Assembly (NCBI GenBank): GCA_051313645.2
Contig: JBNRSN020000019.1
Location: 47,182,001-47,246,000, forward strand
Length of the DNA: 64,000 nucleotides
DNA from: Centroscyllium fabricii
Lineage: Eukaryota
Direction of reading: 5' to 3'
Shown: positions 1-64,000 of the stretch, piece after piece
Layout: each line of letters starts with the position of its first letter
How positions within the stretch are numbered: position 1 is the first letter of the stretch
Notes under the pieces: generated by a model
Told to the model about the DNA's origin: nothing
The model's database searches: none
What the model saw: the letters and a program-made list of their open reading frames with translations, nothing else
Translations under genes and position numbers: made by a program

Positions 1-59
1 ATTTGCACTGTTGAATGAGGAATGATTGTCAGAATCAGTTGCAGTCTTCTCTGATACAG

Positions 60-233
60 GTTCAAAACGAGTTTATCCTGGAGACTGAGCGGGAATCATT
101 CATTGACCAAGTACGGGAAATTATTGAGAAGGCTGATGAAATGCTGAGCGAAGATCCAAGTGGGGAGCCCGAAGGTGATCAAGGCTTGGAGACTGTGAAG
201 GCCCAGGTTGTTGCTTCCTTTAACCAAGCACAG
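60..233 (+). CDS. WNK1: WNK1 coding exon (VQNEFILETERESFIDQVREIIEKADEMLSED...), phase 0-0
   Basis: Acceptor ...gatacag|GTT and donor CAG|gtatgc. Peptide matches recalled human WNK1 ERESFVDQVREIIEKADEMLSED..EPEGDQGLE. Confidence 0.93.
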
Positions 234-573
234 GTATGCTGTGGATTGCTTTACACGTTGTTGGAAAACGCTCAATTAATTCTAACCACCAGTACTGATC
301 TTTCTGTAGAGCCTCACCACCTGAATTTAAAAATTTGGTTCCCTGAGAACTATTTGGTTGACAATTGTAATGTTCTGTGTTGATATTGACTTGACTGAGA
401 TGCAATAGTGAAACTTATTTTTCTCGTCATCACGCCAGTCTGTCCACAAGTCACATCTTTATTCTCATTCACACCAGGTCCTCACACAATTCTCCAGAGT
501 ATGTAGACATGGTATCAGCAGTTGGAATACATGCAAGAATAGTACAAGTTAACTTCTCGCTGTAAACATCATT

Positions 574-1318
574 GGCCCATATTTTCCGATCGGAGGCTTC
601 TTGCGTGCAGAGGACTCCGATCTGGAAAAAATCTACGCCCTTACCTGAGGGCTCCAGAGGTCCGGCCATTTCCGCTCCTGGGCCTTTCCACAACAAAATT
701 CACAGGGCCCACATATCACAGGGGTGCAGGCGGTTCGTAAGCGTCCCTGGGATCACATGGGCCACGGGGAACCAGTGGGAGAAGGGAATATCCCATCATA
801 CTTTTGACAGCTTAGACCTGTCAAAAGTATGAATGGAGATCACTCCAAAAACACATGAAAACATTAAATACATTTTTACAAAATCATGGTTTTATAATTA
901 GTTAAAAGTACACTAAATTAAATATTTTAAACAAGTTTAATTTTTTGAAAAAATTAAGTTTTTTTTACAGAGCTAAAAAATAAACGTACAAAAATTATTT
1001 TTTAATTATAAATGGGGGGGGGGGGGCGGGAATCATTTTTTACTTTTTTTAAACTCAAGTAGGCCTTACGCCTGCTTTGACCAGGCTTAAGATTTTTAAG
1101 GGATTTCAGCAGGCAGAGGTTCTGCAGAAAGCGTAACTCTCCACCCGCAGAGGCCCTTCTCCAGGGCAGGCGTGTGATCTGTCAAGAGGATTCTTGACCG
1201 ATCAGAAGTGTCGGTTTTCAGTGCATCTGCTTCACATGCCTGAAACAGGCACTTGCGAGGTCCCTACGGGTGTGTACACAACTCATACCCGCTCGTAGGG
1301 AGCGGAAATTAACGGGCC
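574..1318. mobile_element. Non-autonomous DNA transposon (MITE), PIF/Harbinger-like
   Basis: Imperfect TIRs GGCCCATATTTTCCG / CGGAAATTAACGGGCC flanked by a 3-bp direct repeat ATT (571-573, 1319-1321). No coding capacity. Confidence 0.55.
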
Positions 1319-2219
1319 ATTGAAAAAGTCTTGTTGAATGCGGTCTTACTTACTGCTGAACAACCTCTCTGGTCCTGAAAAACTAATTTTATAAGTGCAG
1401 AGTGTTATTCTCTCCGTTCCATGATAAAAATTCCATAGATTGTTAAAAAATGTTATAGATTGATATTTCAACTTCTACTGTAATCCCAAATGTATGTCCC
1501 AATCTTTATCTTGGTCCTTGTAAAATGATTACAAAGTGAATGATAATCGTTGCTTTTTACTTCCTAGTTTGCTGTCTGTGAATTATTCAATTTGATTGGC
1601 TGCTCAGCCTGCTTGATTCACTGTTCCTGGATGCCTCGGATCCCCTATAGCTGACGCCAGATTGAAACTGACGACGGAATAGGGGAAATCGACGCCACGG
1701 AACCTGCTAAATCTTTGTGGGCATCTTCGAAGTCAGTGGCGAGCGCCGTCCCTTTGCAGCTGACTGCAAAATCCGTGCTAATGTCAAATCAGGTACAGAA
1801 AGCAAAATAGAGAGAGAGAAAGAATGATTGGATATGAAGCGAGAGAAAATAGTGATCGCGACAAAGTTTTAAAAATATATATACATCTGCAACACCAATT
1901 AAAATCTGAAGAATGAGACTCCACACTTGTGAAAGTGTATTTTCAGTGCTTGAGTCGTCATTTGGCAGTAATTAAGACTTGTAACACCGTTAAAAGGGGC
2001 ACTTAGACTGAAATGGACTAGCCCTAACTTTCTGACGAGTTTAGTCCATATCGATCATGCAAGTACAGGAACTTCTGTTTAAAACATTTGAATGGGGAGC
2101 CAGACAGCGCAATGCCGTTTTCGCGCAGCTTACAGAGGAGCGGCGCATCGCGGGTAGCATAAATAACCGGGAGCGCTGTTGGCCTCACTCTTATTTTGAC
2201 AGTAAGTTCTGTCCATTTG

Positions 2220-2670
2220 TGTCCAACCCTGAGCACCACACTTAAGAAGGCCATCAAGGTCTGAGAGAGGGTACAGTGGAGATTTACCAGAATTATACCA
2301 GTAATGAGGGACTCCAGTTATGTGGAGGGACTAGTGAAACTGGGATTGTTCTTCTTTGAGCAGCGATGGTTAAAGGGAGATTTAAGAGTTTTTTTAAATT
2401 ATGGGGTATTGATATAGTAAATAAGGAGAAACTCCACTGCTGGGTGGGTTGGTAGGTAACCAGAGAACACAGTTCTAAGATAATTGGCAAATGAACCAGC
2501 GGGGAGATGTGATTTTTTTTTTTTACGCAGCTAGTTATGATCTGGAGTGGCTGGAGTAAGCAGATTCAGTTGTAACTTTCAAAAGGGAATTGGATATATA
2601 CTTGAAAAGGAGAAATTTGCAAGGCTAAGGAGAGAGCGGGATTGTGGGACTAACTGGGTATGATTCTATA
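2220..2670 (+). mobile_element. Degenerate CR1 LINE 3' fragment
   Basis: Decayed RT C-terminal sequence (ERVQ.RFTR.IP-like) similar to other CR1 ends in the window. Boundaries approximate. Confidence 0.6.
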
Positions 2671-3038
2671 ATCTCTCCTGATCTCTTGCCCTATCATGCT
2701 CTCACTGATCTTTGCTCTTTCTTCACCCTGATTGCACTCCTGCATCTCCTGCTCGCACTCTTTGCCCCCCCCCCCCCACTACTTCTCCCTCCCGAGAAAG
2801 TGAACAACTTTTTATTAAATGAAATATGTGCCTGAACAAAGTAGTTTTACCTATTTTATGTCGCGACTATCAGAAATAATAAAATATAAAAATTTTGCTG
2901 TTGATATTGGCTACCGTAATTACTTAACCAGTTACTTGCTAGACTAACGCACACTTAAAGAATGAGTTCTCTATGCTTCTTGCTGATGTAGTTCCAAACA
3001 CAAACCTGCTGCAAAACTACCATTTTTTTTCCATCCAG

Positions 3039-3056
3039 AGAGAGGAAGCCAAAAGC
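3039..3056 (+). CDS. Candidate 18-nt WNK1 microexon (REEAKS), phase 0-0
   Basis: Pyrimidine tract ttttttttccatccag| then 18 nt in frame, then |gtaacc (weak donor). Phase fits the flanking exons. No transcript evidence. Confidence 0.3.
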
Positions 3057-3235
3057 GTAACCTTTGTACCTTCACCAGCTTGCACTGTATCAGTGACCAG
3101 TTGAGATGCTAATCAAAAAACTTCCCTCTTTTGGTGTGGAGGTCGTGGCAACCCTGTTGCCTGTTTTGTTATTGCACTCAGTAAATTGAAGTCATTCCAA
3201 CATTACAGCTGCAAATATCTCTAGGCGGTGGTGGG

Positions 3236-3333
3236 CAATGTTCCCCCTTATATTGTTAAAGGGGCCACGTGAAACTTAACATTGAAAAAGCTGATACCGG
3301 GCTGTGTGGCCATGCAGCTTAGAGGTAACATAG
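3236..3333. mobile_element. Short hAT-type MITE
   Basis: TIRs CAATGTTCCCCCTTA / TTAGAGGTAACATAG with 8-bp TSD GTGGTGGG. Same family as 30091 and 37567. Confidence 0.75.
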
Positions 3334-4124
3334 GTGGTGGGTTTGCAATTCTGCTAATTATTTCATTTAGTTCCCTAGCTAAATATCTAAATCTACATCC
3401 TGAATAGCTTGTGTGTTCCTGGAAGTTAACCTCATGTGAACCAAATTTCATGTCATTTGCAACATGTTAACTCAGGAATCCCTTCTTTACCAAGTACGCA
3501 AAAATCTAAAAGGTGACTGTCACACTTCCTGAAATGCTCCTCTGATTCATTGCAAGCAATGCCCAGGGTTATCTGCTAATATAGCTAGGGTTATGGAGGA
3601 TGAACCACATAGTCAAAGAATGACAATCTGTTTTTCAAGTAGATCCATTTTTCAATTTTTTTTTAAAGTGTTAACTGTATATCATATTTGAAATCTTGTA
3701 TTTGTGTGCATTTCCTGTCACACTTCTGACATTTCCCCCCTATTTTAAATTCCTGTTTCTACATTCATAATGCAAAGTGTCTCTAAATTTGCCTTGCTGT
3801 AATTATACCTTGCTATCAGTGCTGGTGTTGTGGTGGATCAGTTTTCATCTCTCATTTCCTCAGCTTGTATTGGAGAGAAATGTGTATACTTCAACCAACT
3901 CATTTCTCTACTTTGCAAATTGCTGTAAGGTTTAATATCTTTCGGTAAAATTTAAGTATATAAAAAGGACAGAATGTATGATTTTAAAATGGAGACGGAG
4001 TTACATCTATACACCCTAATCCTTCCTTCATTACTTTATGTTGTCACGTTCCTTTGATGTGTCAACGTTTTTCAAATTGCAATATCCACATTTTCATTTT
4101 CATTGTCACATCATTGCATTCTCT

Positions 4125-4139
4125 TGCCACTAGGTGGCT
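4125..4139 (+). promoter_or_regulatory. CTCF-like motif
   Basis: TGCCACTAGGTGGCT closely matches the CTCF core CCACYAGRKGGC, in non-repetitive intron. Confidence 0.35.
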
Positions 4140-4618
4140 TCATGGATCAAATTTCTTAACTTTTTCTCAAACTTTTTGTCAAAACTGTGTCACCATCTTA
4201 ATTTGTGTGGTAAGGTTTAAACTTCAGTTCTTTCAATGTTTATTGTATTATTTTGAATCTGCTATATTACATTAATTTCACTTTTTTTCTTGCTACCTTT
4301 TACCCTCTCCGCTCCACTCTCCTGGCCTGCATTTCTGTCTGTTCAGGCCTTGTCGCCCTACCAATACTTCTGTGCCCTCCATGGTCTCAAGATTGCTAGC
4401 CTCTTCTGACCTGCTCAGTCTGCAACTTGCTGACTTCTATGATGGTCTGCCCATGCCCCATTGTGCCCACCTGTTTACTAAGTTGCTCCACCCTCATCTT
4501 CCTCCATCCTGCCTACTGACTTTAATGGGCCTTGGCATCTGCCCTGCATGAATGAGAATAACTAGTAACTGATTAAACAAATGTGGTTCCACTGATGCAC
4601 AATTCATTTTCTGTTCAG

Positions 4619-4676
4619 AATGCAGAGGGCAAGTACACACAACAAGAACCTCTCATATTGGCACCCATTCAGTTAG
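4619..4676 (+). CDS. WNK1: WNK1 coding exon (NAEGKYTQQEPLILAPIQL-G), phase 0-1
   Basis: ttttctgttcag| acceptor and G|gtaagt donor. The 58 nt supply the phase 0 to 1 shift needed between exons at 60 and 6177. Length and position match human KLEGEFKQ...QQIG. Confidence 0.82.
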
Positions 4677-5111
4677 GTAAGTGACATTGTTTCTTGTTTG
4701 AAAGAATTTATTAAAATAATTTAGAAGTTTAGGTAAACTTCATAAATCTGTGGTAATCCAATGTGGACATCATCTTCCATCAACTGGCTGTTCTTTGACA
4801 TTGCTGCCAGTATGCAAGTCCCCCAGTCGTTCAGAACTTAACTGCTTTCAAGAACTTCATAGAATGTCAACTTAAAAAAAAAAAAAAATGCAATTTGAAG
4901 ACTAATCTCATGTTGGAATTCAAATGGACATTACCAAATGACAAAGTGTTGTTCGTTCAGTTTTTACATAATCTGAACTTCAGTGATGGTATTATTGCCA
5001 TGAAATCCCCTTTTGTGAACTGTAATCATGGTCCTACTGTACATCTTTCTTCTAATTTAATATTCATGATCACTTTCCTTTCCCTTTCCTTCCCCACCCA
5101 CAAAACAAATA

Positions 5112-5454
5112 CAAGTCCACAACCTCTTATCCGCAATTCTGAAATTCGAAAAGCTCTGAAAACCGATTTTTCGTGGACCGTCACTCGTGTGCACGACATG
5201 ACCCGAGTTGCGCCAAACATGACCCAACACTGCCGACGCTTGCCCCACGCAGGTGTGAGGCGTCAGTTGTGTCTCAGCGCTGCTACCAGTCACACGTGCT
5301 TCTGCTGCTCTGATATTTTTTGTTACTTATTTTGAGTTTAATTTCACTGTGAAAATGTCAGCTGCAGATACCCCTACCATTCTGAAATCTGAAAAATTCC
5401 GAATTCTGAAACCCACCTGGCCCCAAGGATTTCGGATAAGGGGTTGTGGACCTG
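5112..5454. mobile_element. Tc1/mariner (pogo/Tigger-like) MITE
   Basis: TIRs CAAGTCCACAACCTCTTATCCG / CGGATAAGGGGTTGTGGACCTG with TA on the left. The right TA is displaced by a SINE insertion. Confidence 0.75.
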
Positions 5455-5850
5455 GAAACATAGAAACATAGAAGATAGGAGCAGGAGTAGGCCATTCGGC
5501 CCTTCGAGCCTGCTCCGCCATTCATCGAGACCATGGCTGATCATCCAAACCCAGCACCCCGTCCCTGCCTTGTCCCCCATATCCCTATCGAGCCTGCACC
5601 AACACACATTCCACCCTATCCCCGTAACCCCACATATTTAATCCCCCTAACACTAAGGGTCAATTTATCATGGCCAATCAACCTAACCTGCACATCTTTG
5701 GACTGGGAGGAAACCGGAGCACCCGGAGGAAACCCACGCAGACACGGGGAGAATGTGCAAACTCCACGCAGTCACCCGAGGCCGGATTTGAACCCGGGTC
5801 TCTAGTGCTGTAAGGCAATAGTGCTAACCGCTATGCCACCGTGCCGCCCC
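5455..5850 (-). mobile_element. tRNA-derived V-SINE (HE1-like) with a CR1-type 3' tail
   Basis: On minus strand: A box TGGCATAGCGG, B box GGTTCAAATCC, V-domain GTGGAGTTTGCACATTCTCCCCGTGTCTGCGTGGGTTTCCTCC, tail (TTCTATGT)n. Confidence 0.85.
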
Positions 5851-6176
5851 CACTGTACTGTGATGTGCAACCCTGGTTTAGCTGTGGAGCAATGTTGATG
5901 CCAGCCAGATTCATCAAAGCAAAATTGCATCTTTAAAGTACAATTTGTTGTTGCTATTGAATCTTATAGCCGTTGGTGAAACACAGTCCTGCATGTTTAC
6001 TTTCTGACAGGTTGGATGTCACAACAGAAGGCTTAATGATGGTTGGAAGTCAGTGCATAAATGATGTAAATCTATCTTCCAATAAAGAAAATACTGCCAA
6101 AAAAGGATGAATGGTAATGTAGAGTGATGGAATTGTACTGAAATTGCATTAATGTTTTGTTTGATTATTGGTTTAG

Positions 6177-6311
6177 GTACACAGGCAGGCTCTGCAATGC
6201 AAGTGGTCCATTCTGCTGGAAGACGGTTTATTGTCAGTCCTGTCCCGGAGAGCCGATTACGAGAACCAACTTTAAGTATGGGTGTCACTTCAATTAAAGA
6301 AATTCCAACAG
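6177..6311 (+). CDS. WNK1: WNK1 coding exon with RFIV SPAK/OSR1-docking motif (QVVHSAGRRFIVSPVPESRLRE), phase 1-1
   Basis: tttag|GT acceptor and G|gtatag donor. Near-identical to recalled human VVHSAGRRFIVSPVPESRLRE. Confidence 0.95.
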
Positions 6312-6699
6312 GTATAGTTTGAGATCGGGATTGCAGTATTTTTCCCTTTTTTAATTGCCAGGTATAAGAGCATTTGTGAGGCAATATTCTGGGCAGGAGT
6401 TACTGCAACAGTTAAATTTATCTTTAGCAAATGCAAAATTGCAGTCAGTGACCTAAATATATATCATTCTCCTCTGAAAATGGATATTGTACAAGAGAGT
6501 AATATCCATTCTGAGAGATTCACGCATTGACCTTTTTAAGATGTATACTCACTTTCTTCCAAAATGTTCATTACTTTTATTTCTTCTAAAATGTCCATTT
6601 TAATTGAAGCTATCCAAGAGATTACAATAACTAACGGATACCATGCACTGTCCAATACAAAAGTAAACAAATCTCAAAGGGCAGCTAAAAAAAAAATGG

Positions 6700-9650
6700 G
6701 GCAACTTAGATTGACACTGTTTGCAAGTCAGAGAGGTTGTAATTGTAGGGGTTTCTTTGCTCAGGAAAGTGGATAGTCAGGTGTGCCATAAAGACAGTAC
6801 CTACAAGATGGTGCGTTGTCTACCTGGAACTAGAGAAATCGACATTGAGGAAAAGTTGGAAGGAACAGCTAGGGATCCAACAATGGTAGTTTATATAGGA
6901 TAAATGACTTGGAGAAATAATAGATGGGCCCTAAAAGTCTCATGCAAGAGGATTGCTTCAAAACGGAAAGGTGGGGATTCAACTTAATGTTTCTCTGGTA
7001 TAATTCCAGTATTTGGGAAAGAAGGGGCATTCACCAAGAAAATAGTGACTAGCAATCTGATATGAAAACAACAATGCCGAGTTCATAAATAACTGGGGAA
7101 ACTTTCAGAATGAAAAAGACTGGTGTAGGAGAGATAGGCTGTACCTAAACAAAACAGTTGAAAATCAGAAGAGCCGGGAGGAAACCACATACCAAATTAG
7201 ATGGCTCTTGGGGTAGAAGGTAGTCAGCAGAGGGGACTGGATACAGATAACCAGAGAGAGGTGTACATGAACTAGAGAACAAGAAAAAGCTGAAACTTCG
7301 GGCTATAAGTAAAAGTATTAGAAATAAGATGTCAGAAATGGAGGCGGTTGAGGCAGTAGGGAGCTATGATCGAGCAGGAATATCAGAAACATGACTCAAT
7401 TTAGAGAATGGAAATTACATGGAATTACTGCTTAAAATAAAAAATCACGGTATTGGGGGTAATATTCTGGCATGGATAGAGGATTGGCTATCTAACGGAA
7501 GGCAGAGAGTTGGGATAAATGGGGCATTCTCAGACTAGCAATCGGTAACTAGTGGTGTTCCGCAGAGGTCAGTGCTGGGTCCCCAACTCTTTACAATTTA
7601 TATTAACGATTTGGAGGAGGGGACAGAGTGTAACATATCCAAGTTTGCAGATGATACTAAGATGGGAGGGAAAGTGGTGAATGAGGAGGACATAAAGAAC
7701 CTGCAGGGGGACATAGACAGGCTAAGTCAGTGGGCAGAGATTTGGCAGATGGAGTACAATACGGGAAAGTGTGAGGTTATGCATTTTGGCAGGAAAAATC
7801 GTAGAGCGGATTATTATCTTAATGGCAAGAAACTGGAAAGTACTGCAGTACAAAGGGATCTGGGGGTCCTGGTGCACAAAACTCAAAAGGTTAGTATGCA
7901 GGTGCAGCAAGTAATTAAGAAGGCGAATGGAATGTTGGCTTTCATTGCTAGGGGGATAGAATATAATAATAGGGAGGTATTGCTTCAGTTGTACAAGGTA
8001 TTGGTGAGACCGCACCTGGAATACTGCATGCAGTTTTGGTGTCCATACTTAAGAAAGGACATACTCGCTCTCGAGTCAGTACAAAGAAGGTTCACTCGGT
8101 TAATCCCAGGGATGAAGCGTTGGACATATGAGGAGAGGTTGAGTAGATTGGGACTCTACTCATTGGAGTTCAGAAGAATGAGGGGAGATCTTATTGAAAC
8201 ATATAAGATTGTGAAGGGGTTGGATCGGGTGGATGCGGGGAAGATGTTCCCAATGATAGGTGAAACTAGAACTAGGAGGCATAATCTTAGAATAAAGGGC
8301 TGCTCTTTCAAAACTGAGATGAGGAGAAACTACTTCACTCAGAGGGTGGTTGGTCCATGGAACATGCTGCCCCAAAAAGCTGTAGAAGCTACATCATTAC
8401 ATAAATTTAAAACAGAAATAGACAGTTTCCTAGTAGTAAAAGGGATTAAAGGTTACGGGGAGCGGGCAGGAATTCGGACATGAGTCTAGATTCAGATCGG
8501 TCATGGCCCTGTGGGTAGTGGAGTGGGCCCAAGGACCGTGTAGCCTGATCCTGCTCCTATTTTGTGTGTCGAATTCTGTTAGATGTAGGAGATGCTTCTG
8601 TGATAGTAGGTTGGTTGTTAGGATCAGATCAGCCATGATCTTATTGAATGGCGGGGCGGGCTCGAAGGGCCGGTTAGCCTACTCCTGCTCATATTTCTTA
8701 TGTGCTTATGTTATGTAATATAAGATTCAGGAATATAGTGGTCTGAAAAGACAGTGGACAGAAATGGAGATAGTGTAGCCCTTTATGCCAGGAATATCTG
8801 GGAGGCAAATAGTATTGATTTCTGTGGGAGGGGAAAACTGCAAAAGGAACTTCTGGTTGGTTATCTCTAATATAAAATACTGCAAGTTAACAGTATGCTG
8901 CAGGCTACCAGGTCAGCACAAGGAGAGACCATTTGCTCTATGGAGAGATAGGGTAAGGTTATGGGTGAATAGTTTAATTTTAATAGACTTCAATCAACCA
9001 AATATATATTGGGGAAAATCCAGGGGGTTTATAGGCTGAGTTGGTAAATATAATACCTGATTGTTTTATGACAGTGCATCAAAAAAGTCATGCGAGGTAG
9101 TGCTCAATTTGTTGATGGGTTTGTTGAAGACCCAGACGAAGTACAAGAATTGGAAGTCCTAGCACGCATAGGGATGGTTGGATTGGGGGGGCGGTGGGGA
9201 GCAACCACAGAATGGCATGATCTGGGAGTCAGAAATACCTATAACTAGGAATAAGGTATATAACTTTGAAAGGGCTAACTTTGAAGAAATAAGGGATAAC
9301 TAAAATGAGTGGATATGGGAAGCTGCTCAACAACACGTTGGTAGAAGGTAAATGGAAACGCTTGAAAAGAATAATGCTGTGCTTTCAAGATAAATGCATG
9401 TAATCAATAAGACCAGACTAAACAATAGTGACCCTAAATGGATAAATAAAGAGGAAAATGACCTATATCCTGAAGAAAGGAAGGGGTTCACTGGGATAAA
9501 TGTAAGAACACCTATAAACATTTTAAGAGTGACCAGAGGGGCAGAGAGAACTATATATAAAAAAAAATAGCAGACAGTAAAGATGGTGACAAAAAATATT
9601 TCAGTACCACAGTGGGAAGAGGACAGTCAGAAGAGATGAGAACCTTAAGA
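6700..9650 (+). mobile_element. Old decayed CR1 LINE (ORF1 esterase-like and ORF2 endonuclease remnants), split by a younger CR1
   Basis: ORF 6721-6903 VVIVGVSLLR..MVRCLPG..VVYIG resembles the CR1 ORF1 SGNH esterase. APE-like remnants at ~7300-7420 resume after 8716. Boundaries approximate. Confidence 0.6.
7425..8716 (+). mobile_element. 5'-truncated CR1 LINE, RT C-terminal ORF 7572-8483
   Basis: GPQLFTIYINDL, KFADDTK and RPHLEYC motifs. Composite 3' tail ending ttcttatgtgcttatg. Confidence 0.92.
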
Positions 9651-10029
9651 TGAGCTGCATGTACTTCCTCATGATCATTATTTTGTGATAATATACACTT
9701 GGCTGTATTGAAGTTGTCAAACAGCCATTTTTCGTGATTGCCTAAGTAAATCAGTCAGAAATTCTCCAATTTGATTCGATGTAAATTGAGTTAAAATAAT
9801 AGTTCCATATAGACTCAGACTTGGTGTATATTTATTTATGTTCAGCGAGCAGAAACAATACTTAATGTAAGTGGAAAATAATGACCAGATGCAGACTTTT
9901 GGACTCCCAGATCGAAGACCTGAGTTTGGATTCCAATCTAGACTGGCATTTTCACTCTGGCTTCACCAAAACAAGCAGATTGTTGGTTTTAGTAAATTGT
10001 TTTGGAGAAGAAAGTGAAAATAGATTTTG

Positions 10030-10500
10030 GGTTCAAAGTGGATGACCTCATACACTTCCCCACATTGAACTCCATCTACTACAGTTTTGTCCACTCACTT
10101 AATCTATCAGTGTCCCTTTGTAATCTTCTGCACCCATCTACACTATTTATTTACTGGCCACCTAACTTGATGCCGTCAACAAACTTGGATATATGACTCT
10201 CCATTCCTTCATATTTTTTTTAAAGTGTAAAGTTGCGGTCCCAGTACAGATCTCTAGACACATCCTGCTAATTTGAGTACATACCCATTATCCCTACTTT
10301 CTGTCTCCTAACCAATTCCCTAACCATGTCAGTAGGTTGCCTCATGTTTCCATGCACTCCCATTATTGTTAACGATCTCTTATGTGGAACCTTATCAAAT
10401 GCCTTCTGGAAGTCCATAGAAATAACATCCATAGACACTCCCTTATCTACCACACAAGTGACATCCTCAAAAAATTCAACTAGCTTCATTAGACATGACT
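10030..10500 (-). mobile_element. Degenerate CR1 RT fragment
   Basis: ORF 10268-10489: EFFEDVT..DFQKAFDKVPH. Confidence 0.8.
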
Positions 10501-10759
10501 AAGCCTTAAGAAGAAGCAACAGCGCAGTGAATAAAAAATAGTTATAAGATTTAATTTAAAATGACATTGCTATGCTAAGGATTATTTGTTTGCATTTAGT
10601 ACACTAAATAGCCCACTGATGCAGGTATCAACTTGCTGATGCATGTGGCATTGAAAACTGTTGTTTAAATTGTGGAAAGATTGAAATCACTGTTTTTGGT
10701 TAGAGGCTTTCTGTTGGCAAGTGCTCTTTGTTCTAATTAAAATTATCTTTATTTTACAG

Positions 10760-12198
10760 TTGTTTCTCATAGCCACAATCTAAATCTGTCGCACTCAGCT
10801 TCCTCAGTGAGTTTGCAACAAGCCTTTTCAGATTTAAAGCACAAACCATTTCAAGAGGGTCCTAATACTGCCCCTCCAGTCTTCAACCAAACCATAGCAC
10901 CGTTTACTATGGTACATCCAGAAATTACCAGTATCGGACAAGGAATTCATACACAAACGGCGGTGTCATCCTCCGCACCAGCTAGTTTAATAGCTGCTAG
11001 TTCTGCATCTCCAGCCGTGATGCAGACTATTCAATCACAACCAGCTGAGCTGTTACCTAGTGAAACTGTTGCCAGTGTGATTGTCCCTAGTTCCATATTG
11101 CTGCCTCCAACCTCACAGCCAGCTCAGCAGTCAGTTGGTGGCCCTGCTGCCAGTGTTAGTGTTCCAAATTGTGTATCTCCACCTCGGACCTCCCAGGCAA
11201 GTCAGCAACTAATTGGTGGCCCTATCACAAGTGTTTCAGTTCCAAGCTCGATATCTCCACCACTAATATCGCATGTGGTTCAAAATTTGATTGGAGGAGC
11301 TGCAATCAGTGTAGGAACTACAACTTCTGTTTCCCCATCTTCCACTCAAGCAGTGATATTGCAAGCCCCTCAACAACTTAGTGGTGGAACTGTGGTCAGC
11401 CTGGCAGAATCGTCCACTTCACTGAGTTTGTCACAGGGCCAGACAGAGACTTTGTATAGTTCAACCCAAGCAGAAATCCAGCAGATGGGTGGTAATGGCA
11501 TGACATTGGCAGTCACCACATCACCACCATTATTACAACCTGTTAGTGGCATTCAGACTCCTGTCAGCCAACCCTTTGTGGTGCAAACAATTACTGCACA
11601 AAATGCCACATTACCTCAGACTGCAGGCATTTCTGTGCCACTGGCAACCCAAGTCTCTGTACCTGGCACAGGATCTGCACAACCTGTTTGCAGTATCCCT
11701 TCTGTTCAACAAACACTGATTCATAATCAGCCTCAAACAGCTTTTCTTCCAAATCAACCCCATATTCATTACTCTGAAGTGGACATAGATTTGAACACCA
11801 AAGGCACTGGCATTGATGATATCAAGACCTTGGATGAAAAGCTCCGTTCGTTGTTCAGTGAACATGGTACTGCAGGCTGTACTCACATTTCAGCACCTTC
11901 GGAGATGGGATTGGTTGCAGAGTCTACCACAGTTGATAGTTTGCTCATTACAGGAAAGGTATCTGGTGTCCCCGGGACTTCAGCAACAGTTACTGCCCCA
12001 CCCTACCCAGTAGCTACCACAGGTTCTGTCGTACCTCCTTCCAGTCTACCTCTTGGCCCTACAGGACTTCCATTAACTGTCCAGCAACCTTTGACTCCTG
12101 CCAGTTATGCAGCAGTAGTTGCTTCCATGCCAAGTGTCATCCCAGCTGCAGGACGGCCAGGCACGCCACCATCCAAACCACCACTTGGTAGATTACCG
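10760..12198 (+). CDS. WNK1: WNK1 large S/T/P/Q-rich coding exon, phase 1-0
   Basis: ttttacag| acceptor and CCG|gtaagt donor. Contains NLSHSASSVSLQQAFS, EGPNTAPP, VQQTLIH.QPQ..LPNQPH and GIDDIKTLDEKLRSLFSEH as in WNK1. Confidence 0.95.
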
Positions 12199-12613
12199 GT
12201 AAGTTAACCAAGAGTATATGAAACTATGTGCATAATTTAACCGTGTAAGTGTGAGAATGGAAAACTGCATGAATAATAATGGTTCCGTTTTCAAATATCT
12301 GTCTATTAACGTAATTTCTTCTGGGAGTGAATTAATACAAGAATTTAATATCTAGGACTAGGTTGCAGTGCTGGTCATACTTGCACCAAATCACTCTCTT
12401 TGCTTGATTTACCTTTTTATTTCTTCCCCTTTTCCTCACCTAATAATTCAGTTGTATTCAATAAGGTGGCCACATACACATTTTTCTTTGTGACCTGTAG
12501 CATTCTCTAACAGGATGGCTATGGTTCCCATTGCCGAGTCTGCTATTGGTGCCTTTAAATGGACTATAAGGAAATGTTTGAGTGTCTGATTTTCTTTCAT
12601 TGCATGGTTCCTT

Positions 12614-14530
12614 GAAACATAGAAACATAGAAGATAGGAGCAGGATTGGCCATTCGGCCCCTCGTGCCTGCTCCACCATTCAATGAGATCATGGCTGATC
12701 ATCCAAACTCAGTACCCTGTCCCTGCCTTCTCCCCATATCCCTTGATCCCTCTAGCCTTAAGAAATACATCCAGCTACTTCTTGAATATATTCAATGAAC
12801 TAGCCTCCACCACCCTCTGTGGCAGAGAATGCCACAGGTTCACCACTCTCTGGGTGAAGAAATTCCTCCTCATCTCTGTCCTAAATGAGTTACCCCTTAT
12901 CCTTAGAGTATGACCCCTGGTTCTGGACTCTCCGATCATCGGGAACACTCTTCCTGCATCAAGTTTGTCCAGCCCAGTTAGAATTTTATACGTTTCGATG
13001 AGATCCCCTCTCGATCTTCTAAATTCCAGAGAGTACAAACCCAGTCTCCTCTGTCTCCTCAAACGTCATTCCTGCCATCCCAGGTATCAGCCTGGTGAAT
13101 CTTCTCTGCATTTCCTCCATGGTAAGAACGTCCTTTCTTAGATAAGGAGACCAAAATTGCACACCGTACTCAAGGTGTGGTCTCACCAAGGCCCTGTACA
13201 ACTGCAGCAAGACCTCCCTGTTCCTGTACTCGAACCCTTTCGCCATGAAGGCCAACATACCATTTGCCGCCTTAACCGCCTGCTGCACCTGCATGCTCAC
13301 CTTCAGTGACTGGTGCACAAGGACACCCAGGTCTCGTTGTACTTCCCCTTCTCCCAATCTATTGCCATTCAGATAATAGTCGGCATTTCTGTTTTTGCCC
13401 CCAAAGTGAATAACCTTGCATTTATCCACATTATACTGCATCTGCCACGTCTCAGCCCACTCGCCCAACCTGTCCAAATCATCCTGGAGCTTCGTGGTAT
13501 CCTCCTCCACAGCACACACGCCCTCCCAGCTTTGTGTCATCTGCAAACTTGTAGACATTACATTTAGTTCCCTTTTCTAAATCATTAATGTATATTGTGA
13601 ATGGCTGGGGTCCCAGGACCGATCCCTGCGGTACCCCACTAGTCTCCGCCTGCCACTCGGAAAAAGACCCATTTACTCTCTGCTTTCTGTCCGCCAACCA
13701 ATTCTCAATCCAAGTCAATAACTTGCCCCCAATCGCATGTGCCCTAACTTTACATGCTAATCTCTTGTGCTGGACCTTGTCAAACGCCTTCTGAAAGTCT
13801 AAGTACACCACATCTACTGGTTCTCCCTGATCAATTTTCCCAGTTACATCCTCAAAAAATTCCAGTAGATTAGTCAAGCCCGATTTACCTTTTGTAAATC
13901 CATGTTGACTTTGTCCGATCCTGCCACTGATTTTCAAGTGCTCAGCTGTTACATCCTTTATTATGGACTCCAGCATCTTCCCCACTACTGATGTCAGGCT
14001 TACTGGTCTGTAATTTCCCGCTTTCTCCCTACCACCCTTTTTGAATAGTGAGGAAACATTAGCCACCCTCCAATCCATGGGTACAATTCCAGATTCCATC
14101 GATTGTTGGAAGATAATCAGTAATGCATCCACTATTTCTAGGGCTACTTTCTTAAGTACCCTAGAATGTAGATTATCAGGCCTGGGGATTTATCAGCCTT
14201 TAATCCCATCAATTTCCCTAACACCATTTCCCTGCAAATACAGATTTCTTTCAGTTCCTCCCTTTCATCAAACCTTATGTTCCCCAATATCTCGGGGAGA
14301 TTACTTGTGTCCTCCTTTGTGAAGACAGAACCAAAATATGCATTTAATTGGTCTGCCATTTCTTTGTTCCCCATTATCACTTCCCCTGCTTCTGACTGTA
14401 AGGGACCTACACTTGATTTAGCTAATCTTTTTCTCTTCACATATCTATAAAAGCTCTTAGTCAGTTTTTATATTCCCTGCAAGCTTACTTTCATATTCTA
14501 TTTTCCCCTTCTTAATTAATTCCTTTGTTG
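12614..14530 (-). mobile_element. 5'-truncated CR1 LINE with frameshifts
   Basis: Minus-strand ORFs 14144-14440, 13479-14132, 13019-13558 and 12775-13062 give consecutive RT pieces (NYRPVSLTS, DFQKAFDK, GVPQGSVLGP, FADD). Tail gaaacatagaaacatag at 12614. Confidence 0.93.
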
Positions 14531-14559
14531 AGGACTAACTATTAAACAGTAGGAGCTCT

Positions 14560-16055
14560 TCATATGAGGCACCCTTGGCCTCAATTTTTGATGCCTCACT
14601 AACAGCAGGGGTGGTGCCGGGAGATTGGCGGGAGGCAAATGTGGTCCCACTATTCAAGAAAGGGTCCAGGGAGGAACCGGGAAACTACAGACCGGTCAGC
14701 CTGACCTCGGTGGTTGGTAAAATAATGGAGAGGGTCCTGAGGGATAGGGTGTACAGGCACTTAGAGGAGATTAAATTCATCAGGAACAGCCAGCACGGAT
14801 TTGTGAAGGGAAAATCGTGTCTGACGAACCTGATTGAATTTTTCGAGGAAGTGACCAGGAGTGTGGATGAGGGAAAGGCAGTGGATGTGATCTATATGGA
14901 TTTCAGCAAGGCCTTTGATAAGGTTCCTCATGGAAGACTGATGAGGAAAGTAAGGGGGTGTGGGGTAAATGGGAGAATAGCAAATTGGATAGAGAACTGG
15001 CTAGCGGAGAGGAGACAGAGGGTAGTAGTGGATGGAAGTTACTCCAGTTGGAGACCGGTCACCAGCGGGGTTCCGCAGGGATCGGTGCTGGGTCCACTAC
15101 TATTTGCTATCTTCATAAATGACTTGGAGGAGGGAGCAGAGGGTTGGGTCAGTAAGTTTGCGGACGATACCAAAATAGGAGGAGAAGTGGATGAGGAAGA
15201 AGGGGGGGAGAGACTACAGAGGGACATTGAGGGAATGCAGGAATGGGCTGAGAGATGGCAGATGGAGTTCAATGCTGAGAAGTGCGAGGTGATGCACTTT
15301 GGCAGCAGGAACGGAAGGAGGGAATATAGGCTAAACGGGAAAGTACTAAAGGAAACAGAAGAACAGAGGGATCTGGGGGTGTATGTTCATAGGTCACTGA
15401 AGGCGGCCACTCAGGTGGACAGGGCGGCAAGGAAGGCCTATGGGATACTGGCCTTCATCAACAGGGGCCTGGAGTTTAGGGACAGGGAGGTGTTGATAAG
15501 GCTGTATACAGCGCTGGTGCGACCACACTTGGAGTACTGCGTTCAGTTCTGGGCACCTAGGTACAAGAAGGATGTGGAGACTCTGGAGAGAGTGCAGAGG
15601 AGATTTACGAGGATGCTGCCGGGGATGGGGGGGAGGACGTACGAGGAGAGACTGAGGGAACTGGGGCTGTTCTCTCTGGAGAGAAGAAGGGCCAGGGGAG
15701 ACCTGATAGAGGTATTCAAGATGATAAAGGGTATTGACCAGGTGGACGTACAAAGACTATTTCCAAGGATGAGGGAGACGGGCACGAGAGGACATTCGTA
15801 TAAAATACAGGGAGGGAAGTTCAGAAGAGATGGAAGAGGGGGGTTCTTCACGCAAAGGGTCGTGAGTGAGTGGAATAGGCTGCCAGCACAGATTGTAGAG
15901 GCGAGCAGCCTGGAGGCGTTCAAGAGAAAACTGGACATTTATATGGGGGCGGAAGGGTATTAGATAGGGAGGCAGGAGGGAGGGGGCGGCATGACTTGTG
16001 GGCCGAAAGGCCTGTTCAGTGCCGTAATTGTCTATTGTCTATTGTCTATTGTCTA
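14560..16055 (+). mobile_element. Young 5'-truncated CR1 LINE with uninterrupted 462-aa RT ORF (14575-15963)
   Basis: Complete RT motifs without stops. Short 3' UTR ending in (ATTGTCT)n at ~16027-16055. Confidence 0.95.
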
Positions 16056-16482
16056 TACCTTCCAAATCCCATCTTATAATTAAACTTCCAGCTTTGATCA
16101 AGATGACTTTTTGTATAATCAGTTATTAATCATGTTCAAGATCAATTTGACAAAACTCTAGATTGCACACCCGTAGAGTTGCGCTACACAGTGGAAGATT
16201 ATTTTGCCATTAATGAAGTTTGTGATCAAGTACAGAAAATACTGCACAGCTGATTATCAAAACTTTAGACTAGCATATAGTTTGTGAACATTTTGTATTG
16301 CTTATTTGAATTTGTTTTATTTGATGGTAGGGTTTTTATTATGAAATGCTAAATTCCTTCTCAAATTTGAAGTGTGCTGCTTTATATGATACATTGAGAA
16401 TATCTTTGAAGACCTGTATTTGCTAAGTCATTCACTCTCAGCCTTGGTTGATGCAACTCCTCTTCCCATTCATTACTTGTAG

Positions 16483-16584
16483 GTGCAACAGCTAAGCACG
16501 GAAGCTCTTGACCAACAATTAAAACAGGCTCTTACTCCACCCACTGAGCAGTTGCCACCCTTTCCAGGACCTTCACTAACCCAG
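16483..16584 (+). CDS. WNK1: WNK1 coding exon (..TEQLPPFPGPSLTQ), phase 0-0
   Basis: ttgtag| acceptor and CAG|gtgcaa donor. EQLPPFPGPSLTQ matches human WNK1. Confidence 0.93.
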
Positions 16585-17339
16585 GTGCAATAATATTACC
16601 CAGTGTGCTCTTTGTGAATTCATTACTCTATATATGTGCCATGTCCTCTGCATGTGATTCATTTCATCTGATTGCAAATTATCTGATGCATGTTCTGTGT
16701 CTTGCTTATTAACCCTTTAATTGTAAGTTAATTCAGCATTGTATGCAGTACAAGCTAAACCTCTTGATGCGCAACACCCATGGGTTGGACAAATTGCTCC
16801 CTTTATCTATTCCTTCTGTTCACCAGGTATTGATGAACATATGGCAGATGAGTCCATATACGAGAAAATGTTCAGTATCACTGAACATTTCTAGTCACAG
16901 AATGCCCTTTAACGTGCATGTAGCAGTCAGTGGTTTTGGCGTGCTCAATCCATCAATTAATGATGTGGGTTTGGTTCAGTACTGTTAATTGAGCCAATTC
17001 CAATGTTGAAAAATGATTGAACACCTGCTGTAAAAGATTATGCAGGAAACATAAAAGCTACGGTTATTTTCTGCATAAGTCCATGTCAGGTGGATTCTGC
17101 AGAAAATATTCTGGTGTGCACAAGATGTAGGACAGTTCTGGATGTTTCCGAAATATTTTCTTCTGGTAGAGTATTGTGGTGCATCACTTGCTCTCCGTAT
17201 AATCCCATGATAATGGAAGCAGAGACACCACAAAAAATTCTTGACACTTTGTTTAAACCACAGGTTCCACCGTGCAAGTAGACTTAATCCCACAAAGGCC
17301 TCCTGGACTGATTCATATTGTCTCCACCCTGCCAACAAT

Positions 17340-20300
17340 TACCACTGCATGTCTTGCTGAATCTCCTCCAAGCCTCTAACTTGGCATTCCCTTTGTATCC
17401 ATTCATATGCACACTTTAGCTACATCCAGATCTGGGATCATTACTTCTTTCTCCCTTTTTGTTTTGGCCCTCTGAGGCCTTACCATCCTCCTCTTCCCTT
17501 CACCTAGCCGTGGCACCTTTCATCTAACTCTCTCTCTGGTATTTTGCCCACCCCGACCCCCTACTCCAACCCATCACCACTCTTCAGTCTACCCTGTCTC
17601 CTGTTGCTATCCCAAGGTTGAATTCCCTCTTTGAACAAGCTGCTGACTCATCCTCTTCATTTCTCCAATGAGCCCATTGTGGTACCCATCATTGCTTCCT
17701 TAGGAGCAGCAACCTAAATTACCCCATTCTCTACTATCACTGACCATCTCACCCAGCATACTCCTCCGTTTTCAACTTCTTCAACCACTCCCTACCCTTC
17801 TTGCCTTTTGCACGACTGCTGGCACACAATTACTGCCCCCTCTATTTGCCTCCTAAATGTTTCCTCATTGCAAACAAGACTTTTACCATCCATAACTTAA
17901 TGTCGATGATTGTATCAACATCCTGGTGTGATGGACAAATGGATCACAGACAAAGACATTTCACAGAATTCTTCGCACCAGCCTATTCACTTAACCATTA
18001 GCTCCGCCCTAACCTTGGTCTCTTCCCCTGGCACTTTCTCATTGCCCTGAACATCTTGCCCTTTTCCATCTCTCATTTCATTTAAAATCCTCATTGGCTA
18101 AAGAAGAAAGAACTTGCATTTGTATAGTGCCTTTCACAACGTCAGGATGTCGTAAAACGCTTTACAGCCAATTAAGTACTTTTGAAGTGTAGTCACTGTT
18201 GTAATGTCGGAAACACGGCACCCAATTTGAGCATAGCAAGGTCCCTCGAACAGTAATGTGATAATGACTGGATAATCTTTTTTCGTGATATTAGTTGAGG
18301 GATAAATATTGGCCAGGACACCAGGGAGAAATCCCATGCTCTATATAAAAAAAATACATTTTTAATTAAATAAATGTAAAAAGATTAAAAATATATTTTT
18401 TAACTAACGCCAGGCGATTCTTTACATCAACCTGAGAGGGAAGATGGTGCCTCGGTTTAACATCTCATCTGAAAGACGAGACTACCTCCACTCCCAATCC
18501 TCATGCCGACTTCCTCCTGGACATGCCCTCTCTTTCTCTCCTTTGCCCCTGCACTTAACATGACTCGTCTTCAGTGCTTTCAGTCTTCACCCTAGCCCCC
18601 TCTTCTCTGAATACACCATGTTCTTGTCCTCCCTCAATCTCACCCTTTGTATAAACTCCCCATATCATATCCTTGATCATCCCCTCAACCTAGTCATATC
18701 TCGTAGCCTCTCTAGCCCCGTGGTCTCAATTTCTGACATGGCTATTTCTGACCACTTCATTGTCTCACTTACCACCCACATCTCTCTACTTGCCTACGAT
18801 TTCACTACTGTCATAAAGTGCTTTTAGAAAACCCTCCTCTAGGAACCTTAGAACCTCAGTCTCAAATTCCCACCTCCATGTTCCACAACTAGACAATGTA
18901 GACCATGACGAGCTATTTCACCTTGTCCAGCACAGTAGAACCACAGGACACGCTTGAAGAGATAAATTCAAAACAAATGTGCGGAAACAATATTTCAATG
19001 AGCAAGTGGTCAATCTATGGAACAGACTCCCAAGGGAGATGATGGAAGCAGTTAATATTGACTTTATTCAAATGCAGATTAGGTAGATTTTGTTCAAAAT
19101 ATATTTTGTGCTACAGTATGAATAATTTGAGACATGACATGGTAAGTGTAGCATGCTTGGAGGGAAAAGGTGACTTTGAACCTACGGTTCCCAAAGCTTT
19201 CCACCACTGGGATGTTGTGTGTAATTTCTGAGCCTGTTGTAGATCCATTATTAGAGATTGATTAGTCAACAGCTCTTGTTACCATGTGACTACCAGGCTA
19301 GCAGAAGGCAAACTAGATGGCCCTTGTTCTTATCTAGAAATTCATATGTTTGTTCCTCTGTAACACTTAATTTTTTTTGCTGTTGATTTTCATAACTATT
19401 CCTCACACCCTATTCCTCCACTCCTACACCATCACCAAACACCAAGTATGAGTAATTCATGGATTTAATCATCACCAAGATGGAGACCAAGTGTGCAGCT
19501 GCTTCCACTGCACCCTCCCCTTCCCTTTACCCATAGGCCCCAACATTCCCTGAACCCCTGCTTCCCCCAAACTACCTGCAGTCTGCAAGTTCATCTTATT
19601 TTGTGAACCCAATCTGCTGCTGCCTCAATCCCATTCCCACTCAACTCCTGATCACCTAACTCCTTTTCCTTGCTCCATGCTAGCTGGCATTTGTCAGTAG
19701 GTAGATATCCTGAGATGTTGCCACTCCATTCAAAACTGCCATTGTCACCCACTTCTCAAAAAAAAACCTAGCTACCCTCAACTCCCTTCTGGCCTTTGTA
19801 ATTACTGCCCATCTGAGCTTTCATTTCCTGTCCAAGGTCTTTCAACAAATCATCACATCCCAGCTCAATATTCATCTCTCCCATAACTCCTTGCTTCAAT
19901 CTCTCTAGTTTGGCTTCCGCCCTTCTCACCGCACCAAAGTCGAAGGACATCCTTTGTCACTGTGACCATGGTGTTTCATCCCTCTTCGACACCTCTGCAG
20001 CAATCGACATGGTTGACCACGCCAACCTCCTCCAATGTCTCTCTTCCATCATTCAGCTTCATGGGACCGTCTTTTTATGGCTCCGATCCTACCTATCCAA
20101 AGTAGCCAGTACATCTCCAAGAATGGCTTCTTTTCCTTCCATTTTCACAATCATGTCTGGGGTCCCGCAAGGACCTACAATGATTCCTCCTCCTCTTCCT
20201 TGTCTACATGTCGCCACTCAGTGACATCAGCAGCAGCCATGGGGCCAACCTCCACTTGTAATGCTGAGAACACTCGGCTGTACCTCACATACCTCGACCC

Positions 20301-20520
20301 TCTTTGTGCTGTCAGGCTGCTTGTCTATTATCCAGTCTTGCATGAGTCACAACTTCCTCTAGATTAATGTTGGGAAGGACAGAAGCCATCATCTTTGGCC
20401 CCTGCCACCAGCTTTTCTCCCTTGCCACCAATTCATTCCTTTTTCTCCAGCCACTATCAAGTTTAACCAGACTGTTTGCAACCTTGGGATCCTTTTCAGC
20501 CCCGGACTTGATTTCTGACC
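17340..20520 (+). mobile_element. Old, heavily decayed L2-type LINE interrupted by younger inserts
   Basis: Pyrimidine-rich. Remnant motifs HPLNLVISR..SISDMAISDHF (endonuclease) and DTSAAIDMVDH..LL, SGVPQG (RT). Boundaries approximate. Confidence 0.6.
18100..18478 (-). mobile_element. Deu-domain SINE (SacSINE1/AmnSINE-like), 5'-truncated
   Basis: Minus strand reads ..GATGAGATGTTAAACCGAGG..GGTGTCCTGGCCAATATTTATCCCTCAAC..GTGACTACACTTCAAAAGTAC..AAATGCAAGTTCTTTCTT, typical of Deu-SINE body and tail. Confidence 0.8.
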
Positions 20521-20599
20521 CTAAAACTAAACTATAAGCTAGGTTAATTAAATACATAAACTTGAATTCATTAAATAAATAAAGCAAGGTTAGATAGGG

Positions 20600-20850
20600 A
20601 TGGCAGTGCAGGTGGTGTGCCGCAACTGCAGCATGTCGGAGGTTGTGGAGAGAATCGTGATCCTGGACAACCACATCTGCAGTAAGTGTCTGCATCTTGA
20701 GGAACTTCAGCGCAGAGTTGTTGAACTGGAGTCCGAGGTGCAGACCTTGTAGGGCATCAGGGAGGGGGAGAGTTACATGGGCACTTTGATTCAGGAGGCA
20801 GTCACACACATTAGGTTAGGTAGTGGTACAGGTCTGGTTAGTGGTCAGGA
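20600..20850 (+). mobile_element. CR1 ORF1 N-terminal zinc-finger/leucine-zipper fragment
   Basis: Translates MAVQVVCRNCSM..HICSKCLHLEELQRRVVELESEVQTL (CxxC..CxxC plus heptad leucines). Confidence 0.7.
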
Positions 20851-20852
20851 AA

Positions 20853-23800
20853 GGGGAGGCAGTGGCGTAGTGGTTATATCACTAGACTAGTAAGCCAGAG
20901 GCTCCGTCAAATGCTCTGAGGATATGGGTTCAAATCCCACCACGGCAGCTGGTGGAATTTCAATTTAATTCTGGAATTAAATGTTAGTCTTAGTAATGGC
21001 GACCATGATACCATTGTCGATTGTTGCAAAAACCCATCTGGTTCACTAATGTCCTTCAGGGAAGGAAATCTGCCGTCCTTACCTGGTCTGGCCCACATGT
21101 GACTCCAGACCCACAGCAATGTGGTTGACTCTTAATGCCCTCTGAAATGGCCTAGCAAGCCACTCAGTTGTAAACAACCGCTACGAAAAACAAGAATAAA
21201 ACCAGACGGACCACCCAGCATCGACCTCTGCACCGGAAACGACAACGTCAACGGCAAACCCGGCCCTGTCGACGCTGCAAAGTCCTCCTCACAAACATCT
21301 GGGGACTTGTGCCAAAATTGGGAGAGCTATCCCACAGACTAGTCAAGCAACAGCCTGACATAGTCATACTCACAGAATCATACCTTACAGCCAATGCCCC
21401 AGACACCACCATCACCATTCCTGGGTATGTCCTGTCCCACCGGCAGGACAGATCCACCAGAGGTGGTGGCACCGTGGTATGCAGTTGGGAGGAAGTAGCC
21501 CTGGGAGTCCTCAACATTGACTCCGGACCCCATGAGGTCTCATGGCATCAAGTCAGACATGGGCAAGGAAACCTCCTGCTAATTACCACCTACTGCCCTC
21601 CCTCAGCTGATGAATCAGTACTCCTCCATGTTGAACATCAATTGGAAGAAGCACTGAGAGTAGCAAGGGCCCAAAATGTCCTCTGGGTGGGGGACTTCAA
21701 TGTCCATCACCAAGAGTGGCTCAATGGCACCACAACTGACCGAGCTGGCCGAGTCCTAAAGGACATAGCTGCCAGACTGGGTCTGCGACAGGTGGTGAGG
21801 GAACCAACAAGAGGGAAACACCTACTTGATCTCGTCCTCACCAATCTACCTGTTGCATTGGTGGAAGTGACCACCGCACAGTCCTTGTGGAGACGAAGTC
21901 CCATCTTCATGTTGATGATACCCTCCGCCGTGTTGTGTGGCACTACCACCGTGCTAAATGGGACAGATTTCGAACAGATCTGGCAACTCAAAACTGGGCA
22001 TCCATGAGGCGCTGTGGGCCATCAGCAGCAGCAGAATTGTATTCAACCACAATCTGTAACCTCATGGCTCGGCATATCCCTCACTCTACCATTACCATCA
22101 AGCTGGGAGATCAACCCTGGTTTAACGAAGAGTGCAGGAGAGCATGCCAGGTACAGCACCAAGCATACCGAAAAATGAGGTCAACCTGGTGAGGCTACAA
22201 CACAGGACTACTTGCATGCCAAACAACAGAAGCAACATGCGATAGACAGAGCTAGGCGATCTCCCAACCATCGGATCAAATCAAAGCTCTGCAGTCCTGC
22301 CACATCAAGTCATGAGTGGTGGTGGACAATTAAACAGTTAACAGGAGGAAGAGGCTCCAAAAATATCCCCATCCTCAATGATGGTGGAGCCCAGCACGTG
22401 AATGCAAAAGACAAGGCTGAAGCATTTGCAACTATCTTCAGCCAGAAATGCCGAGTGGATGATCTATCTCGGCCTCCTCCTGAGGTCCCCAGCATCACAG
22501 ATGCCAGTCTTCAGCCCATTCAATTCACTCCACATGATGTCAAGAAACGGCTGAAGACACTGGATACTGCAAAGGCTATGTATGGGCCCTGACACCATTC
22601 CGGCAATAGTACTGAAGACTTGTGCTCCAGAACTAGCTGCACCCCAAGCCAAGCTATTCCAGTACAGCTACAACACTGGCATCTACCCGGCAATGTGGAA
22701 AATTGCCCAAGTATGTCCTGTTGACAACAAGCAGGACAAATCCGACCCGGCCAATTACCGTCCCATCAGTCTACTCTCAATCATCAGCAAAGTGATGGAA
22801 GGTGTCGTCGACAGTGCTATCAAGTGGCACTTACTCAGCAATAACCTGCTAACTGATGCCCAGTTTGGGTTCCGCCAGGGCCACTCATTTCTGACCTCAT
22901 TACAGCCTTAGTCCAAACATGGGTAAAAGAGCTGAACTCAGGAGGTGAGGTGAGAGTGACTGCCCTTGACATCAAGGCAGCATTTGATCGAGTGTGGCAT
23001 CAAGGAGCCCTGGCAAAGCTGAAGTCAATGGGAATCAAGGGGGAAACTCTCCATTGGTTGGAATCATACCTAGCACAAAGGAAGTTGGCTGTGGTTGTTG
23101 GCGGTCATTCATCAACCACAGGACATAAATGCAGAAGTTCCTCAGGGCAGTGTCCTAGGCCCAACCATCTTCAGCTGTTTCATCAATGACCTTCCCTCCA
23201 TCATAAGGTCAGAAGTGGGGATGTTCGCTGATGATTGCACACTGTTCAGCACTATTCGAGACACGTCAGATACTGACTCAGTCCATGTCCATATGCAGCA
23301 AGACCTGGACAACATTCAGAATTGGGCTGACAAGTGGCAAGTAACATTCGCACCACACAAGTGCCAGGCAATGACCATCTCCAACAAGCGAGGCTCTAAC
23401 CATCTCCCCTTGACATTCAATGGCATTATCATTGCTGAATCCCCCACTATCAACATCCTGGGCGTTACCATTGATCGGAAACTGAACTGGACCAGCCATA
23501 TAAATACTGTGGCTACAAGAGCAGGCCAGAGGCTGGGAATTCTGTGGCGAGTGTCTCTCCTCCTGACTCCCCAAAGCCTTTCCACCATCTACAAGGCACA
23601 AGTCAGGAGTGTGATGGAATAATCTCCACTTGCCTGGATGAGTGCAGCTCCAACAATACTCAAGAAGCTCGACACCATTCAGGATAAAGTAGGCTGCTTG
23701 ATTGGCACTCCATCCACCACCTTCAACATTAACTCCCTCCACCACCGGCGCACTGTGGCTGCAGTGTGTACCATCTACAAGATGCACTGCAGCAACTCGC

Positions 23801-24077
23801 CAAAGCTCCTTCAACAGCACCTTCCAAACCCGCGACCTCTACCACTTAGAAGGACAAGGTCAGCAGACGCATGGGAACACCACCACCTTCAAGTTCCCCT
23901 CCAAGCCACACACCATCCTGACTTAGAAGTATATCACCGATCCTTCATCATCACTGGGTCAAACTCCTGGAGCTCAAGAAGGCAGCTCACCACCACCTTC
24001 TCGAGGGCAATTAGGGATGGGCAATAAATGCTGGCCTTGCCAGCGTTGTCCACATCCCATAAACTAATTTTAAAAAA
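20853..24077 (+). mobile_element. Near full-length CR1/L2-group LINE with a single frameshifted APE-RT ORF, preceded by a tRNA-like head
   Basis: A box 20863-20873 and B box 20927-20937. APE motifs (PDIVILTES, GDFNVHH, LDLVLTN) from ~21290. RT (NYRPISLL, DIKAAFDRVWH, PQGSVLGP, MFADD). Tail GGGCAATTAGGGATGGGCAATAAATGCTGGCC plus an A-rich end. Confidence 0.88.
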
Positions 24078-24956
24078 TTGATGGAGAAAATGGAATATGA
24101 GGGTAAACTAGCAAGAGGCAAAACAGATTGCAGGAGTTTCTGTAGTTATGAGAAAAGGAAGAGATTAACAAAAGTAAACATGGGTCCCTTACCGGCAGAG
24201 ACGGGAGCAATTATAATGGGGAATAAGGAAATGGCAAAAGCATGAAACAAATACTTTGCATCTGTCTTCACGGAAGAAGATACAAAAAACCATTCCGGGA
24301 ATAGTGGGGAACTTTGGTCCAGTGAGGATGAGGAACTTAATGTAATTAGTATTAGTAAAGAAATAGTACTGGAGAAATTAATGGGAATAAAAGCCGACAA
24401 ATCCCCTGAACCTGATTGCCTACATCGTAGGGTTTTAACAGTTGGCTGCAGAGATAGTGGATGCATTAGTTCTGATCGTCCAGAATTCCCTAGATTCTAG
24501 AACACTTCCTGCTGATTGGAAGGTAGCAGATGTTACCCCACTATTCAAGAAAAGAGGGAGTGAGAAAACCAGGAATTATAGACTAGTTAGCCTGACATCA
24601 GCAGTGGGGAAAATGCTTGAATCTGTTATTAGGCACTAAAAAATTCATAATGTGACTGGGCAGGGTCAACACGGATTTATGAAAGGGAAGTAGTGTTTGA
24701 CAAATCTATTAGGAGGGAGACCTCAGGCTACAGGACAATATCGATGGGTTGGTCAGATGGGCAGAACAGTGGCAAATGGAATTTAACCCTGAAAAGTGTG
24801 AGGTGATGCATTTTGGGAGGATGAACAAGGCAAGGGAATATACAATGAATGGTAGAGTTGCAAAATTCCAGGAATTTTTAAGAGGAAACTTTCCATGGGA
24901 ATTTTTGGGAATTGAGTTTTTTTGCACGCTGATGGTTTTTGTCTCTGACCCGTATA

Positions 24957-25530
24957 CAGGTTGAGCACCATTAATCCGGCACAGGCGGGACCAGGCCCGT
25001 GCCGGGAAAGCGAAAATCCCGAACGATTGAAGCTTCAGCGAGCGCATGTGCAGACCACTCAAAATGGCCGCTGCGAAAGTCCGGTGGCCATTTTGAGTGG
25101 TCTGCGCATGCGCTTGTTGGGGAGGCCCGGCATAATTCGGAGAGACTTGCAGAGCCCCGGCTGGGGCTGGCTCGCGGAGGTTCGTAGAGCCCCGGCTGGG
25201 GGGCGGCTCGCCTTGCAGAGCCCCGACTCGGGCGGCTCGCGGAGGCTTGGGGCGAATCCCAGAGCTCCGGCTGGGGACAGCTCGCAGAGCCCCGGCTCGG
25301 GGCAACTCGCAGAGCCCCGGCTCGGGGTGTTTCACAGAGGCTCGGGATCGGCTCGGCCATTGTGAATGATCTGCGCATGCGCTCGCCGTTCGGCGGCGCA
25401 TGCGCAGATCATTCGCCAAAGCATCAATCGCCGCGGCCATTTTGCACATGCGCAGGGCAGTCAGGGCAATTTGTGCCGGACGTTCGAAGTTGCTGGCTTT
25501 TCGGGTAACTGATTAACGGTGTTCAACCTG
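24957..25530. mobile_element. Tigger/pogo-like MITE, CAGGTTGAGCACC family, copy 1 (inside the hAT)
   Basis: TIRs CAGGTTGAGCACCATTAATC / GATTAACGGTGTTCAACCTG with TA TSD. GC-rich interior with AGAGCCCCGGCT repeats. Confidence 0.88.
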
Positions 25531-25679
25531 TATTATCTTTGTCATCAAAATAGACATACTGTTCCATACAAATAAAAACAGGCTTTCAAAACTTTATTTA
25601 GGTTATAATTTTGAACTTGATTGAACCCCCACAAAAAAGACCCATCTAAAATACAATAAAAAGAGCGTCAGCTTATTTA

Positions 25680-27540
25680 GCCTGTAATTTGTCCTTGTGT
25701 TGTCCCTTTGAGTCTTCTACACATGAGTCTTCTACTCATCATTGCACCTCCTGATTCTCTGACTCTGGCTCTGACGTGTCCATTTCCTCCTCTGTGTCAC
25801 TGTCTAGCTGTGTGGTGGACACTCCTGTATTTGGCTCAATAAGTTGTAGGTTCGCCCGGATAGCCACCAGTTTCTCCACTCTCGTTTGTCAGCCTGTTTC
25901 GCACCTTTGTATGCGTATTCCCAAAAAGTGACCAATTTCGTTCAGAGGCAGCTGATGAAGGTGGGATTTGGAGTATCACCGATGCAATAGGTGACAGGGC
26001 CTCAGATGCACAAAGTCCCTTCCACCAGGTATGTGCACTGATATGCTTGCATGATTCCCATATCCCGTCCCCATTCCAAAGACCTTGCTTGGTAGAGAAC
26101 TTTGGCAGACTTCCCAGAACTTTGCCCACATCCAGATTGAGATGGTGAGAGGGTAGAAATCACACTAAGCGCTGCTGATCGGTTCTCCAGAAAGTATTGG
26201 TCTCCCAACATGCTTTGGGTCCAGCATGTATGCTGCAGCATGAATCGGCTTGACACAAAATTCTTGACGCGTCTGTATGAATTGAACAATTGCCTTCTCT
26301 GCTTTGAGCAGCAGGGGTGTGGGTAGGTCAATGCTGATTTGTTCTTTTAAATCAGTAAAAAGCCTGAGAACATCTGACAAGACGGCATCATCTCCTTCAA
26401 TCTGAGCAATTGGAGATGCTACTGGTGAGAGTAGTTAAAGGCTGCTAACCACTCTCTCCCAAAACACATCATCCAGCAGTATTTTCTTGATGGTGGTTTC
26501 CATATCCCCAGACTGGGATATTGCCATTTCTTGCAGCGACTCCTTACCCTCCAGAAGGCTGCTGTACATTATGACAACACCACCCCATCTAGTGTTGTTG
26601 GGCAGCTTCAGTGTGGTGTTCTTGTTCTTTGTCATTTGCTTGGAGTTGTTGGTTGCTGCAACTACCTGTTTTCCCCTGACATACTTAACAACTTGCTTGG
26701 CTCTCTTGTACAGTGCTTTCATGGTTCTCAAACCCATGATGTCCTTAAGGAGCAGGTAAAGCCCATGAGCTGCGCACCAAATAGACGTAATATGAGGGTA
26801 GGCCTCCTCCACCTGAGCCCAAGCAGCCTTCATATTCGCAGCATTGTCAGTAACTACTGCAAAGACCTTTTGTGAGCCAAGATCATTGATGACCGCTTTC
26901 AGCTCATCAGCAATGTATGTGCCTGTGTGTCTGTTGTCCTTCATGTCTGTGCTCTTGAAGAACACTGGGAGAGGAGTGGAGACGATGTAGTTTATGATGC
27001 CCTCCCCTCGTACATTTGACCACCCATCTGATATAACTGCAACACAGTCTGCCATCGCTGTCGTTTCTTTGAGCTTTCCTTGGACTCTGTTGTACTCAGC
27101 CTCCAGCAAATAAGTAGACAAAGCATGTCTGGTGGGAGTACAGTATGCAGGGCGAATAACATTGAAAAATCTCTTCCAGTACACATTGGCTGTGAGCATG
27201 AGGGTTGAGCCTGTTGCATATACAGCTCGAGCAAGGCACTCATCTGCATTCTTCTGGCTATGGTTATCCATTGTATCAAAGAACCTTCCAAGTGGGCCAG
27301 GGGTTGCTGATGATAAGGAGCCTAATGCTGAATGAGAACCATCATCATCTTGAATGGAAGAAGAGGAACTCTGGGCTGACTGCTGTGAGCTTTGAGTGAA
27401 GTTGTTGCATTTGGATAAATGCTGCTGCATCTTTGTGGCATTCTTTACATATGGCTTTGTACACTGTTTGCACATGTACTGTTTCCATCTTTAATGCCTG
27501 GGGTAAAATGCTTCCACACATCCGAGGGTAAACGTGGCAT
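25680..27540 (-). pseudogene. hAT transposase (BED finger, DUF659-like catalytic region, C-terminal dimerization domain) with stop and frameshifts
   Basis: MPRLPSDVWKHF / CKQC..HLSKC, SDGWSN, VTDNAANM, CAAH, TRWGG, PSSAASERNWS. In-frame stop at 26435-26437 and several frameshifts. 3' end approximate. Confidence 0.9.
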
Positions 27541-29853
27541 TGTTCTATGCAGAGAAATAAGGGCATTCATCTCTGTGTCGAACTGCGGTCGATCAGCACG
27601 ATTGCAACAGGGTGAGTACATTTTTGCTGATGCTCCATGTGATGGAAGCATGACCTGTACACACACGACGCTACATGACCAATAGTGTATTATTTTGTAA
27701 ATTTTAAATTGAAGGACAACAGAGTTCAACAAGTAACTGGTTTATTTGGTGTAAAATCTGATTTACTTACTGCATCATCACAACATCAGCAGAAAACAAA
27801 ATGACTTCCCTCAGGACCCCTAACCTGGATCTTAAAAAAAACTATAGCAGTCTTACAGATGCCTGCAGGCCAATCACAATTCGATATGCTAATATTACAA
27901 ATAGAGGGAGCTAATCGCTCATTCCACTCATCCAACCACTCATCCAACCAATCAGGACACATTTGTTCACAGTCACACACAAAACGGGTAATTATTAAAA
28001 CGAGCCAAGTAAGAAGATAAACATATATTGATTAAGAAATTCTTTAATAATTAAGATTCCATCTCTGTTCGTCATTTTAAGAGAGGACCTGTGGAGGAAA
28101 AAAAGAAAAATACAAAAAAAACATTATGCTAGCATGTGCTTTTTTGGGCAAAATTCCCAAGCTAAACTTCCCGTGGAAAAATTCCGGAAATTTACCGGAA
28201 ACTTTCCACCCCTTTGCAACCCTAATGAATGGTAAGATCCTAGGAAAGAGAGAGGATCAGAGGGACCTTGGTGTGCATGTACATAGATCCCTGAAGGCAG
28301 CAGGACAGGTGGATAAGGTGGTTAAAAAGGCATATGGGATACTTGCCTTCATTAGCCGAGGCATAGAATATAAGAGCAGGGAGGTTATGATGGAGCTGTA
28401 CAAAACGCTAGTTAGGCCACAGCTGGAGTACTGTGTGCAGTTCTGGTTGCTGCTCTATAGGAAGGATGTGATTACTTTGGAGAGGGTGCAGAGGAGATTC
28501 ACCAGGATGTTACCTGGGCTGGAGCACTTCAGCTATGAAGAAAGACTGGACAGGCTGGGGTTGTTTTCCTTGGAGCAGAGAAGGCCGATGACCTGATTGA
28601 GGTGTACAAAATTATGAGGGGCACAGATAGGGTAGATAGAAAGGAACTTTTTCCCTCAGCAGAGGGGTCAATAACCAGGGGGCATAGATTCAAGGTAAGG
28701 GGCAGGAGGTTTAGAGGGAATTTCCCGGATTTTTTTCCCAAATTGGACCTGGGTTTTTATCTGGTTTTTCGCCTCTCCCAGGAGATCACATGGTTCTTTG
28801 GGTGGGAGAAGGGTGATAGTGGTATGAAGGTTAGGGTAGGATCAGCAATGATCTTGATGGGTGAGGGGGCGGGCTTGGGGGGCCGATTGGCCTACTCCTG
28901 CTCCTATTTCTTGTGTTCTTGTGTTCTTATGTTCAGCCATGAACGTATTGAATGGCGGTGCAGGCTCGACGGACCGAATGGTCTACTCCTGCACCTATTT
29001 TCTATGTTTCTAAGAACTTTTTCACCCAGAGGGTTGTTGGAATCTGGAACTCACTGCCTGAAAGGGTGGCAGAGGCAGGAACCCTCAACATTCAAGAAGC
29101 ATTTAGATGAGCACTTGAAATGCCATAGCATACAAGGCTACAGACCACGTCTGGAAAATGGGATTAGAATAGACTGGGCTTAATGGATGGCATGGACCAC
29201 ATGGGCCGAAGGGCCTCTTTCTGTACTGTATAACTCTATGACTCTAGTTTTTTGAGATTGTAACTAGCAGGGGATAAGGGGGGGAACTAGTGGATGTAGT
29301 GTACTTGGATTTTCAAAAAGCATTCGATGAGGTGCCACACAAGAGGTTATTGCACAAATTTGGGGTTAATGTATTCGCATGGATTGAGGATTGGTTAACA
29401 GACAGAAAACAGTAGGAATAAATGGGTCATTTTCTCGTTGGCAAGGATCCGTGCTTGGGCCTGAGCTATTTACAATCTATATCAATGACTTCACTGAGGT
29501 GACCGAGTGTAATGTATGCTGATCGTAAAAAAAGCTAGGTGGGAAAGTAAGTAGTAAGGAGCATGCAAAGAGGCTGCAAAGGGATACAGACAGGTTAAGT
29601 GAGTGGGCAAGAACATGGCAGATGGAGAAATGCGAAGTTATCCACATTGGTAGGAAAAATAGAAAAGCAGAATATTTTTTAAATGGTGAAAGATTGGAAA
29701 ATGTTGCTATTTGCTAAACAAAGAGATCTGGGTGCCCTTGTCACTGAAAGTTCACATGCAGGTTCAGTAAGTAATTAGAAAAACAAATGGTATGTTGGCC
29801 TTTATTACAAAAGGATTGGAGTATAAGAGTGAAGAAGTCTTACTGCAATTATA

Positions 29854-30052
29854 TCTCATGTGGAGGTGCCGGTGTTGGACTGGGGTGGACAATTGTAAGA
29901 AGTCACACAACACCAGGTTATAGTCCAACAGTTTTATTTGAAATCACAAGCTTTCGGAGCGCAGCACCTGATGAAGGAGCTGTGCTCCGGAAGCTTGTGA
30001 TTTCAAATAAAACTGTTGGACTATAACCTGGTGTTGTGTGACTTCTTACAAT
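29854..30052. mobile_element. Penelope-like element terminal fragment forming a long palindrome
   Basis: ~75-bp inverted arms (29890-30054) flanked by direct repeat TGCAATTATA (29844-29853, 30053-30062). Contains a CTGATGA...G(G)AAGCTT hammerhead-type core. Confidence 0.75.
29965..29999 (+). ncRNA. Minimal hammerhead ribozyme-like motif (core variant)
   Basis: CAC-CTGATGA-AGGAGC-TGT-GCTCC-GGAA-GCTT-GTG. The opposite arm retains CTCC-GAAA-GCTT. Confidence 0.55.
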
Positions 30053-30090
30053 TGCAATTATACAGGGAGTTGGTGAGACCATACCAGGAG

Positions 30091-30222
30091 CAATATTCCC
30101 TTTAATTTTTTTGGGTGCTTGGCTCATTCAAATTCCTGCGCATGCGCATTTGTTTTTCTATTTAAAAGCCGGTGCGCCGGCAGTGAGGGAGCTCGAGGCC
30201 ATGCAGCTTAAAGGGAACATTG
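30091..30222. mobile_element. Short hAT-type MITE
   Basis: TIRs CAATATTCCCTTTAA / TTAAAGGGAACATTG with 8-bp TSD ACCAGGAG. Confidence 0.85.
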
Positions 30223-31242
30223 ACCAGGAGTACTGTATTCCTCACCTAAGGAAGGATATACTTACCTTACAGGGAGTGCGAGTGCAATGAAGGTTCACCA
30301 GACTGATTCCTCGGATTGGGGGAGGTGGGATGATTGTCTTTTGAGAGAGTTTCAGGAGACTAAGCCAAAATTCCTTGGAATTTAAAAGAATAAGAGGTGA
30401 TCTCCGTGAAACATATCAAATTCTTACAGGGCTCGACAGGGTAGATGCTGGGAGGATGTTTCCCCTGGCTGGGGTGTCTAGAACCAGGGGTCACAGTCTC
30501 AGAATAAGGGGTTGGCCATTCAGGATTGAGATGAGGAGAAATGTCTTCAAAGAGTTGTGCATCTTTGGAATTCTCTACCCCTGAGGGCTGTGGATGTTCA
30601 GTCGTTGAATATATTCAACACAGTGATCGATGGATTTTTGGATACTAAGGGAATCGAGAGATATGGGGATAGCACGGGAAGGTGGAGTTGAGGTAGAAGA
30701 TCAGCCATCATATTGACTGGGGAAACAGGCTCAACTGGCTCAATGGCCTGGTCTTGCTCCTATTTCTTCAAGTTCATATAACCCCACGTGCTGTGCGCCA
30801 CACAAATTTTCCCACCTCAACCCCTGCTGTAGCAACTACTACAATTTTCACTCACTGGAACTCCAAAACTCTTAACTTGTGCAAAGCACTGCAACACAAA
30901 TCCCAAGATGCATTAATTCAACTTTTCTCTCTGCGTTATCCCTTGCTAGTCTACATCGTCTCCTCATCCCTCAGTGCATTACATTTGAAGTGTTCGCCCT
31001 TGACTTTAAATCCCTCCCATGATCTCACCCTATTTAATCCCTGCAATCTCATCCAGACCTCTCTCTCCTGCCGCCCACCCCCCTCTTTCCCACCCCCAAC
31101 AATTGTGGGGCCATCTGATTCTGTCCTTTTGTGCATCATCTTCACCCCCCGCCCCAAGTAATCCCACCATTGGCAACAGATCCTTCAGCCACTTTTGTTC
31201 TATTTTTTGGAATTCCTTTCATAAACCTCTTCACCCCCCTTA

Positions 31243-31552
31243 TCATAGAATCCCTACAGTGCAGATAGAGACCATTTCGGCCCATCGAGCCTGCACCAAC
31301 ACACATCCCACCCTATCCCCGTAACCCCACATATTTAATCCCCCTAACACTAAGGGTCAATTTATCCTGGCCAATCAACCTAACCCGCACATCTTTGGAC
31401 TGTGGTAGGAAACCGGAGCACCCGGAGGAAACCCACGCAGACACTGGGAGACTGTGCAAACTCCACACAGATAGTCACCCGAGGCCGGATTTGAACCCGG
31501 GCCCCTGGCGCTGTGAGGCAACAGTGCTAACCACTATGCCACCGTGCTGCCC
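31243..31552 (-). mobile_element. tRNA-derived V-SINE (HE1-like), full length
   Basis: Nearly the same head and V-domain as the 5590-5850 copy. Own tail ..GGGCCGAAATGGTCTCTATCTGCACTGTAGGGATTCTATGA. Confidence 0.88.
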
Positions 31553-31822
31553 ATCTTTAAAAATAAAAATAAATGTTCAACCAAGTCTTATGTCGCCCAT
31601 TTCCTAACTTTTTCTTGCCTAATCTGTGAAGCGCAAATGACTAAGTTGCATGGTCTGTCTCAGCCAGGCTAACAAAGAATATATTGGACTCATAAGCTTG
31701 AATGACATGAGACTGCATTCAATCAGACAGTGGAAATGTGGAGTAATTTAGAAAGGAAAATAGTGTATATATTTGTTAGTTAGATTCTTCAAGTTACCTC
31801 TTATTTTTATATTTTCTCCCAG

Positions 31823-31861
31823 GGCCACACACTACTTGTGGCCAAGAGGGCAGATGGGCCG
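31823..31861 (+). CDS. Candidate 39-nt WNK1 cassette exon (GHTLLVAKRADGP), phase 0-0
   Basis: Strong acceptor ttatttttatattttctcccag| and donor CCG|gtaggt. In frame with the flanking phase-0 exons. Confidence 0.5.
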
Positions 31862-32268
31862 GTAGGTAAGAAGCTTGCCCAACACTTTTTTGCTGCTGTT
31901 GACCCATCTGCTCAGAACTACATGACTATTCTAGGGCAGTACCTCCTCTGCCCTCTTGGTTTTCCCCCAGCTCCTAGAGGTGGGCAAGACAGTTGGTTTG
32001 AGCTTCAATCAGTACACTTAGCAGTATTGACCACATGTTGTTTGTGTAGTGATACTAGAAATGTACTTCGAGCTCCTTTATTTGTGTGCTCTGCATTATA
32101 TTCATCATACCTCTGGGATCTGCAGCCCTCTGGGATCTGCAGCTGCAATAAAACTTCAGTTGAAATATTAATAGTATTAGAAATGAGCTTCTGTTTTGGG
32201 GTACAGGCTATGGATGGAAGTGTGAATCCATGGATAGCTAACTTAGAAAAACTTGTGTTGTCCTTCAG

Positions 32269-32364
32269 TCACAACAACCATTGGACACTTTGGATGCCCA
32301 ATTGCGACGTGCCCTGAGTCCAGAGACTGTGACGAATGTACCAGTTGCTATCACTTCAGTGCAG
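32269..32364 (+). CDS. WNK1: WNK1 coding exon (SQQPLDTLDAQLRRALSPE..), phase 0-0
   Basis: tccttcag| acceptor and CAG|gtgagt donor. Matches human SQQPLEDLDAQLRRTLSPE. Confidence 0.94.
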
Positions 32365-33429
32365 GTGAGTGTTGAAGTATTATACAACCAACTTTTCAAG
32401 TTCTAGTCGTGTGGTTTGTATTCCTGATGTTGTTAAAGGGAGTTCAGCCAAGTTGAAGGTAAATTTGGGGCACAGCAGTGACAGAATCCGGGAAGTATGT
32501 AATTTTTAAGCTAATTGAGCAGTATCAAATTGGCTTCACCTGCTGTTCAATTTCCAAAGCTACAAGTCTCTTGGAAAATTTGTTGCAATACAGAAATGTC
32601 CTCATTAGCTTCCACTCAACTTACTACACATTGAAGAAATAATTTAATGCGGGGTTTTGTTCATCATTGGTGTAGCTTGGGTAGACTCATACTAGTCTCT
32701 ACTGTTTAATGAACTGGTTGGCAAAGTACTGATGCCATGAAAGTCTAAAGCTGTGTAGTGAGAAATTCCATATTTCTATGGTGTTTTGTCCTAGGATTAG
32801 TCTACAGTGGAGTCTAATTAACTCTGGAATAAACCTAGGCACACAATGTGATTGCAACTTTGGAACAGGTGCTTAAAGTTTCATGGACTAAGCACGACAT
32901 TTGTCATGGTTTGTTGCTTGATTGCTTCACTTCAGACCACCTTGGTGGTGTCCAACGTCGTGTGGATACCATGTGGTACTATTCCTGTGTCTAGTATTAT
33001 GTAGGGTGTTATGTATCTATTTACTGGAATCGGAACTTGGCTCTTTTATATTCCGCAGAGTTATTGTTTTGGATTTAGTAATTGCCTTGACTTCAACCTT
33101 GAACAAGTGAAGTTACAGTTAAGCTCTGACGTCTCTTTTTAGTGTGTGAAAAAAAAAATTTGGTAAAGCCAATAGACATGATTTTGATGCTACTTCAGTG
33201 CTGCTACAGCGATCAACAATTTATTTATGGAATACTGGGTTGAATGATGTAGGATTAAATGTTAAATTGATATCTTGGAGGTTTGCTACATTATCTTGGC
33301 ACCAAGAGTTTTATTTTTATGTAATTTTTTTTGCCTTTAGGTCACTCCCATTTGGGGGTTTATTAAATTGGATAATAGTCCATGACAGGGAAAATGATAT
33401 ACGTTCTGTGAAAGGAACAAGCTGGCTTG

Positions 33430-34400
33430 ACAGAATGACCCTTTCTCACACTCTGTCTCATAATCTCGACCTCCTGCTTGCTAAGGTTGTTAACGTCTCC
33501 CTAAATTTGAGCACTGCTTCCATCTCTTTTAAAACCATTCAATATCCATTTCTTGAAAGATGCACTCCTGCCTCCATCATCTCAACTGCCCTATCTGTAA
33601 CCTTCCCTTTCTCAAGTTCTTGAATGTGCCATTGGTACTCAACTATAGGCTCAGCTCTTTCATCACTCCCTGTTCGATTCCTTCCTATCCAGTTATCTAT
33701 AACACCAAGACTCCTTTGATGAACGTCAACAATAATATCCTGTCTGACTGTGACCACAGCTTGTTCTTCCTCAACTTTTCTGTTGCCTTCAGCACTGCTG
33801 ATCATTCCATTCTCCACTGCCACCACCTCGATTGTCCACCTCGCTGTCTCTTTGTCACACTACTGTCGGTTCTGGCATAATTACTACTTTTCCTCCAATG
33901 GTTTCTCTTTCTGTTCCCACGTGCGTGTTCCACTCAGCTCTACTTCTCCACTATACAATCCAACACCCTGAACATCTAGTCCTAGATGAATGAAAATGTC
34001 CCAAATTTCAACATAGGCAAATCTGAAAGTATCTTGTTTGACCCTTGCCAGCGTTTATGTGCCTCTGGCTCCAATCTCATCAACTTTTCTGCCTTGTCTA
34101 TTAGAGCTGAACCTGATGGCATTCAGCTTCAATGTTCTGCTCAATCCAAAATTTTAAACCCTACAACCGGTCCGACGGCAAGATAGCTACCTTCAGAGCA
34201 TCGCCCACTTGTGTCCCTATCTCATGCCACTACTACTGAGGCCCCTTTTCTCATCTTTATTACCTCAAATATTGTTTTCTCAAACACACCTCTACCTTTC
34301 ACCAATCCAGAATTCTATGCCCAAGTGTGCACATTCATAACTGTCGTCTGCACCAAGCTCCACTGGCTCCATGAAGCAAAACTAAAGCTTACTTGAACAA
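33430..34400 (+). mobile_element. Old L2-type LINE RT remnant
   Basis: Remnant NNILSDCD..LFFLNFSVAFSTADHSILH and NFNIGKSESILF. Boundaries approximate. Confidence 0.5.
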
Positions 34401-34662
34401 CACAAATAAGGTATGGTACAAATGGCATGCAAACTTTAGCCAAAGAGGAAGCCTGGTAATGTGCACACTCATGACTCCAATGTGTGTGGCCCTGTATGCT
34501 GTGTCCATTTGTTATAACTCTCTCCAAGCAGTACAAAATTAAGTCTTCTGCAAATTACTACAGCTGATATGGATATGTCTGCAGAATAGGTGAATTAGTA
34601 CAAATCAAACATGCTAATTTTAGGCTGTTAAGTCATCTTTAAACTTTTTTTTACCATCACAG

Positions 34663-34735
34663 GGTGTGGTTCCAGTGAATGGATCGATGGTGCCTCTTGG
34701 ACAGAGCTTTACAACAACAGGCCTGCCTGGTGAAG
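34663..34735 (+). CDS. WNK1: WNK1 coding exon (GVVPVNGSMVPLGQSFTTTGLPGE-G), phase 0-1
   Basis: ttttttttaccatcacag| acceptor and G|gtaaag donor. Provides the phase change required before exon 36203. Confidence 0.8.
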
Positions 34736-35060
34736 GTAAAGAATTTACTGAATTGAGCTACATTCCACAGCACTCGTTGCAGGGAAAATGAGTCTTGTGT
34801 AATGTTATAATGGATTACTGCCACTCATCAAAATATTTATCGTTCAGCTGAATATAATCAAAGGATTTTTGAGTAGTGCAAGTGATCGAGTTTACCAGTT
34901 ACTGAGTGTGAAATGTGTGCAATGGATGAGTAGAGTAGATAACAAGTTAGTGGTCTTTTGTACCAAGTGAAAAGAGGTTAGGTCATTTTTTTTCATGAAA
35001 CTTAGATTCAGACATGAATTCTGGCAAAAGAAATGTAGATTAACTGGCTTAATAGTTATA

Positions 35061-35663
35061 CAGGTTGAGCACCGTTAATTCGGCACGGGCGGGATTAGGC
35101 CTGCGCCGGTATACCGAAAAATCGGGAGAATGAAGTCGGCCAGTGCGCGCACCATTCAAAATGGCACATGCGCGCAATATTGGAAATGGCCCCCGGAAGT
35201 TTTAATCACCTGCAGTGTAGCTGCAACCACCCAGAACCCGCCGTGCAAAGATCCCTCGGCTCGGCTCAACAGGCAGACAGGATGGGACTCTTTCTCTTTC
35301 CCCCCCCCCACCCCACCCCACCCCACCCCGGCGCACAACCATAAATTAAGGCCCAGGCTGCAGGCCCAGCACAGCACTAACAAGTTAGTAGAGCGCGGTC
35401 CCGGTCCCGTGCAGCGCTGAGAGGGAGAGGCCAGAGCGAGCGACAGATCCTTACCGTTCGGCGCACGAATGAGGCAAAGGTCGGTCCCGTCTCTGGCGGC
35501 CGTTTTGAATGATCTGCGCATGCATTCGGTGGCGCACGCGCAGATCATTCGCCGAAGCATCGACCGCGGCAGCCATTTTGTGCATGCGCAGGACAGTCAG
35601 GGCAATTTATGCCGGACTGAAGTTGCCGGCTTTTTGGTTACCGGATTAGCGGTGCTCAACCTG
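35061..35663. mobile_element. Tigger/pogo-like MITE, CAGGTTGAGCACC family, copy 2
   Basis: TIRs CAGGTTGAGCACCGTTAATTCGG / CCGGATTAGCGGTGCTCAACCTG with TA TSD. Confidence 0.88.
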
Positions 35664-36202
35664 TATTTAAATATTGATGCACTACTGCAACTGGTCCAAG
35701 CTCTATCCTGGTCAACTAGGGCTGATGAAGGCAATTGTTAATGTATCCATCATTGTAACTTGAACAACTTGGGAAAAGTTATTGAGTACTGGGTGGCATC
35801 GCGGACTTCAGAAAGTGCATTAAACTCCGAGAAAGTGTCATTCCTCATTGTACTTGGAGTTAATTTTTCAAAAAAAGACTTGAAATTTGAAGCAAACTGC
35901 CTCCAATTATTTCTCCTGATTATCACTATGTCTAGTCTTGACTGTCAGAACTGCCTATGTTATGCTGACAGTTCGAAAATGTAAACATTTTAATTGATAA
36001 TAGCTGTCAGACACAGACATTCACAAGGTGTCTTTCCTCATTTAATTTGTTTGTTCAAATAAACAAACCAGTCCAATTTTGAAAGCTCAAAGTAAGCAAT
36101 CATAATTTGAATATACTCAACCACATGATCTGAATTTACTTTTGAAATGATCTAATTTACAAATGTATTTTTCATTTGTTTTCTCCCCTTTTCCCACTCC
36201 AG

Positions 36203-36360
36203 GTCATGTCTCACAGCTACGTGACAGTCTGACTGCCTCAGAAGACAGATCTGGCTATCCTGTGGTAGTGTCACGGTCTCACGAGGAAGGTGTTATAGCG
36301 TCAAACACAGCTACAATTGCTAGTATTGGAAGTGGAGTTGTTAAAATGGGACGTTTTCAG
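36203..36360 (+). CDS. WNK1: WNK1 coding exon ending ..GSGVVKMGRFQ, phase 1-0
   Basis: cccactccag| acceptor and CAG|gtaaga donor. KMGRFQ(V) as in human WNK1. Confidence 0.92.
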
Positions 36361-37566
36361 GTAAGAATTCAGTGTTGCAAACCAGAGGAGATGAAAGCAT
36401 TCTGGTTTTTTTTTGTTTTTTTTTACCATATATTGCTTTTATTTGGTTATAATCTACTATCAGTTTGGCTATAAATCTCTGGCTTACTGCTTCAAGATTG
36501 CTGTATTTTTTTCCACCAACCCTCTCCCAACTCACTGATTTGGACTTCTTCCTCAGATAATGTTGAAAAGCATTATTAAGAACCCTACAAATATATGCCA
36601 AATATTTAAACACCCCCTTTGTTTTTATTTCTTCTCTTTCATTTCCATTGAGGGAGTAAATGACACCAGTGTTTTCTTTAAATAGTTGGGAAAGCAAAAC
36701 AAAGAGGAATGTGACTGATAGTGTTAAACTCAATAACCCCTCCAGCAGCCAATCATACATATATACATATATTTTAAATTTGCATGCACTTCCCATCAAT
36801 GGTTTTCCATTGTAAATGACTGTTCATATTTATAATGTAAACTTTTCATTTAATTACACCCACCCGCAGTGGAGATGCTGTATTGTCACACTGCTGGGAG
36901 GGTGTAATTACAACGTGGCCAGTTTACACAGGCATTTTCATTACAATGGCTGTAGGAATTTATAATACAAGTATAAAAATCAGGAATGTATGACTTAATT
37001 ACATTACACACACTGATCCAATTATGCCCTGCCCTCTAACCTCTTTACCTGATGACGACAGTTGGTCTTGACTCCCCATGCAACACCACGGACGATCAAC
37101 TGGAAATATGTAGATTTTTAGACTGGTTTTACATTTAATTCTTTGTCCATTTAAGAGATTTTATACGAATGAAAGAGAAAATGTCATGTGGGTGTAACTG
37201 TAGGGCATGGCATTCCTTGGTGTAGGATGGTCAAAATGTTGTTTGGCTTCGGAGTGCATTTTGTTCTATTATTGATCAGATTGAGTACATCCTTCAGTTT
37301 CAAATTTTCTCAAATGTTTGTTATTTTCATATAATGGAGAATTTAATCAAAACTACCTCAAGTTAGTTAAATTTGTTAAAAAATAACTCCTACTTCTGTC
37401 TTGCTGGCCTCATGTTATATCCGTCAGATCTTCCTACATAAGCATACTTTTCAGCATCTGCTATCCTACAATTAACAGTTCTGTGTTTAGGAATAATTTT
37501 AAATCCCCGCCCAACGGCAGAGTATGCATTTGACAGCTTGTGTCTTACAGTTCTTTCACTCATGAG

Positions 37567-37730
37567 CAATGTCCCCTCTAATTTTTTGGGGCCCACGCAG
37601 CCCCTTTTACTGGCTGCACGAGCCATTCAAATTTCCGCGCATTTGTGTTTTTTTCTATTTAAAAGCAGGCTCACTGGCTGCCCGGGACCTGCAGAGCGGT
37701 GCGCGGTTGTGTCGCTTAGCGGTAACATTG
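37567..37730. mobile_element. Short hAT-type MITE
   Basis: TIRs CAATGTCCCCTCTAA / TTAGCGGTAACATTG with 8-bp TSD CTCATGAG. Confidence 0.85.
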
Positions 37731-37794
37731 CTCATGAGCCAAACCTTAATGAGTTTTTGTTTGGCGGACCACTAAGTAACTTCTTTCCTTGTAG

Positions 37795-38486
37795 GTTTCT
37801 GTTGCAACAGATGATGTCTTGTATCAAGAAACATACGATAAACAGGAAGAGAGTAAGCAGAAACATATTTCAGATGAGTCTTCCTTTTCTGGAAGCAGCC
37901 CTGAAAGTACGGTGGTAAAGCCTTCTGAATGTGTCAGTTGTGAAGATGTGGTGGATAGTGCATCAGTAACTCAAAGCAAAAACAGTAAATCTCCACCAGA
38001 CCAAGAGCATGAGTCAGCCCAGCAGGCAAAAATAGGACGATTCCAGGTCACGACAAGACGAGACACTGTTGGCCGTTTTTCAGTAGCAAGGACACAAGAT
38101 GAGGTTACTTATGAAGCTGGCAAGGGAAACTATCCCTGTGTTCCTGTGAGTACTGCTCCATTAACAGTACTCTCATCTGGGCCAACGGATCACATTAGGG
38201 CTTCAGATCAAATTTTACCACCAAAAGATTCAATTGGGTCAGAACAATATCTGCACACAAATGGACCAGTTTTGTTGGAGGCCGGACAACAACCCTATTC
38301 AAAGGAACTGGATCAACAGGTTGATAGTGCAGGGAGTCCAGTCTCTCCTCAGTCACCGGAATCCAAGGGTACCATCATTGTACAGAGCCTTACCAACTCA
38401 TTTAATTCCTCCTACATGAGCAGTGACAATGATTCAGAAATTGAAGATGAAGATATGAGGACAGAGCTGCACAAATTGAGGGACAA
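37795..38486 (+). CDS. WNK1: WNK1 coding exon with GRFQV, GRFSV and SFNSSYMSSDNDSEIEDED, phase 0-2
   Basis: ttccttgtag| acceptor and AA|gtaagt donor. Motifs match WNK1. Confidence 0.95.
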
Positions 38487-39704
38487 GTAAGTGTTACTTT
38501 TCTCTCGATCTAGTTATAAAATTTGTCTGACAGGTTCAATGTACACTGAGGTAAGTAAGCCTGTTTCCAGCAGTTAAGTGAAATTTCACAAATGTTAAAA
38601 CATGTAATATTAACACTGATCTGTGAATAGTCACCTGTCTGATAGAGCAGGGAATGCTTTCCAGTCTTGAGATTCACAGGCTTGTATCTTATACGATATA
38701 TTGAAAAGTGCAACAAATCATTTTTTTATTACCTTTTTAAAGGAGAAACTTTCTACTTTTTTTTCCTTTCCTGAACAAATATGCCGGAATACAGTTCCAA
38801 CTGCAATAAATGACCAATTTTCATTGATTTGCCATGGGAGAGAGCATCATCGTCAAGCCCAATCCTGTCCCTTGATTCACAAAGATGTAGTTATGACCAG
38901 CAATGCCGATTGATAATCCAGAATGATTTTTCTCTCCCTAACTTGGGGGCAATGCAGTCAATTGCAATGTCCTTACTGCTGCTCCAGCTAAGATTAGTAA
39001 AACACGCACAGATTTAACCTGGTCTGTACAGCTCAGTACCACAGCCAGTAAAACATCACAGGTCATTCTAGTGGTCTTTACTGCAGAAATCTGATGTTTA
39101 TTTATCATTGGTCCTGCTGAATGGTCCACTTGGTTTTGTAATCGTAATTTTGTGCAGCCAACTCCGCAGTAGTTTGGTGGCATTGCGAATGCGTGACCAA
39201 ATATTTTACCCTTAAGCTGCCAATGAATATATGAAAATATATTGAGGTAATTTACTGTTAAAACATTCCTCATTCCCCTGTAAATGTATGATCTGGTATG
39301 GTGCTAAGCTGTATGGACCAAGTTATTCTCCGTGCACTGAATTTAGCTGATCTTGGCTGGAACCGCAGTTGGCTACAGTGCACCTGGGTTGGGGAAGAAA
39401 GAAATCATTCTTTGTTGTCATTCCTGATTTTCATGTGGTCATAAGTGTGTCTTTGTGAATGAGCCCCCAACATCTGAAGAATGACCACATTTTGCTGCTG
39501 GAACATTTAAGGCCATACATTAGGATGTCTTTGAGAGAAAGACAAAACTGAGAGAAATAAAATTCAGTCCATCTGCACCTGCTAAGTATTACTTGGATTT
39601 AAAAATGTACTTTTTTGTGTTTCTCTGGAGCTAAATACTCTTCACACAGATTTTTGCTGCAGCAGTTTGGCTAATTATAATTAACAAATTACGATAATGT
39701 AGTG

Positions 39705-39975
39705 GAACATAGGAGCAGGAGCTCCTCGAACCCACTCCACCATTCAGTCAGCTCAATACTAATCTGTATCTCAACTCCAATCCGTACCTCAACTCCATTT
39801 ATCCAAAAATGGAGGAGGAGGGGGGGGAAGAAAGAGTTCCAGATCTCCACTACCCTTTGTGTGGGGGAAAAAATGCTTCCTAATTTCACTCCTAACTGGC
39901 CTAGCTGTAATTTTAAGATTATTCCCCTTGTTCTGCATTTACCTCAAGAGAAAATAGTTTCTCTCTATCCCATTT
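39705..39975 (-). mobile_element. Degenerate CR1 3' end
   Basis: FSPTQRVVEIWNS remnant and a CR1-like tail on the minus strand. Confidence 0.55.
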
Positions 39976-40257
39976 AAAACAGGCGGTTGCTTACATTGGC
40001 CAAAACACGACCATTTGCATTAATGCCAGTTTCCAAATTGCTGGTTATAGCTGTGCTTTCTCACTTGTGATATTGATTGTGTGAGTGAAGTGCACATGAA
40101 AAATTATGCATGTTTTTTAAACTATATTTATATTTAATAAAAAATAAAACCATACACAATAATCCCAGAAATTTAGTTCCCTAATTGGGTGTTTGGGTTG
40201 TTTAAATGGTTGTTTGTGATCGTTAAGATTTGTTTGGGTTTTTTCACTCCTGTCTGA

Positions 40258-40475
40258 ATTTTGCTGAGATGCTGTACCTGGTAATAGTTTGTTTCTGATT
40301 AACGGAACCTGCTCCCTGCTCCTCCAGTTTCCTGATGACCACTGCCAGGGTGAGGTTGGAGCTGCAGATCTCTGGGTGCTTGGTCAGGTCTTGGAGTCCG
40401 TCAGTAAGGAGGCTTGTTCAGGTAGCGGTTCAAGAACTTGCGGACGCTGTTGAACGACAACAACATTCTTGTAGC
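40258..40475 (-). pseudogene. Decayed fragment resembling the Crypton-derived (DUF3504-type) domain of the KCTD1 long isoform
   Basis: Minus strand: LSFNSVRKFLNRYLNKPPY*RT, frameshift, then DLTKHPEICSSNLTLAVVIRKLEEQGAGSVNQKQTITR. Compare recalled KCTD1 SLISIRSSLNRYLNEPPYCRTLDLTKDPELRSANLTLAAVIRKLEEQGAGPVVQKQAITR. Confidence 0.72.
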
Positions 40476-40671
40476 GCTACCACGTTATACTTGCCATCGT
40501 GTATAATGTGCAAATGTGTTCACACAAACATGCCCGCTATAAGTGATGGGGACTGTACATACCCTATCGATATCCTTTAACATTTTAGTGAAAATACCAT
40601 AAAATATGAAGCATGTAAAATCAACATATATTTTACAAAATAGTACAGTATCCCAAACTTATCTGTTTCAG

Positions 40672-40874
40672 ACATTTGAAAGAAATTCAGGAGTTGCAAT
40701 CACGGCAGAAGCAGGAAATCGAGGAACTCTATATAAAATTGGGTAAGGCACCACCTGCTGTAATAATTCCACCTGCGGCACCCCTGTCTGGACGTCGCAG
40801 ACGACCCACCAAAGGAAAAAGCAGCAAATCCAGTCGGAGCAGTTCCCAAGGACAAAAGAGTCCTTTACTTTCTG
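40672..40874 (+). CDS. WNK1: WNK1 C-terminal coiled-coil exon (HLKEIQELQSRQKQEIEELY..GRRRRPTK), phase 2-1
   Basis: tgtttcag| acceptor and G|gtaggt donor. Near-identical to human WNK1. Confidence 0.96.
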
Positions 40875-40959
40875 GTAGGTGATGACTAGCATCCATTGTG
40901 ATAGCTTTTTGTACTGTGATGTTTTCTGTTGATGTCATGTAGCTGCACTCTAATTACAG

Positions 40960-41154
40960 GGTCCATAACTGCTCAGAGTACTGCTTCGGTGTTGATACCA
41001 CAGCAGATGCTGTTACCGCCCTCGAGTACTCATGAATTCACTGTTTCTGGACAAGGTCAATTGCTGAAACCCTTATCATCCAGTGAAAATTTGTACTCTG
41101 CTTACACCAGTGAAGGGGTGATTTCTGGACAAAGCGTCTCTGGTACCGGACAAG
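40960..41154 (+). CDS. WNK1: WNK1 coding exon (..LKPLSSSENLYSAYTSEG..GQ-G), phase 1-1
   Basis: aattacag| acceptor after an 85-nt intron and G|gtaaga donor. Matches LKPSPSSDNLYSAFTSDG. Confidence 0.92.
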
Positions 41155-42469
41155 GTAAGAATCTTGCTAACTTGTGTAAAGTTTCTGGGTTACAAATTCT
41201 GTCCGTTTTACAATCGCTACCTCCATTGTAGAAGTGCACATATGCAAGTTTAATACATGCATAGTTGCTCAGAAGGCGCATTTTGTGTGTGGACATTCAC
41301 TGATTTTGAGGGAAAGTCCGTACAGCCCATCAATGAATAGTGTATTATTGGTCTGCACGGAGAGGTCCTCCAATCCATGCCAGAGTTATAACAGTGGACC
41401 TGATGGAAGTGCCACCAACCGAGCACATGCACATTTATTACTACTGGCATCCAGTAAAATCTCCTCCCAAGAAGGGTTTCACTGCCTCCAATGATCTTCC
41501 CATTGGAAGTAATGCTGTCGGGTAGAGTATCAATGAATTAAAAGTCTGATCCTCAAACCTAATTTCTGTGCTGCACACATTAACTTTTCATAACCGCTTA
41601 CTATACTGTTTGGAAAGTGCACAAATATCCATGACTCCTCCATTCATCTTTCACTAATAAAGCAGTCCTGATTCTGTGCTTTATAAATTAAGCCGGAGAA
41701 GATTTTTGTGTGGAGACTTCTGTTTAAATAAGGCTGCCTCTGCTTTTGAGTCTCCTCCGTCCACTTGAGAGTTACATTGTTCCTCTTGTAAAAGATGGAA
41801 GAACCCCTTTCATAAGTCCTTGAGCAGTGATGTCTACATATCTCTGTGAACATTGCCCTAAAGTATGGGCCATGAGACAAAAGGTTTGGTTGTGTTACTG
41901 TTTTGTGATGCTGATGTATTGTACGGTTGTACCAATTTACGTTTAATAAAGGTACCTACACTGATGATTGTTCTACAGAAAACCATTATCGCTTGCAAGT
42001 GGACAGTGTGTCAGAATGAAAAATGGTCATTACTTGTGTTGAGAATTTTTAAATTTTCAGTTGTGCTGTGAATTGGGATAAGACGTGGTGAACTTGTCAT
42101 GTAGCAAATTAGCTGGACTGTGGAATGGCCATGGCACAGAAGTCAAACAGGTTTTAGTAGAATACAGATCAAATCTCCTTTTGTTCTTTTTTCAGAATGA
42201 CAGTTAATATCTGGAAGCTGGTCATTCATTGGCATTTAGTTTCAGGGATGGAGGAACTTGAGTGAAGGAGGAAGAAACTATGGATTTTTAACATGCATGG
42301 GGAAAAAACCCACAAAGCTCAGGAAACATTTAATTTAAGGTGGAAGAAGCAAAGAGGCCTGTGATGCCCAACTGCAAAAAGTGCTTTCTATTTTACCGTG
42401 ATTTTCCAATCAACTGGGTTAGTATAGGGATTAGAGCACGTATTTTCAGCAATCGTCCATACCCTTATT

Positions 42470-42862
42470 CCTTATTAGAGAAGCTGGGATTGTTTTCCGA
42501 GCAGGAAAGGTTATGGGGAGGTTTAATAGAGGTGTCCAAAATTGAATGTTTTTGATAGTAAATAAGGAGGAACTGTTTTCATTGGCGGGCGGGTTGGTAA
42601 CCAGAGGACACCGATTTAAGATAATTGGCAAAAGAACCAGATTGCCGATGAGTTTTTTTTATTGTTGTGATCTAGAATGTACTATCTGAAAGGGTGGTGG
42701 AACCAGATTCAATAGTAACTTTTAAAAGGGAGTTGGATATATACTTGAAACGGATAAATTTGCAGGACTGTGGGCGAGTGTGACTAATTGGGTAGCTTTT
42801 TCAAAGAGCAGGCACAATGGGCTGAAGGGCCTCCTTCTGTGCCATAAGGTTCTATGATTCTA
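42470..42862 (+). mobile_element. Degenerate CR1 3' fragment
   Basis: LEKLGLFS..GGLIEV remnant and tail ..gggcctccttctgtgccataaggttctatgattcta. Confidence 0.7.
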
Positions 42863-44344
42863 GTACTGATTAAAATAGAGAGAGAGCGCAGAAGAGGTGA
42901 GAATAACCCAGCTATCAAGCTTATTCTTGTATCTATCAGGAGTGTGGAAGAGTTAGAGCAAATGATTTGACACAGCACATCTCATGACAAATCCTGCAAA
43001 TTTCTACATTTAACACCGTTTGCTGCCATAGTTTCCCAATTTTGTACAAGTCTTGGAGTGAAAATGCCAGTATCTAAGCAGTAGCAAACAGCTTAACTGA
43101 ATTACCAGAGCCTTTTTAAAATTATTTTAGCTGGAACTTCAAGGAGGAATGGCCATGCCTAGTACTGTATTTAGCTGGTTTTCTACAATGCCTGTGCGAT
43201 AATGAATTAAGAATGAGTCATAGAGACCATGCACATCAGTGGGTTTTTGCTTGCCCCTATTCTGACCGGTGAGTTGAGGACATCATGCCCTGTAGATAAA
43301 AAGAAAAAAATATAAATGCCAAAAATCTGAGATAAAAGCAACAAACATTCATATGTGCACCATTTTCAACAGCATGTGTAAAGAGAAAAGGTAAGTTTAT
43401 GTTTCAGATACATAGAACTTTATCAGTTCTAATAAAGGAACTATGTTTAAAACGCTAACCTGTCTTATTTGCTCAGTTACCATTTTGAACTTAATGCAGT
43501 GCTAAATGGCTTAAGCACCGATGTATTGATAACAGAACTTGGCCTTCAGTGCGATTGTGGTTTAACCTTATTACAGTATGTACACCTCTCCAGTTATCTG
43601 TGTAGAACACAGGTTGTGTATTACAGCAGAGAAGGTGTTCTGTATCAGGAGTTTGAAACCATTTTTCCACAGAGGATTTAGTGGAATAAAATACTTGAAT
43701 TTTTTTTTAAACTAAAATGATTCTCAAGCTTTTTTTTAATAAAAAGGTGGTTAATATGCTGAATGAAAGTTGTTCTTCTCTCCCCCCCCCCCCCCCACCC
43801 CCCCCCCACTAAAATAATAAGCAATTTGTCAGCTTGTCCAGATAATCGAGAAACACCTTGCACGCATTGTATTGGGAAAGTCCTTCGTTCACAAACAGAG
43901 ATCAAAGGGAGAGACAAGTTTTTTGAAAGAGGAAGGCTGCAAGGGCATTTAGGTTTGTCGGAGAAAGCTGTGAGGGCTTTCGCTGAGGTAAAGCGGTCAG
44001 AAATTCTGAGGGATAGTTAAAAGCCATCTTGCTCAAGTCAAGTAAACCAACCCACTGATGTATATTTTGTATTATTACACCAAGATGAGTTGTATGGATT
44101 TAATTGAGAGTTTGGTCACAACAGCTCTTCTGTTCGTTCATCTTACTGTGGAAATAAAGCAGCTTATTAATTTAATCAGGCATTATTTTGCCAACCGTGT
44201 TTAGTATGAGGATGGAATCGGTGACTAGGAAACTGAAATTGTTGCGTTGGTCGAAGGCAATGTCTTCGGTTTTCAAATCTTCACTTGGAAGAAATATTGA
44301 CGCATTCGGACTGGATGTCAGACACGCAGTCTGATAACAGAGGT

Positions 44345-44765
44345 ACAGATTCACAAATCATTAAAAGTAGCAATGCAGGTTAACAAGGCCATAAAAAATG
44401 CAAGCCAAGCATTGGAGTTCATTTCTAGAGAAATAGAATTGAAAAGCAGAGATGTTATGTTAAACGTGTATAGAACCTTGGTTAGACTACACTTAGAATA
44501 ATGTGCAAAGTTCTGGGAGATGAGAAATGTTTTCACTGAGTTGTCAGGATCTGGAATGCTCTACTTGAAAATGTGGTGGAAGCTGATTGCATAAATAATT
44601 TTAAAAGGTAGTTGGACAGGCACTTAAGGAGGCGGAGGAGGAACTTAATGGGTTACGGACAAAAAGCGGGGGTGTTGGACTAAGCACGACTGCTCTTTCA
44701 AAGAGCCAGTACAGGCACCCTGGGCCGAATGGCCTCCTGTGCTGTCGGCTTCTATGATTTTTATG
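44345..44765 (+). mobile_element. Internally deleted CR1 3' fragment
   Basis: QVNKAIKNASQALEFISREIE remnant and tail gggccgaatggcctcctgtgctg..ttctatg. Confidence 0.65.
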
Positions 44766-45317
44766 CCTTTGGAGAGGTTGAAGAAGGATTTGTGAAAATG
44801 AAACTAATATCCACTCCAGATCACAAGGGGATGCTATTGTTGCATCCCTGGGTTATACTAACATGCAAGTAGATGTAGCACAGTGTAAATCGACCCCCAT
44901 TAAAAATAAAACGTTCAGGCTAGAGCAACTGACTCGAAGATACCTACAGCAAACCTTAATTTGTCACAAAAGTTAAAATCACATTATATATACCATTAGA
45001 AGCCAGCGGTCATTAATAAGTGTGTGTATGTCTGCGTACATATATTTGTATGCCCATAACAACTACATACAAAATTTGTCCAACAGGCAAGATGCCATTT
45101 ATTGGTTCTGCTAGGAGATGGAATAGTTTCTTTCATAGTTTTTTCTCCATATATTGGTAACTTTCATTGTTTCAGTTTTTGTGAATTGTCTTGGTTGTGT
45201 GAAATTCAACTTGTGGAACAATTTGAAGTGATATTTTGATTGATTCAGTTAGCACTGGTATATTTAAAAAAATCTTTGAGGCAAATCTAGGTATATGTTC
45301 CTGCATTCGTGCATGTA

Positions 45318-45834
45318 CAGGTTGTGCACCATTAATCCACCACGGGCGGGACCAGGCCCGTGCCGGGAAACAGAAAAAACCGGGAGAACGAGGTTGGACA
45401 CTGCGCATGCGCACCATTCAAAATGGCCACGCGCATGCGCACAACATTGGTATTGGCTGGCGCGCGCATGCGCAGATCGGACCCGGGTCCGCCTTCCCTC
45501 TCCATCGCCTTTCGGGTTGCTGCTGCCGCCGAGCCGGACTCAGGCTGACAGCTGTTGCCTAGTGACTGTCCGCCTCAGTCACGGGGCTCAGCTGTCGAGA
45601 AAATAACCGGCGGCTGTATTGAATTATCTGCGCATGCGCTAACCGTCCGGCGACGCATGCGCAGATCATTCAAAACACCCGGCAGCTGTTTTGAATGATC
45701 TGCGCATGCGCTGGGCGCATGCGCAGATCATTCGCTGAAGCCACGATGGCGGCGGCCATCTTGTGCATGCGCAGTGCAGTCGGGGCAATTTGTGCTGGCA
45801 GACTGAAGCTGCCGGCTATTCGGGACACAACCTG
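45318..45834. mobile_element. Tigger/pogo-like MITE, CAGGTTG family, copy 3
   Basis: CAGGTTGTGCACCATTAATCC left TIR, shortened right TIR CACAACCTG, TA TSD. Two internal GAATGATCTGCGCATGCGC-type hairpins. Confidence 0.85.
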
Positions 45835-45872
45835 TATATGAAAATATATATATATATTGATTGCTGTTATTG

Positions 45873-46160
45873 TGTAGCATAGCCACTAGGGGGAGACACG
45901 CTGGTCTCCCCAGGATGTTAGAATCCACATTCCAGAGTTGGTCCCGCCCCTGTTTCCCCATTGGGTAGTTGGATCAACAGTTCCGGTTCCTGATTGGTCT
46001 TGCGGGCTGTCAGTCAAAAGCCCCATGATGCTTTGCGGTTTCTCGCCTTTTGTAAGTTAGTCGTGTTTGGATTGAAACGAATAAAGACCTGTTAAAGCTT
46101 GCTCCGCGATCTTTCGACGTTTTATTGATTTTAAAGAGTGGGGAACTGCCGTTCCCTACA
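45873..46160 (+). mobile_element. Probable solo LTR
   Basis: TGTAG...CTACA termini, 288 bp, GC box, two reverse CCAAT boxes, AATAAA at 46080. No clean TSD seen. Confidence 0.55.
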
Positions 46161-46168
46161 ATGCTATA

Positions 46169-46563
46169 CAGGTTGAGCACCGTTAATTTGGCACGGTCAG
46201 GACCAGGGCCGTGCCGAATTTTTGAAAAATCCGAATGATTGAAGTTCGCCGAGCGTCAGCACAGACCATTCAAAATGGCCACCACAAAATTTTGAATGGT
46301 CTGTGCATGCGCTCGCCGAGAGGCCCGGGCATGCGCAGCGAATCGCAGCGGTCATATTGCGCATGCGCAGGCCAATTGGGGAGAGACCCGGGCATGCGCA
46401 GCCACGCATGGTGGCCATTTTGCGCAGGGCAGTCGGAGAGGCCTGGGCATGCGCAGCCAAGCGCGGTGGCCATTTTGTGCATGCACGCACCAGTCGGCCA
46501 GATTCGTGCCAGACGTTTGAGGTTGCTGGACAAACGGTGTCCGGATTAACGGTGCTCAACCTG
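46169..46563. mobile_element. Tigger/pogo-like MITE, CAGGTTGAGCACC family, copy 4
   Basis: TIRs CAGGTTGAGCACCGTTAATTTGG / CCGGATTAACGGTGCTCAACCTG with TA TSD. Confidence 0.88.
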
Positions 46564-47672
46564 TATATAAAGTGCTTTTACGGTTACGGTGCCTATGTCC
46601 CTCTGCTGTAATAAAATAACCATGTTTTACACAGATAACTGGGTACTTCCATTTTTTTCCTGTTTGAACAAGAAACAAAAATGAATTTTAGAAGTTTCTT
46701 GATTATCTCCTGTTCAAGTTCTAAACGATCTGTTTTCTGTCTCCGAGCATTCCATTTCCACAGACTGATGGTATCTATATTTCTGGTTTATGCAGGCCAG
46801 ATGTCTGGGCAAGTGAAAAGCAGCTCAGTCATTGCCTCACAAAAGTTAAGAATGTCACAAACAAGCTGGTGATTGTAGCTGTTGTCAACTAATTTTGTCC
46901 CTTTGAGAATCTGGTCTACTATTGTATTTTGAGTGTTTCCATATGCAGACTGATGGAGGCTCAAATAATTGCCATTGGTTTTGTGTGTGAATGTGCAGTG
47001 CAGCCTTTCTGTACAGTAGCGATCCCAGTGTTTACTGAACATTTCTGCCAGCTATAAAATCAGGACCATCATTGTGGGCTCTGGGGATTTCTCTGCAGGG
47101 AGTCGGACTCTGATGGATGTTAGCCGTTAGGCCGCTGCTGTACACCCCCAGGCGTTGCTAGAAACCTGGAAACAGATTGTTCATACACTCACGGCTAGGA
47201 ATAGTGTAATAGGACACCTGAGGTGGTAAAGAAAGTTGTCACATCCAGTTTAAAAACATTGAAGGAAAAAGCTTTTTTGCAGCTACTAAATGTTGCAGTA
47301 TTAGATCTCTTTAGTAGCCTCAAAAAAAATGGTAAATGGTGAAAACAATTAGTGGAAAATAACCAAACCAGATTGAACTTGAAAGTTTAATCAGAAGAAT
47401 CTGAAGCACGGATAGTAACAGGGATGATGACTGTTAAAATAAATTCCTATAATCAGCATCTCATTTTCCAGGGCAACAAAAAAAATAGGTAAACATTTCT
47501 CAAACTTTTTTAAAAGGTGTAGCCTGGGTGTGCGTACAAAATAGTTACTGTTTCGTTAAATGCTTGAGGATGAGAGGTTTTGTATTTGATGTGAAGTACT
47601 CCCTCAACTCTTAAAAACTAACATTCTGACTCTAGTTGTCTGTTTTCCTCCTTTTCTGTTACTCTGTCACAG

Positions 47673-47744
47673 GCTCAGCAACGTTTCACTGTGCATCAGA
47701 GCAAGTGACTTTTAAACTTGGCGGCAGAAGGACAAGGTTTCTGA
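47673..47744 (+). CDS. WNK1: WNK1 alternative cassette exon (GSATFHCASEQVTFKLGGRRTRFL), phase 1-1; alternative donor at 47765 adds STPCLAL
   Basis: Long pyrimidine tract ..ctctgtcacag| and A|gtacgc donor. Matches recalled mammalian WNK1 isoform peptide CASEQVTFKPGGRRTRFL (exon 26a-like). Confidence 0.82.
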
Positions 47745-48042
47745 GTACGCCCTGTCTGGCTCTTTGTGTGTAACACTTTTATTCTTTTCTCATCTGCCCT
47801 TTTCTTCCTCTTATGCTGCATAAAGCTTTGCTGCTAACTGTCCATAATCTGTTCACTACGTTTTCAGAATTCAGTCGCCTATTCGAAGTTTTCCCACGGG
47901 GCAGAGTGATAAATACAAAAATTCAAGAAAAACAAATAAATACTGTAATTTGACTAATTTCTGGTGACGTTTGGAAAAAGAAGCAAAATATATTATGAAA
48001 GTGATCTTGACCCAAAAGGTTGCCAATAACCAGCCATGATTT

Positions 48043-48090
48043 TGTGTGTGTGTGTGTGTGTGTGTCTGCGTGTGTGTGTGTCTGCGTGTG
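48043..48090. repeat. (TG)n microsatellite, interrupted
   Basis: Direct reading of sequence. Confidence 0.95.
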
Positions 48091-51000
48091 GTAGTGCACA
48101 CATCACTTGAACTCCTTTTAGGGATATAAGTATTTGAATCCAGATTTCATTTTTTTTGTCCACTTACATGAGGTTTTATAAAATTAAGAGCCTATTTCTT
48201 GCAGAAAGTTTACATCTTAAGATATTTATTTTCACCTTTTGTGATGCACTTTATACTTCATTTATCTCAAAGCCCTGCTTTCAGAGACATTTTTGCAAAA
48301 TAAATGAGGTTGTTTATACGCCACTGGAGGAAGAAGCTCTGCTTGTGAGATGGTTTCATTCCTCGTCGCTCATCAATGTATCAACAGCAGCAAATGAGTG
48401 GCAGCCACCTACAGAGCTTCCGATCAACCACCATTTTATTCTGGCTGCATGTGTGCTGAGTGCTCAGTCTGCTAGCAATGCCGTTTTCATAATGTTAGGC
48501 TGGCAGACCACCATCTAACATTGTTGAACATCTTGCAGCCATGGTGAAAAAGTTGCAAACATGAGCAGAGCAAATAAGAACATTATCATGAAGGAAGCAA
48601 ATTCAGAACATATAATTACATCATATTGCAGTTAGATGGTAACTTTTACTCCTTCACACACAAGTTCTGCAAAGTAATATTAAGTGTCCATTTGAGTAAG
48701 TATTGCATTTTCCTTAAAATGAAGAAAAATTAAATAGCCCAAAATTGGCAGGTTTTTTTTGGTGACGTTCTCATTCACCATGTTTCCACCCTACCCATTT
48801 GTTTGTTCTGTCCAATATTTCAGCATACTTTTATTAATAGGAGTGTGCAACTTCACAGCTCCAAATGCACTTCTGTTCACCTAAACACGAGCAGCTCAAC
48901 AGTTAACTTGGGTCTCCAATTTTAGTTTAGTCAATTTCTGTATGACTGGTGTTGAAGTCTCTGTCCAGTCTTTCAATTGAATTGTAAATAATTTATGCTA
49001 TTGGTCTAGAGGTTGATTTTGATACATTGGTGTAGGATAACATGCATGCAGTAATACCTACTTGTTTTAGTCATTACAACTAATTTTCAGTGGCCTTTAG
49101 GTGGTATCATTCACTTATTAATAATTCATCATTGAATGGTGTTAGCTCTTTGAATCGGGTCTGTATGACAAGTTAAATGGGCATTGGAAAATTGTCAGAA
49201 ATTACTGTTTAAAAACACAATTGAAATATTTTGCTTTTTTTTACTAAAAAGCTGTGGTCTTAACATCCAAAATGCACCACATACCAGAATTTTTTTAAAT
49301 TCTAAACCTTTTTGGAGTAATGTGCAGTAGATTCCCTTCACTGATCCCTGCATTATCATGGGCCCCCCCAACCTCCTCATAGCATCTTAACCACACTTTC
49401 ATGGTAGTAGGTAACTTTTCGACAATGGTAGGTCACGATTTCCATTCCTGTCCTGAAACTTTTAATAGGGGAGTTCAACCATTTTTAAAATTTCCATGCA
49501 TTGCATGGCATCTGTTTTATTCCAATGATTTTCTGACCAGTTTGTTTGTTGCTGTTACAAGTTAGAAACATGGATGCATCAGTACAGAAAAAGCCCCCTT
49601 GTCCTTTATTCATGCCAGGTTTTCTGTTTTACGGTCAACAGAATCTGAACTCTTTCAAACTATTCAATTTTTTGTTCGAATTACAAAAACTGAAAAGCAT
49701 CTTTTTAATAAGAGTACATCTGTGTTTGGGCATTCCATCTGCCAGTAGTCAATCTGATCAAGTAAAAAGTGCCTGAAGTTTTTAAGAACTGATTCTAGAT
49801 GTTTATACCATAGTTCTGGTTTTAGGAACTGTGGCATAATACTGCAAAAGTTTTGCTTTCTACCATCTTATAGGACTACTTTCATTCCAAATATGGAAAT
49901 ACTTAGTTGCATTAAAACACCCAAGACACTCAATTATAAACGTGTGCCCTTTTACCTGCCCAGCCCACCATATAGTTTCACCAACCTTTTGACAAAATAG
50001 TTCAAGACCAGCTGCCTGCAGCCTCCAATCCCTCCTGAATGATTCTTTAGTCTTAACTACAGAGCAGTCATCAAATTGTCCTCAACCTGTGTAGTCCTTT
50101 TCCTCTCTTCCCTCCCCTCTTCTCCCAGCCTTTGTTACCACTCTACAAATGTATGCTGCTGCAGTATCTTCCTTTATCTAAGCAAGCCAAAGAGAATTTC
50201 AAGTGGCTTGAATAATTGGTGTAATGTGTTTAGCTGATGAAAGACAAGAGTTGTCTGACACCACCTTGGATCACAATCCTGGTTGTGTAGATGCTAGCAG
50301 TTTTTTTGAAGCAGCAACTAAAAAAACTATGCTTCAGAACCAACTTTCTAGGCATGTTTTACATTAAAAAAACCTTTCCTGTAGTTTTCCTGCACCATAG
50401 GTTTCCTGGGTTAGATTGGGTTGGAGTTCAACTCTCGGGCAGGTGCCAATGGCATTCTGAAGCAGGCCACTGATCAGAGTGGTTCCGAGTGGCTTTCCCT
50501 TCAACTTTCCATGCCACTAGAGAGGTGCATCGTCTGCTTGCCACCCTTTCTACTAGTTCACACTTGGGATCAGGAACTTGTTGTTTGGTCAGTTGCACAA
50601 ATACACGGGTATGGTTTAGGTATATATTGCAGCAGTAGAGTGGTAAAGTAGGTTTGTGTGGTGAGGGAGATGGAGAAAGGGGAAGAAGACAAAGATTAGA
50701 CTGCAGCAACAGTTTGAGTTCTCTGGCTAGTGAGTTGATCTGAAAGCCAGATCTAGATTTCTTTTTGATATAAAGATTACGGTTAAATCCTTAAATCAAT
50801 CCCCATTTAGCTATTTGTTTAATATCACAATTCAGTGCAAAAAAACAAACTTGCTGTGGCATATGTTCCACTATAAACTCACCAAGTTTCAATAATCCTG
50901 CTTCGCAAAAAACCCCAGAAACAATGGGTAACAATATGTACACCTGCTGAGAATTGACTTTACTGCTTGACTTGGTTTGTGGTGGAATGTTCCAGTCATC

Positions 51001-51207
51001 AACCTGATTTGCCAAAACACTTTGAATCCCACAGGCTGGTATGGATGCAGGTCCAGTGGACTTTATCTCTGCTAATCCTAGTGCATGTCAATTTAAATGT
51101 TCAGCAAAAGCAGCATGGCTTCCTACGAGTTTACATCTCATGGAAGTTGTTTGATTACAGCTTTCTGACTGTCTTGGTCTCAATTTTCTGACCTTTCCAC
51201 TGTCTAG

Positions 51208-51216
51208 CAGCTCTGT
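51208..51216 (+). CDS. Candidate 9-nt (or 6-nt from 51211) WNK1 microexon, phase 1-1
   Basis: Branch-like ctgac, pyrimidine tract, tandem acceptor tag/cag, then CTCTGT|gtaagt perfect donor. Frame-preserving. Confidence 0.5.
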
Positions 51217-52658
51217 GTAAGTAATTTCATATTATATACTTGTGCTCTGGTTATTGAAGCTTAAACAGGGAATATCTTGGACTTTAGATGATTTTACTTT
51301 ATAATGGTGCCTACAAGACTGTCTTTTTACTGTATTTCCTTAAAACTTTTGGACACAATCATTGGCAAAATCATTTTGCAGCACCATTACAGCACCTCCT
51401 GTGTCGTCAAAATGACTTTTCAAAAAATGTTTTACTCAATTTGCAGTATAATTGACTCTTTCGTGCAGATTAAACATACATTCTATGCTGCTTATGAAAT
51501 ATTGATTGAGAAATTACTTTTGCATTTTTCCTATGAAAAACATTCAATTTTAATTTTCTGATTGTATTTATGGATCGTTAGAGTTTACCAGTTTCTGTAA
51601 TTAGGAATGACCGATTAGAAAATATTTTAAAATGCATATTGTAAAACTTATTTCCCAGCCTTAGTGTTGTTTGGCACAGCAAACCATTAAATTGTTCATC
51701 TTGATTGGCCAAAATTACAATTGCCATGGTTTTAAGGTTTACCTGTGCTTTAAGAATTTGTCATTGGGCGTTTCTTTGATAGAAGTCTCACTTTTACATG
51801 GTGTGAATTAGCTCATCAGTAAAGTCTGACAACACACAACTTTGACTGCTAAACAAAATTGTCAGTAGCTTTTTAAAAATCTTTAGAAGTTGTATTCTGT
51901 ATGCTGTATGTCATTCTTTAACTGAGTGAGCAGGTGAATGATCTGCTCGTAGACTTCTGCTAAATCTGCTTTGCTGCCCTGTCCTCACTTTCCACAGTCA
52001 ATGCCACGGGAGATCTACTAATGTGTGTGCATCCATCTATCTCTCTCACTATCACATAAGCAGATTTGTTCTCTCTCCCGTGCACACTATTTCTCTCACT
52101 CACTCTGGCTCTCACTCACTCTGGCTCTCACTCATTCAGACACAGTTATATACATTAAAATATAATATGAAGATTTAATTGCCCTCATTATAACGAGGAA
52201 ATCTTTTTTATTTTTTGCCTATTTGTGACAATGCCCTCATCCAAAGATGATCTGGGTCAAATACTTATGAGCTAAATATATTTTCCACTGTACCCTCTGC
52301 TGTTTGGGAAATGGAGATGTTGAACTTGATATTTAGACAGGATCACTTTTAAACAGCGATGATGAGATATCTATTTCAGCAAATGTGATATTGAATTATT
52401 TAAATTGACCTGCATAGATATTCAGATACTGTGGCTGGTGTTGCTAAATATGCATGACCACAATCCCAGAACTAGAACCTACACAGCACAGGAAGAAGGA
52501 AAAACTGACCCTGCCGATATTGGAATGGAACTTTACCTTTACTGCAGTGCGCATTAATCTTCTGCTAAATAAGTTCCTTCCTAATCCCCCAAAGTTCGTC
52601 TACTGTTTGGTCACTGCTGGTCCATTACAACACTGAAGCAGCAACTCAAGAGGGAAAA

Positions 52659-52722
52659 CAATCATCCCCCCTCCATAAAGATTTGTGTGACAATCCTCCC
52701 CCCTCCATAAAGATTTGTGTGA
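52659..52722. repeat. Tandem duplication of a ~32-bp unit
   Basis: CAATC(A/C)TCCCCCCTCCATAAAGATTTGTGTGA twice. Confidence 0.9.
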
Positions 52723-53173
52723 CCTGACCATTGCGTGGTGCTGCAGAGCAGTTGTGTTCTAGAGGAAGTGCAGCTATTTGAATAAACTAGAAATAAGAAA
52801 GCAGTGTATCTATCTTAAATAATATTTTGAAATACTAGAAATCAGAGGCCAAATTGTTTTTAAAGTAAATTGGAAAAATGCTCTCTGCATACTTCTCAAT
52901 TTGTAAATGGCAACCAGTTACAGTTAGTGACAAAATAAAATTTTGGAATAGGTTCTGAGAAAGAAGCATACTTTTTTTACTAAATTTAGTCAGTGATGAA
53001 GTCCCAATTTCCTGAATTTTGCACTCGTGCTGAAGGATAACCATTTGCTTCCTCTCTGGTTTTACTGCAATGCAGTCCCGTATGAGGTCACATTAATCAA
53101 TTCAATTGATATTAATGTACTTTCTTCCATTCTGTGTGTTTCTCTTCTCCAAGCACTTTTCTTTATTCTTTAG

Positions 53174-53215
53174 GGAAGATGGTGAAAAAAGTCTGCCCAT
53201 GCAACCAACTGTGTA
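53174..53215 (+). CDS. WNK1: WNK1 alternative 42-nt cassette exon (RKMVKKVCPCNQLC), phase 1-1
   Basis: ttctttattctttag| acceptor and A|gtaatt donor. Peptide matches recalled mammalian WNK1 isoform KMVKKVCPCNQLC (exon 26b-like). Confidence 0.85.
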
Positions 53216-53772
53216 GTAATTATCTTTTTCTAACATATTTTACTTACATAGCATGTGACACTTGCTGTATAAGATCCTTGCATCTGATTTTAGCACTTGG
53301 GCTTCTCCTGTTTTTTTTTGAAGTTTCTACACCATTTAAGTTTGTTGGGAGGACGAGATGTTTTTCAGAAACCACATCTTTTTTTGCACTTGATGACCTG
53401 GAGCAGTGAAATTATCTTTTCTAATCTGGCTGCATGGCTTTGTGTTGCCTCAGGATATGCAGACTTTAAACAATTGTAATAGAAGAATTCTTTCTGTAGA
53501 CCAGCACATCATGGATTGAAAAGTTAGAATTTTAAAAAACTTTTTTCCAAGCTTTGTTTGAAAGGTGTTCGCTGCCCCCTTCATAATAGAATAATGCATT
53601 TTAAAGGAAAGCTAGATAAGTACATGAAGGAAAAAGGAATAGCGTGATATGCTGACGGGGTTAGATGCAGTAGAATGGGAGGAGGCTCATGTGGAGCATA
53701 AAGACCGGCATAGACCAGTTGGGACGAATGGCCTGTTTCTGTGCTGTAAATCCTATGTAATGTAGACTCTCA

Positions 53773-54470
53773 TGCCCCAGTTTCACTGGAGGCTAAGAAT
53801 GCCAAGAATCTCAAGAATCGTCAAGAATCGAAACTCTTGGCGATTCTGCAAAAAATGCAAAAATTCTTGGTTGATTCTTGGCGATTCTTGGTGAATTCTT
53901 GGCGATTCTGGACAAGGTTACGAATCTATCACGAATTATTGTAGGAATGAGGTACGAATCACTCACGAATATGCAGAATTAATTAAGAATCCACTACGAA
54001 CTCCACGAATAAGTTACGAATTCTACGAATTAGCTACGAATTATCTACGAATTGCATTCGTAGTGCATTCGTAGTGCATTCGTGGGCATTCGTGGTGAAT
54101 TCGGCATTTTTCCACGAATTTGAGAAAATCAAGAATGCCCAAGAATAGCCAAGAATGCACTACGAATCCACTACGAATCAGTTACGAACGGTAAGAAAGG
54201 GTCACGAACGGTAAGAATGGGTCACGAATTGTTTAGGAATCTATCACGAATTGGACATTCGTGAACCCTCCCACGAAATTTTTTGACAAACAAAAACTTT
54301 CTTGAAAACTCAAAGAAATCCCGCGAACTACCGCGAACTACCGCGAACTCTATGAATCCACTACGAATCCACTACGAATCAACCACGAATTGCAAGAATG
54401 ACCCACGAATTGGGCAAATTTCACAATCGGCACGATTTGGCAATTCGTAGCCTCCAGTGAAACTAGGGCA
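53773..54470. mobile_element. Non-autonomous PIF/Harbinger-like element filled with ACGAAT/AAGAAT repeats
   Basis: TIRs TGCCCCAGTTTCACTGGAGGCTAAGAAT / ATTCGTAGCCTCCAGTGAAACTAGGGCA with 3-bp TSD TCA. Confidence 0.85.
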
Positions 54471-54950
54471 TCAAAGCTTGTCTCCTAGAAAAAGCCCAAG
54501 TGTAGCTGCCTGACAGGACCTGGGCTCCAGACTTGGGACTCCATGTTCAGAGACTGTTGCTTTAGCTGAAAGGGATGGTTTATATTGTACTATAGATCCA
54601 CTTTTAATTGCAAAAACATTTTAGTTACCACAAGGTTATTAGTAAATCTTTGACTACAGCAAATGTAATTAAAGCCAATAGTGCATCAGCTTGAGAGTAA
54701 AACATATCAAATACTACAAGCAGCAACCCAGAAAACCTAAATAGTTAAGTCCATGCAGCACAATCATTTAACTAGACTACGAATCTCACCTGGTCATAAT
54801 TAGTGCATGGATCACAGTATCCCATTAACTTTGGATCAAAGTTTTTGAATTTCCTTTCTCCTCTTTCTCACCCCTCAATTTAATTGGTCAATTATCAGAG
54901 ACCACAGAACCTATGATGCTAAAATCAGGTGTAAAGGTAGCTTTGGATTT

Positions 54951-55212
54951 TGCATGTGCAAAGAGCTGGTAAAAATAATTTGTGAATGTGGATGGGTTTA
55001 GTGTTTCTTTCGTGATGCTCTCTAGCTGCACTGCATGTACAAATGCAGCTTGACTTTAATACAACATCTTTGAAGCATGTGTTACAGTAAAGGAAGACTG
55101 CATGAAGCCTTTATTAAATGGCTGAAACTAATTTGCTTTCTTGTATGTTCAGAAAATCTTTAATATAACGCAATCTTGGACCTGCAAACTGTATGTTGAA
55201 GTTAGAAGCATG
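54951..55212 (+). promoter_or_regulatory. Cluster of (T)GCATG RBFOX-type intronic splicing elements
   Basis: TGCATG at 54951, 55032 and 55099, and GCATG at 55075 and 55208. Confidence 0.45.
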
Positions 55213-55527
55213 TTCTAAATATAATTTGTGCAAATTAGTTTGCTCTGTTCAAGGCCACCATGCTACCACGGTTCTAGACCCATTGATGAAGGACCTTTTA
55301 AAGATATCTATTGAAACTTGATAACTCTTTGGTTGATTCAATCCTGCAACAACAACTTGCATTTATATAGCACCTTCAATGTAGAGAAACGTCCCAAAGC
55401 GCTTAAATTCATTGTTAACTTCAGATGAGGAGCAACGAGAAAATAAGAGCTTTACTTTACTCTTACATCGTAGATTCTGGTAACTTTTGGTTATGTGTTT
55501 GCCATGTATCGAGATTACGTATAAAGA

Positions 55528-56333
55528 TACAGTTTAATGTGGATAAATGTGAGGTTATCCACTTTGGTGGCAAAAACAGGAAGGCAGATTATTATCTGAA
55601 CGGCAATAGATAGGGAAAGGGGGAAGTACAATGAGACCTGGGTGTCCTTGTGCACCAGTCGCTGAAGGTAAGCAGCAGGCGGTGAAGAAGGTAAATGGTA
55701 TGTTGGCCTTCATAGCGAGAGGGTTTGAGTACAGGAACAAGGATGTCTTGCTGCAGTTGTGCAGGGCCTGGGTGAGAGCACACCTTGAGTATTGTGTGCC
55801 GTTTCGGTCGCCTTATCTGAGGAAGGATGTTCTTGCCATGGAAGGAGTGCAGCGAAGATTCACCAGACCTGGGATGGTGGAATGACGTATGAAGAGAGAT
55901 TGGATCGATTAGGCTTGTATTGGCTGTTGCTGGAGTTTAGTAGAATGAGGGGATCTCATTGAAACTTATAAAATTCTAACAGGACGAGACAGACAAGATG
56001 CAGGAAGGATGTTCCCGATTGCGGGGGAGTCCAGAACCAGGGGTCACAGTCGAAGGATAAGGGGTAAGCCATTTAGGACTGAGATGAGGAGGAATTTCTT
56101 CACCCAGAGAGTAGTGAACCTGTGGAATTCTCTACCACACAAGGCAGTTGAGGCCAATTCATTAAATATGTTCAAGAAGGAGTTCGATATAGTTCTCAAG
56201 GCTGAAGGGATATGGGGAGAAAGCAGGGACAGGGTACTGAATTTGGATGATCAGCCACGATCTCATTAAATGGCGGAGCAGGCTCGAGGGGCTGAATGGC
56301 CTACTCCTGCTCCTATCTTCTATGTTTCTATGA
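55528..56333 (+). mobile_element. 5'-truncated CR1 LINE 3' end
   Basis: QFNVDKCEVIHFG..FFTQRVVNLWNSLP. Tail ctatcttctatgtttctatg. Same subfamily as 12614-14530. Confidence 0.92.
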
Positions 56334-56464
56334 TATGTAGTCATAAAAAGAGGTAATCTTCAAGCCTTATCCAAATATCACTGAAGGCATGAGTTATAAT
56401 ACTTGTATTGAAAACTATATGCTGCCAAATCTGGAATCAACTTAATTTCTTTTTTACCTCCCAG

Positions 56465-56661
56465 GGACAACTAGCACAAATGCAGTAAGTGGAGTTGGGC
56501 AAATGACTCAGCAACAGCAGCCAGCAATAACCAGTAGAAAAGGCACCTTCACAGATGATTTGCATAAGTTGGTGGACAATTGGGCACGAGATGCTATGAA
56601 CCTCTCACAGAACAAGCGTGGCATGAAACAACAGGGTCAACCGGGCCAGCATTACGCTGAA
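56465..56661 (+). CDS. WNK1: WNK1 penultimate coding exon (RKGTFTDDLHKLVDNWARDAMNLS), phase 1-0
   Basis: tttttacctcccag| acceptor and GAA|gtaagt donor. Conserved WNK C-terminal amphipathic helix. Confidence 0.96.
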
Positions 56662-57119
56662 GTAAGTAGGAGTCTGCTTCATGGCTCAGATTTGTTTTAA
56701 ATGTATTTAAATGGCACACGAGGTCAAATGGTTGAGTATTCGACTGCTAACCAGAACTACCTGCTGCTTGAAATTACTTTTAATCTTTTATTGAGTCTCA
56801 AGATGAGTTTTCAATACTAGAATGTTCACCTTTTATGTCTTATGGCTGATCTGAGTGACAAGCAATCCCCATCACCGACTTTGTACCTACCTAAAATATC
56901 TACAGTGGGGGAAAAAAGCATAGACTGTATAGCACCTTATCACATTTCAGAAACTTCATTCAGCACATGGCATACAATTTCAATGACTTGTGTTTTTTTT
57001 GAGGGGCAGTGACTATTATGTAGCAAATATGTCAGTTAAAATTATCAATTATTCTGTTATCTGTCATTGGCAGCCCTATTCCTATAGGACTAATGCTGTT
57101 TGTTTATAAAATTTTACAG

Positions 57120-57440
57120 ACAATGCCAAGGAAGTATTCAGCACCAGGTCAACTCTGTGTCTCCATGACAAACTCCGTGGGGGGACCTTCTATTTCTGCT
57201 GCCTCAGTTGGCTCCTTGGGTCCTTTCAGCAAGACTCCTATCTGCCAGTATGGTTATCCTGGAGCGCCTTACGGTGGCCAGTGGACTGGAGCACCTCCCC
57301 AGCAGCAACCCGGTATTATACCACCAAACCCAGGCCTCCAGTTTCAAGCAGTCGGCACCACGTCACTACAGAGCTTTCCCTTGGGCACTTTGCAGAAATC
57401 TGTCAGCAATCCTCCTGGATCCAATCTTAGGACAACGTAG
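57120..57440 (+). CDS. WNK1: WNK1 final coding exon ending LQKSVSNPPGSNLRTT*
   Basis: ttttacag| acceptor. RKYSAPGQLC and C-terminus SNPPGSNLRTT match human WNK1. TAG at 57438-57440. Confidence 0.96.
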   Translation, partial: TMPRKYSAPGQLCVSMTNSVGGPSISAASVGSLGPFSKTPICQYGYPGAPYGGQWTGAPPQQQPGIIPPNPGLQFQAVGTTSLQSFPLGTLQKSVSNPPGSNLRTT

Positions 57441-60400
57441 AGGCACATTTCTAGTTCTGGATAAGTGTGATCAATAGACTGAGTGGAATTCAAGGTGAAA
57501 TGGCCTCTGCTGATGTTGCTGGGGATAGGTCATAGAGCTTTAAAACATACAAATGGCTGACACTGCTTTTATATACACAGCATCATTTGAGAGCTATTTT
57601 ACTAGTTCTGTTTCAAACAGCGTTCTGTGCGGACATGTATTTACCCATCAGTTTTTGATGTTCAAACACTGTGATATATAAATGTTGTTGGACAACAGTA
57701 GTTAAAAGTGGATTTAGAGGGTTTAAAGTTTAAAAAAAAAACAAAAAAACTAAAGCTAGCTATAATCCATACTTATCAGAGACACTTTAACTTCCTTTGT
57801 TACTTCATTGTATTAGGTAAATAAATGTGAATGTAAAATTGTATAAATGTACTTGAATACCTGTTTTCCCAGTATGCTTGCTGGATTCATAGTGCCTTGT
57901 ATTGTGCTTCTGACTTGTCTGCAGGAAAGCACTTAAGTGTCCCCAACAGAGAAAATAAAGAGGAAGCGAGCAAGTGAAGGTGGAGTTGTGGTAAAGTGGA
58001 TAGTTCATACTTGTTCTTCAACAGAGCTGTTGTCATTGGCAGTGACCGAAATACGTCCATTATGTAAATCTGTTCCAGTCTTTGTCCTTCCCTCCCCAGT
58101 GATGTTAAAATATGGAGTCACGTAAGGCCAAGATATTAATGGTTAAAGTTTTCTCATGTAGATTCAAGATCTGCATTTTCCAGGATATTCAGCAAGTGCT
58201 GTTGCTTCTGGAAATGCATTGAAAATGTCAGTGGTTAGGTTAGACAATGTTGAAGTCACTAAGTCTAAAATATTAGTTAATAGTTGATACCCCCTCTAAA
58301 GACTGCTGGTACATATTAAAAGCAGCATCCCCTCTAAGGCCAAAACATGTTTCATTTTCCTTCATGAAATACTGAATCTGTGGAAGAAAATGCTGTTCTG
58401 CCATGCATCTACCATTCATCTTTTTGAATGTAATTCATAATTGCAGTTTATTGACCATCGTTTTTTTTTTTAACTTCATTAACCCTGATACAATTTACTT
58501 TGTAGTTGGAGGTTGTCACCGTTAAAATAACTTGTGAGCCAACACAGGAAATTGCTCTGAACCCGGATATGTGAGAAATGTGAAAAATGATGTAAGAAAC
58601 CTAGTAATCAGTTTCAGGAAGGCCTTTCTGACATTCTCCCCTGACTTTTCGTAGTATGTCAATCTGATACTTAAGTGAACAGAAATTCTAAACTTCACTG
58701 TCCATATTTTATATGCAGCAGTGACCATATAGAACAAGAATATGAATTGAAATAAATACAAAATTTAAGACTACACTGATGTATAAGATTTGTATTTTTC
58801 TTTACATTTCTCACTTAATGAAAAGGAATGCTGATTTAAAAATATTTGATATTGTTTCCTGTAAGATCAACTACTTAAACCTGAGGCTGTCTTCTTCCAC
58901 CCCCCCCCCCCCCCAACCCAAAAGGATATGTTGTCCTTTTGTTTCATATTCATCCAAACTACAGAAGTTAAACTTTTGTTTCACCAGGTATTTGCAGAAA
59001 AGTAACTGGTATCGAACTTGCAGTTTTTACTGATGTGGAGAATAAAAGGACAAATATAACAACATTTGGCTGTGAAGGTTGTTTTATAAAAAAAAAAGGT
59101 TTCAGTTCTCTGATTTATCAAAGAACTGTTAAAACCCTGCATATGTAGTTGTTGCAAAATGCAGGTCAGCACTTTATTTTGTTTAGTTTTTTTTTAAGTA
59201 AAATTGAGGACAGTTGCACCATTTATATAAAAAAATAAGACTTTTCAGTATGAATGGTTAGTTCTGCTGTAACTGTTGCAACAATTCATGGAACTGAAGA
59301 ATTTCTACTGCAGCGTCTATTGCAGACTGTTGCTAATATGTGAGCCTTAAACAATATTGAATGGAGTTGGGAAGTTTAAAAGTTGTAGAAGTAGACATAC
59401 TATAGCAAATTATTCCAATAGCTCTTGTTTGAAATGCCCAAACTCTAAGAAAAGCATGCATTGAAAGAGGAGTTCCCATGTATAAATTACCTGTTATGAA
59501 GAACACATTTCTGTCTTTCACTAGGCTTTGTTTAAAAAGAAAAACTTCAGAGAGAATTATTGTGTAATTTTATTGTTGGTTGAAAGTGTAATGGTATTTT
59601 CTGTGTGACCTGCTGGGGGTTTTACTTTTGTTTTAGGCAGATAGGCATGATAATGAAAAGCTTTTATTTCTCTTTCTGTCTTTGCTTCCCTTTTAATAAA
59701 ATTTGAACTGGTACGGGGACCGTTTCAGCAGCTGCTTTCACTGTATCTCTACCCTATGCTTCACGATGTCTGTTATTCTGTTGTGGATTCCTTTCTTTAA
59801 AACGAAGGAAAAATTGAGAGAAAAAAAGCAAGTACTGCAATCAGTATTACTCCTTAGACTGCAATAAACTGTGAAAAGTCCACACAAATACATTGCATTT
59901 TTTTTTTAGTAGAAAGTAACTTTTTTTTAGATATTAGTTGGGTTACTGACCTCTGAAATACCCCAGATGTTCTGTGAAATTTATGCCATTTGCATGGGGT
60001 TGAGGAGAAAGCTCAAGAATGCTTAACTTAAGTTTCTCAGCCCTCAATTTCCTCTTCTCCACCCATCTGTTCCCTCCCTTCCCCAAAACTGTAGTGGAGG
60101 TGGATGTGGAATGATATGCAATAATTAGTGCTGGGATTTCTGATGGAGGTAGGCTGTTAGTTTACTTTGTTTGTTTTTGGTTCCTGTTTAAGTACAGGTT
60201 GGCAGTTAGAGTTTCGGTATATGTATGCTATTGTGCGTTGGGATGCATATTTTTATGCACTTGATATATTCTGCATTGTTTTGCTCTGTAGTTAAGAATT
60301 AACATCATCCGACATCTAAAGCAAAAAGCAGTTGGTCTCAATTTATTTTAAACTAGGATGCAGCACACAATTTTTCTCCCCATCTCCCCCTTGTTTCAGG

Positions 60401-60832
60401 CTTTTTAATATCATGCAAAAAGCTGGATCCATTTGCCATTTCCCTCCTGTGGAAAACAATTATAAAAAAAAAAAATGTACAAATGTTATAAATGCTACTG
60501 ACCGGTGTTAAATTATTTTATGTAATACTCTTGATACCTTTTTTCCCCACAAATTGCAATCTTGAAATGACTGATTCTTCTGTTGCTCTGGATTTCAGTG
60601 TCTGTCCTGAAGATCTCCTTTCATTATTTAACATTATACACTGAAGAAATGTGGGGATCGTTTGCAACATGAATTGTATGTTTGCACTAAATAAGGGTGT
60701 TGAGCTACATGTAAGATTGCGCTTTGCGCTGAAATTTGTTACTTTCTTTGTAGATTATTAACTGAAATCATTCAAATAAAAATGATCAAAATCTCAACAC
60801 TAATCTGTCTGCATGTTTATCACACAAATAAA
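57441..60832 (+). other. WNK1: Putative long WNK1 3' UTR with multiple poly(A) signals
   Basis: AT-rich with no recognisable transposon. AATAAA at 57820, 58751, 59041, 59695, 59863, 60775 and 60827. True end inferred. Confidence 0.6.
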
Positions 60833-61079
60833 AGTCTATCCAGCCTGGATGACCTTGGCATTGTTTTTAATTAATTTTAGTTGCTGGAGGCTTTTGTGGT
60901 GAGTTCAGTGCAAGTGATGAGAGAACTACAGTGACCAATATGTGTAGAGGACCAATACCTCATGAGCACAAGTGAAAGTCAATTGATGATCTCATTGAAC
61001 ACCTGTAAGTCTTGTCACTGATGACATTTGGTGTTGCTTCTAATGTAATATTTATAGTAAGTTAAATTTGTTTTTTTAA

Positions 61080-63290
61080 ACTTGTCATGTCCAAAATAAT
61101 CCGAATTCACAAGATAATTGTGGATGACAGACTCAACCCACTTGGTTCATCCATCCATAAAGTTCCTAAAATCCCCCTATTGAAGCATCCATTTGTTCCT
61201 TAAATGTTTCCAGGTTTTCCACTTCCACAACTATCTCGAAGCCCGTTCCATGTATTTATTACTTTGTGCAAAGAAAAGTTTCCTGTTACCTGTCCTAAAT
61301 TTATCTTACTCATTTGGACCTGTGTCCCTTTATTTTTTTCTCTCTCAATTTAATTTAAAGTAATATTCCAAATTTATTTTATCCTTTCCCTTAACTAATG
61401 TATTCTGTTATAAGATCGCTTCTTGGATGTCTCCTTTCAGGCAGATCAGATGAAGTTTATGCAGTCTTTCCTCAATTTGACAGTTGACATTTGAGATCAG
61501 GCTCATGTCTGCACTGCCTCCAGCACTTGAATGTTATCTCCGTTGTGTCTCGGTGATCAGAACTAGACATTAATACTTGATTCGTGATCTGACCAGAGCA
61601 GACTGCAGTTTGATTACAACTTCCTCTGACTTAATGGAATAGTACAGCACAGAAGGAGGCCATTTGGCCCATCAAGTCTGCACCAGCTCTTTCAAAGAAC
61701 AATCCAGTTAGTCCCACTCCCCTGCTCTTTCCCTGTATCCCTGCAATTTTTTTTCCTTTTCAAATAGGGATAGGGTGAGATAGGGATCAAGGGATATGGG
61801 GACAAGGCAGGGATGGGGTACTGGGTTTGGATGATCAGCCATGATCTAATTGAATGGAGGAGCAGGCTCGAAGGGCCGACTGGCCTACTCCTGCTCCTAT
61901 CTTCTATGTTTCTATGTATTTATCCAATTCCCTTTTGAAGGCTGTTATTGAAACTGTTTCCACCACCCTTGTGACTTATACTCTATTGTTTGGTTATGTA
62001 GTTCAACATTAGTCAGATATGTTTAGTGTCCAATCTAAGATCCCTTGGTCTCTTTCAGCTCATCAAACTGCTCTTTCAGCACCATTTATGAAGTATGTAT
62101 GTTACCTATCTTTCCTTCCAATGTGCAATACTCTACACTTGTCTGCATTAATTTTTATCTGCCATTGTTCTGCCCACTTAGATATTCTACCCAACTCAAA
62201 TTGTCATTTTTGAGCTGCCTCTAGTGAGTCCACTGCCCCTCCTACTTTGGTATTGTCTGCAAATCTGACCACTTTGCATTGAGTTTCTAAATCCAGGTCA
62301 TTTATGTAAATTAGTAATCGTCTGAAAAATTGACCTTTTTTGAGGCACCCCATTCAGTATTTCTCACCCACCACCTGCCCTGCCACCCCCCCCCCCCTCC
62401 CCCCCCGACCACTCCTCAGGAATATTCATTGTTCTTTACCCATCAGTCAGTCAGAGGCAAAATGCATGGCGTTAGGTTTTATTTCCTGTTCATGACTGTT
62501 GAGCAATACAAAATCTCTGAACCGTATCAAACGTGTGAATGTAGCTGGTACTGCACTTGGTGGCGCCTGTCTGAAAGCTGCAAAAGACCAGCTTGTCCAT
62601 TTAGCCTGACCTCTGTTGTGGTGCAACGTATGCGCACTGACTCCCATTTGTCCCCACCAGCCAGCTATGCAATATCCTGTAAGAGGTCCAAAAAAAAAAG
62701 ACAAAAACCGAAGGCCAATTTTGGGGGGTAAACCTCGAGGAAATTTCCCTCCATCTACTGAAGGTGAACAAACAAGTTCCAGGAGACCACAGTGACTGGG
62801 AAATGCATCCGCCAATACCCTACTATCCCCTATAAGTAGTGAGGTCGGTCATTTTCAGGAACTGGTCCAGCTTCCTTTTGAATGTTTGCAGTGAATCTGC
62901 GTGAGCTGGTAACTTCCATAGGTTGACGATTCTTCTGTGAAAAGAAATACTTCATGATATCTAACCTAGTTCTATGCTTGTATAATTTACTCATGTCCCT
63001 TGATTCTCCCTAATCCACATAACTCGAACAGCTGATCCAGAGACACCAAATCTAATCCTTTTAAGTTATTTTAAAGACATCAGTCAAATCTCCTCGGTCT
63101 ATGTTTTCTGGAGATAAAAGCCCAGGCTGTCTCAGCCTATCATGGTAACTAAGAGGCTTTAAATTAGGTATAAATCTGGTACCTCCCTTGAACCTTTTCT
63201 AGGGCCTCAATATCACCCAACATGAGGGGACTCAAACTGGACAGCATATTGTAAATGAAGCTCAACCAAATTCAAACACAAGGACAGTTT
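61080..63290 (-). mobile_element. Mosaic of old minus-strand CR1 remnants, with a short + strand CR1 tail at ~61770-61917
   Basis: Reverse-complement RT remnants (tgcaatactctacacttgtc, tgtctgcaaa) and CR1 tails. Boundaries approximate. Confidence 0.55.
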
Positions 63291-64000
63291 AGATCATTCC
63301 AGCCATGCCCACATCACTGGCTAACTATTGCAAAAGATTTAGTTAAGACTGAAAGCTTCTTATACAGTGCATGCAAGATGCATTCTGTAGATGTCAACAA
63401 AAGAAAGAAATGATACAAAATTATTTGACAGTTTTATGTGAATTCTTGTATGCATAAGATGACTTTTTAAAATGTATTTTGTAACACCTCGGGATGAAAA
63501 AACAAACAAAACACTACACTGGATGTTGCCTCACTTCTCTTATTAATGCTGCTGGCTTGTCGCACTTGTAACAGGCAACAGCACAAGTAACACACATTGA
63601 AGTTTTGTTGGCAAGGTTAAAACTGCTTCTAGCTTGCAGGAGATTATTCTGTGAAGTACTTCAGAATTAATTTTGAAAGTGGGTTATTCATGAAATAGCA
63701 TTAATTATTTCAAAATGATCATTGTTGCAATAAAAATCCTACATATAAATATATCTGCTCATCTGTTGCGTTTAATCCAATGTTCTTTGAAAAGTTTAAA
63801 AACTAGCAGTCCTCCCAGGGTGTTGCTCAAAATAAATTGGTGCATATTGTTTCTCAGCTGTGTTTATTGTCTTTGTGTTGCTTGGCCTTTTGTCTTCTCT
63901 TTCATGTCTGTTCTCCCCTCTTTTCTGCTTTTCTGTCTCTGCTCTGCTGTCATTTGGGAGTTGGTGGGTTGCTTAAACTTGAATGGAAGGAAATTCCATA

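Follow-up and report, generated by a model that had tools for sequence, protein, structure and literature searches.

A piece of DNA lying antisense within an intron of WNK1 in the shark Centroscyllium fabricii is, with little room for doubt, a decayed copy of an inverted-repeat element of about 685 bp, likely a non-autonomous element of Tc1/mariner type (pogo/Tigger-like), whose cargo is the last part of a KCTD1 exon together with the beginning of the adjoining intron, and which likely spread in trans to dozens or hundreds of sites. The piece is part of a stretch of 64,000 nucleotides (contig JBNRSN020000019.1, positions 47,182,001 to 47,246,000), here called the window. Copies of the element show an arm–exon–intron–arm layout with terminal inverted repeats (TIRs) and TA flanks; they bear the exon at no fewer than 44 places and decay neutrally, and their single donor has no arms. 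The family is probably an old multicopy Pack-TIR that captured genomic KCTD1 DNA. We favor this reading because arms are missing from the donor, the exon beyond the captured piece occurs once in the genome, and sister families pair the same arms with other interiors. Going by sequence comparison, a Crypton-derived host exon appears to have been re-mobilised by an unrelated transposon.

The features of the window copy, which spans 40555 to about 39971 on the minus strand, are listed in Table 1. The minus strand reads ..LNRYLNKPPY (40433–40404), then a stop codon (40403–40401) and RT; after one extra base DLTKHPEI..KQTITR (40390–40277) follows in another frame. Both the antisense KCTD1-like sequence and the frameshift had been noticed in a first-pass annotation, and both are real. 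At the DNA level the piece is 77% identical to the KCTD1 gene of this genome over 205 bp (E = 1e-38). A Pfam search with two pieces of the window did not match DUF3504 and gave a single weak unrelated match; PF12012 models the C-terminal part of DUF3504, which lies outside the captured cargo. The piece had been described as bare, with no target-site duplication (TSD), but there is a TA-flanked TIR at 40555 and a repeat of about 685 bp around the piece. Contig depth climbs from about 8–20 to as much as 84,000–232,000 in bins 39769–39969, and the high-copy repeat located there likely clipped the 3′ end of the window copy.

Table 1. Features of the window copy and its immediate surroundings (window coordinates)
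Feature	Position	Strand	Evidence
TA at 5′ end, likely target-site duplication	40556..40557	.	Window sequence; TA enrichment at copy ends
5′ terminal inverted repeat, begins CAGTCCCC	40532..40555	-	Copy alignment; 18-mer found 199 times in genome
Remainder of MITE 5′ arm, common to cargo-less relatives	40462..40531	-	Profile columns up to 108; absent from KCTD1 locus
Captured 3′ end of first DUF3504 exon of KCTD1 long isoform, 60 codons	40278..40461	-	77% identity to C1155:301758536-301758718
Breaks in captured exon: stop; one-base insertion	40403-40401; near 40395	-	Window reading
Captured start of KCTD1 intron, GT donor at 40277-40276	40064..40277	-	Matches C1155:301758719-741 and 301759591-714
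MITE 3′ arm with internal deletions; last ~25 bp including 3′ TIR lost	39971..40063	-	Profile and alignment
High-copy repeat adjoining the element's 3′ end, outside the element	39702..39969	.	Contig depth
WNK1 coding exon, 116 bp downstream of the element	40672..40873	+	Protein matches and spliced contig of run X12

The family unit of about 685 bp consists of an arm of about 100 bp, 183 bp of KCTD1 exon, about 230 bp of KCTD1 intron including the splice donor, and an arm of about 170 bp. A 341-bp query from the window gave 43 matches including itself, the 42 other places being 69–87% identical (40 of 49 candidates scored). When copies are aligned (leaving out L012, a 99% segmental duplicate of L011), their boundaries coincide on both sides, with inverted repeats of about 24 bp that begin CAGTCCCC next to TA, and their flanks are unrelated (19 of 20 loci). 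An exact 18-mer composed of TA and the TIR occurs 199 times in the genome, compared with 0 occurrences of the reversed control. Where ends could be scored, TA flanks the element on its 5′ side in 20 of 28 cases and on its 3′ side in 15 of 25, the background being 5.7%; among 12 copies with both ends scored it stands at both in 4, most others having CA or TG, and no empty site was seen. The TA is probably a true target-site duplication.

We analysed 52 distinct cargo-bearing places, 44 of them with exon sequence (at least 30 exon bases); these counts omit the segmental twins L012 and L086 as well as L058 and L065 (intron only), and both are lower bounds, as the genome searches scored the best candidates only. 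Both TIRs could be scored in 12 of the 52 copies by a strict test and in 18 by a looser one. Among 30 TIR matches fetched, none had the exon and 2 had the intron part, and exact 18-mers number 3 in the 44 exon-bearing copies. Rough scaling would put the elements with this TIR at about 3,000 and the exon-bearing ones at no more than about 300.

The interior of the element derives from an identifiable host locus, KCTD1 at C1155:301758536-301759714. The long-isoform KCTD1 gene is single in this genome (C1155:301.76 Mb), and the donor locus (C1155:301.758 Mb, L010) is an open GC-rich frame with 92% identity to ray and shark KCTD1 isoform X1. KCTD15, also offered in the first-pass annotation, was rejected as a source, DUF3504 being missing from KCTD15 according to the portion of PMC3212892 that treats it. 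A basking-shark protein aligns to the KCTD1 locus as two blocks 3.3 kb apart, and the gap corresponds to a 3,334-bp GT..AG intron after ..AITR (G000:C1155:301758719-301762052, L041); the BTB exons lie outside the 80 kb fetched. The partial chimaera KCTD1 in supplement 6 of PMC3212892 ends at the same AITR residue, suggesting that the intron may be old; the intron itself is a prediction from the protein-to-genome alignment, the GT..AG ends and the chimaera end point. In the present-day gene, the middle of the captured intron is a minisatellite, followed by a stretch of about 1.1 kb with a LINE-like piece.

Arms and cargo are sharply delimited. Compared with a profile of 18 copies, the KCTD1 locus matches only columns 109–393 and 370–521, and cargo-less TIR relatives match only columns 3–97 and about 523–692; the cargo is thus flanked by arms of one TIR element (the window copy being without its 3′ TIR). 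The left breakpoint is the same in all copies that retain it, with no visible microhomology, and the 57 amino acids upstream of it match only the KCTD1 gene (1 match of 3 candidates). On the other side, homology to KCTD1 crosses the splice donor from exon into intron. Two copies extend further. One at C734:47.17 Mb (L126) holds about 180 bp more intron, joined directly and skipping the insertions of the present gene (E = 4e-7, no match for the reversed control), and L013 holds about 40 bp more, taken from beyond the minisatellite and LINE-like stretch and likewise joined directly. L126 (G000:C734:47170302-47175599) spans 5.3 kb; no other copy carries as much KCTD1 intron, its 3′ arm is distant, and it contains nested insertions.

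These junctions bear on how the KCTD1 DNA came to be mobile. A retroposed (processed) KCTD1 fragment could have landed in a MITE and been carried along, as the mostly coding 5′ side of the cargo might suggest. However, the exon runs into the donor GT and 230–410 bp of intron instead of the next exon, and the copies have neither an exon–exon junction, nor poly(A), nor a LINE-type TSD; with donor GT and intron kept, they are not intronless retrocopies. We regard this origin as highly improbable. Reverse transcription of unspliced pre-mRNA is possible and cannot here be distinguished from DNA capture. Alternatively, the element may have been born at the KCTD1 locus, if a MITE landed inside the exon or next to it and one-ended or end-bypass transposition followed, with the arms later lost from the gene. 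The intron has since been reshaped by the minisatellite and LINE insertion, and relics of the arms could have been erased. Against this stand the absence of arm sequence at E ≤ 10 within 40 kb around the exon, the position of the left breakpoint inside an exon that is coding and conserved, so that an insertion there would have disrupted the gene, and the occurrence of both arms in normal order in sister families; the chance that the element arose in this way is very slight. The donor is not associated with the element, and no segmental duplication links the two.

The first-pass annotation had offered a captured piece of KCTD1 as one option, and this option, together with the recognition of DNA coding for KCTD1 DUF3504, has stood, unlike the retroposed copy, KCTD15 and the mobile Crypton. 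The last of these readings holds that the piece is a remnant of a Crypton family near the KCTD1 ancestor that was still mobile in cartilaginous fish, and it draws on the multicopy state of the sequence and on the Crypton origin of the DUF3504 of KCTD1, as given in PMC3212892. Copy number had been proposed as the test that could refute it, yet the piece is multicopy and no Crypton, since it was a TIR transposon that made the copies. As far as PMC3212892 describes them, Cryptons have no TIRs and carry direct repeats of 4–6 bp, whereas the present element ends in TIRs and TA. The CryptonA layout of short terminal direct repeats without TIRs does not apply, and the cargo, followed as it is by host intron, is neither a tyrosine-recombinase frame with the R-H-R-Y residues nor a deletion derivative of one. 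Only 60 codons are mobile, and the 57 amino acids upstream are single copy. DUF3504 gave 19 matches (41 of 41 candidates scored) at nine loci, none of them inside an element copy, and no multicopy family. The cargo is identical to KCTD1 in 59 of 60 residues and includes its intron, compared with 40% identity for the nearest Crypton-like frame (C745:25.07 Mb). The exon–intron junction within the cargo rules the Crypton reading out, and we give it practically no credence. That nearest frame (L034, G000:C745:25071359-25071769) is a single open frame of 461 amino acids, 40% identical to the KCTD1 exon, with apparent recombinase H-x-x-R, H and Y motifs; it is likely the ATF7IP Crypton relic mentioned in the relevant sections of PMC3212892 and PMC9004415.

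The history of the captured DNA can be read from substitution patterns. The family majority and KCTD1 are separated by 18 silent codons and 1 replacement codon, and third positions hold 17 of the 20 base differences (p = 5e-7 by Fisher's exact test). Individual copies differ from the majority by 0.109, 0.142 and 0.131 at codon positions 1, 2 and 3 without CpG (p = 0.018 by the chi-square test), with position 1 lowest and no third-position excess. From silent-biased differences between majority and gene combined with even decay of the copies, it follows that the gene stayed under selection while the copies decayed. An unbroken frame is retained in 1 of 44 exon-bearing copies, at 77% amino acid identity. 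The one residue that separates majority and gene is Cys in the majority, Asn in this gene, and Ser in the six listed ray and shark proteins and in the chimaera; dating the capture by this residue was rejected, Ser being common to chimaera, rays and sharks.

Divergence of the copies from the family majority has a median K2P of 0.19 (0.145 without CpG). The gene and 21 copies that retain 130 exon bases or more form a star-like tree, with 3 nodes of support ≥ 90, and amplification likely came quickly after capture, judging from the aligned copies. Some copies have identical deletion ends, at 255–355 in 4 copies and at 262/263–353/356 in 5, which suggests derived subfamilies or repeated microhomology-guided deletion. 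The GC content of the cargo is 61%.

These results lead us to propose the following scenario. Genomic KCTD1 DNA would have been copied once between two arms, via template switching while a gap was repaired or a fork restarted. As two copies retain longer intron pieces, the founder likely exceeded the present length and was trimmed later. A burst of cut-and-paste transposition may have taken place soon after the capture, because the tree is star-like and nearly all differences between majority and gene are silent. Transposase supplied in trans would have moved the element; we infer both this transposase and the template switch. Deletion derivatives may have kept moving or arisen repeatedly, going by the shared internal deletions. 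The family would then have died, and the window copy would have drifted as neutral intronic DNA antisense to WNK1.

The short TIR beginning CAG and the probable TA target duplication point to a likely Tc1/mariner-type (pogo/Tigger-like) MITE. No autonomous partner with these TIRs was found in the best 30 fetched DDE_1 loci (150 scored of 1715 candidates), and there was no profile match; fetched DDE_1 loci with readable ends begin CAGGAAAC, which is another TIR family. This genome also contains an abundant Tigger-like DDE_1 family of about 2.4 kb (L146-L175), with copies about 90% identical, TIRs beginning CAGGAAAC, and several 558-aa frames of identical length on C967.

The same arms enclose other interiors. 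One sister MITE family of about 440 bp is present at no fewer than 107 places (L176-L200, L205-L219, for example C1044:324.565 Mb). Its interior has a conserved section of about 190 bp with splice-like motifs and an antisense frame of about 40 codons. No protein among 7,994 scored candidates and no Pfam family over the cut-off matched this frame, and the 107 genomic matches of the interior included no obvious intact donor gene. Arms or arm relics lie beside 25 sister-interior loci. A third interior (L052) has 4 matches, all beside an arm. In the 440-bp family the interior may represent another cargo, or else the ancestral state. One could speculate further, though we hold it rather doubtful, that an ancient shark "Pack" clan of Tc1/mariner-type MITEs, numbering a few thousand and joining exchangeable interiors to a single arm pair, repeatedly captured host DNA; one member would have re-mobilised the Crypton-derived exon of a neural-crest regulator (from transposon to host gene to unrelated transposon), scattering a splice donor and antisense copies, and the sister family of at least 107 copies would carry a second host exon.

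The neighboring exon had been assigned to WNK1 at first pass, and protein comparison agrees: there were 225 matches, and in the 120 listed every entry is either WNK1 or unnamed. Exon 40672–40873 is 98% identical to catshark and smooth-hound proteins, a tblastn search with the catshark WNK1 protein places twelve pieces along the plus strand of the window, and a spliced contig from run X12 joins 40672–40873 to 40959–41155 at GT..AG. The window copy is antisense within the intron preceding this exon. Three other organisms, B, C and D, have orthologous contigs of about 96% similarity in which the element is linked to WNK1 exons; the insertion therefore predates their split. Paralogous copies raise the depth over the element in these three organisms.

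The window copy might have been exapted, either as an element that acts in WNK1 splicing or as an antisense regulator of long-isoform KCTD1 that WNK1 pre-mRNA would yield, in view of its distance of 116 bp from the WNK1 acceptor and its retention in three other organisms. However, the orthologous pieces differ at 14/324 and 6/161 positions (X5), similar to the upstream intron flank (26/~540 in X5, 29/563 in X10), with no visible constraint. Moreover, the spliced WNK1 contig of X12 starts at 40672 and leaves the element out, and identity to the KCTD1 mRNA is now 77%. We consider exaptation very unlikely. A low-depth X12 contig covers 40277–40609 and may represent DNA or pre-mRNA. There is no sign of function of the window copy.

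As described in PMC8277862 (Tan et al. 2021), animal Pack-TIRs resemble the KCTD1 family in holding a few hundred bp of host DNA between two arms of one TIR element, with an element-free donor on another contig, exonic GC-rich cargo, and multiple copies, probably made by repeated transposition in the KCTD1 family as well. Within what that paper reports, there are 370 young Pack-TIRs (at least 90% identical to the donor) in 100 animal genomes, and the multicopy cases are 4 (3 in frog and 1 in alligator, the example having 3 copies) plus the fly Ssk-FB4 (4 copies); the word "shark" is absent from its main text. The KCTD1 family differs from those elements in its at least 44 exon-bearing copies, in its divergence of about 19%, and in a cargo that is itself a domesticated transposon domain. 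Pogo/Tigger-type MITEs, as portrayed in sections of PMC9219625 and PMC3845634, share with it the TA flanks, the short non-coding element, the star-like burst and a TIR of about 24 bp beginning CAGT. In contrast to such MITEs, its interior is host DNA instead of a deleted transposase gene, a matching transposase was not found in the searches above, and its TIR differs from that of the dominant Tigger-like family in this genome. Plant Pack-MULEs are similar in that one arm pair encloses different interiors in different subfamilies and gene-fragment cargo is amplified (partly after PMC8277862); they belong to another superfamily and their hosts are not animals, and the sister interiors in the shark have no donor among the matches found. 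With the KCTD1 long isoform (KCTD1b) and CryptonA in PMC3212892, the family shares the KCTD1b DUF3504 sequence. Unlike in the description given there, DUF3504 is split by the 3,334-bp intron, and the mobile unit is a TIR element and not a tyrosine-recombinase element.

A published description of the KCTD1-carrying family was not found in a search of the open-access literature. We see the family as a vertebrate Pack-TIR of old age and high copy number, whose donor is known and which gives no indication of function. Multicopy gene capture by TIR transposons has been thought rare in vertebrates, on the 4 young cases that PMC8277862 reports from its 100-genome survey, and the KCTD1 family, which is far older and larger and has an identified donor and sharp breakpoints, documents capture and amplification in sharks. 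Identity filters can miss such captures; under the filter stated in PMC8277862, a family of this age would go unnoticed. The copies further serve as a fossil record of the ancestral shark KCTD1, preserving the intron before the minisatellite and LINE insertions, and they suggest that in cartilaginous fish the DUF3504 exon is interrupted by an intron. Finally, they set an annotation trap, as protein-based repeat annotation would mislabel them as Cryptons and falsely suggest recent Crypton activity in vertebrates. For the human lineage, PMC9004415 suggests that Crypton activity was confined to the time before the gnathostome split, and the shark KCTD1 family is no ground for extending Crypton activity in sharks.

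The origin of the KCTD1 intron itself deserves comment, as DUF3504 is described as confined to one exon in the pertinent section of Kojima & Jurka 2011 (PMC3212892). Both intron junctions read ACCAG|GT, and the start of the intron encodes H-L-R-K-I compared with D-L-R-K-L in the next exon; a post hoc count over 3,332 codon positions gave a single LRK. A DNA-level test for tandem duplication was not significant (11 of 22, with 30 of 273 windows as good). These similarities hint at a possible gain of the intron by tandem duplication at AG|GT in cartilaginous fish, and a vertebrate precedent for intron gain at AGGT appears in the part of PMC3265369 concerned with it.

The WNK1 introns of the window contain further repeats. 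Many reverse-transcriptase-like frames lie at 7539–8483, 13019–15963, 21174–24027, 28081–29183 and 55592–56269 and, judged by look, are likely CR1/L2-type LINE fragments. An open frame of 351 amino acids on the minus strand at 26435–27490, also in a WNK1 intron, contains DUF659 (E = 2e-31), a domain typical of hAT-type transposases. GC-rich repeats with recurring ACGCATGCGCAG-like motifs are found in several introns, at 24709–25512, 35079–35741 and 45227–46611.
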